DNA of 64,000 nt, taken from contig NZ_JAQNDL010000005.1 of assembly GCF_028368995.1 (NCBI RefSeq), forward strand, positions 352,001 through 416,000, in the 5' to 3' direction. The position numbers and the translations under genes were made by a program. Shown one piece after another: positions 1-64,000 of this stretch (positions are counted from its first letter, which is position 1; each line of letters starts with the position of its first letter). Under the pieces are notes generated by a model. It saw nothing but the letters and a program-made list of their open reading frames with translations. It did no database searches and was not told the DNA's origin. The DNA comes from Nannocystis bainbridge. Lineage in GTDB: Bacteria > Myxococcota_A > Polyangia > Nannocystales > Nannocystaceae.

Positions 1-186
1 CTCCGAGGTTACTACAGGATGCCACTGGCGGCGCGCGGGCAGACATTCGCAGGCCGCGACATGTCCGCGGAATCATCCCTCGCCCGAGCCGCGTCGACCT
101 CGGCCTACATCGCACATCAGGGCCCGTACGGCGGTCGCCGCGCGGACACCTTCAAATCGGGGTCCACGGCACCCGATCTCCCCACG

Positions 187-322
187 TGTCCCGAAGGACA
201 GATTTTATGGATGAGCCCGTTCTATGTCCCGAAGGACAGCTCGCAATCGACTTCGCGCAACATGTCCCGAAGAACATCTTGGACGACACGATCGCCGCTT
301 GGAAGACATGACCGGAGGGACA
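187..322. repeat. Cluster of 14-bp palindromic TGTCC-N4-GGACA units, three of them at an exact 38-bp period
   Basis: TGTCCCGAAGGACA at 187-200 and 225-238, TGTCCCGAAGAACA at 263-276, TGACCGGAGGGACA at 309-322; intergenic. Confidence 0.8.
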
Positions 323-362
323 GATCACGCCCCATCACCGGCGAATGCACCGTCGCGCCCTG

Positions 363-2133
363 TTATCCCGCGGCGCGCAGCTCCACCAGCATGCCCGGCC
401 CCACCAGCACGTGCGGATCGGCCGGGTTCGCCTGCCAGCCGCCGCCCACCGGCAACGCCAGCCGCGCACCGCTCCGCACATGGGTGAAGACCGTCACCGG
501 GCTGGTCTCCACCGTCCATTCCGCCGGCCACGGCCCCGCGAATTCGGCCACCCGCTCGAGGCTGTCCCCGGCCCGCTCCTCCTCGCCGCTGGCGAGCTCC
601 CAGATCCGCCAATCGCCCGCGGCCACGCGGGCGGCCATCCGACGGCCGTCGCGCGAGAACCTCGGGCTCGGCTGCAGGTACGCCTGCGTCGCCTCGTCCA
701 AATTCGTGAGCTCGCCGCAGCGCTGCACCAGCGCCCCCTCGGCCGTGCGAACCTCGACCTGCCCGCCGTCCTGCACCGCGAGAAGGCCCCCGTCGGCGCT
801 CATCCCCAGCCGCCAGCCCGCCAGCTCGAACGTCACTGAACCGACGCAGCGCCCGTGCGGCAGCTCGTGCAACGCCACCGTGGTCGCGCCCTGGGCCAGC
901 GCCGCCATGCGCACCCCCTCGCGGTCGTACGCCAGCCGGTCCCCCAGCGAGAAGCCGAGCGGCTCCCGCATCGCCAGCGCGACCCCGCTGCGGGTGTCCC
1001 ATAGCTGCAGCCCCCCCTTGCGTGCAAATCATGTGACGTGTCCCAAAGTACAGCCACGGATCGGCCGGCCCGCCCTCGAGGTAACGCCCGAACTCCACCT
1101 CCATCCGCGCCAGCGGCTCCCCGGTGCGACCGTCGAGCAGGTCCCGGTCCCACACCAGCCGCGTGCCGTCCGGATCGAAGCACGGCGGGAAGCCCTGCTC
1201 GGGCGGCGGCGTCTTCAGCCGCATCAGCGCCGCCAGCGACCACACCTTCACCGCTCCCGCGAACGTGGCCACGAACTCACCGCTCGGCGACACCGCCATC
1301 TCCCAGCCGAAGATCGGCAGCACGCGCTCGCGGCGACCGTCCCAGCCGATCATCCCGCTGCGAGTCGTCGAGACCACCAGCTTCCCGCCGCCCTCCGCGA
1401 CCTCCGACACCGGTGAATCGGTGACCAGCGCGCGCTCGATCTGCAGCGTCGCCGGATCGACGACATACACGAACCCGGCGGCGTACTCGTCCTCCGAGCC
1501 GTACACGAGCAGGCGTTTCTCGTCGGCCGTGAACTTCGCGCTCGCGGTGCCCTCCGCTGGGCAAGGCAACGCCTCGCGCGGCGCGCCCTCCGAGCGGAGC
1601 AAGTACGTCGGGCCCCACCCGTCGCTCACGAACTTCGGGTACGCCGGCGCGGCCTCGTCGTCCAGATCCGGCTCGGTCACGAATTGATCGCCGCGCCACT
1701 GCCAGCGCACCCGCTCCTTGCGCCGCTCGGGCACCCCGGGGTTCGGGTACATGCGCCGCGCCGACACCACGATCTCGTCGTCCGTCACGAAGCGCAGCAC
1801 GGCCAGCCCCGCCAGCGACACCTCGCTCGAGGTCAGCTCGGCGAGCAGCCCCTCCGTCAGCGGCAGCCGGCGCATCGGCCGGATCCACGGCCTCTGCCGC
1901 GCCGCCAGCTCCTCCGCCCAGCGCCGATACAGCGCCGCCGTCGTCCGGTCGCCGAACGTGCGCGCCAGCATGCAGCTGCCCACCGAATCCGGGTACTGCG
2001 CCAGCAGCTTGCGGTCGCTCTCCAACACCCGCCGCAGCCGCGCCCGCACCTTCTCGCCCTCGATCTCTGCCAGCCACACCTCGAGCGAATCGGTGGCCAG
2101 GGCAGACTCGAGCGCAGCGATCGAGGCAGTCAC
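363..2133 (-). pseudogene. WD40/beta-propeller-like protein, frameshifted at a G7 run (or a sequencing error)
   Basis: ORFs 325..2256 and 363..971 join if the C7 run at 1011-1017 is C6 (QGG-LQLWDTRSGVALAMREP...); beta-propeller-like motifs AVSPSGEFVAT, VKVWSL, PRFSRDGRRMA, WRIWELASG; GTG start at 2133 estimated. Confidence 0.6.
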
Positions 2134-2360
2134 CCCGGTCTTATCGCACGTCCCCGTCGACACCGGCATCCGTGCCCCCCTCACCCCGGTCGACATGCCC
2201 CCCCTCGCCCCCTCTGCGCAAATCCGGCCACTGGCACGCGGCATCATCGACGACACTCTTTTCGGCCTTCACGGCAGGCTGGTCCAGGAGCGCGAATATT
2301 GCTACTTGATCGACCTGGGACGCCGCGCGACGGCTCCAGCCCTCGGACGACGAGACACCC

Positions 2361-5300
2361 ATGAGCAAGCGCCAGGAGCCGCCCGAGCAAGCGTGGGGTC
2401 TCTACGAGACCCTGATCACCGAGGCCGTCGCCGCCAACGTCCGCGACCTCTCCCCTCGTCGCTCCGCGCGGGTCGAGCGGCTCCGCCCAGCCGACGCCGC
2501 CGACCGCCTCGCTTTGCATCTCGGCCGGATCGTCAACCGCGCGCTCGCGGCGTTGCCCGACGAGGAGCGGGTGCCTCGCGGCGTTCAGTTGGCGCGGCAG
2601 TTGATCGCGCAGATCGCCTCCGAGCTCGCCCTCGACCTCGCCCCCGACCTCCCGCGCGAGCCCGGCGAGGTCCTGCGGGCGCTGCTGGGCCGCCTGCCGG
2701 ACGGCAGCGCCGAGCTCCTGAGCGAGCCGATGATCCCGCTGCTCGACACCACGCTCCTCACCAACGCCCCGGGGGAGCCGCGGCTCGGTCACCAGCTCCA
2801 CGCCGAGATCCACTCCTCCGATCGCATCGATCTGCTGATGGCATTCATTCGTCGCAGCGGCCTCGCCCCGTTGCTGGACGCCCTTCGCCGCCACTGCGAG
2901 GCCGGCCGCACCCTGCGGCTCTTGACCACCACCTACACCGGCTCGACCGAGGCGCGCGCTCTCGATCAGCTGCGCGCGCTCGGGGCCGACATTCGCATCT
3001 CCTACGATACCGGGGCGTCGCGCCTGCACGCCAAGGCGTGGCTGTTTCACCGCCGCTCGGGCTTCTCGACGGCGTACATCGGCTCCTCGAACCTCACCCA
3101 CGCCGCGCAGGTCACCGGCCTCGAGTGGAACCTCCGCGTCTCGAGCGCGCGCAACCCCGACGTGATCGACCGCGTCGCCGCGGTCTTCGAGACCTACTGG
3201 AACAGCGACGACTTCATCGCCTACGACCCCGACCAATTCGCCGCCGAGAACGAGCGCGCGTCCGGCCCTGTCCTCCTGCTCAGCCCCATCGAACTGCGCC
3301 TGGAGCCCTTCCAGGAGCGCATGCTCGAGCAGATCGCCCTCGCCCGCGCGCAAGGTCATCACCGCAACCTCCTCGTCTCCGCCACCGGCACCGGCAAGAC
3401 CGTGATGGCCGCCGTCGACTACGCCCGGCTGCGCGCGAGCCTGCCGCGCGCCCGGCTCCTGTTCGTCGCTCACCGCGAGGAGCTCCTCGACCAGAGCCTC
3501 GCGACCTTCCGCCACGCCCTCCGTGAGCCCAGCTTCGGCGAGCTATGGGTCGGCGGCCAGCGGCCGCGGCGGTTCGAGCACGTGTTCGCCTCGATCCAGA
3601 GCCTGAACGCCGCCGGCCTCGCCGACCTCGACCCACGCCAGTTCGACGTCGTGATCGTCGATGAATTCCACCACGCCGCCGCGCCGTCGTACCGCGCCTT
3701 GCTCGATCACATCACCCCGCTCGAGCTGCTCGGATTGACCGCCACTCCCGAGCGCAGCGACGGCCTGCCGCTGCTCGGGTGGTTCGACGGCCGGATCGCC
3801 GCCGAGCTGCGCCTGTGGGACGCCATCGATCAGCGCCGCCTCGCCCCGTTCCTGTACTACGGCATTCACGACGGCCTCGACCTGCGCGACGTCGCCTGGC
3901 GTCGCGGTCGCGGCTACGACGTCGCGTCGCTCTCGAACCTGATCACCGCCAACGACGTCTGGGCCCGCCGGGTGCTCGCCCAGCTCGTCGCGCGCATCGA
4001 CGATCCTCGCGCGATGCGAGCGCTCGGCTTCTGCGTCAGCGTCGACCACGCCCGCTTCATGGCCCGCGTCTTCAACGAGGCCGGCATCGCCGCGCTCGCC
4101 GTGTGTGGCGACAGCCCGGACGGCGAGCGCCGCGCCGCGCTCGACGACCTCGCCGCGCGCCGCGTCAACATCGTCTTCTCGGTCGACCTCTTCAACGAGG
4201 GCATCGACGTGCCCGCCGTCGACACTCTCCTCCTGCTCCGACCGACGGACAGTCCGACGCTGTTCCTGCAGCAGCTCGGCCGCGGCCTCCGGCGCAGCCA
4301 CGGCAAGGAGGCCTGCACCGTCCTGGACTTCGTCGGCCGCCACCGCGCCGAGTTTCGCTTCGATCGCCGGTTCCAGGCCCTCCTCGGCGGCTCTCGCCGC
4401 GACCTCGTGCAGCAGATCGAGCACGGCTTCCCGTTCCTCCCGGCCGGCTGCCATCTCGAGCTCGACCCGATCGCCGCCGACATCGTGCTCGCCAACATCC
4501 GCCAGGCGACCCCCTCGCGACGCCCCGCCAAGATCGAAGCCCTGCGCCGGCTCGCCCGCGAGCACGGCGCGCCCACGCTCGATCAATACCTCACGGAGGA
4601 GGGCCTCGATCTCGCCGATGTCTACAGCGGAGACGGCTGGTCGGACCTGTGCGAGGCCGCCGGCCTGTCCCTTCGGCCAGCCGGGCCGCGCGAGGCCGAG
4701 CTCCGCCGCGCCTGCGCGCGCCTGCTCCACATCGACGACCCCGAGCGGATCGCGGCCTTCCGGGACCTCGTGGCCCGCGACGCACCTCCGCCGCTCACGG
4801 GCATGCCGGAGCGCCAGCGTCGGCTGCTGCGCATGCTCGTCGCGGCCGTGACCGAGCGCGCCCTCGACAAGACCACCACGCTCGCCCAGGCCAGCGCGCT
4901 GCTCTGGCAACACCCGCAAGTGTTGGCCGAGCTCCGCGAGCTGCTCGCCGTGCTCGCCGGCCGCATCGATCACCTCCACCACCCGCTCGCGGAGCGTCCT
5001 GATGTCCCGCTGCAGGTCCACGCTCGCTACACCCGCATCGAGATCCTCGCGGCGTTCGGCGTCGGCGCCGAGGCCAAGGTCGCGCCGTGGCAAACCGGCG
5101 TCTACTGGGCCAAGGAAGCGCGCGCCGACCTCCTGGCCTTCACGCTCGACAAGACCAGCGGCAACTTCTCACCGACCACCCGTTATCGCGACTACGCGAT
5201 CAGCCGCGAGCTTATCCACTGGGAGAGCCAGGCGATGACCCGCGCCACCAGCGAGACCGCCCGGCGTTACCAACAGCACGTCCAGCTCGGCACCGCGATC

Positions 5301-5462
5301 ATGTTGTTCGCCCGCGTTCGCAGCGACGAGCGGGCCTTCTGGTTCCTCGGGCCTGCCACTTACGTCCGCCACGAAAGAGAGGCGCCGATGGCCGTCACGT
5401 GGCGCCTGCATCACGCGCTCCCCGGCGACCTCTTCACCGCGTTCGCCGCCGCGGTCGCCTGA
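2361..5462 (+). CDS. PLD(HKD) nuclease + SF2 helicase + DUF3427 protein, SauUSI-like Type IV restriction enzyme candidate
   Basis: LHAKAW...IGSSNLT...EWN PLD motif; SATGTGKT Walker A; IVDEFHH; LGLTATPER; QQLGRGLR; C-terminal YRDYAISRELIHWESQ typical of DUF3427. Confidence 0.85.
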   Translation: MSKRQEPPEQAWGLYETLITEAVAANVRDLSPRRSARVERLRPADAADRLALHLGRIVNRALAALPDEERVPRGVQLARQLIAQIASELALDLAPDLPREPGEVLRALLGRLPDGSAELLSEPMIPLLDTTLLTNAPGEPRLGHQLHAEIHSSDRIDLLMAFIRRSGLAPLLDALRRHCEAGRTLRLLTTTYTGSTEARALDQLRALGADIRISYDTGASRLHAKAWLFHRRSGFSTAYIGSSNLTHAAQVTGLEWNLRVSSARNPDVIDRVAAVFETYWNSDDFIAYDPDQFAAENERASGPVLLLSPIELRLEPFQERMLEQIALARAQGHHRNLLVSATGTGKTVMAAVDYARLRASLPRARLLFVAHREELLDQSLATFRHALREPSFGELWVGGQRPRRFEHVFASIQSLNAAGLADLDPRQFDVVIVDEFHHAAAPSYRALLDHITPLELLGLTATPERSDGLPLLGWFDGRIAAELRLWDAIDQRRLAPFLYYGIHDGLDLRDVAWRRGRGYDVASLSNLITANDVWARRVLAQLVARIDDPRAMRALGFCVSVDHARFMARVFNEAGIAALAVCGDSPDGERRAALDDLAARRVNIVFSVDLFNEGIDVPAVDTLLLLRPTDSPTLFLQQLGRGLRRSHGKEACTVLDFVGRHRAEFRFDRRFQALLGGSRRDLVQQIEHGFPFLPAGCHLELDPIAADIVLANIRQATPSRRPAKIEALRRLAREHGAPTLDQYLTEEGLDLADVYSGDGWSDLCEAAGLSLRPAGPREAELRRACARLLHIDDPERIAAFRDLVARDAPPPLTGMPERQRRLLRMLVAAVTERALDKTTTLAQASALLWQHPQVLAELRELLAVLAGRIDHLHHPLAERPDVPLQVHARYTRIEILAAFGVGAEAKVAPWQTGVYWAKEARADLLAFTLDKTSGNFSPTTRYRDYAISRELIHWESQAMTRATSETARRYQQHVQLGTAIMLFARVRSDERAFWFLGPATYVRHEREAPMAVTWRLHHALPGDLFTAFAAAVA

Positions 5463-5636
5463 CCGCTGCGTATCGCAGCGCTCCCTCTCGACTCACGGCC
5501 GCTCGCGCCCGCATGGTCTGCAGGGTCGCACGCGTGCCGTGACGCGCCGATCGCGTCCTTACACTCCCGTATGGGTCGGAGCCCGCCCACGTCCTCGGGT
5601 CGACGCCGAGGCACCGCGCTCACCCGATCTCGAGGA

Positions 5637-5650
5637 TGTCCCGAAGGACA
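5637..5650. repeat. TGTCC-N4-GGACA palindrome copy
   Basis: TGTCCCGAAGGACAG preceded by CACCCGATCTC, the same flank as the copy at 170-201. Confidence 0.7.
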
Positions 5651-5853
5651 GCTGACCTCACATCGCGCCTGCGGCGCGAGGCTGCCGGGGACGTCCGCCT
5701 CGCTCGGCCCTGCGGCTCACGCGCGACGCTCCAGGAGCGCGACGGACGGGCGAAGCGTGCACCTCGTCCCTCGATCCTCGGGTTCGTGCCCAGGATGTCC
5801 GCGGACGGCTCGTCAGTATCTGCGGGCTGGCTGCGCGGTGTAAGCTCGCCGCG

Positions 5854-6798
5854 ATGGCCGCAAGCGACAGGTCGAACGAAGAGCTCACCGCCGAGGTGGA
5901 GGCGCTTCGGCGGCAGGTGGAGGAGCTCGAGGTCGACGCGCGGCGGTACCGGGCGATGGTCGACAATGTCGCCCTCAGCGTCCAGGTCTGCGACGCCGCC
6001 GGTCGCGTCGTCGAGGTCAACCGCGGCTTCGAGCGGCTGTGGCACCTCTCGCTCGCCGCCGTGCACGGCCACGTCATCCTCGAGGACAAGCAGCTCGAGC
6101 CGTCCGGCAGCCTGCGCGGCGTTCGCCACGCCTACGCCACCGGCGAGGCCACCCGGCTGCCCGCCATTCGCTACGATCCGCGGCACACCGAGGGCGTCTC
6201 CGACGGCTCTGCGGGGTGGGTCGCCTCCTCGATCTACCCCGTGCGCGACGACGCCGGCCGGCTCGTCGAGGCCGTGATCATGCACTACGAGATCGGCGAG
6301 CTGAAGCGCAGCGAGGAGGAGCTGCGGATCCAGAACGAGGCGCTCGAGGCCGCGGTCGCCGCCCGCACGGCCGAGCTGTCCGAGCACCTGCGCCTGCTCC
6401 ACGCCCAGCAGCAGTCGCTGCGCGAGCTCTCCACGCCGGTGATCCGCCTGTGGCCGGGGATCCTCGCGCTGCCGCTGATCGGGGTGATCGACGCCGCCCG
6501 GGCGACGCAGATCATGGAGAACCTGCTCTCGGCGATCGTCCATCACCGCGCCTCGCAGGTCCTGCTCGACGTCACCGGCGTGCCCGTCATCGACGCGGAG
6601 GTCGCCGCCCACCTGTGCCAGACCGTCGGCGCCGCGGCGCTGCTCGGCGTGCGCTGCATCCTCGTCGGCATCTCGCCGACCATGGCGCAGACCCTCGTCG
6701 AGCTCGACCTCGACCTCACGCGCCTGGCCACCGCCGCGAGCCTGGAAGACGGCCTCCGACAGGCGCTCGCGCAGCGCAGCCCGACCCCCCGCGGCTGA
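5854..6798 (+). CDS. PAS + STAS domain protein (RsbR-like)
   Basis: N-terminal PAS, then LRELSTPVIRLWPGILALPLIGVID...LLDVTGVPVID...LLGVRCILVGISP, the RsbR-type STAS signature. Confidence 0.9.
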   Translation: MAASDRSNEELTAEVEALRRQVEELEVDARRYRAMVDNVALSVQVCDAAGRVVEVNRGFERLWHLSLAAVHGHVILEDKQLEPSGSLRGVRHAYATGEATRLPAIRYDPRHTEGVSDGSAGWVASSIYPVRDDAGRLVEAVIMHYEIGELKRSEEELRIQNEALEAAVAARTAELSEHLRLLHAQQQSLRELSTPVIRLWPGILALPLIGVIDAARATQIMENLLSAIVHHRASQVLLDVTGVPVIDAEVAAHLCQTVGAAALLGVRCILVGISPTMAQTLVELDLDLTRLATAASLEDGLRQALAQRSPTPRG

Positions 6799-6943
6799 TC
6801 GTCGCCAGGCGTCGCGCCGGAGCAGCCGCCGCCGGCAGGCGCTCGCGCAGCGCGACCCGGCGTTGGGACCCAGATCGTCGTGATCATGCGCTAGCCCGCG
6901 CCGAGGGTTGACATCCGCCCGAGGCCGGGGAAACGATCGCGGG

Positions 6944-7369
6944 ATGATGAGAGCATCCGCCGCCCGCGGCCGAACGCAGGTCATCGGCGTCATCAACACC
7001 TGCATGACCTTCCAAGTGGCGGTGATCGTGCTGTTCGTGGCCGTCCGTGGCGGCGAGCGGCTGCCGCAGCAGCTCGTCCGCACTCTCCTGGCCGCCGGCC
7101 TGTGCTACGCGCTCTACCGCGGCGCTCCGTGGGCGCGCTGGACCACGGCCGTGCTGTACGGCTTCGCCGGCGCGCTGGGGATGGTCCTGCTGGCGACCGA
7201 CCACGACACCGTGAACGCGATGACGCTGTTCCAGTTCGCTATGGCCACCAGCTTCCTCTCCTGCACCGTGGTCCTGGTGCTCTCGCGCGACGTGGCGGCG
7301 TACTTTCGCCGCGACACCGCCGTCCGCTCGCCGCCCGGGCAGCCCCGCGCCCCGGACAAAGTGCAATGA
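6944..7369 (+). CDS. small integral membrane protein, hypothetical
   Basis: about four hydrophobic segments, LYRGAPWARW motif, GC-rich third codon positions. Confidence 0.6.
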   Translation: MMRASAARGRTQVIGVINTCMTFQVAVIVLFVAVRGGERLPQQLVRTLLAAGLCYALYRGAPWARWTTAVLYGFAGALGMVLLATDHDTVNAMTLFQFAMATSFLSCTVVLVLSRDVAAYFRRDTAVRSPPGQPRAPDKVQ

Positions 7370-7584
7370 CCATTGGGACATGTGTCGGGAGGGCTACTGC
7401 CCCATCCTCCGACGCCAGGCCACGAAGCTCGACCCGATCGCAGTCGCCAGCCGCGAGAGGGGGTCCTTCCGTCCCTCAACGCCAGGTATAGAAGCGTTCC
7501 ATCTGCTCATGACGCCTCCGGCGTGTGCTCCAAGCACCTTCGCCCGCAGCGAGTCATTTATCACAACAGATGACCCAAGAGACA
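7367..7584. repeat. two degenerate 14-bp palindrome copies
   Basis: TGACCATTGGGACA at 7367-7380 and TGACCCAAGAGACA at 7571-7584. Confidence 0.5.
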
Positions 7585-7784
7585 TGTTGCGCCCCCGCTC
7601 CTCCGCCGGGCGGCCGCGCGCGTCGGCTCGCCCAATCGCGCGAGGCGCTCATCCGGGTCCCCCTCCCCCCGGCCGCCCTCACCAGTAACTCCCCCGAGCG
7701 CGCCTCCTCCTCGTACGAATCGGCGGTCCGCGCCTCGGTCGATACCCCACCCATTCGCGCACGAAAACGCCACCGACGCGCGAT

Positions 7785-7818
7785 CTAAGTCAGTTGACTT
7801 TTCAGGCGAATGACTTAG
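7785..7818. promoter_or_regulatory. AT-rich nested inverted repeat, probable repressor operator upstream of the BVMO operon
   Basis: AAGTCA-GT-TGACTT (7787-7800) nested in CTAAGTCA...TGACTTAG (7785-7818). Confidence 0.5.
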
Positions 7819-8074
7819 TGTACCGGCCCGGGAGGATGCGCTCCCAGACCACCTCTAAAAAGCCCACGGGAGGGGCTCCTCCCATTCCCTGGAATGCCGC
7901 GCCCCCGGTCGGATCTGCCGTGGTCGCGCCGGGACCGTCATCGCCCTGCGATGATTCGCGGGACCGCGCCCTCGCCGGCGCGCCCGCGCATAGGTCCGCC
8001 CGTGGCTCGACGAATGATGGCAGCGCCCTTGCCCCTTCGGGCCGGCGCCTCTTTGCAGCGAAGGATGTGCGACG

Positions 8075-9886
<1,812 letters not shown>

Positions 9887-9905
9887 ACGCGCCCCGGAGG
9901 ACCTC

Positions 9906-11546
9906 ATGCGTCGCGCGCTCCAAGCACTCGTGATCACCTGCCTCGCGCTGGGCCCCACCAGCCAGGCCCAGGCCGCCCCGCCGCCCAAATACCGCCAGGA
10001 GGTCGTGGTCGCCGGCTCATCGTTCCAGGGCGTGCACGGGCTGGTCGTCGACAAGGGTCGATTGCTGGCCGGCAACCTGCTCGGCCAGACCGTGCACGCC
10101 GTCGACCTCGCCACCGGCGCCGTCTCGACCGTGGTGGGCCCGCCGCTCGGCGGCGCCGACGACCTGACCCTCGGGCCAGATGGCTCGATGTACTGGACCG
10201 GCTTCTTCTCCGGCCAGCTGATGCGACGCACCCCGCAGGGCAAGGTCCGCGCGATCGCCAAGGACCTGCCGGGCCTCAACTCGCTGGCGTTCCGCGGCGA
10301 CGGCCGGCTCTACGTCACCCAGCTGGGCCCGGCCGACGCCCTGTGGCAGGTCGACCCGACCGGCAAGCAGAAGCCGCGGCAGGTCCTGGCCGCGCCGGGC
10401 TTCCTCAACGGCTTCGAGTTCGGCCCCGACGACCGCCTGTACGGCCCGCTCCTGCTCAAGGGACAGGTCGTGCGGGTCGACGTCGACACCGGCAAGATCG
10501 AGGTCGTCGCCGGCGGCTTCACCATGCCGACCGCGGTCAACTTCGACAGCAAGCGCGAGCACCTGTTCGTCGTCGACGCCGCGACCGGCGAGCTCGTGCG
10601 CGTGCGCGTGGCCACCGGCGAGAAAAAGCTCGTCGCCCAGCTTCCGACCGGGCTCGACAACCTCGCCGTCGGCCCCGACGACCGGGTCTACGTGTCCAAC
10701 ATGGTCGACAACGACATCCGCGTGGTGAACCCCGCCGACGGCTCGGTGCGCACCGTGGTCGCCGCGCGCCTCACCGTGCCCTCCGGCCTCGCCGTCGCCC
10801 CGGACGACGTCGACGAGCAGCTGTGGGTCGCCGACGTGTACGCGCTGCGGCGGGTCGGCGGGCGTGACGGCAAGATCGCCCAGACCACCCGCGTGCTCTC
10901 GACGCCGATGGTGTTCCCGATGCACGTCAGCCTCGGCGACAAGCACGGGATCCTCAGCAGCGCCTACCTCGCAAGCGTGCAGGTGCTCGACCGGGCCAAC
11001 GGCGCGGTCCTGCGGACGATCCCCAACACCGGCGGCGTTCAGGGGGCGATCGAGCTCGGCGACGGCGCGCTGGTGGCCGCCGAAGCGACCACGGGCCGGC
11101 TCGTGCGCATCGACAAGGCCGAGCCCGCGACGACCACCGTGCTCAGCGAGGGCCTGCAGGGCCCGGTGGGCCTGGTCGGCGACCTGCAGGCGGACGAGCC
11201 GGCGGTCTACGTCACCGAGGTGCGCGCGGGCCGGGTCACGCGCGTGCGCCTGTCGGACGGGGCCAAGCGCACGGTCGCCAAGGGCCTGCGCGCGCCCGAG
11301 GGCATCGCCCGTCACCCCGACGGCGGCCTCGTCGTCGCCGAGGTCGGCCGCAAGCGCCTGGTCCGCATCGACCCCGCGACGGGCCGCAAGACCGTGCTGG
11401 CGAGCGGCCTGCGCATCGGCCTGCCCGAGAGCCGCGGCCTGCCGCCCGGTTACGTGCCGACCGGGGTCGCCGTGGGCCGCTCGGGCACCATCTACGTCTC
11501 GTCGGACGTCGAGAGCGCCCTCTATCGATTCGTGCCGGTCCCCTGA
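9906..11546 (+). CDS. secreted SMP-30/gluconolactonase-like double beta-propeller protein
   Basis: signal peptide; repeated blades ([36 protein letters not shown]); 20 bp after the BVMO gene. Confidence 0.8.
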
Positions 11547-11550
11547 ACAC

Positions 11551-11940
11551 TCACCCGATCGGCTGATACAGCTGGATCAGGTTGCCGCAGGTGTCGGCGA
11601 GGATTGCGATCGACACCGCGCCCATCGGCGTCGGCTCGATCGTGAAGGCCACCCCGCGCGCGCGCAGCCGATCGTACTCCGCCGCGAGGTCGTCGACCTC
11701 GAACGCCGTCAGCGGGATCCCCTGGGAGAACAGCGCCGCCTGGTACGTCTTCGCCGCCGGGTTGGCGTTGGGCTCGAGCACCAGCTCGACATCGCCGGGC
11801 CCCTCCGGCGAGACCACCGTGATCCAGCGGTACTCGCCGATCGGCAGGTCGTGCTTCGGCTTGAAGCCGAGCACCTCGGTGTAAAACCGCAGCGCCTTGT
11901 CCTGATCGTCGACCATGATGCTGTTCAGCTTGATCTTCAT
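11551..11940 (-). CDS. VOC/glyoxalase family protein
   Basis: MKIKLNSIMVDDQDKALRFYTEVLGF...DTCGNLIQLYQ; GGAGG RBS. Confidence 0.92.
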   Translation of the reverse strand: MKIKLNSIMVDDQDKALRFYTEVLGFKPKHDLPIGEYRWITVVSPEGPGDVELVLEPNANPAAKTYQAALFSQGIPLTAFEVDDLAAEYDRLRARGVAFTIEPTPMGAVSIAILADTCGNLIQLYQPIG

Positions 11941-11987
11941 CGCTTCGCCTCCGTGGATGCGCGGCGAGCATGACAGCTGCCGTACGG

Positions 11988-12431
11988 TCACGCTTCTCGA
12001 AAATTGCGAAACGTGCCCGGCGGCAGCCCGCCCATCAGCGTCAGGCAGCCCGCGACCGGGCTCACCGGCCGCGACGGCGGCACCTGCACCAGCCCTCGCA
12101 GACGCCGCTGATACGCCGACGGCGTCACCCCGACCCGCCGCCGGAACAGCGCGCTGAAGCTCCCGAGGCTGGAGAAGCCGACCTCCAGACACACCTCGGT
12201 CACCGGCATGTGCCCGGCCGCCAGCAGCCGGCGGGCGCGACCCAGCCGCGCGTGGATCCGGAGCTGATGCGGCGTCGCCCCGAACACCGCCTCGAACTGC
12301 CGGATGAAGTGGTACTGCGAGATGCCGACGGCGCGCGCGACCTCGCCGACCGACGCCTGGCCCTCGCCGACCTCGCACAGCAGGTCGCGCGCGCGGCACA
12401 GATGGCGGAAGACGTCGGGCCGCAGCAGCAT
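11988..12431 (-). CDS. short AraC-family HTH regulator
   Basis: VARAVGISQYHFIRQF...VTEVCLEVGFSSLGSFSALF; common pairing with a VOC gene. Confidence 0.9.
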   Translation of the reverse strand: MLLRPDVFRHLCRARDLLCEVGEGQASVGEVARAVGISQYHFIRQFEAVFGATPHQLRIHARLGRARRLLAAGHMPVTEVCLEVGFSSLGSFSALFRRRVGVTPSAYQRRLRGLVQVPPSRPVSPVAGCLTLMGGLPPGTFRNFREA

Positions 12432-12613
12432 CCGCCGCGAGCCTACCGCGGAGCGCCGGCCACCGCGAGCGTCCAGATCGCCGGGTCACGCAGGCCCTGC
12501 AGCGTTGCGCAAACGAGTCGCCGCTCGACCCTCGCCAGGCCCCTCAAACCGGCCCTGCGAAGCCTCCTGCGGGTGGTACGGGCCTTGCTAACTCGAGCGG
12601 CGAGGATCTTCGA

Positions 12614-12751
12614 ATGACCACCACCTTCGCCTTCATCGCAGCCTTCCCCGGTCTCTTGCAGAACATGCTCGGCTGGCTCTGCGGCGCGCTCGTCATCCTC
12701 GGCCTGTTCCTCTTCAACCGCAGCCGCATGCGCGAGCCTTCGCACGAGTGA
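12614..12751 (+). CDS. 45-aa single-pass membrane peptide (not in ORF track)
   Basis: GAGGA RBS at 12602-12606; MTTTFAFIAAFPGLLQNMLGWLCGALVILGLFLFNRSRMREPSHE; GC-rich third positions. Confidence 0.55.
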   Translation: MTTTFAFIAAFPGLLQNMLGWLCGALVILGLFLFNRSRMREPSHE

Positions 12752-12771
12752 TGCGGCCGAGCCCGGTGCGG

Positions 12772-12862
12772 ACGCAGCATCTGCACCGCCGCGCAGGGCG
12801 TTCGCCCGCGCCAGCGAGCCCGGCGGGGAATCGCAGCGAGAACCGCTGGCACGCGGATTGCT
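12772..12862 (+). promoter_or_regulatory. sigma54 promoter with tandem enhancer sites
   Basis: TGGCAC-GCGGA-TTGCT at 12847-12862 (perfect -24/-12); ACGCA-N5-TGCAC at 12772 and a second degenerate site at 12791. Confidence 0.75.
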
Positions 12863-12875
12863 GCTATGACGGCGC

Positions 12876-13361
12876 ATGCACGTCGCCCTCCGCTGTCTCT
12901 TCACCTCGCTCCTGTTCGCCGCCGCCTGCGACGCGCCGCCGCCCGCGCCGCGCGTCGAGACCCGCAACGCCAACCCGAGCGGCGACCGCCAGGGCCTCTC
13001 GGGCTGCCTCGACGATTGCAGCGCGCAGAAGCTGAGCGGCACCGACGCGGCGACCTGTCGCAACAATTGCGAGGCCTCGTTCAGGGTCGCCCCCACCGCC
13101 GCCGGCGCGCCCGCGCTCGACACAACGGTCAAGTGCCTCGACCGCTGCCACCGGCAAGCGCCGAAGGACGCCGCCTGCGCCGACGCCTGCAAGGGGTCGG
13201 CGCAATCGCTGGAGTCGGAGTTCCCCGGCGCGCTGGGCCGCCTCGGCGCCTGCGTCGACGCCTGCCACGCCGATCGCAGCCTGGCCGACACCGACCGCTA
13301 CACGTGCGTCAACAACTGCGCGCAGACGGCGAAGATCGCCGACAAGCCGGCCGCGCAGTGA
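12876..13361 (+). CDS. Cys-rich lipoprotein with six CxxxC motifs
   Basis: lipobox-like LFAAAC; CLDDC, CRNNC, CLDRC, CADAC, CVDAC, CVNNC. Confidence 0.75.
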   Translation: MHVALRCLFTSLLFAAACDAPPPAPRVETRNANPSGDRQGLSGCLDDCSAQKLSGTDAATCRNNCEASFRVAPTAAGAPALDTTVKCLDRCHRQAPKDAACADACKGSAQSLESEFPGALGRLGACVDACHADRSLADTDRYTCVNNCAQTAKIADKPAAQ

Positions 13362-13401
13362 CGCGGCCCTGCGCGCTGCGGTGAGGCACCGCAGCCGCGC
13401 T

Positions 13402-14759
<1,358 letters not shown>

Positions 14760-14763
<4 letters not shown>

Positions 14764-16472
14764 CCGTGGTTCTCCATACGCGAGCGGATCGCACTGTCGG
14801 GCGGGCCGTCGAGCGGCAGCACGATGCGGAAGACCGTGCACCCGCGCTTGCTCTCGACGTCGAGGGTGCCACCGTGATCGGTGACGATGCGATACGAGAT
14901 CGACAGACCGAGCCCGGTGCCCTGCGCCTTGGTCGAGAAGAACGCGTCGAAGATCGGCGCGTCGTCGGGGATCCCGGGGCCGTCGTCCTCGATCTCGAAC
15001 GACACCGTCTGCGGCTGCCTGCGCGCCCGCAGGACCACGCGTCCGGCCCGGCCCTCGCCGCTGACCGCCTCGACCGCGTTCTGCGTCAGGTTGAGCAGCA
15101 CCTGCTCGAGCTTGGCCCCGTCGGCCTCGAGCTCGAGCGCCTGCGGCGGCACGTCGAGCTCCACCGCGACCCCGTGCTGATGCGCCTGCGCGGCCACCAT
15201 CTGGGCCGCGCGCTCGAGCAGCGTCTGCGCCATTACGCGCTTGACCAGCAGCGGCTTCGGCCGCGCGAACGCCAGGAACTCGGTGACCAGGCTGCCGAGG
15301 CGCTTGATCTCGTCGGCGACCACGCCGACGGTCTCGATCAGCTCGGGGTGCGCGCCGGACCGCTTCAGCGAGCGGTCGAGGTAGGTGACGTGCAGCTGCG
15401 CCCCGTTGAGCGGGTTGCGGATCTCGTGGGCCAGGCCGGCCGCGAGGGTGCCGATCGCCGCCAGCTTCTCCTGCTGCTTGGTGCGGGCCAGCAGCGCCTT
15501 CTCGTGGGTGGTGTCGCGGCCGATGGCGAACACGCACACGTCGTCGCCGCTCGACGGCGCGTGCGTCAGCTGCCACAGCACGCTGCGCCGCTGCCCCGAG
15601 CGGGTGCTGATCGCGGTCTCGATCGCCCGGCTCACCACCTCGCGCTCGCCCGCCGTCGCCGCGAAGCCGCCCAGGACCTCGCGCAGCGCCGCGCCCTCGC
15701 CGGTCTCGTCGATCGCCAGGCACTCGAGCAGCGGGCGCCCGATCACCTCGTCGCGCGCGAACCCGGTGACCCGCTCGGCCTCCTGATTGAACAGCAGGAT
15801 CGCCCCGCGCGCGTCGAGGCCGACGATGACCACGTGGGCCAGCTCGACCGCGTTGACGTAGCGGTGCTCCGTGCGCGCCAGCGAGGCGTCGAGCGCCTTG
15901 CGCTCGAGCCGCTCGACCTGCTGGATGCGGGCGACGAAGTTGTCGCGGTAGCTCTCGAGCATGATCGCCAGCTCGAGGTCGAGCAGGCGCGACACGGCGT
16001 CCATCACGTGCAGCCCCGCCGGCCCCTCGGCCTCGGCGATGCGCTGCAGCGACGAGCGGATGAGCGCCATCGCCGTGAACATGTAGCGCTGCGGCAGCCC
16101 GACCTTGACGTGCACCCGGCCGATCTTGGCCGTGTCTTCGAAGTACGCCTCGTCGTAGCGGCCGCCGAACAGCCGCTCCATCCACAGCACCAGCGACCGC
16201 TGCAGCCGCGCGATCTGGGCCTCGCCGGTGAACACCGCGTGCGCCTCGTCGTGCAGGCGGATCCGGTCGTAGAACTCCTGGGCGATGCGAGCGAAGTGCG
16301 GCGCCGCGACGTCACGGAAGCCCCGCAGCAGCGCCGCGTCCTCGGCCGCGAACGCGACGTAGCGCTTCAGCTCCTCGAAGCGGGTCTCGGCGGCAGGCGG
16401 GTCCCGTGCTGGAAGACCATGGTTCGACAGGGAAGACCGTCGCTCTCGCTGGGTGCGCGTGAAAATTACCAT
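14760..16472 (-). CDS. globin-coupled (protoglobin)-PAS sensor histidine kinase
   Basis: FYDRI...[14 protein letters not shown] globin-sensor motif; PAS; [10 protein letters not shown]-box; [10 protein letters not shown]; DDGPGI; GTGLGL; start uncertain. Confidence 0.88.
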
Positions 16473-16518
16473 CTCGACCTGCGCGCCAACAAGGGCCCGG
16501 AAGGCCGCGGACTCGGCC

Positions 16519-16947
16519 TCACGCCGCGGCCTCCAGCAGCCGCAGCAGCCCCGGGTAATCGATCGGCTTGGTCACGATCCGGCAGCCCGGCGCTGCCCCG
16601 AGCGCGAGCCGCTCGGCCACCTGCGGGTGCGCCGTCACCAGCACCAGGCGCAGCGCCGGATGGCGCGCGTGGATCCGCCGCAGCGTCTCGACCTCGCCCG
16701 CGCGCGCCGGCGAGACGTCCATCACCAGCACGTCCGGCCGCGGCCCGCGCTCGACGCAGGCCTCGGCCCCGGCGGCGTCGCCCGCGACCTCGACTTCGAA
16801 CCCGTCGACGCGCAGCAACTTGACCAGGACGGTCGCCGTCTTCGGCTCGCCGTCGACGATGAGGATCGACACCGGTCGCTCGGTCACCACGCCGAGAGGC
16901 ACGGGCTGCTGGATTGCGCATCGAAGCATGGTCGTGAGGGGTGGCAC
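16519..16947 (-). CDS. single-domain response regulator
   Basis: SILIVDGE, DVLVMD, LVLVT, TKPID; the true start may be 20-60 nt inside the ORF. Confidence 0.75.
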   Translation of the reverse strand: MPPLTTMLRCAIQQPVPLGVVTERPVSILIVDGEPKTATVLVKLLRVDGFEVEVAGDAAGAEACVERGPRPDVLVMDVSPARAGEVETLRRIHARHPALRLVLVTAHPQVAERLALGAAPGCRIVTKPIDYPGLLRLLEAAA

Positions 16948-17068
16948 GGGGAAAGTCGCGGCGTGGTCCGGAGGCTTCGAGCAAGCGTCATGCCATCGCT
17001 ATTCGGGCCGCTGACCGGGGGCTGCGACAGCTCTTTCCCCGCCGGCAGCGCGAGCGCCTTGCGCACCG

Positions 17069-17440
17069 GTGCAAGACCTGCACGTCGCGCCTCCCGGGCG
17101 TCGCCAGCGAGCGCCACGCCGCGCGTCGAGGGCTCTCGTAAGGTCAGCTTCACCGCCCTCACCGTCGCCCAGGATATTCGCGCTGGCGCCTTCGTCGCAC
17201 GCGCAACTCCTGCACCGAAGTGCACCGCCTGCACGCACGATCCGCCGTCGGCTCGCCGCGATCCACGATGATGCTCGATCCTCTCTCGCTGGCGCTCGCG
17301 AGCTCCGGCGACCGACAATCCCGGCCCTGCGCGTCCTCTCGAGGGGCTCCCGCAAGCCGTGCACCGCCACGCAATCGGTGCACCCCCTTGCGCGCGAACG
17401 TTGCGTGCTTCCCTGCCCCCGAATTGGCACGCCTGTTGCT
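17069..17440 (+). promoter_or_regulatory. sigma54 promoter plus five GCA-N5-TGCAC enhancer-like sites
   Basis: TGGCAC-GCCTG-TTGCT at 17425-17440; sites at 17069, 17201/17220 and 17350/17369 (19-bp paired spacing). Confidence 0.8.
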
Positions 17441-17524
17441 GAGGCCACCGGGCAGCACCACCGCGCTCGGCCGGCTCCGACTGTCGGCGCGCGTCTCGGT
17501 GAACCTGGCCTGGAGGACAGATCG

Positions 17525-18943
17525 ATGCCCAACCCGAACCCCGCCGCCCCCCGGATCCTCATCGTCGACGACGAGCCGAGCGCTCGCTCGGCGCTGACTG
17601 CCCTGCTGCGAGAGGAGGGGTACGAGGTCCAGAGCGCCGCCGACGGCTACAAGGCGCTCGGGCGGACCGACGAGTGGCGGCCCGACATCGTGCTCACCGA
17701 CGTCAAGATGCCCGCCCTCGGCGGCATCGAGCTGCTCGCCCGCCTGCGCGAGCGGCTGCCCGAGGTCGCGGTCGTCATCATGTCCGGCTTCGGCTCGGTC
17801 GAGGGCGCCGTCGAGGCCATGCAGCTCGGCGCCGACGACTACCTCAGCAAGCCGCTCGACCTCGACCAGGTGCTGCTCACCCTCCAGCGCATCGTCGCCG
17901 GCCGCGCCCTCGCCAGCGGGATCAAGGAGGCGCGCGCCGCCTGCGGGTCCGCCGACGCCGAGACCCTCGCCGACCTCGTCGGCCAGAGCCGGACCCACCG
18001 CGAGCTCGTCGAGCTCGCCGGTCAGGTCGCCGAGGCTCCCGTCTCGCTCCTCATCACCGGCGAGCGCGGCACCGGCAAGCAGCACATCGCCCACCTCATC
18101 CACCAGCTCAGCGGGCGCCCCGGCCGGCTCGTGCGCGTCGGCTGCAGCACCGCCGACGAGGCCACCCTCACCGAGGAGCTGTTTGGCGCCGAGAGCCGCG
18201 TGCTCGCGGCCCACCGCGGCACCCTCCTGCTCACCGACGTCGACGCGCTCCCGCCCGCGCTCCAGGCCCGGCTGCTCGGCCTCTTGCAAGATCGCTGCGT
18301 CACTCGCCTCGGCGGCGCCCGCCTCGAGATCGACGTCCGCGTCGTCGCCACCAGCCGCGACCTCGCCGGCGCCGTCGCCAGCGGCCGGTTCCGCCAGGAC
18401 CTCGCCGAGCGCCTCGCGGTCGTCGGCCTGCGCGTGCCGGCCCTGCGCGAGCGCCGGGACGACATCCCCCTGCTCGCCGCCCACTTCGTGCAACGCCACG
18501 CCCGCAGGCTCGGCAAGACGGTCACTGGTTGCGCCGAGCGGGTGCTGCAGATCCTGTTCGGCCTCGACTGGCCCGGCAACGCCCGTCAGCTCGAGACGTG
18601 CATCGAGCGCGCCGTGATCCTCGCCCGCGGCCGCGAGATCGAGCCGCGCGACCTGCCGCGCGAGTTCACGGCCGCGACCGCCGATCACCGCGGCGCGCCG
18701 GTCATCCCCGGCGCCAGCCTGTGGGACATCGAGCGCTACGCCATCCTGCAGACCCTCGAGCACACCGGCGGCAGCACCAGCAAGGCCGCCCGGATCCTCG
18801 GCATCTCCCCGCGCAAGATCCAGTACCGCCTCAACGAGTACGGCCTCGTCAAGCAGTCCGCCGTGGCCCACTGCGCCCCGCGAACGAGCGAGCCGCCCGC
18901 CACGGTCAGGCCGCAGCGCACGGGCTCCCTCGCCGACGCGTGA
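17525..18943 (+). CDS. atypical sigma54-activator-like response regulator lacking GAFTGA
   Basis: REC domain, GERGTGKQ, EELFGAESRVLAAHRGTLLLTDVD (GAFTGA loop deleted, Walker B degenerate), WPGNARQLE, Fis HTH. Confidence 0.88.
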   Translation: MPNPNPAAPRILIVDDEPSARSALTALLREEGYEVQSAADGYKALGRTDEWRPDIVLTDVKMPALGGIELLARLRERLPEVAVVIMSGFGSVEGAVEAMQLGADDYLSKPLDLDQVLLTLQRIVAGRALASGIKEARAACGSADAETLADLVGQSRTHRELVELAGQVAEAPVSLLITGERGTGKQHIAHLIHQLSGRPGRLVRVGCSTADEATLTEELFGAESRVLAAHRGTLLLTDVDALPPALQARLLGLLQDRCVTRLGGARLEIDVRVVATSRDLAGAVASGRFRQDLAERLAVVGLRVPALRERRDDIPLLAAHFVQRHARRLGKTVTGCAERVLQILFGLDWPGNARQLETCIERAVILARGREIEPRDLPREFTAATADHRGAPVIPGASLWDIERYAILQTLEHTGGSTSKAARILGISPRKIQYRLNEYGLVKQSAVAHCAPRTSEPPATVRPQRTGSLADA

Positions 18944-19019
18944 CGCGTTCACACCCCCGGGCGTCGGTGGCATGCATCGACCCGGGATCGTGGTGAAGAC
19001 AATCGTTCGGGCGGCCGCG

Positions 19020-19709
19020 TCAGGCGTCGCGGGGCTCGCCGGACGGACGACGGCGCTCGTGGGCCCGGGCGAGCGCCGCGACGAGCAGCGAAGCGACGAG
19101 CAGCCCGGCGAGGATCGGCCACGCATCGGTCTGAAACCGCCCCGACGCGTCGAACATCTCGCTGCCGAGGTAGCTCACGAGCAGCAGCGGCGGCACATAG
19201 CCGATGAGCGAGCCCCAGAAATGAGTCCAGAACCCGACCCGCGACACGCCGAGGAAGGCGTGCAGCACCTGCGGCATCCAGAAGATCAGGCGCAGGACGA
19301 CGACGGTCCGGAACGCGGCGTGATCGAGCGATTCGTCGTACTTGCGGAGCCGGGCCGGAATGCGCTTCGAGACCCAATCCTTCGCCACGAAGCGCGCGAA
19401 CGAGAAGCCGACCACGCTCGCACCCATCGTCCCGATCATCGACAGCGCGAAGGCCGTCCGCCACGGCCAGATCAGCGGCGCCGCGACGATGAAGATCGTC
19501 CCCGGGACGCCGAACGGCTGCAGCACCGTGTACGCCAGGATGAACGCGAGGTAGCCCCACGCCCCCATCGCCACGAGCCCCTCGGCCAAGATCTTCGGCT
19601 CGGCGAGCCGCTCGAACACCCCGAAGCAATAGGCGCCCGCGAGCGTGAGGAGCACCAGGACGACGACGCTGAGCCTGGCGCCACGCCGCGCGCGAATCGT
19701 CGGGCTCAT
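19020..19709 (-). CDS. TVP38/TMEM64 (VTT/DedA-like) membrane protein
   Basis: GAWGYLAFILAY...PFGVPG...VVVLRL...LGVSRVGFWTHFWGSLIG. Confidence 0.85.
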   Translation of the reverse strand: MSPTIRARRGARLSVVVLVLLTLAGAYCFGVFERLAEPKILAEGLVAMGAWGYLAFILAYTVLQPFGVPGTIFIVAAPLIWPWRTAFALSMIGTMGASVVGFSFARFVAKDWVSKRIPARLRKYDESLDHAAFRTVVVLRLIFWMPQVLHAFLGVSRVGFWTHFWGSLIGYVPPLLLVSYLGSEMFDASGRFQTDAWPILAGLLVASLLVAALARAHERRRPSGEPRDA

Positions 19710-20368
19710 GCCGCGACCCTGTTGATGTCGGCCATCTCGAGGATGAACCGATCGGCCCGCCCCTCGACGACCCGAAGCATCGCACGGCCGAGGATCTCGG
19801 AGGTGGTGAACAGGCTCGGGAACCTCCGCGTGAGCCACGGGAGCAGCGGGAGCACCGGCTTCAACACCACGAGCCCGGCCTGATAGAGGCGCGTGCGGCT
19901 GCGGATGCCGGGACCGGGCCGGATGAAGCCGGGGCGCACCGCGCCGGCGTGGCGAAACGGCATCGACTTCAGCGCCCCCTCCACGCGCTGGCGAACCCTC
20001 GCCCACATCGAACGGCCGCCGGCGCCCGCTGCCGAGCAGTAGCAGAAGGAGAACTCCGGGTTCAGCCGGACCAGCGCGCGCGCCCACAGCAGCGTCAGCT
20101 CCTCGGTCACTCTGGCGTAGGCCGCCTCGTCGAGGCCCACGGAGCTGACGCCGACGGCCCAGATGCAGGCGTCGTAACCGACGAGCTGCTCTTCGACGGC
20201 GCCGATGTCGAAGAGATCGGGCAGCAGGAGCTCGCGCAGCTTCGGGTGCTCGACGCCGCACGTACGCCGCCCGATGCTGAACACCGCCTCGACCTCGGGG
20301 GCCGCGAGCGCTTCGCGCAGCGCGCCTGCCCCGACCATGCCGTTCGCGCCGAAAATCACGAGTCTCAT
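19706..20368 (-). CDS. atypical SDR / NAD-binding epimerase-like protein
   Basis: MRLVIFGANGMVG Rossmann motif; YDACIWAVGVSS; VRPGFI. Confidence 0.85.
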   Translation of the reverse strand: MRLVIFGANGMVGAGALREALAAPEVEAVFSIGRRTCGVEHPKLRELLLPDLFDIGAVEEQLVGYDACIWAVGVSSVGLDEAAYARVTEELTLLWARALVRLNPEFSFCYCSAAGAGGRSMWARVRQRVEGALKSMPFRHAGAVRPGFIRPGPGIRSRTRLYQAGLVVLKPVLPLLPWLTRRFPSLFTTSEILGRAMLRVVEGRADRFILEMADINRVAA

Positions 20369-20482
20369 CCCATGCACCTCTTCATTCCGTGGATCCGCAC
20401 GATCATCCGCGCTGGCATGATTGTGCCGTCCGAGCTCAGCGAGCGAGCGCCTCGCACAGCAGCCGAGCCGCATCCTGGTCGT

Positions 20483-21049
20483 TCACGGTCGGCGCCCCTT
20501 CGAAATCGCTGGTCTTACGAATCGCTCGGCGAGGACCTGGAGCCGCCGTTCGAGCACCGCGCTCGTCGGCATATCGGCGAGCAGACCGTCGAGCGCGAGC
20601 AGGAAGACCTCGGCCTGCTCCTCGTCCCCCAGGATGGTCGACACGCAATCCAGCGCGACCCTGTGGTGCTCCGCGTCGGTCGCGGGGTCCAGTCGCTCGC
20701 AGACTTCGAGGAACTCGCTCCCCATCGGCGTCCCGACCATGTCGGACCACGGCTCCAGCACCATCACCCTGCACACCGCGAGCAAGCGCTCGTATCGGCT
20801 GCCTCGCGCGCCCGTCGCCTGCTTCGCCGCGGGGTGCAGCGAGACCAGCCAGTCGACGAACACGGCCCTGTAGATGTCTTCCTTGTTTTTGAAGATCCGG
20901 TAGAGCAGCGTGCGCGAGAGGTTCGCCCGCTTGGCGATGTCCTCGAGCGAGGTCTTGGCGAAGCCGAAGTTGAGGAAGCACCACCGCGCGGCGAGCAGGA
21001 CCCTGGCGCGGCGCGCAGCCGCCTCGTCCTCGTTCATGGTCGCGCTCAC
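20483..21049 (-). CDS. TetR-family regulator
   Basis: FLNFGFAKTSLEDIAKRANLSRTLLYRIFKNKEDI HTH. Confidence 0.92.
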   Translation of the reverse strand: MSATMNEDEAAARRARVLLAARWCFLNFGFAKTSLEDIAKRANLSRTLLYRIFKNKEDIYRAVFVDWLVSLHPAAKQATGARGSRYERLLAVCRVMVLEPWSDMVGTPMGSEFLEVCERLDPATDAEHHRVALDCVSTILGDEEQAEVFLLALDGLLADMPTSAVLERRLQVLAERFVRPAISKGRRP

Positions 21050-21058
21050 GCGAACACT

Positions 21059-21084
21059 TTGACAATCGGAGCAATATTTGTCAA
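21059..21084. promoter_or_regulatory. probable TetR autoregulatory operator / promoter
   Basis: TTGACAA-N12-TTGTCAA immediately upstream of the tetR start. Confidence 0.65.
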
Positions 21085-21184
21085 CTCGTCACCGAGCGAG
21101 AGCCGCCCGACCCGGGCACCGCGCCTCTGGGCGGCGATTTCGCGCCCGCGCAGCGATTCGCAGCACCGCGCGAACGATGAGCCT

Positions 21185-21299
21185 GCGCGAGGCTTGCGTG
21201 CCCCGTGCACCGCTTGCGCCTCGCCGCCGGCGACAGCTCCGTACCCCGCCGAAAATCGCCAGCGATCCTCACTCCGCGCCGCGCGGTGCGACGGTTGCA
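21185..21299 (+). promoter_or_regulatory. putative sigma54 promoter and enhancer of the USP gene
   Basis: CGGTGC-GACGG-TTGCA at 21284-21299 keeps GG-N10-GC; GTGCA-N5-TGCGC at 21205 with a degenerate partner at 21185. Confidence 0.5.
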
Positions 21300-21330
21300 A
21301 CCTCGCCATCGCCACAGGAGCAAGATTCGC

Positions 21331-22170
21331 ATGACCACAGCACGGCGATGGGTCCTCGGCCTCGATCTCGGCGCCTCCTCTCACGGGGCCGCGGCCTTCG
21401 TCCGCTGGCTGCACGAAGCCGGCGAACCGGTGACCAGCGTCCACGTGCTCGAGACCTGGATCCGCGGCTACTTGCGGAGCGACGACCACGAGCGGCTTCA
21501 GGCCGTGCTCGCCCGCACCGCCGCCGACATGGGCCTCGACGCCTCCGGCGACGTTGAGGTGGTCGAGGCCGCGCGCGCCGAGGTCGGCCTCGCGCGCGCT
21601 GCCGAGGGCGCCACCGGCCTCGTCCTCGGTCGCCCCGCGCCGCCCAAGGGCGCCTCTCTTTCACGACTCGGCCCCACCACGCGGCGACTCCTGCGAACCT
21701 TGCCCGCGCCCGTCATCGTCGTCCCGCCCGCCTGGCGCCCCGCCGATGCCGGCCCCGTGCTCGTCGCCACCGACCTCGAGGAGACCAGCGTCGGCGCCGT
21801 CGAGTTCGCCCAGCAATTCGCCGCCCGCCACCGCCGCCCGCTCGAGCTCGTGCACGTCGGCCAGACCCACCACCACGATTTCCTCGCCGCCCTCGAACCC
21901 CGCTGGCTCGCCGCGCGCGAGATCCACCACGCCGACGTCGCCGACGCCGTGCGCGAATGGGCCGTCGAACGCGACCTGCGAGGCACCCGCCACGTCGTCT
22001 ACGGCGAACCATCGCTGCAGATCGCCGCCCTCGCCCAGACCCGCGACGCCGCCCTCGTCGTCGTCGGTTCACGTCGCCTCGGCACGGTCGCCCGCGCATT
22101 CCTCAGCAGCACCGCCTCGGCGCTCGCAAGCTGCGCCACCTGCCCGGTCGCGGTGGTCCCGTCGCGCTGA
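21331..22170 (+). CDS. tandem universal stress protein
   Basis: WVLGLD...LGPTTRRLLRTLPAPVIVVP; VLVATD...LVVVGSRRLG...LSSTA...CPVAVVP; AGGAG RBS. Confidence 0.88.
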   Translation: MTTARRWVLGLDLGASSHGAAAFVRWLHEAGEPVTSVHVLETWIRGYLRSDDHERLQAVLARTAADMGLDASGDVEVVEAARAEVGLARAAEGATGLVLGRPAPPKGASLSRLGPTTRRLLRTLPAPVIVVPPAWRPADAGPVLVATDLEETSVGAVEFAQQFAARHRRPLELVHVGQTHHHDFLAALEPRWLAAREIHHADVADAVREWAVERDLRGTRHVVYGEPSLQIAALAQTRDAALVVVGSRRLGTVARAFLSSTASALASCATCPVAVVPSR

Positions 22171-22296
22171 ACGAACATCCGCCCTGCCAGCCACGAGGAC
22201 GGCGCTCGAGCACCACCCGGTGATCAAGCACGGCCTGCGAGCGGACCTCCGCGGCCCAGCGCGCAAGGTCCATCAAAGTGCTCTCGAGCTTGCGGC

Positions 22297-22705
22297 CTCC
22301 CCGTCTCCGCGTCGCGCAGGCGCTCATCATCAGCCGGCCCCAGCAGCAGCGCCTTGCCACCCACCCGCCGGTCGAACGCCCGCAGCATCCGCCCGCCGCC
22401 CGGCCAACTACGATCGGCCCCTCGCCCAGCTCGTCGAGGATCACCGGCTCGCTCGCCAGCCGGCTCGCCTCGTACGCCCTCGCCTGCCCGCCGACCGCGA
22501 TTACTGCCACCAGTGCCCGCGGCGGCAGCGGCGAATCGCTGGTGTCCACCACCGTCGAGAGCTTGTCGATGCCCGGCTCCCAGTCGCGCTCGTCGCTGTC
22601 CGAACGGCCAGGTTCTCCCAGTAACACCTGCCCCGCCGGAAAATCCATTTCAAACCGTGCGACCGTCAGCTCGTCGTCATGAACCTGCTCGAGCCTCACC
22701 CGCGC
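22297..22705 (-). pseudogene. frameshifted partial duplicate of the DUF3179 gene
   Basis: close nucleotide similarity to 25393-25803 (e.g. FPAGQVLLGEPGR...WEPGIDKL...AYEASRLASEPVILDELGE); frameshift near 22405; no 5' part. Confidence 0.8.
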
Positions 22706-22716
22706 GCGGCGGTGAA

Positions 22717-24807
22717 TCAATTGCCGCGGGTCTGCAGCGCCTCGGCGAGGCCCGGCACGTGCTCCGCGCCGACTCTGACCTCGATGCTCGCACCATTCTT
22801 GAAATCGTCGCCGATCGGCTGATAGGAGCCGCCGAGGCAGCGGGCGAGGAACGCTTCGGTGACCGCGTTGAACGAGATCTCGTTGGCGGGCTGCTGGAAG
22901 CCATGGCCCTCGTCCGGATACAGCACGTAGGTCACCGGCAGGCCCTTGGCCTGCATCGCCGCGACGATCTGGTCCGACTCGGCCTGCTTGACCCGCGGGT
23001 CGTTCGCGCCCTGGCCGATCAGGAGCGGGCGCTCGATCTTGTCGACCCGGTGCAGCGGCGAGCGCTCGTGCAGCAGGGCGCGGCCCGCCTCCGTGCCGAA
23101 GTCGCCGACGCGGGCGGCGAAGCGCGCCGCCTTGGCCGCCCAGTACGGCGGCACGCTGCGCAGCAGCGTCTCGAGGTTCGAGGGGCCGACGACGTCGACC
23201 CCGCAGGCGAACACGTCCGGCGTGAAGGTCAGGCCGACCAGCGTCGCGTAGCCGCCGTAGCTGCTGCCCATGATCGCTACGCGCGCGGGGTCGCTGATCT
23301 TCTTCGCGTTGGCCCAGGCGACCGCGTCGAGCAGGTCGTCGTGCATCTTGCCGGCCCACTCGTGGTCGCCGGCGTTCAGGTGGCGCTTGGTGAAGCCGGC
23401 CGAGCCGCGGAAGTTGACGCTCAGCACCGCGTAGCCGCGGCTGGCGAGCCATTGATGGACCGCGTCGAAGCCCCACTCGTCGCGCGTCCACGGGCCGCCA
23501 TGGACCAGCAGGACCAGCGGGACGGGCGCGCTCGGCAGGCCGTCGCCGTCGGGGTCTGCGGCCGCCGGCAACGTGTAGAAGCTGACCAGCTCGAGGCCGT
23601 CGCGCGCGGGGATGACGACCGGGTGCATCTTGCGGAGGGTAAGCGCGGCGAGCTCGGCGTCGGCGACGAACAGCAGGTCGGCCCGGCGGGTCGTGCGGTC
23701 GTAGCGGTAGTAGCGGTTCGGGCCGGTGTCGAGGCGGTAGGCGACGATCCACTGCCGGCCGTCGAGGGTTTGGCTGGTGATCGTGAAGTCGCCGTCGCTG
23801 ACCTCGCGCAGCGCGGCGAGGTCGGCCTCGACCGCCGGGTCGAGCGCCTGCCACCGCTGGCGCATGTGCGTGAAAGTGACAGCGAGCGGGCGATGCGTCC
23901 GGGGCTCGGTGAGGACGAAGTCGACGCCGGTCTTCGCGTCCTCGGCGAGCACCTGCTGCTTGCCGGTGCGCACGTCGCGGGCGATCAGCACCTCGGTCTC
24001 GCGGTCGCGGCTGTCGAGCAGGTACAACGTCTCACCGGTCGCGTCGACCCCGATCGGGCTGGTCGTCATCCCGTCCTCGAGGCCGATCGCAAACACCCGC
24101 TGCCAGTCCTTGCCCTTCGGCGCCAGCAGCTCGCTGCTGCCGTCGGCCAGCTCGCGCATGGCGAAGCGGAGCTTGTACTGATCATCGGCGATGTAGCGGG
24201 CGATCCGCTGCTCGTTGCGGTGGACCAGGGTGCGCGCGCCGGTCCGCACGTCGACGCGGTAGAGATCGTGCCACGCCGGATCGCGGTCGTTCATGCCGAC
24301 CAGGATCTCGCGCGGCCGACGGGGGCTGACCCCGACGATCTGCGCGCTCACGCCAGGGTGAGGGCTGAGGTCCCGCGACTCGCCGGTCGCCGGGTCGACC
24401 GCGTACAGGTGCCAGTTCTCGTCGCCGACCCGGTCTTGCAGGTAGAGCACGCGCTCTCCGTCGGCGCTCCACTCGGTCTGGAAGATGCTGCGGCGGTCCT
24501 GGGTGATCGGTTTGGCCGCGTCGGGCTGGCCGGCAGGGCCGACCCAAACGTTGAGCACGCCGTCGACCGGAGCGAGGTACAGGAGGCGCGCGCCGTCGGG
24601 GCTGAGCTGAGGGGCCTCGCGGTCGGGGTTGCCGAACAGCACGCTGCGGGGGATGAGCGTCGGATCGGCCCGGCCGGACGGGGCCGCCGCCGTGGGGGCG
24701 ACCGGCGGCCCTGCTGCGGGTCCGCTCTCGGGGGAGCCGATACGCGCCGCGCAGGCGAAGGCGGTCAGGGCGAGCGAGGTGAGCAGGAGTCGGGTGCGGG
24801 CGGGCAT
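22717..24807 (-). CDS. S9 family (prolyl oligopeptidase/acylaminoacyl) peptidase, probably exported or a lipoprotein
   Basis: VHGGPW, NFRGSAG, GSSYGG nucleophile, GANDPRV, DEGHGF; N-terminal hydrophobic stretch ending TAFAC. Confidence 0.93.
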   Translation of the reverse strand: MPARTRLLLTSLALTAFACAARIGSPESGPAAGPPVAPTAAAPSGRADPTLIPRSVLFGNPDREAPQLSPDGARLLYLAPVDGVLNVWVGPAGQPDAAKPITQDRRSIFQTEWSADGERVLYLQDRVGDENWHLYAVDPATGESRDLSPHPGVSAQIVGVSPRRPREILVGMNDRDPAWHDLYRVDVRTGARTLVHRNEQRIARYIADDQYKLRFAMRELADGSSELLAPKGKDWQRVFAIGLEDGMTTSPIGVDATGETLYLLDSRDRETEVLIARDVRTGKQQVLAEDAKTGVDFVLTEPRTHRPLAVTFTHMRQRWQALDPAVEADLAALREVSDGDFTITSQTLDGRQWIVAYRLDTGPNRYYRYDRTTRRADLLFVADAELAALTLRKMHPVVIPARDGLELVSFYTLPAAADPDGDGLPSAPVPLVLLVHGGPWTRDEWGFDAVHQWLASRGYAVLSVNFRGSAGFTKRHLNAGDHEWAGKMHDDLLDAVAWANAKKISDPARVAIMGSSYGGYATLVGLTFTPDVFACGVDVVGPSNLETLLRSVPPYWAAKAARFAARVGDFGTEAGRALLHERSPLHRVDKIERPLLIGQGANDPRVKQAESDQIVAAMQAKGLPVTYVLYPDEGHGFQQPANEISFNAVTEAFLARCLGGSYQPIGDDFKNGASIEVRVGAEHVPGLAEALQTRGN

Positions 24808-25256
24808 CGGTGGAGGACCACGCCGGCGCGCCGGCGAGGTCTCCTTGGACCCGGGGCGAGCGGTGTTCGGTTTCAGGTCGGCCCAGGGCCGCGAGGCGGG
24901 GGTGGGCTCGTCGCTCGCCGCCTGTGAATCCACGAGGCGCTCTCCGGCAGGGGCTATCGACTTGCACCGGCGGGCGATTCGTGCCGGCGTACGAATGCAT
25001 CCATGTCTCTCGGATATAATGATCATAGGGGCATGTTCTCGTGAGCGCCGAGCAGCACGCCGCGATGCGCGGTTTGCGCACCCATCGCGCGCCTCGTAAT
25101 GATGTTGCCGCCGTTCGTCATGCAGACGCCTGGTCATCCGACGACGCTGAGGGGCTCAAGCCCGCAAGGTCCATGGTACAGCGGATGACGAACTTCAAGG
25201 CGGGCGAGGCGGGCGAGATCCATTCGCCGGTGCTCCCGCGCAGGCGGACGCAGGTA

Positions 25257-26450
25257 TTATCGATAAATGCTGGTCGTAGGGTTATACGCCCGCCAGTCGA
25301 ACCAATAGTCCCAAAGGACAGGCACGGCCGGCATACACACCTTCGAGCTAGCGTGCGGCCCCTCGACCGCGCAGCCGCGGAAATCCCACAGGCTCCCGCT
25401 CTCGGCGTCGCGCAGGTGCTCCACGTCAGCCGGCGCCAGCAGCAGCGCCTTGCCATCCACACGCCGATCGAACACCCGCAGCATCCGCCCGCCGCCCGAC
25501 CACAGCACGATCGGCACCTCGCCCAGCTCGTCGAGGATCACCGGCTCGCTCGCCAGCCGGCTCGCCTCGTACGCCCTCGCCTGCCCGCCGACCGCGATCC
25601 CAGCCACAAGTGCCCGCGGCGGCAGCGCCGAATCGCTGGTGTCCACCACCGTCGGCAGCTTGTCGATCCCCGGCTCCCAGTCGCGCTCGTAGCTGTCCGT
25701 ACGGCCAGGTTCTCCCAGCAGCACCTGCCCCGCCGGGAACTCCGTCGTAAACCGCGCGATCGTCAGCTCATTACTATGAACCTGATCGAGCTTCGCCCCG
25801 CGCATCGACCCGGCGATGCACTCGCCGCTGACCTGCTGCCAGAAGCTCCCCGTCTCCTCGTCGCGCATGAGGAAGTTCTGGTTGTGGATCCCCGCGAGGT
25901 GGAAAGTCAGCGTCTTGCCCTGGATTGTCCGCGCCCACACTAGACCAGTGTGGCAGAGCGTTCAATATGTCACGACGAGCGCCGTATCCCCCACGTAATC
26001 ATTCAACACATGGTGATACGCCATCACCTCGACCGGGTACCCCCGCGCCTGCTCCCCGACGCGCACTGCCATCACCATCGCATCGTCCGGCAGCCCCGAT
26101 TCGCCGGCCGCCGCGAACCTCGGCGCCGGCATCGGCGCGAACATTTTTTCAAACACGTTGATCCGCGACAGCGCCCCCGCGCCGATCGTCAGCACCAGCA
26201 TCACCACCGCCCCGGCGCGCCGCCACCAGCCGCCGGGCCACGCGCGCGCCACCGCGACGCCCGCCAACAAACCTGCCCCGAGGAGCAACCACGGCCCGAA
26301 GCGCAGCACCCACAGCGCCACTGCCAGCTCGGTCGGGCCTTGCGGGCGGAACGGGCGCATCACCCACAGCGGGGTGACGAGCGTCGCCACGGCGACGAGC
26401 AGCGCGCCGAGGCCGAGCAGGACGAACGGACGACGGGTCGAGGAGGTCAT
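25257..26450 (-). CDS. membrane-anchored DUF3179 (seleno)protein with an in-frame UGA read as Sec (VTY-U-TLC)
   Basis: ORFs 25962..26450 and 25257..25940 are in one frame, separated only by TGA at 25964-25962; this position is the first Cys of the DUF3179 VTYCxxC motif; YPVEVMAYHHVLND and MRDEETGSFWQQVSG fit the family. Confidence 0.85.
25935..25953 (-). promoter_or_regulatory. putative bacterial SECIS hairpin
   Basis: mRNA CCACACU-GGUCU-AGUGUGG; loop begins 16 nt after the UGA and resembles the fdhF SECIS loop. Confidence 0.7.
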
Positions 26451-26615
26451 GACGCCGAGGTTACACCCGCACCCTCGCCCTGTCGCCTCCTCGCTTCACC
26501 GGTCCTCGGTCAGGTATCGGTCCCACAGCTCGCCCAGGGTCGGGCACTCTCTTCGGGCTCTGGAGGGTGCGGCTGCCTTCTTCGTGGGTTGCGGTCTCCT
26601 TTCCCATGCCAGCCG

Positions 26616-27263
26616 CTACGGAGGCGGCGGGCGAATGGGGGAGCTTTCGTCGAGGACGAGGGCGCGCGAGAATGCGTAACCGACGACGCTCCAGCCCCAC
26701 ACGCTGCTGTAGAAGAAGCCGACGCCAGCCGCGAGGAGGCCAAGCGGCGTGAGTGCCATGGCGGCGCCGGCGATGGCCCAGGCGCGAAGGTATGAGGAGC
26801 CGCCGTCCAGCGCTCGCCGCAACGCCTTATCCGGTCGGTACAAATAGGAGAGATCGTTGAATGCTGCGTTGTAGGTCATCCCGCCGGGCAGCGCATAGAT
26901 CGCGATCAGGAAGCATGCGAGCGCGAGCGGGCCTGTCACCCAGATCAGGGCCGAGTACGCATGGCAGTGAAGGACCGCGGTCGCGCCCGCGAGGAGGATG
27001 GCGGGCGTGAGATAGACGGTGATCGCCGCGAAGGCGCGGAGCCCTCGGCGCAAGGTGTGACCCCAGGGCGCGAAGCCGCGGAAGTACGGCGGTTCGTCGT
27101 GATATACCCGGTAGACGACATCCAGACGGTGACCGAGATTGAGAATCCAGCCCAGCAGGGGGAGTAGAAGCAACGTACCCCCCAGCAGCACGTCACGCCG
27201 CCCCTCGGGGGTGCTGATGGGGAAAGCGAAGCACTCGCGGAGACTCGGGGCGGGGCGGCGCAT
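26616..27263 (-). CDS. DUF4013-like membrane protein
   Basis: CFAFP...LLGGTLLLLPLLGWILNLGH...; several TM helices; locally lower GC. Confidence 0.65.
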   Translation of the reverse strand: MRRPAPSLRECFAFPISTPEGRRDVLLGGTLLLLPLLGWILNLGHRLDVVYRVYHDEPPYFRGFAPWGHTLRRGLRAFAAITVYLTPAILLAGATAVLHCHAYSALIWVTGPLALACFLIAIYALPGGMTYNAAFNDLSYLYRPDKALRRALDGGSSYLRAWAIAGAAMALTPLGLLAAGVGFFYSSVWGWSVVGYAFSRALVLDESSPIRPPPP

Positions 27264-27274
27264 GCGAAGGACCT

Positions 27275-27409
27275 TCAGACCTTCCGCCTGGTGGGCGCGG
27301 CGAGGCCGACGATGCCCAACGCTTGGAGTGCATCGCCCCGTCCAACCACCGCGTACAGGGCGATGAAGCCGACGAGGACGCAGCCGATCCAGGTGACGGG
27401 CAGCGGCAT
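27275..27409 (-). CDS. possible 44-aa hydrophobic peptide or gene remnant
   Basis: MPLPVTWIGCVLVGFIALYAVVGRGDALQALGIVGLAAPTRRKV, co-oriented between neighbouring genes. Confidence 0.25.
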   Translation of the reverse strand: MPLPVTWIGCVLVGFIALYAVVGRGDALQALGIVGLAAPTRRKV

Positions 27410-27582
27410 CCTGGGCAGGGGACCACGGCTCGACCTGCGGAGCAAGTGCCGCCGTCGACCGCGCTCCCGGCCGCTACGAGGCCCGTTGCTCACCGCCAGC
27501 GGCCGCGCGTGCTCCTCGTCCGCAGGCAGATTCCCCGACCCGCGCCGCCATCTCGCAGCCTCGCCCTGTCGCCTCCCTCGCT

Positions 27583-28167
27583 TCACCGCTTGCGATCCGG
27601 CGCCAGCGGGTCCTCCCCCCATTCGGGCTCGAACTGCCCGCCGAGCCCGTCCACCAGCCGATTGTAATAGTTGAAAAGCGCCGTGATCTGCACGATTTGG
27701 TGGATCGCCACGTCGTCGAACCCGTGCTCCCGCAGCCCCGCGATCTGCCGCTCACCGATCGCCTTGCTGTCCCGCGTCAACGCCACTGCCACGTCGATCA
27801 TCGCCCGGTCGGCCGGCGACAGCGCGGCGTGGTCCGGGTCGCGCTCGAGCGCGTCGGCGATCGCGTGGACATCTGGTTGTGCCTCGACCTCGGCCCGGAG
27901 GTCGTCGCTGTGCGCGCGCGTTCAATACACGCACTTGTTGGTGCGGGACACCGCGACCGCGATCATCTCGCGCTGGGCCCGTGACAGCGGCCCGGGGCCG
28001 AACATCAGTTCGCGGTACAGGTCGAGCGACGCCTGCAGGACGCGCGGCTGCACGCTCTGGATCCGCAGCACGTGGAAGATCTTGCCGGCGCGCGCCAGCG
28101 CGGCGCGGTAGATCCGCGCCAGGAGGCCGTCTGCGTGGTCGGGGTCGACGATACGGATCCATGCCAT
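27583..28167 (-). CDS. AhpD/carboxymuconolactone-decarboxylase-like peroxidase-related selenoprotein (CxxU)
   Basis: LSRAQREMIAVAVSRTNKCVY-TGA-TRAH continues in frame into 27583..27801 (LREHGFDD...FNYYNRLVDGLG); family motif is NxCxYCxxxH. Confidence 0.88.
27885..27904 (-). promoter_or_regulatory. putative bacterial SECIS hairpin
   Basis: mRNA CGACCUC-CGGGCC-GAGGUCG starting 18 nt after the UGA. Confidence 0.55.
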
Positions 28168-28271
28168 GCCGGCACTGTACCGCGAACGCCGCCCTGCCGG
28201 ACAGGTGCACGCCCTCTCGGCCCCTCGCTATCCTCTGCCCTCGCGCCGGCCAACCGGGCTATCCTCCGCCG

Positions 28272-29117
28272 GTGCGCCTCGCCTGGGCGACCGACATCCA
28301 CCTCGATTTCCTCGACGACGAGCAGGTGCGGCGGTTCGCCGCCGAGCTCGCCGCGCCGCGGGCCGACGCGCTCGTGCTGAGCGGCGACCTCTCGCACGCC
28401 GAGACCCTCGAGCACCACCTGCGCCTGCTCGCGCAGGGCGTGCCCGGGCCGATCTACTTCGTCCTCGGCAACCACGACTACTACGGCAGCTCCGTCGCCG
28501 CCGTGCGGACCGCCGTGCTCGACCTCGGGGCACGCCGACCGCGGCTCTCCTGGCTGCCGGCCGCTGGCGTCGTGCGCCTGACCGATCGCACGGGTCTGAT
28601 CGGCTGCGACGGCTGGGCCGACGCGCGGATCGGCAACCCCGCGACCACGCCCGTCGTGCTCAACGATTTCTTCCACATCGAGGAGCTGGCCGACACCCTC
28701 GATCCGGCCGCGCGCGCCGACCCGCGGCAGTTCTTCCGCGGCAGCGACCGCGGCCGCTTGCACGCCGAGCTGCGGGCCCGCGGCGACGCCGAGGCCGCCA
28801 CCTTGCGCCCGCTCCTGCGCGACGCCCTGCACGAGTTCGAGGCCGTCGTCGTCGTCACCCACGTGCCCCCGTTCGCCGAGGCGTGCTGGCACGACGGCCG
28901 CCACTCCGACGGCGACTGGCAGCCCTACTTCACCTGCGCCGCCGTCGGCGACGTCCTGCGCGACGCCGCCGCGGCCTGGCCTGGCCGCCAGATCACCGTC
29001 CTGTGCGGCCACACCCACGGCGCCGGCGAGGCGCGGATCCTCGCTAACCTCAGCGTGCTCACCGGCGCGGCCGAGTACCGCCGCCCGGCCCTCCAGCGCG
29101 TGATCGACGTCGCCTGA
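28272..29117 (+). CDS. calcineurin-like metallophosphoesterase
   Basis: TDIH, SGDLS, LGNHD, THVPP, CGHTH motifs. Confidence 0.92.
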   Translation: MRLAWATDIHLDFLDDEQVRRFAAELAAPRADALVLSGDLSHAETLEHHLRLLAQGVPGPIYFVLGNHDYYGSSVAAVRTAVLDLGARRPRLSWLPAAGVVRLTDRTGLIGCDGWADARIGNPATTPVVLNDFFHIEELADTLDPAARADPRQFFRGSDRGRLHAELRARGDAEAATLRPLLRDALHEFEAVVVVTHVPPFAEACWHDGRHSDGDWQPYFTCAAVGDVLRDAAAAWPGRQITVLCGHTHGAGEARILANLSVLTGAAEYRRPALQRVIDVA

Positions 29118-29120
29118 TGC

Positions 29121-29291
29121 GACATGTCCCTCGGGACATGTCCACGCTCACCGATCCTGCCGCCGTGCTGCGGCGATAGACATGTCCTTCGAGACATGTC
29201 CGAGATCACCGCTCGATCTCCCCGCCTCAGCGGCTTACTCGAAGCCTCTACATGTCCTTCGGGCCATCGACATGCCCCTCAGGACATGTCC
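29121..29291. repeat. cluster of 14-bp palindromic units between convergent genes
   Basis: GACATGTCCCTCGGGACATGTCC (29121-29143), TGTCCTTCGAGACATGTCC (29183-29201), TGTCCTTCGGGCCA (29253), TGCCCCTCAGGACATGTCC (29273-29291). Confidence 0.85.
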
Positions 29292-29295
29292 CGGG

Positions 29296-30342
<1,047 letters not shown>

Positions 30343-30630
30343 AGATCTCCGGGCCGCTCGTGGCCTCCAGCCCGCAGCGCGGCTTCGATCGGGGCGCGAG
30401 CGCCCCCGTCTCGGTCCCGGGGAATCGTCGTTTCTCGCTCCCCGTCACGCCCGGGCCACGCGCGTGCGCGCGCACGATGCACTCATGCCATTGGCCGCGA
30501 ATCTTGAGACTAGCGGCAATGTCTACACATTGGCCCGAGACGCCGCGAGCGACAGCGAGTTCGCCTGCTTGTTCGTCGACGTCGCGGGCGACGGATCGGT
30601 CGATCCGTCGCCCGCGAGCTCGCCCGCCGC

Positions 30631-31674
30631 TCAGGGGTGACCGAGGTCGGCGTAGGCGTTCCGCGACACCCGCATGTAGTTGGTCGGCGAGTGGTCGCCC
30701 CACGAGAACGTCATCGGCGGCGACATCGACAGGTACAGCGCGTCCTTGGCACAGGCCAGCGCCCCGATCACGTTCGCCGTCAGCCGCGCCCGCAGCTCGC
30801 GGTCGAGCCGCATCTCGTCGACCCATACGCCGTCGCGGCTCGTCGACACCAGCTGGCGACCGAAGTGCATGTAGCGCCCGACCGAGCGCGGCGGCATCTT
30901 CGTGACGTAATCGTTCTCGTACATGAAGCGATACGTCTTGTCGCCGAACTGTTTTTCGAGGGTCCTGGCGAGCGTCGGGTCGGCGAACATCGCCGGGCCG
31001 TAGGCGTACAGCCCGCGCACCAGCTTGCGCATGGGCGCGAACTTCGGGTCGATATAGATACCGGCCGTCGCCATACCGGCGAGCGAGCCGCCCGTGCTGT
31101 GCCCGGTGATGTAGAGCGCCTCGAGCGTCGGCTTCTTCTTGCCGATCTGCTCGACCTCGCTCTCGGGCCGCTTCCCCGGCTTCTTCGGGGACAGCTCGAC
31201 CAGCCGCTTGCCGAGCGGCTTGCCCGTGTACAACGCTGCCAGGAATTCGCGCAGGGTCGGCCACAGGGCCATGCCGCTGCGATAGAGCCCGCCGTGCGCC
31301 GAACCGACCGACGGGAACGGCACCATCGTGCCCCGCGGATCGGTGAGCCAGCGGATGATGTCGTCCTGCTCCACGCCGCGGAGCGTCAGGATCCCGAGCT
31401 TCTTGTCGGCGCTCTGGAACAGGTAGGCCGCCGCGTCGACGAGCACCGCGTCGTTGCGCACGCGGACGCCGACGACCTCGCCGTCGAGGCCCAGCTGACA
31501 CAGCCGGTCGGTGTACGTCGTCAGGCCGCCGTACGACCAGGCCGACGCGATCGACAGCACCTCCACGACGCCGTGGTCGTATTGACCCTCGTCGACGCCG
31601 TCGATCAGATGTTCCGCCAGATCGCCCTTCTTCTTGGTCCCCGGGCACTTCGTGAATGCATGTTCGAGCCGCAT
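30631..31674 (-). CDS. class 3 lipase-like alpha/beta hydrolase
   Basis: AHGG, LYITGHSTGG (GxSxG), YAYGPA, ENDYVTKMP, DHSPTNY; GGAGG RBS. Confidence 0.8.
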   Translation of the reverse strand: MRLEHAFTKCPGTKKKGDLAEHLIDGVDEGQYDHGVVEVLSIASAWSYGGLTTYTDRLCQLGLDGEVVGVRVRNDAVLVDAAAYLFQSADKKLGILTLRGVEQDDIIRWLTDPRGTMVPFPSVGSAHGGLYRSGMALWPTLREFLAALYTGKPLGKRLVELSPKKPGKRPESEVEQIGKKKPTLEALYITGHSTGGSLAGMATAGIYIDPKFAPMRKLVRGLYAYGPAMFADPTLARTLEKQFGDKTYRFMYENDYVTKMPPRSVGRYMHFGRQLVSTSRDGVWVDEMRLDRELRARLTANVIGALACAKDALYLSMSPPMTFSWGDHSPTNYMRVSRNAYADLGHP

Positions 31675-31939
31675 GTCTCGCCTCCGATCCGGGTATTGGG
31701 CTCCGGACTCGACCGAGGTTCATGGATCGACCGGATCGCGGTGCAACGATAAAAAGCGCGTCATGTCGGCCGCGCCGCCCGCGGTTCACATTCGAGCCAG
31801 GCGTCGCTCGCAATGGCCGTATCGGGCCGAGATTCGCTATGGGCCGCGCGCGAGCGCCCGGGTCACGCGACCGCCTGCGCGGCGGCCGGGACGGCGACCT
31901 CGATCGCGCACGCGGGGCGAGTCAGGCGCCTATGTCGAA

Positions 31940-31953
31940 TGTCCCTTGGGACA
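31940..31953. repeat. TGTCC-N4-GGACA palindrome copy
   Basis: TGTCCCTTGGGACA just downstream of the hlyD-like stop codon. Confidence 0.65.
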
Positions 31954-31974
31954 GCTATGAACATGCGCTTTCGG

Positions 31975-33279
31975 TCAGCCAGCGCTCGCCGCGTCGACCA
32001 CGGGCGGGAAGCCGTTGATCTGGCGCCACACCTCGAAGCCGAGGCGGACCCGCTCGAGCAGCACCCAGCCGTTCGCGCGCACGCCCTGGCGCAGCCACCG
32101 GTGGTCGGGCCACGGCAGGTCGTCGGGATCGGGCAGCACCACCACGCGATAGCGACCGCTCTCGTCGGCCAGCGCGTCGACGAACTCGACGACGCCGCCG
32201 AACGTGCCGATCGCCACCGACGGCCAGCCGATGAACTGCACCGCCGGCCAGCCCTCGAACTGCAGGCGGACGTGCCGACCCGCGGAGATGAGCGGGCCGT
32301 CGCTGCCCTCCATCCACAGCTCGACCGCGCTCGTGTCCATGTCGGGCACGAAGGACGCGATCACGTCGCCGGCCGCGACCATGTCGGTCCCGTGGCGGCC
32401 GATGAGCTTCAGGATCGTCCCGTCGCGCGGCGCCACGATCTTCATCCGCTGCTGCCGCGCCATCCGGACCTCGAGCTGGATCAGGTCGGCCTCGGCCGTG
32501 GCGAGCGTGCTCTCGGCCGACGCCACCGAGCTGCGCGCCTCCTCGATGATCGCCCGCGCGCTGGTGTCGACCGCGTCGGCGGTGGCGTCGAGCGCCCCGA
32601 TCTCCCGCAGCGACGCCCGCAGCGAGGCCCGCGACGAGTCGAGGTTGGCCTTGCGCGTGGCCGCGTCGAGCCGCGCCAGCTCGAGCTCGCGGGTCGACGC
32701 CAGCCCCTCGTCGAACATCGCCTGCGTGCGCGCGAGGTTGAGGCGGGCCGTCTCGGAGGCCGACACCGCGGCATCGACCGCTCGCTGGGCCGCTTCCTGG
32801 CGGTCGCGACCGATGCGCGCGCGCAGCCCCGCCGACGACGACTGCGCCGTGCGGCTCAGCTCGAGCGTCGTGATCTTGGCCCGGTTGATGTCGACCGAGC
32901 TCTGGGCCGCCATCCGGCGCGCCTCGATCGCCATCCGCTCGCGCTCCAGCCGCGCCAGGATCTCCGGGTCGTTGTCGCTGATGTCGGCGATCGGCTCGCC
33001 AGCCAGCACGTGGGTGCCCTCCTCGACGTGCCAGGTCTGCAGGCGCCCGTCGATCGGCGCCTCGATCGCGGTCTGGCGGTCGAGCGGCGCGTAGGCGATC
33101 ACGCGCCCGTCGCCGGGCACGCTCTGCTGCCACGGCACCAGCGCCAGCGCGGACCCGAGCATCAGCAGCGCCAGCATCATCAGCCGGACCGCCAGGTCGG
33201 TGCCTCGCGGCTGCCGCACCGACAGCAGGCTGGGCCGCGACACGTCGTACGCCGGGACGATGTGCATGGGTAATTCCAT
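31975..33279 (-). CDS. HlyD-family membrane fusion protein
   Basis: VPWQQSVPGDGRV, IEAPIDGRL, long coiled coil, IVAPRDG, VRLQFEGWPAVQF, WRQINGFPP. Confidence 0.9.
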   Translation of the reverse strand: MELPMHIVPAYDVSRPSLLSVRQPRGTDLAVRLMMLALLMLGSALALVPWQQSVPGDGRVIAYAPLDRQTAIEAPIDGRLQTWHVEEGTHVLAGEPIADISDNDPEILARLERERMAIEARRMAAQSSVDINRAKITTLELSRTAQSSSAGLRARIGRDRQEAAQRAVDAAVSASETARLNLARTQAMFDEGLASTRELELARLDAATRKANLDSSRASLRASLREIGALDATADAVDTSARAIIEEARSSVASAESTLATAEADLIQLEVRMARQQRMKIVAPRDGTILKLIGRHGTDMVAAGDVIASFVPDMDTSAVELWMEGSDGPLISAGRHVRLQFEGWPAVQFIGWPSVAIGTFGGVVEFVDALADESGRYRVVVLPDPDDLPWPDHRWLRQGVRANGWVLLERVRLGFEVWRQINGFPPVVDAASAG

Positions 33280-33693
33280 GGGAGCCTCGTTCAGCGGTCC
33301 GCCGTCTCGCGCAGCGTCGTCAGCCCGGCGCTCGCGGCGCGCAGCAGAGGCGCGCGACCCGAACGCGAGGGCATGGGCGCGGAGATGGGAGACAGGTCGG
33401 AGTTCGTGGACATGGGCAGAGGGCTTCGCGGGTCGCTGCCTCGAATCGAGGCCGTGCGAAGCCAGGCCACGGGCCGCGGCGGCTCGGGCAGACAGAGACT
33501 TGGTGCTTCCGCGCGACTTCGGCGTTACTGCCGCTTCGATCCTGCGAGGACCCAAGGCGCGGCCTGACAGCGCATCGACCAGACGGTCCGACACGTGCCG
33601 ACGAATCATGAGTGAGGTGCGCGATTCACATGCTGCGGCGAACCAGCGACGAATCGTCGTTGGACGCGGCAGATCGGCTGCGCAGAGCGCAGC

Positions 33694-34041
33694 TCAGCAC
33701 CGACCGACCGGAGGCCCGCGCGCCTTGAGCGTCGCCCGTATGCCCATTCGCGGCGACGCGCTCGGCGCTGGCAACGGCCAGGGCGAGAACGCGTCGACCA
33801 TGGCCATCGCGACCTCGTCGGTCCGCGGCGGCAAGACCGGAGCGGTCTCGTTCCTGCGGGCCGAGTGATCGGGCGACTCTTGCTGGCGCGAGACGACCGG
33901 GACATCGTGCTGCCCGACCGAGCAGACCTCGTCGTCCGCGCCCTCGAGGATTCGCATGCGGGCGCCGGTGGTGAAAAGCAACGCGGTGGACACTGCGATC
34001 AGCAGCGCCAGCACGAGTCTCCAACCGGTCATCACACGCAT
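33694..34041 (-). CDS. small secreted protein ending in ARGPP, candidate RAPP/RGPP ribosome-arrest leader peptide
   Basis: N-terminal signal/TM segment WRLVLALLIAVSTALLF, low-complexity linker, C-terminal LKARGPPVGRC. Confidence 0.55.
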   Translation of the reverse strand: MRVMTGWRLVLALLIAVSTALLFTTGARMRILEGADDEVCSVGQHDVPVVSRQQESPDHSARRNETAPVLPPRTDEVAMAMVDAFSPWPLPAPSASPRMGIRATLKARGPPVGRC

Positions 34042-34173
34042 GAAAGCTGATCGAGCCTATCACAGGACAGGCGAAGCTGCTCGCACGAGCAGGCGATGAT
34101 GCGTGAGAAATTCCCGGCCCGGGCGCCCCGGAGCCCGCGTTTACGCATTGCTGCGGCGACAGCTTGCGGCGCG

Positions 34174-35220
34174 TCACCCGAACAGGCGTCCGATCATCGC
34201 GTCGTCGACCGGCGGAAAAGCCGGCTCGTCCTCCGGGTGCGTGGCGAGGTGAGCCGCGAGCGAGGCCTCGACGAAGCCGCACAGCGCCGCGACCGCGGCC
34301 GCAGCCCGGTCGTCTGCGCGTGCCTCTGCGCCGAGAAAAGGCTCGAAGCGCGCCGACGCGCCAGCGCCAGCCGGGGCCGGCCGCGCGCGGAAGCCCGCGA
34401 TCCGCGAGGTCCACGCCGGGCTGCCCGCCAGCTCGAGCACGACGAGCGCGCGCGGTCCGGCGAGGATCATGAAGTGGACTGCGCCCGGCGGACCCGGGAT
34501 CACGAAGGTCTCGCTCATCACCGCACACGCGGTCGCGCCGGAGATCCGCCGGACCTCGGCGCAGGCGTCCGCGATCGCCTCGATCATCGGCCGGGCCGCG
34601 CTCGACGGCGTCACCGCGAACCACGAGGCGGGGCCCGGTAACAGTTGCAGCGCCGCCTCGACCAGGCCGGCGAGGTCGATGCGCCCGCTGTCGAGCGCGC
34701 TCCGGATCAGTCGCACCACGGCCTCGGCGCTCGGACCGGGGAGCCGGCGGTGGACGTGAAACGCATAGAGGCCGTCGGCCGCCGCGTGGTGGGCCGAGCA
34801 CAGGTTCATCACCACCCACGCGGTGTCGACAGCCCACGCCGGCTCGCCGAACACCGCCAGATCGTCGGCGGTCGCGTCGGGCCATAGCCGCTCCAGCAGC
34901 GCCGGTTCGCCGCCCGCCGCCGCGAGGTACCGCGCCCCGGCGCGCCGCGCCTGCGCCCGCAGCCGCGTCACGTCGCCCGCCGCGTGCTCGAGCTCGGTGA
35001 GCGCTCGCCCGATCTCGGGGTCGTCGAAGCGCCGGGCCAGCGAGCTCGCCAGCGCCGCGTCGCGGGCCACCGGCCAGCGCTCCGAGTCGTACCCCTCCCC
35101 GTCGCGCACCGCCGTGCCCACGTAGCTCTCGGGCGGCAGACGAGCGAGCAGCGGCGCGAGCGCCTCGCGCGTCACGACCCCGTCGCGGACCAGGAAGAAG
35201 AACGGCCCCGGAGCATCCAT
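34174..35220 (-). CDS. hypothetical protein
   Basis: about 349-aa ORF with genome-like codon bias; no recognised motif. Confidence 0.6.
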   Translation of the reverse strand: MDAPGPFFFLVRDGVVTREALAPLLARLPPESYVGTAVRDGEGYDSERWPVARDAALASSLARRFDDPEIGRALTELEHAAGDVTRLRAQARRAGARYLAAAGGEPALLERLWPDATADDLAVFGEPAWAVDTAWVVMNLCSAHHAAADGLYAFHVHRRLPGPSAEAVVRLIRSALDSGRIDLAGLVEAALQLLPGPASWFAVTPSSAARPMIEAIADACAEVRRISGATACAVMSETFVIPGPPGAVHFMILAGPRALVVLELAGSPAWTSRIAGFRARPAPAGAGASARFEPFLGAEARADDRAAAAVAALCGFVEASLAAHLATHPEDEPAFPPVDDAMIGRLFG

Positions 35221-35376
35221 CACCAGCCCGAGTCTACGCGACGCCCCGCAGCGAGCCCAGCAGCCCGCGCGCCGCCCGTGCGTCGTCGCTCGCGTCTACC
35301 CGAGCCTCTCCGGCGCGCCCGCGCTCGCCCCCCTGAGGCGTCCACGTCTGCGCCCCCTGCCGAGCTCGCTGCCTCG

Positions 35377-35460
35377 ACCCCTCCGAGACATGACTCGAAG
35401 GGCATGCCCGATCGACCATGACCGATCGGACATGCCCCTTCGAACATGCCCTCGTGGACA
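35377..35460. repeat. tandem array of six degenerate 14-bp palindromic units
   Basis: ACCCC-TCCG-AGACA, TGACT-CGAA-GGGCA, TGCCC-GATC-GACCA, TGACC-GATC-GGACA, TGCCC-CTTC-GAACA, TGCCC-TCGT-GGACA. Confidence 0.8.
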
Positions 35461-35578
35461 TACTCATCCAGCGAGCTCCGGAGCGCGAGCGACCGGTCCC
35501 GCCGTGCCCGGCGCTGCCTGATCTCCGGCCGCGCCTGCCAGCGCCCCCTCGCCTGCCCGACCCGGCTACACTGCGGCC

Positions 35579-36058
35579 ATGCCCAAGCAGAGCGCCGGCA
35601 TCCTGCTGTTCCGCGGCCATGGCCCCGACCTCGAGGTCCTGCTCGTCCACCCTGGCGGTCCGCTGTGGGCCCGCAAGGACGACGGCGCGTGGACGATCCC
35701 CAAGGGTGAGTTCACCGCCGACGAAGAGCCGCTCGCGGCCGCCCGCCGCGAGTTCGCCGAGGAGACCGGCGTCGCGCTCACCGGCCCCTTCCACGCCCTC
35801 GCGCCGATCCGCCAGCGCGCCGGCAAGGTCGTGCACGCCTGGGCCTGCCGCGGCGACTGCGACCCCGCCGCGCTGCGCAGCAACACCTTCGAGATCGAGT
35901 GGCCGCCGCGCTCGGGCCGGCGGCAGAGCTTCCCCGAAGTCGACCGCGCCGCCTTCTTCTCGCTCGCCGCCGCCCGCACCAAGATGAACCCGGCCCAGGT
36001 CGACCTCCTCGATCAGCTGGCCCGCCTGCCGGTCGCGCTTGACCCTCACGTGACGTGA
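35579..36058 (+). CDS. NUDIX hydrolase
   Basis: SAGILLFR...VHPGGP...WTIPKGE...AARREFAEETG Nudix box, FPEVDRA. Confidence 0.93.
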   Translation: MPKQSAGILLFRGHGPDLEVLLVHPGGPLWARKDDGAWTIPKGEFTADEEPLAAARREFAEETGVALTGPFHALAPIRQRAGKVVHAWACRGDCDPAALRSNTFEIEWPPRSGRRQSFPEVDRAAFFSLAAARTKMNPAQVDLLDQLARLPVALDPHVT

Positions 36059-36069
36059 GGCCCTATCCC
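36039..36069 (+). promoter_or_regulatory. MerR/TipA-type promoter-operator
   Basis: TTGACC-N19-TATCCC with the palindrome CCTCACGT-G-ACGTGAGG (36044-36060) in the spacer, like the Streptomyces tipA promoter. Confidence 0.8.
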
Positions 36070-36094
36070 TGTCGGCGAGGCGCGAGGCAACGCC

Positions 36095-36859
36095 ATGGCA
36101 CTCACCGTCAAACAGGTCGCGAGCATCGCCGGGGTCAGCGTCCGCACGCTGCATCACTACGACGAGATCGGCCTGCTGCGCCCCTCGGGTCGCAGCAGCG
36201 CCGGTTACCGGCTCTACAGCGAGGCCGACCTGTCTCGCCTGCAGCAGGTGTTGTTCTTCCGGGCGCTCGAGTTTCCGTTGCAGGAGATCTGCCGGCTCAT
36301 GCGCGACCCGGAGTTCGACATCGGCGCGTCGCTGCGGATGCAGCGGCAGCTGCTGCGCGAGAAGGCCGTCCGGCTGCAGAGCCTGCTCGTGGCCGTCGAC
36401 GCCGCCCTCGCCCGCCTCGGAGACGAGCGACCCATGACGAATGACGAGATGAAGCAGATGTTCGATGGTTTCGACCCCTCGGTCCACGAAGCCGAGGCGC
36501 AGCAGCGCTGGGGCGAGACCGAGGCCTACCAGGAGTCCAAACGCCGCGCCGCGACCTACGGCAAGCGCGAGTGGGAGGCGATCAAGCTCGAGGCCGACGC
36601 CACCTTCGCGCGGCTCGCCGAGCTCATGAAGGCCGGCGTCGCCCCCGACGCCGCCGACGCGATGGACGCCGCCGAGGCCCACCGCCAGCACCTCGAGCGG
36701 TGGTTCTACCCCTGCTCGCCCGCGTTCCACCGCGGCCTCGGCCAGCTCTACGTCGACGACCCGCGGTTCACCGCCAACATCGACAAGACGAGCCCGGGCC
36801 TCGCCGCCTACGCCGCGGCGGCCATCACCGCCAACGCCGGGCGCGCGGGCTCGGCATGA
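36095..36859 (+). CDS. tipA: MerR-family regulator with TipAS antibiotic-recognition domain
   Basis: VSVRTLHHYDEIGLL...GYRLY HTH; EAQQRWGETEAYQES, WFYPCS, LYVDDPRF TipAS motifs. Confidence 0.9.
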   Translation: MALTVKQVASIAGVSVRTLHHYDEIGLLRPSGRSSAGYRLYSEADLSRLQQVLFFRALEFPLQEICRLMRDPEFDIGASLRMQRQLLREKAVRLQSLLVAVDAALARLGDERPMTNDEMKQMFDGFDPSVHEAEAQQRWGETEAYQESKRRAATYGKREWEAIKLEADATFARLAELMKAGVAPDAADAMDAAEAHRQHLERWFYPCSPAFHRGLGQLYVDDPRFTANIDKTSPGLAAYAAAAITANAGRAGSA

Positions 36860-37011
36860 TCCGCCGGGGCGCGGCTGACCCGGCCGCGCCCCCCGAGCGA
36901 GCGAGCCCCGTCGCATCCCGAGCAGGAGAAACCCGCCGCGCGCGCCGAGCGCGGACCGCGACGATTTTTTCTGAGCCGTCTCCGAAGGCTCGTGCGACCT
37001 CTGTCCCCACG

Positions 37012-37632
37012 ATGCGAGCGCGGGTCGTGGGGAGCGACATCGAGCCAGCGCCGGCCGTGACGGCCGGGGCCGCGGCGTTGCTCGAGCTGGCGCGCGCCGG
37101 CGACCCGCGGACCGGCGAGGTCCTGTTCGACCTCGTCGGCGCCCAGGTCAATCGCCTCGTGTGGCGCGTGCTCGGGGCCGACGAGGACCACGACGACCTC
37201 GTCCAGGAGGTGTTCGTCGCCCTGCTCGCCGGCCTCACGCGCGTGCGTGAGGCCGACGCGTTGCGCGGGTGGGTGGCCGCGGTGACGATCAACACCGTGC
37301 GCAGCGAGATCCGTCGCCGCCGCGTGCGGCGATGGTTCGGCATGCAGGCGGCGCCCGACGACCTGGGGCACACGCCCACCGCCTCGCACGAGGCCCGCGA
37401 GCTGCTGGGGCGCACCTACGCCGTGCTCGGGCGCCTGCCCGCCGACGAGCGCATCGCCTTCGCCCTGCGCTTCATCGACGAGCAGCCGCTCGGCGACGTC
37501 GCCGCCGCCTGCAGCTGTTCCCTCGCCACCGTGAAGCGCCGGATCTCCGCGGCCCAGGCCCGGTTTCGCCGGCTCGCCGAGCGCGACCCGATGCTCGCCG
37601 AACACTTGCGCGAACTCGAGGTGCAGCGATGA
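37012..37632 (+). CDS. ECF sigma factor
   Basis: DDLVQEVF, LRGWV, CSLATVKRRI. Confidence 0.9.
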   Translation: MRARVVGSDIEPAPAVTAGAAALLELARAGDPRTGEVLFDLVGAQVNRLVWRVLGADEDHDDLVQEVFVALLAGLTRVREADALRGWVAAVTINTVRSEIRRRRVRRWFGMQAAPDDLGHTPTASHEARELLGRTYAVLGRLPADERIAFALRFIDEQPLGDVAAACSCSLATVKRRISAAQARFRRLAERDPMLAEHLRELEVQR

Positions 37633-38747
37633 CGGATCCCGTGCAGCGTCTGGCCCGCGAGGTCGCCCGCACTCTCGGCGACGGCCCGGCGCCGATCCGC
37701 CGCCAGCGCCAGCGCGCCGCGGTCGCTCGCCTCACGCGTGCGCCCCGGCGCGCGGCCCGGAGCGCGTGGTGGCTCGCGCCGCTGGTCGCCGCCGCCATCC
37801 TCGTCCTGGTGCTCGCGCGCCCGGCCCCCTCGGTCGCCCCGCTCACCGTCACGGTCGCCTCGCAGGCCGTCATGGTCGGCGCCCGGCTGGCCGCGCCCGA
37901 GCACGAGGCCCTGGTGCTCGAGTTCTCCGATCGCAGCCGCGCCGAGCTCAACCCCGGCAGCGCCGCGCGACTCACCCGGGCCGAAGCGACCCGCGTCGAG
38001 CTGCACCTCGAGCGCGGCGCCGTCGCCCTCGACGTGCAGCCCGCCGCAGGCCGCGAGTGGTTCGTGATCGCCGGCCCCTTCACCGTCGCGCTCACCGACG
38101 CCGCCGCCCGCGCGACCTGGGACCCCGAGATGCGCGCGCTGATCGTCGAGGTCCATCGCGGCAGCGCGAGTGTCGACGGCGCCGCGCCGAAGCATGTGAG
38201 CGCCGGCCAACGCCTCGAGCTGCGCGACCCGCCGGTCGTGGCTACCACCGCGGGTGACGCGAGCCCATCGCTCGACGCGACCACGTCGCTCCCGGTAGCG
38301 AGCGCGAGCTCATCCCGCGCCCCGACCGATCCGTCGATCCCGCTCTCGCGCGAAGCCACGAAGCCGCGCCCTTCCGGGTCACCGACCTGGATCGCGCTCG
38401 CCGACGCCGGTGATCACGCCGCCGCCCTCCTCGCCGCCGAGCGCCTCGGCTTCTCCTCTCTATTAAAAACTCTGGACGCCGAACGCCTCGACCTGCTCGC
38501 CCGCTGCGCCCGCTTCGCCGGCGACGGCCCGCGCGCCCGCGACGCCTTGCAGGCCCTGCGGCGCCGCTTCCCGGGCGACCCACGGGCCCGCACCGCCGCC
38601 TTCTTGCTCGGCCGCGTCGCCCTCGATCTGGGGCGCGATCCGGCGCATGCCCGCGAGTGGTTCACCACCTACCTGTCCGAAGAGCCAGACGGTCCTCTGG
38701 CTGGCGACGCCCGTCGTCGGCTCGACGAGCTCGCCCCGCGAAAATAA
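37629..38747 (+). CDS. FecR-domain anti-sigma factor with C-terminal TPR-like region
   Basis: ATGA overlap with the ECF gene; TM helix; LEFSDRSRAEL...LERG...VEVHRGSASV FecR-like; AAFLLGR...YLSEEPDGPLA. Confidence 0.8.
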   Translation: MTDPVQRLAREVARTLGDGPAPIRRQRQRAAVARLTRAPRRAARSAWWLAPLVAAAILVLVLARPAPSVAPLTVTVASQAVMVGARLAAPEHEALVLEFSDRSRAELNPGSAARLTRAEATRVELHLERGAVALDVQPAAGREWFVIAGPFTVALTDAAARATWDPEMRALIVEVHRGSASVDGAAPKHVSAGQRLELRDPPVVATTAGDASPSLDATTSLPVASASSSRAPTDPSIPLSREATKPRPSGSPTWIALADAGDHAAALLAAERLGFSSLLKTLDAERLDLLARCARFAGDGPRARDALQALRRRFPGDPRARTAAFLLGRVALDLGRDPAHAREWFTTYLSEEPDGPLAGDARRRLDELAPRK

Positions 38748-38983
38748 ATGAGCCGCCCATGAATCCGAGTTCGGCTGCTGCAGCGCCTCTTGCGGATTCG
38801 CCGGCCCCGACACCTGCCCGGGCGGCCTGACATCGCGACCCTACTTCGAGCTCTGGGAGGACGCCCCCGACGACCCAAAGGACATCGGCATCTGCGCGCT
38901 CCCGTGATCCGCACGACCGCGCGGCCAGGGTGACCCGCCGCAAGCTCGCCGCCGTCGCGCTCGCACCCCGGCGAATCATTCGC

Positions 38984-39025
38984 TGTCCCTCAGGACATGC
39001 CCCAATGAGCATGTCCTGAGGGACA
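38984..39025. repeat. three tandem 14-bp palindromic units
   Basis: TGTCC-CTCA-GGACA, TGCCC-CAAT-GAGCA, TGTCC-TGAG-GGACA. Confidence 0.85.
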
Positions 39026-39117
39026 TTCAAGCATGCCATCCAATCGCCGGCGCGTGCATACGAGCCGCGCCAATTCACAGTCGCCGAAGCCCTGGCCATC
39101 GGGCATCCTTCCGGCCG

Positions 39118-40359
39118 ATGGCTCGCCCCGCAGCTTGCTTGCTCGCCGTCCTCCTCGGAACGACCGGCGGCTCCGCGCGCGCGGCCACCGTGGTGGTGGT
39201 CCGCGCCGACGGCGGCGCCGGGCCGCGCTGGGGCCTCGCCGAGCAGCGCGTCCGCGACGAGCTGCGCGCGCTCGGCATGACCGTCGCCGACGCGCGCCCG
39301 TCCAGCCTCGACGACGGCGCGATGGCGGCCCTGCTCGCCGAGCACGCCGCCGTCGCCGCCGTCCACATCACCCGCGCCAGCGATCGCGCCGAAGTGACGC
39401 TGTGGCTCGCCGAGCCCGCCCCGCGCCGGATCGCCCTCACGCTCGAAGGCAGCCAGCCCGCAGCCATCGCTGCCCTGCACACCGCCGAGCTCGTGTACGG
39501 CGAGAGCCGCAGCGCGACGCCCCCTCGACCCGTCGCCGACGCCGACGCCGCTCCGCCCGCCCCGCTGGTCTCGTGGGACCCCGCCGCGAGCACGAGCCCG
39601 CCGCCCGCGATCCCGGCCCCGCCGCGACCCGCCCCGGCAATGTCGACCGAACCGTCGCCGCAATCGCTCGTCCCCCCGCTGCCCGCCGCGGCCGAGGCGC
39701 CCCGGCCGTCCTCGCGACCGCCGATCTCGCAGCCCGAATTGGCCGCCCCGCCAGCGCCGACTCGCCCGCCGCAGCCCTCCGAATTCGATGACGAGCTCCC
39801 GCCCCTCGTGCGCGCCGCACCGGCCCCCGCGGGCCGGCAGGGCCTCCTCGTCGCCGTCGACGTCGGCGGCGGCCCGGGCGGCGCCGGCGTGCTCGTGGGC
39901 CCCGAGCTGGCCGCGCGACGCGAGCTGACGTCTCGCCTCGAGTTCGGCGGCGGGCTGTTCTCGCTGCTGTCGCCGACCTGGATGGCCGGCCCTCGCGGAT
40001 CGATCCGCCTCGGCCTGGTCGCCGCGCGCGTGCAGCTCGGCCTCCGCTGGCAGCTCGCGCCCCGCCTGTCCCTGCGCCTCGCGCTCGGCGGGGGCATCGC
40101 GCTCGGCTGGGCCGTCGGTCGCGCCCTCGAGCCCTGGCGCAGCGCCACCAGTTTCGCGCCCGTCGGCCTGCTGTCGCCGGCGATCACCTTCGTGATTCCT
40201 TTCGCTCGCCGCGCCTCGCTGCACGCCGGGTTCGCGGCCGACATCCTGCTGCCGGCGATGCGCATCCACAGCGCCGGCCTCGAGACAGCCCGGCTCGGCC
40301 TGCCGCTCCTGCGCGGCGTCCTCGGTATCGCCTGGGACTGGTCGCTGCGCCGCCCGTGA
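39118..40359 (+). CDS. exported protein with Pro-rich linker and possible C-terminal beta-barrel
   Basis: signal peptide; Pro-rich middle; alternating amphipathic strands ending LGIAWDW. Confidence 0.65.
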   Translation: MARPAACLLAVLLGTTGGSARAATVVVVRADGGAGPRWGLAEQRVRDELRALGMTVADARPSSLDDGAMAALLAEHAAVAAVHITRASDRAEVTLWLAEPAPRRIALTLEGSQPAAIAALHTAELVYGESRSATPPRPVADADAAPPAPLVSWDPAASTSPPPAIPAPPRPAPAMSTEPSPQSLVPPLPAAAEAPRPSSRPPISQPELAAPPAPTRPPQPSEFDDELPPLVRAAPAPAGRQGLLVAVDVGGGPGGAGVLVGPELAARRELTSRLEFGGGLFSLLSPTWMAGPRGSIRLGLVAARVQLGLRWQLAPRLSLRLALGGGIALGWAVGRALEPWRSATSFAPVGLLSPAITFVIPFARRASLHAGFAADILLPAMRIHSAGLETARLGLPLLRGVLGIAWDWSLRRP

Positions 40360-40433
40360 GGCGCGAAAAAAACTACGCCCGCTCGGCGACGGAACCCGCG
40401 AGGCGCGGAGAACCGCTCGAGTGAAGGACGATC

Positions 40434-41807
40434 ATGGCTGCCCCATCCCCTCCACGCATTCCCCTCTTTATCGCCGTTGTCTCGCTCGGCGTGCCGGCCT
40501 GCATCGAGAACTACCAGGTCGGACAGAACCCCGCGGAGACCGACACGGCCGGCGACCCCGGCACCGACAGCGATGATTCGGGCCCATCGGCGCCGGCCAC
40601 CTGCGGGGACGGCGTCCTCGACGCCGACGAGGCCTGCGACGACGGCAACGACGACCCCGCCGACGGCTGCGATCTCGAGTGCCGTCCGACCGCCGTCGTC
40701 GCGTGGACCCGCACCGACCGCGGCGGCGCCGAGCTGGGCGCCCGCGCCGTCGACATCGCCGTCGACCCGACCGGACGGATCGTCGTCGTCGGCGCCGAGC
40801 ATCGCCCGTCCGGGTTCGAGCGAGCCTTCGTGCTCGTCCTCGATCCCGCGGGCGAGGTCGTCTGGCGCCACACCGAGGCCGACGGCGTGGCCGACGCCAG
40901 CCTGTTCTTCGACGTCGAGGTCGACGCCGGCGGCCGGATCTTCGTCGCCGGCAACGACACCGTCGAGGACAAGGCCACGAGCCTCGTCCGCGGCTTCGCC
41001 CCCACGGCCGAGCCGCTCTGGACCTTCCGCCAGTCGCTCCCCCAGCACTTCGGGCAGGCACGGGCCCTCGCGCTCGGCCCCGACGCGCTCTACTCGGTCA
41101 GCAACGAGGGCCAGCTCGACGGCACCATGGAGCTCATCGTCCGCCGCCACGACCTGCTCACCGGCGCCGCCGCCTGGCAGAGCCCGCACGGCGCGCCCAT
41201 GGTCGAGTACGGGGCCGACATCGTCGTCGCGGGCGGCCGGCTCGCCGTCGTCGGCTCCACGTTCCCGCTCGACGGCGAGGTGCCGCACCCGCTCGTCGCC
41301 TCGTTCGCGTTCGACGGCGCGTTGCTGGCCAGCGCCGTCGAAGCGCCGGTCGAGGGCGAATGGTACGGGGTCGCGCCCATCGGCGCGGCGGGAGACTTGC
41401 TGCTCGCCGGCTACGTGGTCCACCAGGGTGAAATCGACCGGGACGCGGTGCTGCGGCGCGTCGACGCCGACGGCCAGGAGCTCTGGACCTTCTTCGACGA
41501 CGGCCCCTCCGAGCTGTTCCAGAACGTCGCCGTGCGCCCCGACGAGACCTTCATCGCCGCCGGCGCCGGCCGGATCGGCGACGCCTACGCCGTCTATAGT
41601 TATACGCGCCGCTTCGCCGGCGATGGCACGACGATCTGGTCGTCGCAGCTGTTCGACGCCGGCCCGAACATGGACGAGATGGCCACCTCGATCGCGCTCG
41701 GCCCCGGCTTCGTGGCCGCCACCGGCATGTGGTGGGAGGGCGCCGCCAAGGGCACCGGCGGGGCGAGTCAGGCCAACTTCTGGGTCCGACGATTCGCCGA
41801 CCAGTGA
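40434..41807 (+). CDS. lipoprotein with myxobacterial Cys-rich repeat and beta-propeller
   Basis: LGVPAC lipobox; [23 protein letters not shown]; repeated propeller blades. Confidence 0.8.
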   Translation: MAAPSPPRIPLFIAVVSLGVPACIENYQVGQNPAETDTAGDPGTDSDDSGPSAPATCGDGVLDADEACDDGNDDPADGCDLECRPTAVVAWTRTDRGGAELGARAVDIAVDPTGRIVVVGAEHRPSGFERAFVLVLDPAGEVVWRHTEADGVADASLFFDVEVDAGGRIFVAGNDTVEDKATSLVRGFAPTAEPLWTFRQSLPQHFGQARALALGPDALYSVSNEGQLDGTMELIVRRHDLLTGAAAWQSPHGAPMVEYGADIVVAGGRLAVVGSTFPLDGEVPHPLVASFAFDGALLASAVEAPVEGEWYGVAPIGAAGDLLLAGYVVHQGEIDRDAVLRRVDADGQELWTFFDDGPSELFQNVAVRPDETFIAAGAGRIGDAYAVYSYTRRFAGDGTTIWSSQLFDAGPNMDEMATSIALGPGFVAATGMWWEGAAKGTGGASQANFWVRRFADQ

Positions 41808-42141
41808 GCCGGCCGCCCTCGCATGCCTCGCACGCTCATGCATGCGAGGGCCCGGCGAGCGCTCGCTATATTCACCACGCGCATGCACCCCGGCGCGCGC
41901 CTCTCGGCGCCTTCGCCTGCATCGCACTCGCAGTCGCCCCGGCCCCCAATGGCTTCGGGGCCAGAGGCTCGTCGGTGAGCTAGCGAAGACCGCGGCGATC
42001 GTGCGGCGCATCATGAAACATGCTGGGAGCGTGCGAGCGCCGGCGCTGGACAGCGAAACGGTCGCCCCCGAGGGTCGCGCTCGCCGGTGCTCGCAAGAGA
42101 CCGGTGCGCCACGTCGCGAGGACGACCGCTCCGTCGAGCGA

Positions 42142-42513
42142 TCAGCCCTTCAGCTGCGGCACCTCCGGCGGGAACACGATCTCCTCCACGCTGTCGGCCC
42201 ACTCGGCCGTCACCCCCCTCGTGCCCAGGCGATTCTCGAGCGACCGGATCGCCACGTAGGGCACGGGGATCTGGATCCCGATGCCCACGTAGCGGCCGAT
42301 CACCTCGAATTGCCAGTACTCGGGCCTCTGAATGTACACCACGGGCTCGAGCCACACCTCGATGTCCGCCCGGGGCAGCATGCCGCGGACGACCAGGAAA
42401 TACGTGTTGGAGTCGGGGTCGAGCACCACGTGGGCCTCGGCGCGGACATCCTCGATCGCCCGCTCGAGCGGGAACCACTCGTTCAACAGAGGACCTCTAC
42501 TCTTGCTTCCCAT
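42142..42513 (-). CDS. hypothetical protein
   Basis: GGAGG RBS before ATG at 42513; 123-aa globular-looking ORF. Confidence 0.65.
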   Translation of the reverse strand: MGSKSRGPLLNEWFPLERAIEDVRAEAHVVLDPDSNTYFLVVRGMLPRADIEVWLEPVVYIQRPEYWQFEVIGRYVGIGIQIPVPYVAIRSLENRLGTRGVTAEWADSVEEIVFPPEVPQLKG

Positions 42514-42768
42514 GACATTCCTCCGAATTGCCCGAATGTTGCAGATCGATCGCGGTTCGGGCGCGACGCACAGCCGATGGACCGAAATCCAGCCACAAAG
42601 CCTACTGCTGTCGGCTGAAAACGCCAGAAGTTTGGGTCCTTGCCCATGAGACGCAGACGGGCGCGCCGCCGGAGAGCGCGGCGCCTGCCCGTCCACGAGG
42701 CGCGCGCGAACTCGCAGAGTAATGGTGAGAGCATCTGGAGAAGAGGGTGAGCGCCCATCTTCCAAATT

Positions 42769-43050
42769 GTGCGCCAGATCGCTGGTTGGCGACTTACGCT
42801 ATTCCAAAGCTATAGGGCGAAAGGAGCCAGGTATAGGAGCGATACTGAGCGCGCAAAGAACAGCCTGAAACGTGAAACGAAGGACTACGTTATCGACGTC
42901 CACTACGAGAATTCCGGCACGCCGTCGGAGCGGGTTCAGGCGATGAAGCGGTGGATCGCCAAGAACTTGAACTTCGAACAGTACATGACGTCCAGGTTGG
43001 TGATGGAATCTGACGGGACCGTGTTCATCTATTGGCTTACGAAGGTCTGA
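42769..43050 (+). CDS. low-GC ORF, probably a fragment of a foreign gene
   Basis: markedly A-rich relative to the flanks; protein-like sequence; no clear RBS. Confidence 0.35.
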   Translation: MRQIAGWRLTLFQSYRAKGARYRSDTERAKNSLKRETKDYVIDVHYENSGTPSERVQAMKRWIAKNLNFEQYMTSRLVMESDGTVFIYWLTKV

Positions 43051-43446
43051 CAACCCGCCCACACGTCGAATCCGCCGCCTTCGCCGCGGGCTCGTCGCCG
43101 AGCCGGCACAAGGCCCCGATGCGCGCCGCCTCGCGCACTCCCGCCAGCGCCCGCCGGGGAACCGCTGCGCCTGTCCCATGCAGCCCGGCGCCCATTCGGG
43201 GGGGCTGGAATCGCTCCGGACTTTCGGCATTTTTCAGCCGGCAGAACTAGCCGTCCTCCGGACGGGCCCCAGCGGGCGGCGGATCCGCCTGATCGGCGTC
43301 ATGAACAAGGCCATGAGAGCGCGCCGCGCTGCGGCCGCAACGGTCGCTCTTTCGCGGCTCGATCGCGGCGGGGGGCGAACGCATCTTTTCCACTCATGGT
43401 CGATTCGCGCCCCCGTGACATTCGCCTCGCTCATAGCATTCACATC

Positions 43447-44601
43447 TCAGCGCCCGCACACGTAGCGCTCGAATCGCTGTACCAGCGGCGAGGTCGGGTG
43501 CTCGGCGACCAGGCGGCGGGCGGTCGCCTCGGCCTCGGCGCCGCGGTCCAGCCCGCACAGCGCCGCGACCCGCCCCGCCTCGCGCGCGTCCACCAGGGCG
43601 CTGCGCGGGAACTGGCCCGCGTGCGCGTCCAGCAGCGGCAGCGCGGCCGCGGGCCTCCCCGCGTCCAGGTGCGCCCGCGCCTGGTCGAGCAGCGCCACCT
43701 CGGCCGCCAGCCGGTCGGGCTTGCTCGCGGTCGGCGGCGTCGGTCGCTGCGGCGCCGGCGGCGGCGATCCTGCGTCTGGTTCGGAGCGGCCCGGCTCCCC
43801 ACCTGTCTCTCGGGACAGGCTCACCGGCTCGCGCGCCACCTCCGTCCCGATCGCCCGGATCGGGGTCGGGCGCGCCACCGCGTGCACCGTCGCCCCGCCG
43901 GCCACGATCAGCGTCGCCGCCACCGCCGCGCGGCTCGCCGACACCACGCCCAGCACCCCGATCGCCCCGCTCTTGCCGAGCGCCGGCCCCAGCAGCGCCC
44001 ACGAGCGCTGCGCCTGCCCGGGCGGCGGCGCGTCCTCGCGGCGGGCCCGCTCGGCCCACGCGCTCAGCTCCGCCTCGCCCAGGCGCGCCTGCAGCTGGCC
44101 CCGCGCCGCGCGCAGCCGCGAATAGACGGTGTTGACCGGCAGCGCCAGCTCGGCCGCCATCTCCGGCCCGCTCATGCCCAGCAGCTCGGACATCTCCCAC
44201 ACGGCCCGCAGCTCGCCGCTGAGCTGCGCCAGCGCCTGCTCGAGCTGCTGCGCCGTGTCGCGCCGGCTGTGCGGCGAGTCGTCGCTCCACGGCCAGCTCT
44301 CGGCCAGCGCCGCCACCCGCCGCGCCAGCCGGGCCGCGCCCCGGCGGTAGCGCCAGGCCACCCGCCGCGTCACCGCGAACAGCCACGCTCGCGGCGAGAC
44401 CTCGTAGTGGAGCGCGTCGAGCCGGCGATAGGCGGTCACGAACACGTCCTGCACCGCGTCGTCGACGTGCGCCGGCGGCACCCCGAAGCGGCGCGCCGCC
44501 GCCCACACGAACCCGAACTCGCGGCGATAGATGGCGTGAAACCGCGCCCGGCGGGGGTCGTCGGCGGGCGCGGGCGCGGTCTCGGTCGCCGGGAGCTGCA
44601 T
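43447..44601 (-). CDS. ECF sigma factor fused to a TM and TPR-like C-terminal extension
   Basis: VDDAVQDVF, RAWLFAV, LPVNTVYSRLRAAR, then a hydrophobic segment and LAAEVALLDQAR...FPRSALVD. Confidence 0.88.
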   Translation of the reverse strand: MQLPATETAPAPADDPRRARFHAIYRREFGFVWAAARRFGVPPAHVDDAVQDVFVTAYRRLDALHYEVSPRAWLFAVTRRVAWRYRRGAARLARRVAALAESWPWSDDSPHSRRDTAQQLEQALAQLSGELRAVWEMSELLGMSGPEMAAELALPVNTVYSRLRAARGQLQARLGEAELSAWAERARREDAPPPGQAQRSWALLGPALGKSGAIGVLGVVSASRAAVAATLIVAGGATVHAVARPTPIRAIGTEVAREPVSLSRETGGEPGRSEPDAGSPPPAPQRPTPPTASKPDRLAAEVALLDQARAHLDAGRPAAALPLLDAHAGQFPRSALVDAREAGRVAALCGLDRGAEAEATARRLVAEHPTSPLVQRFERYVCGR

Positions 44602-44639
44602 GGCCTGAAGCTTGGATTCTCCGGCGACCCTGACTTCTG

Positions 44640-45779
44640 TCACCGCGGATCGCGAAACCGCAGCTCCGCCATGAGCAGCAGCCGGCCCGAGACCCGCGAC
44701 GAGGCGAACAGCCCCGCAGGGGGCCCGGGGTCGCGCACCTCGAACCTCGGCACCAGGAGCCCCGCGACCCCCTCGAGCGCCGCCCCCAGGCGCACGCGCG
44801 GATGCACGACCACCGCCACCCCGGCCGAGGCCACCAGCGCCAGCCAGCGCCCGGTCACGGCCCGCGCGCCGACCACGTCCTGCGCGACCCCGCGCACGCC
44901 CCCGGCCTCCAGCCCGCCGCACAGGGGAAATTCGACCCGCCGCCCGCCGAGCCGCGCGCAGCCGAGCACCGCCGCCATGCCGGCGAAGGCCCGCAGGCTG
45001 CCCTCGGCCCGCACCTCGGTGCGCGGCGTCAGGAAGGCGCCGCGCAGCTCCAGCCGCGCCCGCCGCCACAGCAGGCCGCCCGCCAGCATGATCGCCCCCG
45101 AGACCCCCGGGAGCGCCCCCAGCTCGGCCCCGCCCTGGATCCGCAGCAGCCCCCCGAGCCGCCGCGCCGGGCCTGCAGGCGGCTGCAGCGGGCCCTCGAC
45201 GCTCATGGCCGCCGCCCGGCCGTCCGGCGCAGTCCCTGCGAGCTCCGCCTCCTCGGCGCCCGCCAAGACCGGCGGGCCGACCGACTCGAACCCCGGGCTC
45301 CCCGTCGCGTGCTCGGGGCTCACCGTCTCCGCCGCGGTGGTCACGCCGGAGCTCTCCTCCGTCATCACCTCGCCCTCGCCTGCCACCTCGACGGGCAATT
45401 CGGGCGCCGCTTCGGCCCCCGAGGCCGCCGCTTCGCGCCTCGCCGCGCTCGCCACCAGCAGCGCCGTCGCGTCGACGAGCGCGGCGCAGCGCTGCGACGT
45501 CAGCGTGCGAACCGCGCCCCGGCCTCGCGCCGCGATCCGCAGGGTCAGGCGATAGCGCGGCGCCTCGGCGTGGAGGGCCACCCGGGCCTCGACCTCGACC
45601 TCGCCGGCGAAGGCCCGCCCGAGCCGCTGCTCGATCGCCGCCACCAAATCCCGCCGCCCCGGGCAGCCGCCCGGCGCCTCCCACACCAGCCCGAGCGCCG
45701 GCGGATCCGGCACTTGTGCGGCGAGAAGCCCGGCGACGACGGTGAAGATCGGCACCACGAGGGGCGGCGAAGCTACCAC
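44640..45779 (-). CDS. exported protein with possible C-terminal beta-barrel (ECF-associated)
   Basis: LVWEAPGGCP N-terminal motif, acidic linker, amphipathic strands; start estimated. Confidence 0.65.
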   Translation of the reverse strand: MVASPPLVVPIFTVVAGLLAAQVPDPPALGLVWEAPGGCPGRRDLVAAIEQRLGRAFAGEVEVEARVALHAEAPRYRLTLRIAARGRGAVRTLTSQRCAALVDATALLVASAARREAAASGAEAAPELPVEVAGEGEVMTEESSGVTTAAETVSPEHATGSPGFESVGPPVLAGAEEAELAGTAPDGRAAAMSVEGPLQPPAGPARRLGGLLRIQGGAELGALPGVSGAIMLAGGLLWRRARLELRGAFLTPRTEVRAEGSLRAFAGMAAVLGCARLGGRRVEFPLCGGLEAGGVRGVAQDVVGARAVTGRWLALVASAGVAVVVHPRVRLGAALEGVAGLLVPRFEVRDPGPPAGLFASSRVSGRLLLMAELRFRDPR

Positions 45780-45882
45780 GAATCTCCCGCGCCCGCCGAG
45801 CGCGGCGCCTGCGTGGGTGACGCGAACGCGACGACCGCTCCTCGCATGATTGCCAATCGACGCACCATACAATCACCGCTCG

Positions 45883-46127
45883 CATCCTCGACGCTTTGAC
45901 CCCATCGCGGCGAGCTTCATGGCGCTCGACGCGAGGGCCGCCCGCTCGCTGTTCGATGCATCTCACTCGCCGAGCAGCTCCGTCAGCCTCTTGATGTCGA
46001 CCTCCATCCTCGACGCTCTGACCCCACCGCAGCGAGCTTCATGGCACTCGACGCGAGGATCGCCCGCTCGCGACTCGATGCCCCCCTCACTCGCTGAGCA
46101 GCTTCGTCAGCGTCTTGATGTCGACCC
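45883..46127. repeat. imperfect tandem duplication (about 122-124 bp unit) including the regulator 3' end
   Basis: 45883-46003 vs 46005-46127; TCACTCGCCGAGCAGCTCCGTCAGCCTCTTGATGTCGACC copies the gene end TCACTCGCTGAGCAGCTTCGTCAGCGTCTTGATGTCGACC. Confidence 0.8.
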
Positions 46128-47457
46128 CCAGAGCCCGCGCCGCGTGGGCCTTCACCCCCCCGTTTTGAGCCACCGCCCAGCGCGCGTAACGGCGCTGGAT
46201 CTCCCGCAGCGGCAGCACCGCGTCGCCGAACCCCGTGGATCCGCCCTCGCCTGCGTTCGGGTCCTCGCTGCCGAAGCCGCGGGGCAGGTCTGCCGGCGTG
46301 ATCGTCTCGTTGCGCGACAGCAGCACCAGGCGCTCGATCAGGTGGGCCAGCTCGCGCACGTTCCCCGGCCAGCGGTAGGCCAGGAACGCCGCCATCACCT
46401 CCTCCCCGATCCGCCGCGGCGCCGCTGTCGGATAGCGGCGGCGCGCCGACTCGAGGTTCTGCTCGATCAGCAGTGGGATGTCCTCGCGGCGGTCGCGGAG
46501 CGGCGGGATCTCGAGCACCACCAGCGCCAGCCGATAATAGAGGTCCTCGCGGAACTCGCCCGCGCGCACCGCCGCCGCGAGGTCGAGGTTCGTCGCCGCC
46601 AGGATCCGCGTGTGGACCCGGCGCTCGCGGGTCCCGCCGATCGGGCGGATCACCCCGCGCTCGATCACGTGCAGCAGCTTGGCCTGCAGCGCCGTCTGCA
46701 GCTCGCCGATCTCGTCGAGGAACAGGGTCCCGTGGTCGGCCTCCGCGAACAGCCCCGGGCTCGCCTGCGTCGCCCCGGTGAAGGCTCCGCGCGTGTGGCC
46801 GAACAGCTCGCTCTCGAGCAGCTGCTCGGGGATCGCCGCGCAGTTGACCGCCACGAACGGCGCCGACGCGCGCTGGCTGCGGGCGTGCAGCGCCGCCGCG
46901 ATCGTCGTCTTGCCGGTGCCCGTCTCGCCGGTGAGCAGCACTGGCACATCGGTGTCGGCGATGCGCGCGATCACCTCGAACACCGCCCGCATCGCCGTGC
47001 TGCGGCCGACCAGGCCCTGCGGCGCCGCGTCGTTCAGGCGCCGGCGCAGCTCCCCCGTCTCGCGGCGGAGCCGGCGGTCGTCGAGCGCGCGGCGCAGGAA
47101 CAGCACCAGCTCGTCGACCCCGAACGGCTTCGTCAGGTAGTGGAACGCCCCGCGCCGGATCGCCTCCACCGCCGTATCGATCGCCGCGTACGCCGTCATC
47201 ACGATCGTCGGCAGCTGCGGCACCAGCTCCTGCGCCTGCACCATCAGCGACACCCCGTCGCCGTGCTCGAGCCGCAGGTCGGTCACCATCGCGTCGAACT
47301 CGTGCGACTCGAGCCGCGCCAGCGCGGCCGCGGCGTCGCGCACCACGTGCACCTCGAAGCCGCGGCGGCCCAGCTGTTCGCCGAGCGCGTCGCCCCACTC
47401 CGGCTCGTCGTCGACCAGCAGCACGCGCGGGCGCAGGACCTTATGTTCGCTCGTCAT
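46087..47457 (-). CDS. sigma54-dependent response regulator
   Basis: [48 protein letters not shown]. Confidence 0.95.
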   Translation of the reverse strand: MTSEHKVLRPRVLLVDDEPEWGDALGEQLGRRGFEVHVVRDAAAALARLESHEFDAMVTDLRLEHGDGVSLMVQAQELVPQLPTIVMTAYAAIDTAVEAIRRGAFHYLTKPFGVDELVLFLRRALDDRRLRRETGELRRRLNDAAPQGLVGRSTAMRAVFEVIARIADTDVPVLLTGETGTGKTTIAAALHARSQRASAPFVAVNCAAIPEQLLESELFGHTRGAFTGATQASPGLFAEADHGTLFLDEIGELQTALQAKLLHVIERGVIRPIGGTRERRVHTRILAATNLDLAAAVRAGEFREDLYYRLALVVLEIPPLRDRREDIPLLIEQNLESARRRYPTAAPRRIGEEVMAAFLAYRWPGNVRELAHLIERLVLLSRNETITPADLPRGFGSEDPNAGEGGSTGFGDAVLPLREIQRRYARWAVAQNGGVKAHAARALGVDIKTLTKLLSE

Positions 47458-48899
47458 GACATCTCCCGCGGCAAGCGCAGCGTCGCTATCGCGCCGCGAG
47501 GCGACCGCGCCGTCAGGGTGACCGACCCGCGGCTCATGCGGGCGATCTCGTTGGTGAGCGCGAGCCCCAGGCCGGTGCCCTGCGCCTTGCGCGAGAAGAA
47601 CGGCTTGAGCAGCCGCTCGCGATCCTCCTCGCGCACGCCCTCGCCCTCGTCGAGCACCTCGAACACCACGTCCTCGCCCTCCTGGCGGATCCGCAGCGTC
47701 ACGCAGCTGCCGCGCGGCGACGCATCGCACGCGTTGACCAGCAGGTTGACCAGCGCGTGCTCGACCAGCAATGCATTGACTCGTACGTCCGCCACGTCCG
47801 CCGCGATCTCCATCTCGAGCGCCACCTCGGCCGCCTGAAAGCGGTGCGCGATCAGGTCGTGCACCGCCTGCGCCAGCTTCGCCGGGGCCACCCGCGCCTG
47901 CTCCGGCATGCTGCCGCGCGCGACGCGGAGGAACCCCTGGACCACGTCGCGCAGGCGGTCGACCTGGCCGAGGATCGTGCGCGCGTCCTGCTCCTCCGGC
48001 GAGTCCTGCAGCGCCTCGCGCAGCGCCTCCGCCTTGACGCGGATGAGCCCCAGCGGCGTGCCGACCTCGTGCGCCACTCCGGACGCCAGCGTCAGCATCG
48101 TCGCCGTGCGGTTCTCGCGGGCCAGCACCGCCTCGCCGGCGCGCCGCTGCTCCGCCAGCTCGAGCTGGTGGCGCGCCAGCGCCTGCGCGCGGAACTCCCG
48201 GAACGCGAAGTAGCCGAACACCACCGTCGTGATGCCTGTCAGCAGCACCTTGATGATCACCCGCAGCATCCCTCGCCGGTCGCGCTCGACCTCCTCGCGG
48301 GTGCTGCCGACCACCGCCACGCGCCAGCTCCCGAGCGCCCCGCCGTCGGCCACCGCGACGCTGACGAACGCCGGATACTCCGGCAGCCCGAGCTGCAGCG
48401 CCTGCGCGTCGTTCAACATGCCGGTGTCCTGGCCGCGCGCCACCAGCTCCGCGAGCACCCCCGGCCCGGTGGAGCGGCCGTGCAGGTTGAAGAACCTCGC
48501 CGCTCCGGGCGGCTGCACGAACACCCGCTCGTCCGCCGAACCGAGGTGGTCGGCCGCGTGGAACAGCTCGCCGATCCGCACCTGCACCTCGCGCTCGCGC
48601 CCGTCCTCGCCGACGATGCGCGACCGCCACGTCCCCGCCGCGTCTGCTTGCGATGCTGTCGCCGCCGGCGAGTCGCGGACCAGGTTCGCCAGCTCCGCCG
48701 CCAGCTCCACCGACAGCAGCGACGCCAGGTTGCCCAGGCGCCGCTGCTCGCGCTCCATCGCCAATTCGGACTCCGCGTCCTCGAACCGGATCCCGACCAG
48801 CGCCACCGCGGCGACGCTGAGCACGGCGCCGAGGAGCAGCACGAGGCCGCTGATCCGCACACGGCTGCGTTCGGCGAAAGCGAAGGTCTGTCGGGTCAC
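47454..48899 (-). CDS. membrane sensor histidine kinase
   Basis: two TM helices; VAHEVGTPL; NLLVNACDA; DEGEG; GTGLGL; start estimated. Confidence 0.9.
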   Translation of the reverse strand: MTRQTFAFAERSRVRISGLVLLLGAVLSVAAVALVGIRFEDAESELAMEREQRRLGNLASLLSVELAAELANLVRDSPAATASQADAAGTWRSRIVGEDGREREVQVRIGELFHAADHLGSADERVFVQPPGAARFFNLHGRSTGPGVLAELVARGQDTGMLNDAQALQLGLPEYPAFVSVAVADGGALGSWRVAVVGSTREEVERDRRGMLRVIIKVLLTGITTVVFGYFAFREFRAQALARHQLELAEQRRAGEAVLARENRTATMLTLASGVAHEVGTPLGLIRVKAEALREALQDSPEEQDARTILGQVDRLRDVVQGFLRVARGSMPEQARVAPAKLAQAVHDLIAHRFQAAEVALEMEIAADVADVRVNALLVEHALVNLLVNACDASPRGSCVTLRIRQEGEDVVFEVLDEGEGVREEDRERLLKPFFSRKAQGTGLGLALTNEIARMSRGSVTLTARSPRGAIATLRLPREMS

Positions 48900-48942
48900 T
48901 GGCGGGTTCCTCGCCGAGGGTAGCGCGGTTCGTCGTTCGAGC

Positions 48943-48958
48943 TGCAATCCGCGCGCCA
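48943..48958 (-). promoter_or_regulatory. sigma54 promoter of the kinase-regulator operon
   Basis: minus strand TGGCGC-GCGGA-TTGCA. Confidence 0.65.
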
Positions 48959-49322
48959 CCCTCGCGCGCGGCCGCTGCGGCCCGGAAAATCGCCGACCCG
49001 CGCGGCCGAGGCGGCCGCCCGCTGGACCCGCCGATGGGAGCGGCTCCCCGTGCGACCAGGGAAAATTTCCAGGTCGGGCCGGCCCCCTCTGGATTTCATC
49101 AACGATCTCGCCCCGCTCCGTCCCCGGCATCGTCCGTGAAACAGCGTGAACCAGGCTTCGAGCCACGGTCCCGCGACGGGGCCGGCGGGTTCGGGCCGCG
49201 CGCCGGCAGACCGCGCGCGAGACAGGCGGACCTCGATGAACCACGACCTCCCAGGCGCCCCGCTGCGGCCCCGCACCTCCCTCGTCCTCACGCTCCTGCG
49301 CGCCTGCTTCGGCCGCGCCGCG

Positions 49323-50411
49323 ATGCACCGATCGTGGCCGCGACTGCTCGCGCTCGCGGGCGTGCTCGTGCTGCTCGGCGTGACGGCCTGCCACGCGCCG
49401 CACCACAAGCACGAGGAGATCGGCGTGTTCGCCGTCACCACCCCGCTGCGCCAGGACACCGCGCTGACCCGCGAGTACGTGGCCCAGGTCCAGGCGATCC
49501 AGCACATCGAGGTGCGGGCCCAGGAGCGCGGCTATCTGACGGGCATCTACGTCGACGAGGGCCAGCGGATCGAGGAGGGCACGAAGATGTTCCAGGTCAT
49601 GCCGCTCATCTATCGCGCCGACCTCCACCGCGCCGAGGCGGAGGCCGACATGGCCTCGATCGAATTCAAGAACACCAAGATGCTGGCCGACAAGGACATC
49701 GTCTCGCCGGCCGAGCTCGCGCTGGCCGGCGCCAAGCTCAATCGCGCCAAGGCCGAGCTGGAGCTCGCGCAGACGCACATGCGCCTCACCGAGATCCGGG
49801 CCCCGTTCACCGGCCTGATGGATCGATTCGTCGTCCGCCTCGGCAGCCTCGTCGAGGAGGGCGACCTGCTGACGACGCTGTCCGACAACCGGACCCTGTG
49901 GATCTACTTCAACGTGCCCGAGGCCGAATACCTCGACTACAAGGCCGACCCCGAGCAGACGACGGTCGTCCAGTTCAAGATGGCCAACAACCGGCTGTTC
50001 GACCAGCCGGGCCGGGTCGAGACGATCGAGGCCGACTTCGACAACACCACCGGCAACATCGCCTTTCGCGCGACCTTCCCCAACCCCACCGGCCTGCTGC
50101 GCCACGGCGAGACCGGCAACGTCATCGTCACCAGCCAGTACGCCAACGCGCAGCTGATCCCGCAGAAGGCGACCTTCGAGATCCTCGATCGCCGCTACGT
50201 CTTCGTGGTCGACGACGAGGGTATCGTCCATTCGCGCCCGATCGCCGTCGCCGCCGAGCTCCCGCACGCCTTCATCGTCGAGAGCGGCCTCGAGGACTCG
50301 GACCACATCCTCCTGGAGGGGCTGCGCAAGGTCCAGGACGGCACCCACATCGAAGTCAAGTTCGAGGAGCCCGCCGAGGTGTTCGCTCACCTCGACCTCC
50401 ACGCCGAATAG
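49323..50411 (+). CDS. RND efflux periplasmic adaptor
   Basis: GVTAC lipobox; IEVRAQERGYL; TEIRAPFTG; FRATFPNP; alternative start 49236. Confidence 0.93.
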   Translation: MHRSWPRLLALAGVLVLLGVTACHAPHHKHEEIGVFAVTTPLRQDTALTREYVAQVQAIQHIEVRAQERGYLTGIYVDEGQRIEEGTKMFQVMPLIYRADLHRAEAEADMASIEFKNTKMLADKDIVSPAELALAGAKLNRAKAELELAQTHMRLTEIRAPFTGLMDRFVVRLGSLVEEGDLLTTLSDNRTLWIYFNVPEAEYLDYKADPEQTTVVQFKMANNRLFDQPGRVETIEADFDNTTGNIAFRATFPNPTGLLRHGETGNVIVTSQYANAQLIPQKATFEILDRRYVFVVDDEGIVHSRPIAVAAELPHAFIVESGLEDSDHILLEGLRKVQDGTHIEVKFEEPAEVFAHLDLHAE

Positions 50412-50422
50412 AGGGTGACAGC

Positions 50423-53400
50423 ATGTTCGCCAAGATTCTCCATCGACCGGTGCTCGCGATCGTCGTCTCGGTCCTGATCGTCCTCCTCGGCCTGCTGGCG
50501 ATCCGCTCGCGCCCGGTCTCGCAGTTCCCCGAGATCGCGCCGCCGCAGGTCCAGATCACCGTCTCCTATCCGGGCGCCAGCGCCGACGTGCTCGTGCAGT
50601 CGACGCTCATCCCGCTCGAGCGCGCCATCAACGGCGTGCCCGGCATGCGCTACCTGTCCTCCGACGCGACCAGCGCCGGCGAGGCCACGATCCAGGTCAT
50701 CTTCGACCTCGGCACCGACCCCGACCAGGCGATCATCAACGTCAAGACCCGCATGGACCAGGTGATGAACCAGCTGCCGAAGCTGGTCCAGCTCGAGGGC
50801 GTCGTGCTCATGCGCGTGCAGCCGAGCATGTTGATGTACGTCAACCTCTACAGCACCGCCGCCGACGCCGACGAGAAGTTCCTGTTCAACTACGCCAACG
50901 TCAACATCCTGCCGGAGATCATGCGGGTCAAGGGCATCGGCCAGGCGCGCATCCTCGGCAGCCGCCAGTTCGCCATGCGCGTGTGGCTGAACCCCGACCG
51001 GATGCGGGCCTACAACGTCTCGGCCGAGGAGGTGATGACCGCGATCAGCGAGCAGAGCGTCATCGGTCGCCCCGGCCGCGTCGGTCAGGCCACCGGCAAG
51101 ACCGCGCAGTCGCTCGAGTACGTGCTGGTGTGGGAGGGCCGCTACAACAAGCCCGAGCAGTACGGCGACATCATCGTGCGCGCCACCCCCGACGGCCACG
51201 TCCTCCACCTCAAGGACGTCGCCAAGGTCGAGCTCGGCAGCGAGTTCTTCAACATCTACTCCAACCTCGACGGTCACCCCTCGGCCGCGATCGTGCTCAA
51301 GCAGACCCTCGGCAGCAACGCCCAGGAGGTCATCGAGAACGTCAAGGCCAGGCTCGACGAGATCAAGGCCGCGAGCTTCCCGCCGGGCATGGACTACGCG
51401 GTCAGCTACGACGTCTCCGCGTTCGTCGACGCCTCGATCGACCAGGTCGTGCACACCCTCGCCGAGGCGTTCGTGCTGGTCGCCCTGGTCGTGTTCGTGT
51501 TCCTCGGCGACTGGCGCTCGACGCTGATCCCGACCCTCGCGGTGCCGGTGTCGCTGGTCGGCGCGTTCATCTTCATGAGCGCGCTCGACATCAGCATCAA
51601 CCTCATCACCCTGTTCGCCCTGGTCCTGGCGATCGGCATCGTCGTCGACGACGCCATCGTCGTCGTCGAGGCCGTGCACGCCAAGATGGAGGCCAGGCAC
51701 CTGCCGGTCTACGAGGCGATGAAGGAGGTCCTCAACGAGATCAGCGGCGCCATCATCGCCATCACCCTGGTGATGACCTCGGTGTTCGTCCCGGTCGCCT
51801 TCATGCCCGGCCCGGTCGGCGTGTTCTACCGCCAGTTCTCGGTCACGATGGCCGCTTCGATCGTGCTGTCGGGCTTCATCGCCCTGACGCTGACCCCGGT
51901 GCTGTCGGTGCTGATCCTCAAGCCCGTGCACGGCCACCGCCCCAGCCGCAACCCGATCACCCTGTTCGTGCGCGGCTTCGACCGCGCCTTCAACTGGGTC
52001 GCCGACCGCTACGTGCGGCTGATGCGGGCCATCCTGCGCCGGGTCTGGCTGACGATCCTGCTGCTCGGCCTGTTCGTGTACGGCATCTTCGCCGTCAACC
52101 GGGTCCTGCCGGCCGGCTTCGTGCCCAACGAGGACCAGGGCATCGTCTACGCCATCATCCAGACCCCGCCGGGGACCACCCTCGAGCGCACCAACGCGGC
52201 CGCCCGGAAGCTGCAGGACATCGCCCGCGCCATGCCCGAGGTCGCGTCGGTCTCGTCGCTGGCCGGCTACGAGATCCTCACCGAGGGCCGGGCCTCCAAC
52301 GCCGGCACCTGCCTCATCAACCTCAAGGATTGGTCGGACCGCGACAAGTCGGTCACCGAGGTGATCGAGGAGCTCGAGGAGAAGTCGCGGGACATCGGCG
52401 CGGTGGTCGAGTTCTTCGAGCCGCCGGCGGTCCCCGGCTACGGCGCGGCCGGCGGCGTCTCCTTCCGCATGCTCGAGAAGACCGGCAGCAACGACTACTA
52501 CGAGTTCGATCGCATCAACCAGGAGTTCATGGCCGCGCTGCGCGAGCGGCCCGAGCTGACCGGCCTCTTCACCTTCTACGCCGCCAACTACCCGCAGTAC
52601 GAGCTCGTCATCGACAACCAAAAGGCGATGCAGAAGGGCGTCTCCATCGGCAAGGCGATGGAGAACCTCGACCTCATGATCGGCAGCTCGTACGAGCAGG
52701 GCTTTATCCGCTTCGGCTTCTTCTACCGCGTCTACGTCCAGGCCTCGCCCGAGTTCCGGGCGCTGCCGCCGGACGTGCTCAAGATGTACGTCAAGAACGA
52801 CGCCGGCGAGATGGTCCCCTACTCGTCGTTCATGACGCTCAAGAAGCGCCAGGGCCCCAACGAGATCACGCGCTACAACATGTACAACTCGTCGGCCATC
52901 CGCGGCGGCAACGCGCCCGGCTACACCACCGGCGACGCCATCCAGGCCATCAAGGAGGTCGCCGCCGAGGTGCTGCCGCGCGGCTACGACATCGCCTGGG
53001 AGGGCCTGTCCTACGACGAGGCCCAGCGCGGCAGCGAGGCCATCTACATCTTCGGCGTCGTGCTGGTGTTCGTCTACATGGTGCTGGCGGCCCAGTACGA
53101 GAGCTTCATCCTGCCGCTGGCCGTGATCACCTCGCTGCCCGCAGGCGCGTTCGGCTCGTTCTTGATGCTCCAATTGATGGGCCTGGCCAACGACATCTAC
53201 GCCCAGGTCGGCCTGGTCATGCTGGTCGGTCTGCTCGGCAAGAACGCGGTGCTGATCGTCGAGTTCGGCGTGCAGACCCAGCGCGAGGGCGCCAGCGTGT
53301 TCGAGTCGGCCGTCGCCGGCGCGCGGGCCCGGTTCCGCGCGATCCTCATGACCTCGTTCGCGTTCGTCGCCGGCCTCTACCCGCTGGTCGTGGCCAGGGG

Positions 53401-53716
53401 CGCCGGGGCCGTCGGCAACAACACCATCGGCGCGTCGGCGCTCGGCGGCATGGTCGTGGGCACCGTGTTCGGCGTGATCATCATCCCGGGGCTCTACTTC
53501 ATCTTCGCCCACCTGGCGCGGTACGAGAGCTTCCTGCGGGTCGGCGGGCGCGCCGAGCCGCCGCCCCCGCCGGCCGCGCTGCCGCTGTCCGAGGTGTCGC
53601 TGGCGGCGCTGCTGGTCGACACGCTGGCCGACAACGACGCGTCGTCGACGACGCATTCGCCGGAGTCGGACACGACGCAGCCGACCGCGCTGCCGGAGGA
53701 GGACTCCGATGCGTAA
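50423..53716 (+). CDS. RND efflux permease (HAE1/AcrB family)
   Basis: LHRPVLAIV, FPEIAPPQV, GIVVDDAIVVVE, GKNAVLIVEF, RFRAILMTS. Confidence 0.97.
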   Translation: MFAKILHRPVLAIVVSVLIVLLGLLAIRSRPVSQFPEIAPPQVQITVSYPGASADVLVQSTLIPLERAINGVPGMRYLSSDATSAGEATIQVIFDLGTDPDQAIINVKTRMDQVMNQLPKLVQLEGVVLMRVQPSMLMYVNLYSTAADADEKFLFNYANVNILPEIMRVKGIGQARILGSRQFAMRVWLNPDRMRAYNVSAEEVMTAISEQSVIGRPGRVGQATGKTAQSLEYVLVWEGRYNKPEQYGDIIVRATPDGHVLHLKDVAKVELGSEFFNIYSNLDGHPSAAIVLKQTLGSNAQEVIENVKARLDEIKAASFPPGMDYAVSYDVSAFVDASIDQVVHTLAEAFVLVALVVFVFLGDWRSTLIPTLAVPVSLVGAFIFMSALDISINLITLFALVLAIGIVVDDAIVVVEAVHAKMEARHLPVYEAMKEVLNEISGAIIAITLVMTSVFVPVAFMPGPVGVFYRQFSVTMAASIVLSGFIALTLTPVLSVLILKPVHGHRPSRNPITLFVRGFDRAFNWVADRYVRLMRAILRRVWLTILLLGLFVYGIFAVNRVLPAGFVPNEDQGIVYAIIQTPPGTTLERTNAAARKLQDIARAMPEVASVSSLAGYEILTEGRASNAGTCLINLKDWSDRDKSVTEVIEELEEKSRDIGAVVEFFEPPAVPGYGAAGGVSFRMLEKTGSNDYYEFDRINQEFMAALRERPELTGLFTFYAANYPQYELVIDNQKAMQKGVSIGKAMENLDLMIGSSYEQGFIRFGFFYRVYVQASPEFRALPPDVLKMYVKNDAGEMVPYSSFMTLKKRQGPNEITRYNMYNSSAIRGGNAPGYTTGDAIQAIKEVAAEVLPRGYDIAWEGLSYDEAQRGSEAIYIFGVVLVFVYMVLAAQYESFILPLAVITSLPAGAFGSFLMLQLMGLANDIYAQVGLVMLVGLLGKNAVLIVEFGVQTQREGASVFESAVAGARARFRAILMTSFAFVAGLYPLVVARGAGAVGNNTIGASALGGMVVGTVFGVIIIPGLYFIFAHLARYESFLRVGGRAEPPPPPAALPLSEVSLAALLVDTLADNDASSTTHSPESDTTQPTALPEEDSDA

Positions 53717-55148
53717 GCGATGGCGATCGATCGCCGCCGTGACGGCGGCCTGCACCCTGTCGCTCGCGCTCGGCTGCGCCGGTCTGCTGGGCGACAACAA
53801 GGCCCGGGAGGCCAGCCAGGAGGTGCCGCAGTCGTTCGGCGCGCTGGCGACCGCGAGCGGCCCGAGCGTCGCGGTGCAGCAGCAGTGGGACTCGTTCTTC
53901 GCCGACCCCGATCTGCGGGCGCTGATCGAGACGGCCCTGAAGAACAACCAGCAGCTCAACATCCAGCTGCAGGAGATCATCATCGCCCAGAACAGCGCCG
54001 CGCGGCTGCGCGGCGACTACTTGCCGCGGCTCGAGGCGGGGGTCGGCGCCGGCGTCGAGAAGCCCGGCGAGCACACCGCGGAGGGGGTCGCCCACCGCCT
54101 TCACAACCTGCCGCGGCCGCTCGGCGACTTCCGCTTCGGCTTCGCGGCCTCGTGGGAGACTGACATCTGGAGCAGCCTGCGCAACGCCCGGAAGGCGGCG
54201 GTGCTGCAGTACGAGGCGTCGATCGAGGAGCAGCACTTCCTCGTCACCGAGATCGTGGCCGAGCTCGCCAACTCGTACTACGACCTGGTCGCGCTCGACA
54301 TCCAGATCGAGATCCTCGACCGCAACATCGAGCTGCAGAAGAACGCGCTCGAGGTGGTCAAGCTCAAGAAGCTGGCGGCCCGCGACACCGAGCTCGGGGT
54401 CCAGCGGTTCCAGGCCGAGGTGCAGAAGAACCAGGGCCGGCGGTTCGCGCTCGAGCAGCAGCGGATCATCGTCGAGAACCGCGTCAACTTCCTGGTCGGG
54501 CGGTTCCCGCAGCCGGTCGCGCGCAACACCCGGACCTTCGAGGCCGCCCGGCCCGACATCGTCGCCGCGGGCCTGCCCTCGGACCTGCTCGACAACCGCC
54601 CCGACGTGAAGGCGGCCGAGCTGCGGCTCGAGGCGTCGAAGCTCGACACCCGCAGCGCGAAGGCCAAGTTCTACCCGTCGCTGCGGCTCGACGCCGGCAT
54701 CGGCTTCGAGTCGTTCAACCTGCAGCACCTCGTCGATCCGCGGTCGCTGGCGTTCAACCTGGCCGGCGGCCTGGTCGCCCCGCTGCTCAACCGCGCGGCG
54801 ATCAAGGCCGACTACCGCTCGGCCAACGCCCGCCAGGTCCAGGCGGTGTTCGACTACGAGCGATCGATCCTGCAGGCGTACACCGACGTGTACAACCAGC
54901 TGACCGCCATCTCGAACCTGCGCCAGCGCTACGACCAACTGGCGAGCCAGGTCGAGACGCTGCACGCGGCCATCGAGGTGTCGAAGGTCCTCTATCAATC
55001 GGCCCACGTCGATTATTACGAGGTGCTGATGATCGTGCGCGACTCGCTCGAGGCCGAGATGGACCTGATCGAGGCGAAGAAAGATCAGATGCAGGCGGTG
55101 GTGTCGATCTACCAGGCGCTGGGCGGCGGCTGGCGACAAAGCCAATGA
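53709..55148 (+). CDS. outer membrane efflux lipoprotein (TolC/NodT family)
   Basis: LALGC lipobox; ASWETDIW; LPSDLLDNRPDV; YQALGGG. Confidence 0.95.
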   Translation: MRKRWRSIAAVTAACTLSLALGCAGLLGDNKAREASQEVPQSFGALATASGPSVAVQQQWDSFFADPDLRALIETALKNNQQLNIQLQEIIIAQNSAARLRGDYLPRLEAGVGAGVEKPGEHTAEGVAHRLHNLPRPLGDFRFGFAASWETDIWSSLRNARKAAVLQYEASIEEQHFLVTEIVAELANSYYDLVALDIQIEILDRNIELQKNALEVVKLKKLAARDTELGVQRFQAEVQKNQGRRFALEQQRIIVENRVNFLVGRFPQPVARNTRTFEAARPDIVAAGLPSDLLDNRPDVKAAELRLEASKLDTRSAKAKFYPSLRLDAGIGFESFNLQHLVDPRSLAFNLAGGLVAPLLNRAAIKADYRSANARQVQAVFDYERSILQAYTDVYNQLTAISNLRQRYDQLASQVETLHAAIEVSKVLYQSAHVDYYEVLMIVRDSLEAEMDLIEAKKDQMQAVVSIYQALGGGWRQSQ

Positions 55149-55441
55149 CCGCGGGCCGGGGGCGTTCGCCCGGCTTCGTGCGATGATTGGCGGCAGTGGT
55201 TCTCGGCGAGTCGTCGCTCTCGCCCGTGCGCCGATTCTCAGGGATGGTTGGCCGCCTGACGATTCACGGGCCGTGCGCGTAAGCAGGCGCCCGGGCCCGT
55301 GCGACGATTCGCGGCGGTGGTTCGTCGCCGTTCGGCGCGCTGGCCGCCCGCGCGGGCAGGCGCCCCGGGCCCGTGATACCCTGCCCACCCGTGCCTCGCC
55401 CCGGCAAACGCTCCGAGCCGCCCGCGCCGGTGCCCGGCGAA

Positions 55442-58165
55442 ATGGCGCTGCGGGCCCTCCGCGAGCTCGTCGCGGGCTTCCCGGCCGACGCCGCGGCCAC
55501 GGAGCCCGACCTCCGGCCGCTGCGCCGCGCGCTGGTCCGGCGGGTGACGCGATGGATGTTTCGCCTGCACGCCGGGGCGCGCGGGCTCGAGTGGGGTGAT
55601 TCGCTGTGGCGCCTGTGCGCCGAGGCCGGGGATGCGCCGTCGCTCGCGCAGGCCCGCGCGCTCGCATGCGAGGACCTCGTGGACGGCCCGCAGCCGGACG
55701 CCGCGGCGGTGGGTCGGGCCCTGCAAGCCCTGCAAGCTGTCGACGATCCGCGAGCTTGGTACCGCGACCTCGACCTCGAGGCGCTCGGCGGGGTCCACGA
55801 GTCGCTGCTCGACTACCGCCTGCTGCGTCTGCGCGGGCCAGGGCTCGAGCTCGGCCCGGGGGACGTGGTGATCGATCTGGCGGAGATCCTGTCTCATGAG
55901 CCAGACGCGCGAATGGCCAGGGTCGCGGCCGCCGGTGGGTCGCCCGACGCCGCGCTGCAGCAGGCGCTGGTCTCGGCGCGCACGCCCGCGGAGGTCCTCG
56001 AGTCCCTGGCGCTGCGACCCCCGCGGCGAGCGCACCAGATCTTGCCGGCCGGGTCGCTGGTCGTGGCGCCAGGCGAGGATCGGCGGCGCGCCGGGGCTCA
56101 CTACACGCCGCGCGGGCTGGCCGACCCGATCGTGAACACCGCCTTGGGCCCGCTGCTGGTGGCCCTGGGCGAGCGGCCGACGCCGACGCAGCTGCTGGCG
56201 CTGAAGCTGTGCGATCCGGCGACCGGCTGCGGGGCGTTCCTGCTGGCGGCCTGCCGCCTGCTCGGCGACCGGCTCGAGCGCGCGTGCCACGATCATGGTG
56301 TCACGATCGCGGCCGGGGTCGACGCGACCGCGCTCGCGCGCCGCGAGGTCGCCCTGCATTGCCTGCACGGGGTCGACAAGGACCCCGACGCCGCCGAGCT
56401 GACGCGGCTCTCGCTGTGGCTGCTGACCGGCGCAAGCGGCTCTCCGGACGAATTCATGAGCGCGGCGGTGCGCTGCGGCGACGCGCTGGTCGGGCTCGAC
56501 CGGGCCCGTATCGCCGCGTTTTCATGGCACCCCGACGCGGACGAGCCAACGAGGGCGGAAGACCGCCCACATTCGCGCGAACGGCCGATCGGCGACGCGG
56601 CGGTCGCCGTGTTCTTCGCCCACGACAGCGACCGCCGCCGCGACGAGCAGCGCGAACGGCTGGCCCGCGCCACGGTGGAGCCGGCCCGCCGCGGCGACCC
56701 CGGGGCCCTCGCTGCCTTGACGCGCCTGGCGGCCGGGCTCGGCGACCTCGGGGTGCTGCCATTTCACTGGGAGCTCGAGTTCCCGACGGTGTTCGCCCGC
56801 GACGAGCCCGGGTTCGACGGCTTCATCGGCAACCCGCCCTTCTTTTGGGGCAACCGCATCGGCCGCGCGTTCGGCGATCGTTACCGCGATTGGCTGCTGC
56901 GCACCTGCCCGGGCGCGCACGGCAACAGCGACCTCGCGGCTTATTTTCTCCGGCGGTGCTTCGCCCTGCTGCGCCGGGGCGGCACGCTCGGGTTCGTCAC
57001 CACCAACTCGATCGCCGAGGCCGACACCCGCGCCACCGGCCTCGAGCCGCTGCTGCGCGCCGGCGGCGTCGTCTACGAGGCGGTCCGCAGCGCCGCCTGG
57101 GACGGCGGCGCCAGCGTGCGCGTCGCCCACGTGTTCGTGATCAAGGGCCCGTGGTCCGGGGTGCGTCGGCTCGACGGCGAGGCGGTGACCGCCATCGGCA
57201 GCGACCTGCGGCGGCCGCGAGCGGCGTGGACGGCCGTGCGCCTGCGCGAGCGCGCGGGGGAGAGCTTCAAGGGCGTCGATTTCGGCGGCACCGGCTTCCT
57301 GCTGACACCCGCCCAGCGCGAAGCGCTCGTCGGCGCGGCGCCGCACGAGGCGGCCTGCATCTGGCCGGTGATGAACGCCAGCACCTTCACCTCGTCGCCG
57401 CACGTGCGGCCGGCCGGCTTCATCATCAACTTCACCGGGCTGACGCTGGCGGAGGCGGAGCAGTTCCCGCGCTGCCTGGCGATCGTGCGCGAGCGGGTGC
57501 TGCCGCGCCGCGCGATCGACAAGCGCAAGGCCCGGCGCGAGCGCTGGTGGCTCTACAACGAGGCCTGCAGCGGGCTTTATCGGGCGATCGCCGGCAAGGC
57601 CGCGGTGCTCGCCTGCCCCGTGGTCGCCAAGTACGTCACCTTCGCCCTCGTCGACGCCCACGCGGTGTTCACCAACGCGCTCAACGTGTTCACGTTCGAC
57701 GACCACGCGTCCCTCGCGGTGTTGCAGTCCCGCGTGCACGAGCTGTGGGCCTTGACGCAAGGCTCGAGCCTGCGGGCCGACCCGCGCTACAACCCCTCCG
57801 ATTGCTTCGAGACGTTCCCGATGCCGCCCGAGTGGCGACATTCGCATTTTCTCGCCGATGCCGGGCGGCGCTACGACGAATGCCGGCGCCGGATGATGAT
57901 CGCCGGCGATATCGGTCTGACGCGCCTCTACAATCGCTTTCACGATCCAGCCGATCGCGCGGACGATATCGCCGAGCTGCGCGAGCTCCACGCGGCCCTC
58001 GATCGCGCGACCCTGACCGCCTACGGCTGGGACGACCTGGCGACGCGCGCGAGCGCGGAGTTCGCGGCCCGCGGCGACGGCACCCGCCTTGCGTGGCTGC
58101 CGGCGCTGGCCGACGCGCTGCTGGGCCGCCTCCTGACCCTGAATCAGCAGCGCGCCGGCGGGTGA
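55442..58165 (+). CDS. Type IIG/MmeI-like N6-adenine DNA methyltransferase with TRD; no recognisable nuclease domain
   Basis: LGGVHESLL, HYTP, CDPATGCGAFL, FHWELEFP, GNPPF, RYNPSDCFETFP, LTRLYNRFH, LDRATLTAYGW. Confidence 0.85.
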   Translation: MALRALRELVAGFPADAAATEPDLRPLRRALVRRVTRWMFRLHAGARGLEWGDSLWRLCAEAGDAPSLAQARALACEDLVDGPQPDAAAVGRALQALQAVDDPRAWYRDLDLEALGGVHESLLDYRLLRLRGPGLELGPGDVVIDLAEILSHEPDARMARVAAAGGSPDAALQQALVSARTPAEVLESLALRPPRRAHQILPAGSLVVAPGEDRRRAGAHYTPRGLADPIVNTALGPLLVALGERPTPTQLLALKLCDPATGCGAFLLAACRLLGDRLERACHDHGVTIAAGVDATALARREVALHCLHGVDKDPDAAELTRLSLWLLTGASGSPDEFMSAAVRCGDALVGLDRARIAAFSWHPDADEPTRAEDRPHSRERPIGDAAVAVFFAHDSDRRRDEQRERLARATVEPARRGDPGALAALTRLAAGLGDLGVLPFHWELEFPTVFARDEPGFDGFIGNPPFFWGNRIGRAFGDRYRDWLLRTCPGAHGNSDLAAYFLRRCFALLRRGGTLGFVTTNSIAEADTRATGLEPLLRAGGVVYEAVRSAAWDGGASVRVAHVFVIKGPWSGVRRLDGEAVTAIGSDLRRPRAAWTAVRLRERAGESFKGVDFGGTGFLLTPAQREALVGAAPHEAACIWPVMNASTFTSSPHVRPAGFIINFTGLTLAEAEQFPRCLAIVRERVLPRRAIDKRKARRERWWLYNEACSGLYRAIAGKAAVLACPVVAKYVTFALVDAHAVFTNALNVFTFDDHASLAVLQSRVHELWALTQGSSLRADPRYNPSDCFETFPMPPEWRHSHFLADAGRRYDECRRRMMIAGDIGLTRLYNRFHDPADRADDIAELRELHAALDRATLTAYGWDDLATRASAEFAARGDGTRLAWLPALADALLGRLLTLNQQRAGG

Positions 58166-58169
58166 GCGC

Positions 58170-58481
58170 TCACTCCTCGTCGGGGAAGGTAAATCGCAGG
58201 CTCACGTCCTCGCCGCCGGCCGCGGCGATCCGGCCGCGCAGGCGCTCTTCCGTCTCGGCCGACCAGACGCCGAAGCGACTGATGATCACCGGCCCGGTGG
58301 TGTACGCCTCCATGCGGACGACCGGGTCGCGGGCGCTGCCGCCACGGATGTCGACGACGACATCGAGCTTGTCGAAGCCCTCGTCCTGGTAGGCCCACGC
58401 CGCGAGGGCGGCGAGGACCTCGTCCTTGCGCTGCCGCGGCCACTTTCCGACCCTGGCGACGAACTCGAGATTGACCGACAT
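58170..58481 (-). CDS. small hypothetical protein
   Basis: 103-aa ORF MSVNLEFVARV... with genome-like codon usage. Confidence 0.6.
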   Translation of the reverse strand: MSVNLEFVARVGKWPRQRKDEVLAALAAWAYQDEGFDKLDVVVDIRGGSARDPVVRMEAYTTGPVIISRFGVWSAETEERLRGRIAAAGGEDVSLRFTFPDEE

Positions 58482-58621
58482 GGGCGCGAACCTAACACGC
58501 GCCCCGGCCCTGCACGACGGGGACGCCACCTGCCGCGATTCGGAACTTCCCCGGGCGCACGCCTGCGCGGCGCCTGACGAATCGGGCCTCGCGACCGCGA
58601 TTCGTCCGGGCTGAGCTTCTT

Positions 58622-59548
58622 TCACGCCAGCGGCAGATACAGCTCGGTGCGAAGCTGCTCGGGCGGCGCGTTGGTGGGGTTGTTGCGGTACAGCTCGTAG
58701 CTGTGGCCCTCCCCGACCCGCTGACCGCTGCGCGGCAGCCATTCGCCCATCAGGCGCGACCAGGCGTCGCCGAGCCCGGTGTACGGGCCGACGTGCACCG
58801 TCTTCGCGTAGCGCCCGGCCGGCAGGTGCTGCTCGCCGAGGCCGGCCGGCAGAGCCACGTCCGCGGGCACCACCAGGCCGGCGTCGGCGCGAAGCTGCTC
58901 CGGCGGAGTGACCTCGGGGTCGTCGTAATAGATGGCGACCATCGCCGCCTCGGGGAATCGCAGCAGTCCGGCCGGACCGACCAGCGCGCCGAGGCGGGCG
59001 AAGGCCGCGGAGATCCCATTGTAGGGACCGACGTGGGTGACGGTGGCGACCCGCAGCGCGGGCAGGGTCTCGATGTCGACGTTCATGATGGACTCCTTGG
59101 TGGCGATATGGACGACGAGCTCGCGCGTCGGGTCGTCGCAGTAGTGCACGCCCGAGGGCGCGGCGAGCTCGGGTTGCGGCGGACGCATGCAGCCGGTCCG
59201 CGGGTCGAGCACGCCCTGGCGAAAGGCCGACGGCGAGGCGCCGTAGGCCTGACGAAAGGCGCGGGTGAAGGCCTCGTGGGTCTCGTAGCCGGCGTCGAAG
59301 GCGATCGCGGTGACGCCGGCGTCGCTGGTCAGCAAGGCCCTCGCGGCCCGCTCGAGCCGCAGCCGGCGGTGCATCTCGAGCGGCGTCTCGCCGACCATGC
59401 CGCGGAACACGCGATGGAAGTGAAACGGCGACAGCGCGGCCCCGCGGGCCAGCGCCGCCAGATCGAGCGCCCGGTCGAGCGACTGCGCGATCTGCCCGAT
59501 CGTGCGCAGCACCGCCGCTTCGTAGAAGGATCGCGTCTCCGGCTTCAC
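58622..59548 (-). CDS. AraC regulator with C-terminal GyrI-like effector domain
   Basis: LSPFHFHRVF...AGYETHEAFTRAF; HVGPY, YYDDP, LPAGRYA, LRTELYLP. Confidence 0.92.
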   Translation of the reverse strand: MKPETRSFYEAAVLRTIGQIAQSLDRALDLAALARGAALSPFHFHRVFRGMVGETPLEMHRRLRLERAARALLTSDAGVTAIAFDAGYETHEAFTRAFRQAYGASPSAFRQGVLDPRTGCMRPPQPELAAPSGVHYCDDPTRELVVHIATKESIMNVDIETLPALRVATVTHVGPYNGISAAFARLGALVGPAGLLRFPEAAMVAIYYDDPEVTPPEQLRADAGLVVPADVALPAGLGEQHLPAGRYAKTVHVGPYTGLGDAWSRLMGEWLPRSGQRVGEGHSYELYRNNPTNAPPEQLRTELYLPLA

Positions 59549-59744
59549 GAGCACAGACGTACCGCAGCCCGGACCCGCCGACTTGACGGGCCTTGCGAAT
59601 TTGCCCGAAACGACGCCAGAGCCCGTTCTGTGGCCCGCCACGGCCCGGCTCGGCGAGTGAGCCACGGCCTGACGCCTCGCGCTGCCCGACGAGACGGACC
59701 GTCGCGTCGTGCTGCGCGAGGCGCCTTTGCGGGGCGGCGCCTGA

Positions 59745-60764
59745 CTAAAACTTCCCGGACCCGCCGGAGGCGCCGAGCACTTGCCCCGTGCAATAGCTCG
59801 ACTCCGCCGACGCGAGCAGCACATACAGCGGGGCGATCTCCGCCGGCTGGCCCGGGCGGCCGAGCGGCGTATCACCGCCGAAGTTCGTCAGCTTGTCCGG
59901 CAGCTGGCCGCCGCTCGGCTGCAGCGGCGTCCAGAACGGCCCGGGCGCGATCGCGTTGACGCGGATCCCCTGCGGCGCGAGCTGCTTGGCCAGCGACTTC
60001 GAGAAGGCGACGATCGCCGCCTTGGTCTGCGCATAGTCGAGGAGGTTGGCCGACGGGTCGACGGCCTGGACCGACGCGGTGTTGATGATCGACGCGCCGG
60101 CCGGCAGGTGCGGCAGCGCGGCCTTGGTGATCCAGAACATCGCGTACACGTTGGTCTTGAAGGTCGCGTCGAATTCCTCGGTGGTCAGCTCGAGGATCGA
60201 TCTGCGCTGCTGCTGACGGGCCGCGTTGTTGACGAGGATGTCGAGCCCGCCGAGCTGCGAGATCGCGGACGCGACCATCTGCTTGCAGAACGCCTCGTCG
60301 CGGATGTCCCCGGGGACAGCCACCGCCTTGCGGCCCTCGGCGCGGATCAACGCGATCACCTCCTGCGCGTCCGACTCCTCGGCCGGCAGGTAGTTGATGG
60401 CCACGTCGGCGCCCTCGCGCGCGAAGGCGATCGCCGCCGCGCGACCGATGCCCGAGTCCCCGCCGGTCAGCAGCGCCTTGCGCCCGACCAACCTGCCGGA
60501 GCCGCGGTAGCTCTGCTCGCCGTGATCGGGTCGCGGCGTCATCTTGCTCGCCAGCCCCGGCCACGGCTGCTGCTGCTTGGGGAACGGCGGGCGCGGGTAC
60601 AGCGTGGTCGGGTCCTGCAGCCGGGCCGGCTTCGCCGAAGCGGCGGCGCTCGCGGGCGCGGCGGCGGCAGTGGCCGGGCCCGCGACGGCTGCCGCCGCCA
60701 GCCCGACGCCCATCGTGCCGACCATTCGACGCCGCGTGATCGTGTCGCTGTCCTTCGGGTTCAT
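59745..60764 (-). CDS. YghA-like SDR oxidoreductase with twin-arginine-like leader
   Basis: [37 protein letters not shown]; N-terminal TRRRMV plus hydrophobic stretch. Confidence 0.92.
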
Positions 60765-61139
60765 GCGCGCGCAAGGATGGACCCGCCGGCTCGCCGCGCC
60801 AGCTCGCGGCCGGTCGGCACAGGCCAGCCTCGAGCGGCGCGCCATCGACCGCGCGCGTGACGGCTGGGCCGGCCGACCGGGGCGGCTCGCAGCCGAGCGG
60901 CGCAGGGTGCGGCGCCACGAGGCCAGCGCGGCGGAGGCCTCACCGGTGCACAGGAGCCCGACCCGCGAGCTCGGGCACGAAGCCCCATGGCGAAGTCGCA
61001 GCGGACACGGGACGGCGCGGCTGCTCCTGCCACCGAAGGACCAGCGTCGCCCCACGAGCCCGCGCGGCCGCGCTCCGAACGTTTTTTCAGTCGCCCCGGC
61101 AATTCGCGGCCCGCCGCCGGCGACTCCAGCGCTGCGGAA

Positions 61140-62558
61140 ATGACGATGCCCCGACTCATCCTCTCCTCGACCCTGCTGACCTTCGTCGCCGCGTGTCCTG
61201 CCGACCCGGCGAGCACGACCGCCGACCCCTCCACGTCGGACTCGTCCTCCGACGCGACCTCGACCGACGGATCCGACGCGACCTCCGAGGCCCCCACCTC
61301 GACCGGCGACGCATCGACCACCGAGGACGACCCGACGACCAGCACGACTGGCACGACCGACTCGACCGGCGACACGAGCAACACCGGCATGCCCGCCGGC
61401 GGCTGCGGCGACGGCGTGCTCGACGACGGCGAGGCCTGCGACGACGGCAACGACGCCGCCGAGGACGGCTGCGAGGCGTGCCAGCCGGTCGCGCACGTCG
61501 ACTGGACCGTCCAGCTCCCCGGCGACGCCGGCGGCCATGACCGCGCCCGCGACGTCGCCATCACCCCCGATGGCACGATCCTCGTCGTCGGCTACCAGGA
61601 CGGCACGGCCGGCGTCCGCCGCCCGCTGATCGTCGCTCTCGCGCCCGACGGCAGCGTGCTGTGGAAATACGTGCACCCGAGCGAGCACGACTACGGCGGC
61701 TACGAATCGATCGCGCTCGCCGAAGACGGCACGTACTACGTCGCCGGCTACCTCACGATCGATCCGGGCAACGCGACCTCCGCGGCGCTCCACAAGTTCT
61801 CGGCCGACCATGCGCTCGAGTGGGTCCACGAGCAGCCGGCGCCCACCAACAGCAACGCCTTCGCGCAGGGCGTCGCGCTCGCGGACGACGCCGTCTATAC
61901 CGCTGGCGCCGAGAACGGCGCGCCGATGCAGATGTTCGTCCGCCGCCATGACCTCGCCACCGGCGCGACGACGTGGGCGTGGAACGGCTCCGACCCCGAA
62001 GCCTCGGCGCGCGCGAACGGCCTCGCCGTCGCCGGCGACCGCCTGGTCGTCGTCGGCTCCTGGGTCATCGATGGCGAGGACCATCCGCTCGCCGCGGCCC
62101 TCGATTCGCAGGGCAACTTGATCACCCACGTCACCACCAACCTGAAAGGCGAGCTCACCGACGTCGAGGCGATCGGCGACGAGGTCGTGATCTCCGGCTG
62201 GCACGTCCCGCTCGACAGCTCGCCGCTGCTGTGGCGCTCCGACCTCGACCTCAACTCCGTCTGGAAGGAATTTCCCGAGACCGACGGTCAGCTCCACGGC
62301 GTCGCCGCCGATCCGTCGCGCGGGCTGATCGTCGCCGGCCTGGTCGGACACCCCGACTACGACGCCGACATCCACGTCGGGCTCCACGGCGACGCCGGCA
62401 ACCAGCTATGGTCGAGCGTCGCCACCGGCATGACGCCGGACGGGGACGACCGCGGCGAAGACGTCGCCTTCGGCCCCCACTCGTTCGTCGCCGTCGGCGG
62501 CGTGGGCGGCCCGGACGGCACCTACGACCTGTGGATCCGCCGCGTCCTGTTCGGCTGA
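61140..62558 (+). CDS. lipoprotein with Ser/Thr-rich linker, Cys-rich repeat and beta-propeller (paralog of 40434)
   Basis: FVAAC lipobox; [16 protein letters not shown]; [10 protein letters not shown] shared with 40434. Confidence 0.82.
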
Positions 62559-62629
62559 TTCTCGATCGACGAGCGCGACACGCGTCGCAGCGGTCGAAGC
62601 CCGTGTTGCCGTGTCCCGTGTCGCTCTCG

Positions 62630-63118
62630 TCAGGGCGCGGTCCGGGGCGCCCGCGCGCGAGGGATGCTCCGAAGCCAGGCCTGGACCTGCTTACGATACT
62701 GGCGTTCGATCTCGAAGCTCAGCACCTCACCGTGGGTCTCGGTGACCACCGTGAGGATGCTGGTGAAGAAGCTGAGCGACGCGGACTCGATATCCCCCAC
62801 CGCGACGCTCACCGATCCCGCGACGGCGCGCACCTGCTCCTCGGGCCGAAGCGGCTGAACCTGGGCGAGCATTCGTGCCCCTTCGGCGGCCGTGTCGATC
62901 ACGTCGCGCGAATGCTCCGCGAGATCGAGGAGCGCGCCCATGAGCCCGCCACCTCCGCCGGCCTGCTGATGGGTCTCCCAGCCCTGCACGAAATAGAGGC
63001 AGTCCATCGCGAGGATGAGCCGGCCGTGGTCGGCTCGGCGCTCTCGCGGATCGAGGCTCGCCAGCCTGCGGGTGACGCTCTCGAGGACAAAAGGCCGGAC
63101 CGCGTAACCATGAACCAT
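62630..63118 (-). CDS. hypothetical protein, possibly a 5'-degraded pseudogene
   Basis: protein-like ORF; the reading frame continues upstream past an in-frame TGA. Confidence 0.4.
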   Translation of the reverse strand: MVHGYAVRPFVLESVTRRLASLDPRERRADHGRLILAMDCLYFVQGWETHQQAGGGGGLMGALLDLAEHSRDVIDTAAEGARMLAQVQPLRPEEQVRAVAGSVSVAVGDIESASLSFFTSILTVVTETHGEVLSFEIERQYRKQVQAWLRSIPRARAPRTAP

Positions 63119-63612
63119 TCGCGCGCGAGCGTATCACGCAGGAGCATCGCCGTGGCCGTCGTGGCCGAGGTCCGCGCTGACGAAGGCGATACCCGCTCGA
63201 ATCGCGAATCGCGGCAGCGGATATGCTCGTAGTCGGTTTAATCAAGCATCGCCGCCTCATGCTTCTCGGGGAGCGCGGTGTGCCGGTTCGCTCCTGCCGC
63301 GAGCGCTTCGCAGGACCGCCTACTGCGTCACCAGCGCGAAGCGGACAGGCACCGAGGAGCTCACGTCTGACGGACCTGCAAGCACGTGTCCCACCACGGA
63401 GCGGACCATGCGAAGCCTGGCGCGTTACGCTCCGACCCGTACGCAGCCAGCACCATGCGTCAGAGGCGTTGGCGACCGCGACGACGCGGCCGCCCCTCCT
63501 CGGATTTAGCGCACGACGGGGCCGCATCGGACCGTCTTGACCGTCCATTTTATTGAACTAACGTTCCGTACAGTGGATCGCGCGACCGCGGTCCCCTTGT
63601 CCACGAGGTCTC

Positions 63613-64000
63613 ATGAGCATCGACTCTTTGTTCCGGCCGCTGCAGGTCCGTTCGCTGCGCCTGCCCAACCGCATCGTCATGGCCCCCATGACTCGCTCCT
63701 TCTCGCCGGGTGGCATCCCGACGGCCGAAGTCGCCGCGTACTACCGCCGGCGCGCGCAGGGCGAGGTCGGGCTCATCGTCACGGAGGGCACGGTGGTCGA
63801 GCGTCCGGCGGCGCGCAACGACGCCAACGTGCCGGTGTTCCACGGCGACGCCCTGCCGCAGTGGAAGCGCGTGGCCGACGAGGTGCACGCCGCGGGCGGG
63901 AGGATCGCGCCGCAGTTGTGGCACGTCGGGTCGTCGCGCGGCACAGGGGCCGACTGGCGGCCGCTCGGTCGCGTCGACAGCCCGTCGGGGCTGGTCACGC
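63613..64000 (+). CDS. NADH:flavin oxidoreductase (Old Yellow Enzyme family), runs off the window
   Basis: LPNRIVMAPMTR, YYRRRA, GLIVTEG, VHAAGG, QLWHVG; GAGG RBS. Confidence 0.92.
   Translation, partial: MSIDSLFRPLQVRSLRLPNRIVMAPMTRSFSPGGIPTAEVAAYYRRRAQGEVGLIVTEGTVVERPAARNDANVPVFHGDALPQWKRVADEVHAAGGRIAPQLWHVGSSRGTGADWRPLGRVDSPSGLVT

Follow-up and report, generated by a model that had tools for sequence, protein, structure and literature searches.

The locus raises the question of whether two open reading frames (ORFs) on the minus strand, which are divided by one in-frame TGA, are two genes, one broken gene, or a single gene whose UGA is read as selenocysteine (Sec), and, in the last case, what the Sec residue would do in the encoded protein. 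All positions refer to the window, i.e., the whole 64-kb stretch of DNA from Nannocystis bainbridge that was analysed.

The reading frame and its UGA codon

The following features of the gene are used in this section.
25257..26450, minus strand: complete coding sequence of a putative DUF3179-family selenoprotein, 397 codons plus TAA stop (from read-through translation, PF11376 and GC3)
25962..25964, minus strand: UGA, probably read as selenocysteine (U163), the first residue of U-T-L-C (aligned with TGA or Cys codons in related loci)
25953..25955, minus strand: codon of Cys166, the likely resolving partner of U163

The two ORFs called under translation table 11, 25962..26450 and 25257..25940, form a single frame. 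Translation of 25257..26450 with TGA as U gives 397 residues, and the sole in-frame stop is U163 in the context VVTY-U-TLCHTGLVW, as expected from the original prediction of one frame with a UxxC motif. GC3 is 0.87 and 0.85 on either side of the TGA, and both halves carry the coding signature of this window of 71.5% GC. The Pfam model PF11376 (DUF3179) matches with an E-value of 3.4e-60 and 204.4 bits, against a gathering cutoff of 27, which places the protein in that family. Residues 109-393 align with profile positions 9-292 of 292, and the match spans the TGA. No NCBIfam model matches the protein, and the NCBI product name is therefore not derived from an NCBIfam model in that release; among the named relatives, the closest one, a protein of Nannocystis sp. 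ILAH1, is called 'DUF3179 domain-containing (seleno)protein'. Gene callers split the gene. The closest database proteins are C-terminal pieces of 221-228 residues that start from a GTG inside the hairpin described below, and the full-length reading of the closest relatives differs from these deposited fragments. Three other in-frame ORF pairs of the window that are split by a TGA were considered and proved to be separate ordinary genes, with no selenoprotein among them: 19706-21088 (TetR and another gene), 31975-34056 (an unknown gene and HlyD) and 35522-36859 (NUDIX and MerR).

A total of 80 related genomic loci were kept for comparison, 79 with the motif and one with a truncated remnant. The motif loci belong to Nannocystis, many Acidobacteriota and one Verrucomicrobiia MAG. 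At the Sec position the codon is TGA in 69 of the 79 motif-bearing loci and TGC or TGT in the other 10; each of the 69 TGA loci comes from the genome of a different species, and several phyla are represented. The residues flanking the Sec site are invariant, and none of the 79 motif loci has another stop in the 139 codons around it. Cys occupies the U163 column in 87 full-length database homologues, which read VTYCTLCHTGLVW; Sec thus takes the place of the N-terminal Cys of a CxxC motif. Both the TGA conserved in orthologues and the Cys opposite it in homologues, on which the original prediction depended, were therefore found. Cys166 is invariant in all 88 aligned sequences. The closest relatives are from Nannocystis, with identities of 79-86% (loci L001, L002 and L004) and 62% (L003).

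Two reviews (PMC9312934, PMC13188914), which cite Zhang & Gladyshev 2007, include DUF3179 in their tables of selenoprotein families, with the motif UxxC/T. These tables agree with the earlier statement that Sec-containing members exist and that their function is unknown. The window protein is a member with the same UxxC and differs in nothing essential; the selenoprotein type is real and already catalogued. No published statement on the fold, the SECIS or the distribution in Nannocystis and Acidobacteriota was found in the literature on DUF3179 and on selenocysteine in Nannocystis.

A hairpin in the codons that follow the UGA

25935..25953, minus strand: SECIS-like hairpin CCACACU-GGUCU-AGUGUGG, in the codons of C-H-T-G-L-V-W (from pairing, folding and loop identity)
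25935..25967, minus strand: block of frozen synonymous sites, codons of Tyr162 to Trp172, the likely full extent of RNA-level constraint (from codon entropy)

The hairpin is present as originally described, at 25953..25935, and begins 8 nt 3' of the UGA. The 5' arm (25953..25947) and the 3' arm (25941..25935) form a stem of 7 bp around the loop GGUCU (25946..25942). The 40 nt from the UGA onwards fold with -15.6 kcal/mol (z -2.03), and 6 of 200 shuffled sequences fold as well; a wider fold of 71 nt is no better than its shuffles (z -0.56). Across the 70 TGA forms (the 69 loci plus the window), 98% of the cells in the stem alignment pair, and the GGUCU loop is identical in all 70. The window has ACT...CTA where the other 69 TGA forms have ACC and CTG. 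The pair that closes the loop has thereby gone from C-G to U-A, the sole such double change in the set and a compensatory one. In locus L077 a His-to-Tyr change turns a C-G pair into U-G, by which the pair is kept. Four of the seven stem pairs never vary, which by itself is uninformative on structure. The double change affects one pair only and was reached by 9 of 500 shuffles, and the covariation statistics are weak because the element hardly varies. The evidence for the stem is its conservation and a single compensatory change, and the case rests on the contrast in synonymous sites between TGA forms and Cys forms. Among the 10 Cys forms, 84% of the cells pair, so that the amino-acid sequence forces part of the pairing; two wobble pairs are broken in five and six of the 10, respectively.

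Codon entropy in the frozen block is 0-0.9 bit in the TGA forms, as compared to 0.5-2.4 bits at these positions in the Cys forms and about 1-2 bits for four- and six-fold codon families elsewhere in the gene in TGA forms. The synonymous sites of codons 162-171 are frozen in the TGA forms only and vary freely in the Cys forms, which, with the compensatory reading of the ACT/CTA pair, speaks for the earlier idea that RNA structure constrains these codons. The counts in TGA forms are TAT 67/70, ACG 69/70, CAC 69/69, ACC 69/70, GGT 70/70, CTG 69/70 and GTG 70/70; in the rest of the gene, these amino acids are encoded by two to six different codons. In the Cys forms the codons of the block are variable, and none of the 10 has GGT. 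The window's own hairpin codons had been called unusually AT-rich, and they are rare within their amino acids in a sample of 10,964 codons from 19 ORFs of the window with high GC3: ACT makes up 2.6% of the Thr codons, GGT 5.9% of the Gly codons and CTA 0.4% of the Leu codons. TAT, the codon just before the UGA, accounts for 11% of the Tyr codons. A search of the whole window against Rfam at gathering thresholds gave no match, and a search around the hairpin at E-values up to 10 gave two chance-level matches.

The original prediction called the element fdhF-like, which holds for the apex of the hairpin and not for its stem or its distance from the UGA. Like the SECIS of Escherichia coli fdhF, it lies inside the coding frame directly 3' of the UGA, and the five apical bases GGUCU are identical and in the same frame, as Gly-Leu; the apical GGUC bases of the fdhF type are present in the window, in 70/70 TGA forms and in E. 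coli fdhF. Unlike in fdhF, the stem is a perfect 7 bp without the bulged U of the upper stem, GGUCU is a loop of five bases whose closing pair is C-G (in the window, U-A), and the distance from UGA to GGUCU is 15 nt instead of 18 nt. The bulged U of the fdhF SECIS matters for SelB binding.

Two marks of a selenoprotein gene were found together: an in-frame UGA that aligns with Cys in homologues and is kept in orthologues, and a stem-loop just 3' of it that is conserved at the RNA level. Bacteria insert Sec by means of a SECIS, which brings SelB, loaded with Sec-tRNA(Sec), to the ribosome. By analogy, the hairpin is probably a SECIS and would act in this way while the ribosome pauses at the UGA.

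A neighbouring AhpD-like gene and the decoding of UGA

27583..28167, minus strand: putative second selenoprotein gene, AhpD-like, motif C-V-Y-U, TGA at 27922..27924, with a downstream hairpin (TIGR01926, E 2.2e-41)

This second gene, which is new here, is located 1.1 kb upstream of the DUF3179 gene on the same strand. It is a CxxU member of the AhpD-like selenoproteins (TIGR01926; NF041238 'alkylhydroperoxidase-related (seleno)protein'), which differ from the DUF3179 protein in fold and family and have no evident membrane segments. The TGA is kept in the Nannocystis orthologues and in four acidobacterial neighbours of DUF3179 genes, and all six genes checked have TGA at CxxU. AhpD-like genes lie within 6 kb of the DUF3179 gene in 12 of the 80 loci; a functional link between the two is only a lead. 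The gene and its Nannocystis orthologues lend indirect support to Sec decoding in this organism. Within the 64-kb window there is no gene for tRNA-Sec, selA, selB or selD, and ARAGORN found no tRNA at all there. No conserved operon partner was found: even the most frequent clusters of neighbours are present in no more than 12 of the 80 loci, and none of the 80 has the S9 peptidase, DUF4013 or Usp genes that neighbour the DUF3179 gene in the window.

The split made by gene callers, the C-terminal fragments among the database entries, a Nannocystis genome (L004) with only a truncated remnant of the gene and the lack of Sec machinery within the window would all fit a TGA that arose by simple nonsense mutation or by an error in sequencing, or that separates two genes, with no Sec inserted. 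This is barely credible, since the TGA recurs at the same codon in most of the related loci and in several phyla, with both sides conserved and no other stops, the coding signature and the Pfam domain run across it, and the synonymous sites 3' of it are frozen; the comparative data already contradict it. The UGA might also be decoded without SelB-dependent Sec insertion, by near-cognate read-through as Trp or Cys or under another local recoding signal, and the sequence UAU UGA ACG C, which is common to the UGA sites of the DUF3179 gene and its AhpD-like neighbour, could be such a context signal. That possibility is very slight, given an apex identical to that of the fdhF SECIS, two families that are both catalogued as selenoproteins, and a UGA that aligns with Cys in a redox-type motif, the classical signature of Sec. 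The most consistent reading is that 25257..26450 is, very probably, a single gene for a membrane-anchored selenocysteine-containing DUF3179 protein, with the hairpin as its SECIS.

Protein architecture and proposed function

26166..26432, minus strand: N-terminal membrane domain with three predicted helices (residues 7-95) and a conserved RPFRPQ loop (from AlphaFold2 and alignment)
25701..26117, minus strand: DUF3179 module 1 (residues 112-250), predicted Rieske-like beta fold that carries UxxC (pLDDT 93.5; Foldseek)
25260..25637, minus strand: DUF3179 module 2 (residues 272-397), a duplicate that has diverged from module 1 and lacks the UxxC loop (from hhalign)

The AlphaFold2 model (mean pLDDT 89.6) begins with three long helices at residues 7-30, 39-70 and 75-95, in keeping with the roughly three N-terminal transmembrane helices expected beforehand. 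R32, P33, F34 and Q37 are invariant within the subfamily. Modules 1 and 2 align with each other in hhalign over 124 columns (probability 98.9%, E 2.4e-17), and the soluble part, according to the model, consists of two tandem duplicates of one Rieske-like beta module, the first with UxxC, which is new here. The whole model gave no global match in Foldseek, only local matches to Rieske domains, and module 1 was therefore folded alone. Nearly all PDB matches listed for the module 1 model are Rieske-fold proteins, with TM-scores of 0.44-0.64 and probabilities up to 1.00, at E-values of only 0.03-0.3; examples are 3gce (0.50/0.64), 2qpz (0.47/0.60) and 3c0d (0.45/0.57). A sequence-profile search of the PDB gave one chance match (E 0.39), and a search of the ESM Atlas with a natural Cys homologue as query gave no usable match.

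The predicted fold of module 1 may thus be that of Rieske ferredoxins, the Rieske domains of ring-hydroxylating oxygenases and NirD, and NirD resembles it further in lacking the cluster ligands. Unlike in the Rieske-fold proteins, the DUF3179 module is present in tandem duplicate, with UxxC in the first copy and no CxH...CxxH, the pattern of the Rieske cluster ligands, anywhere in the protein sequence. Pfam at E-values up to 10 gave DUF3179 only and no match to the Rieske model. In the model, the fourth strand of module 1 leads into the loop with U163-x-x-C166, which by sequence position would correspond roughly to the first cluster-binding loop of Rieske domains. What DUF3179 has in common with thioredoxin-fold thiol:disulfide oxidoreductases is limited to the CxxC/UxxC motif and the variants derived from it; its predicted fold is all-beta and Rieske-like, not that of thioredoxin. 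Near the two Cys positions, H146 (95%), D151 (96%) and D197 (100%) are conserved in 92 diverse relatives, which fits a metal site as well as a catalytic site. In the same 92 relatives C360, C372 and H167 are not conserved family-wide; a four-Cys metal site (U163, C166, C360, C372) was rejected as a family feature, as C360 and C372 are confined to the subfamily.

The family comprises 11,432 clusters at 50% identity that match the profile at E ≤ 0.001, and the motifs CxxS, CxxT, SxxC and SxxS occur as derived forms in relatives. Among the best 150 family representatives, 6 of the 15 long relatives scanned are fusions of DUF3179 with a C-terminal AhpC-TSA/Redoxin domain (WCxxC). This fusion of some relatives to TlpA-like redoxin domains is new here. 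In other relatives the fusion partners are fn3 or NHL domains, which are typically extracytoplasmic. Periplasmic thiol:disulfide oxidoreductases of the TlpA/ResA type can be fused to the enzyme that they recycle, as in the PilB/Msr arrangement, and the redoxin fusions suggest that a domain of this kind supplies the CxxC of DUF3179 with electrons. The window protein differs in that it has no redoxin domain, and no thioredoxin-like gene is found among the recurrent neighbours of the 80 loci.

Most likely the protein is an extracytoplasmic selenol/thiol oxidoreductase, and the membrane-bound redox enzyme suggested at the outset from the sequence is plausible and now has indirect support. The DUF3179 domain would face the periplasm, a topology based on charge counting and on the fusions in relatives. 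There, U163 and C166 would be a selenol/thiol redox pair in which U163 attacks as the selenolate and forms a selenenylsulfide with C166, and the pair would be recycled by a periplasmic thioredoxin-fold reductant of the TlpA/ResA type; the joint mechanism is given about an even chance. A wider proposal, made tentatively and at somewhat less than even confidence, is that DUF3179 is an unrecognised class of extracytoplasmic CxxC/UxxC oxidoreductases, built on a duplicated Rieske-type beta scaffold minus the iron-sulfur cluster and not on a thioredoxin fold, in which Sec attacks and TlpA-like redoxins donate electrons. A bolder variant would have Sec163 ligate a metal in a remodelled Rieske site.

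The alternative that U163 and C166 are metal or cluster ligands of a remodelled Rieske-type site, with H146, D151 or D197, in a periplasmic protein for metal binding, metal trafficking or electron transfer, is considered unlikely. The tables of the above reviews (PMC9312934, PMC13188914) list other predicted UxxC selenoproteins in metal-handling families. It is in line with this alternative that the fold matches of the model are Rieske ferredoxins, NirD and Rieske domains, that the UxxC loop would follow the strand preceding the first cluster-binding loop and that the His and the two Asp are conserved. The redoxin fusions would fit too; TlpA-type redoxins reduce the copper-binding cysteines of Sco and CoxB. 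Against it stand the missing CxH...CxxH and the lack of a Pfam Rieske match even at E 10, the loss of a ligand that SxxS, CxxS, SxxC and CxxT relatives would suffer, and the poor family-wide conservation of C360, C372 and H167. An exchange of Sec and Cys at the N-terminal position of CxxC is, moreover, the usual sign of a catalytic redox cysteine, as Fomenko et al. reportedly found in 2007. Highly improbable is a membrane-anchored c-type cytochrome, in which C/U-x-x-C-H would attach haem c, through a selenoether in the Sec forms. The Cys forms do read CTLCH, the domain probably faces the periplasm, the compartment in which haem c is attached, and H146 or H147 could serve as distal ligand; a scan of Idiomarina genomes for CXXCH also lists a DUF3179 protein (PMC9230427, Table 4), but that table entry is a mechanical motif match. 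Among the motif matches in the best 150 representatives, the residue after the second Cys is R in 41, H in 22, N in 17 and G in 9, with others in the remainder (the tally includes some redoxin WCxxC), His follows in 14 of the 92 aligned relatives, and one TGA form has Tyr. CXXCH is thus a trait of this subfamily and not of the family, and c-type cytochrome was rejected as an assignment. The predicted fold is all-beta and Rieske-like, with no cytochrome among the Foldseek matches, and a structural selenoether gives no catalytic reason for Sec.

By itself, the selenoprotein call amounts to an annotation correction for a gene that is routinely split. The hairpin is a neat case of a SECIS written wholly in the codons of the motif that follows Sec, for which the Cys forms of the DUF3179 family provide a natural control of the constraint. 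In Nannocystis and many Acidobacteriota the DUF3179 protein and the AhpD-like selenoprotein encoded beside it may act together. DUF3179 proteins form a very large family that is widespread among soil bacteria and has no known function. Sec marks residue 163 as the reactive centre, and the tandem fold of Rieske-like modules, the fusions with redoxins and the CxxS, CxxT and SxxC variants lead to a concrete hypothesis that is open to laboratory tests.

Reading frame and conservation of the TGA

The membrane-anchored DUF3179 (PF11376) gene is a genuine selenoprotein gene of a catalogued family, and the original prediction interpreted it correctly. ORF calling with table 11 yields two minus-strand ORFs, 25962..26450 (162 aa) and 25257..25940 (227 aa). 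These are one frame, as had been proposed: translated with TGA as U, 25257..26450 gives 397 residues with a sole internal stop, U163 (25964..25962), in the peptide VVTY-U-TLCHTGLVW. GC3 is 0.87 and 0.85 in the halves flanking the TGA, values of real genes, in a window of 71.5% GC. The Pfam DUF3179 match to the read-through protein spans the TGA (residues 109-393, E 3.4e-60); no NCBIfam model matched this protein. The GTG of Val171 (25938..25940, minus strand), within the hairpin described below, is where gene callers begin the C-terminal fragment, and the closest database matches (62-85% identity) are therefore mostly 221-228-residue 'MW...' or 'VW...' pieces beginning at that GTG. One of them carries the NCBI name 'DUF3179 domain-containing (seleno)protein [Nannocystis sp. 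ILAH1]'. Acidobacteriota supply the full-length relatives (about 408-410 aa, 40-46% identity), which have VTYCTLCHTGLVW at the site.

A single scan across 185,579 species genomes found 581 confirmed relatives, and the best 80 were analysed. The motif is present in 79 of these 80 loci, with TGA at the aligned codon in 69 and TGC or TGT in 10; the cysteine expected opposite the TGA in homologues is thus found, and the TGA on which the original prediction depended is kept in orthologues. No further stops occur within the 139 codons around the site in any of the 79 motif-bearing loci. One TGA form (locus L077) reads UTLCY instead of UTLCH. The gene at locus L004 (Nannocystis punicea FL3, NZ_CP114040.1, ~5900-6687) has lost both membrane domain and UxxC; since only the part from HTGLVW on remains, behind unrelated sequence, this copy seems to be a truncated remnant. 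Going by record titles, TGA is found in three Nannocystis records, in many from Bryobacterales, Terriglobia, Pyrinomonadaceae/Blastocatellia and Thermoanaerobaculum, and in one Verrucomicrobiia MAG. Nine of the ten Cys forms are titled as Acidobacteriaceae or as genera placed there (Tunturiibacter, Edaphobacter and Terracidiphilus, which we take to be members of this family); the tenth is locus L034. NNGNA is a signature common to the Cys forms, versus [NH]NQNF in 70/70 TGA forms (window included), and on this signature they fit a single clade.

The hairpin after the UGA

The bases 3' of the UGA (ACG CUC UGC CAC ACU GGU CUA GUG UGG) contain the hairpin as originally drawn, with the stem C-CAC-ACU/A-GUG-UGG and the loop GGUCU. 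The 40 nt starting at the UGA fold at -15.6 kcal/mol (z -2.03, 6/200 shuffles equally good); for a 71-nt stretch z is -0.56 and shuffles fold equally well. No Rfam family matches the hairpin. The hairpin codons are indeed unusual for the genome: among 10,964 codons in the window, ACT, GGT and CTA account for 2.6%, 5.9% and 0.4% of the codons of their amino acids, and the preceding TAT for 11%.

Codons between Tyr162 and Val171 in the 70 TGA forms, window included
TAT: 67/70
ACG: 69/70
CAC: 69/69
ACC: 69/70
GGT: 70/70
CTG: 69/70
GTG: 70/70

Nearly no synonymous variation is thus seen from Tyr162 to Val171 in TGA forms; elsewhere in the same 139 codons, amino acids as conserved take 2-6 codons, with about 1-2 bits of entropy in four- and six-fold families. 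The ten Cys forms do vary at these sites (His CAT 7, CAC 3; Thr ACA 4, ACG 3, ACC 3; Gly GGG 6, GGA 4; four codons in use for Val), in agreement with the proposal that RNA structure constrains these codons. This loss of synonymous freedom, specific to TGA-bearing genes, is the strong evidence for an element at the RNA level.

The 7-bp stem is paired in 98% of cells in TGA forms, with the inner five pairs whole in 70/70, whereas the two pairs that involve a wobble position in each arm fail to form in 5/10 and 6/10 Cys forms. The peptide C-H-T-G-L-V-W itself dictates much of the pairing (Cys forms are still at 84%), four of the seven pairs are invariant, and there is only one compensatory event. 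The window's ACU...CUA, the sole departure from ACC...CUG among the 70 TGA forms, is a double change that retains the loop-closing pair; His-to-Tyr in L077 turns a C-G pair into U-G. Trp172 is replaced by Leu or Phe in seven loci, which lose the two outer pairs, and the core stem is therefore 5 bp. The description of the element as fdhF-like holds for the apex, GGUCU in the same frame (Gly-Leu) as in E. coli K-12 fdhF, but not for the distance from UGA to GGUCU (15 nt, versus 18 nt in fdhF) or for the stem, which is perfect here and interrupted in fdhF.

Selenocysteine decoding and the AhpD-like neighbour

No tRNA genes were found in the 64-kb window, and no sel genes among the 34 window ORFs scanned. 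A second TGA-bearing gene nearby lends indirect support to Sec decoding in the organism.

27583..28167, minus strand: AhpD-like 'peroxidase-related enzyme', split selenoprotein gene (TIGR01926, E 2.2e-41)
26616..27263, minus strand: DUF4013 membrane protein ORF (E 1.5e-7), between both selenoprotein genes

The AhpD-like gene reads C-V-Y-TGA-T, and its TGA (27922..27924) takes the place of the second Cys in the family's CxxC, the catalytic motif. A GACCUC/GAGGUC hairpin begins 20 nt 3' of the UGA, Nannocystis orthologues retain the TGA and the hairpin bases, and UAU UGA ACG C around the UGA is identical in the AhpD-like and DUF3179 genes. AhpD-like genes lie within 6 kb of the DUF3179 gene in 12 of the 80 best loci, as a raw count; five directly adjoin it on the same strand, and TGA occupies the CxxU site in 6/6 genes checked. 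The five loci represent Nannocystis and several Acidobacteriota; in L001 the two genes are ~100 bp apart. As a lead only, the two selenoproteins may form a functional pair.

AhpD-like TGA genes adjoining a TGA-bearing DUF3179 gene, strand shared
L001: 5321-5902
L073: 5239-5793
L022: 7301-7795
L063: 7303-7797
L051: 7443-7913

No conserved operon surrounds the DUF3179 gene among the 80 best loci: the window neighbours S9 peptidase, DUF4013 (no relatives of this ORF) and Usp recur in 0/80. Three other pairs of in-frame ORFs with a TGA between them were rejected as selenoprotein genes and are ordinary neighbours: 19706..21088 (TetR and another gene), 31975..34056 (unknown and HlyD-like protein) and 35522..36859 (NUDIX and MerR/TipA). 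Elsewhere in the window are two possible defence genes:

2310..5462, plus strand: PLD-nuclease/helicase/DUF3427 protein
55283..58165, plus strand: MmeI/Eco57I-type restriction-modification fusion

Fold, family and possible function

The AlphaFold2 model (88 sequences, mean pLDDT 89.6) has the predicted three or so N-terminal membrane helices (7-30, 39-70, 75-95) and, after them, a domain rich in beta structure. With the most positive loop, residues 69-78, placed in the cytoplasm, the domain would lie outside. It is internally duplicated (residues 116-262 versus 272-397; hhalign probability 98.9%, E 2.4e-17), with the UxxC loop only in the first copy. The whole model has no global match in the PDB, only local matches to Rieske domains. 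For module 1 alone (residues 112-250; 80 read-through translations, pLDDT 93.5) nearly all matches are chains of the Rieske fold (NirD, Rieske ferredoxins, oxygenase Rieske domains, AioB, a Rieske ISP), with TM 0.44-0.64 and probability up to 1.00, but E-values of 0.03-0.3. Rieske ligands are absent from the protein sequence, and none of the sequence models detects the relation.

The DUF3179 family is large, with 11,432 representative clusters matching at E ≤ 0.001. A [TS][YFW]CxxC-type motif is present in 114 of the best 150 representatives; 22 start (own residue 1-2) just past the Sec site and 3 stop just before it, as expected for split Sec forms, which these proteins may be. Thirteen motif-lacking representatives were aligned; 10 span the site, with variants including SxxS, CxxS, SxxC and CxxT. 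Six of 15 long members scanned are AhpC-TSA/Redoxin fusions; others have fn3 or NHL domains.

P0132, P0206, P0210, P0234, P0241, P0260: TlpA-like AhpC-TSA/Redoxin (WCxxC) fused to one or two DUF3179 domains
P0127, 1587 aa: five matched DUF3179 stretches and fn3 repeats
P0270: NHL propeller

Four observations together suggest that the UxxC acts as an extracytoplasmic selenol/thiol redox pair recycled by thioredoxin-fold partners: Sec stands in for the N-terminal Cys of the CxxC, derived redox-type motifs and fused redoxin domains both occur among relatives, and the context is probably extracytoplasmic. A metal site formed by U163, C166, H146 and D151 or D197 is a serious rival; across 92 diverse relatives, aligned separately, conservation is 95-100% at H146, D151, D197, W204 and Q206, but not at C360, C372 and H167. 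Attachment of haem c is rejected, as H167 is not conserved and the residue following the second Cys varies (R 41, H 22, N 17 and others in the best 150 representatives). The DUF3179 protein of Idiomarina listed in PMC9230427 is a mechanical CXXCH motif match.

That Sec-containing DUF3179 members exist, as the original prediction held, agrees with tables in PMC9312934 and PMC13188914, which have DUF3179 as a selenoprotein family (UxxC/T) and credit it to Zhang & Gladyshev 2007; this kind of selenoprotein is therefore already known. The available passages of the new-family tables in Zhang & Gladyshev 2007 do not carry the name DUF3179, and a full-text literature search for Nannocystis with selenocysteine found nothing. 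As a discovery the gene is unremarkable, and its use lies in correcting the annotation; the fold, the SECIS architecture and the redox partners are modest new leads.
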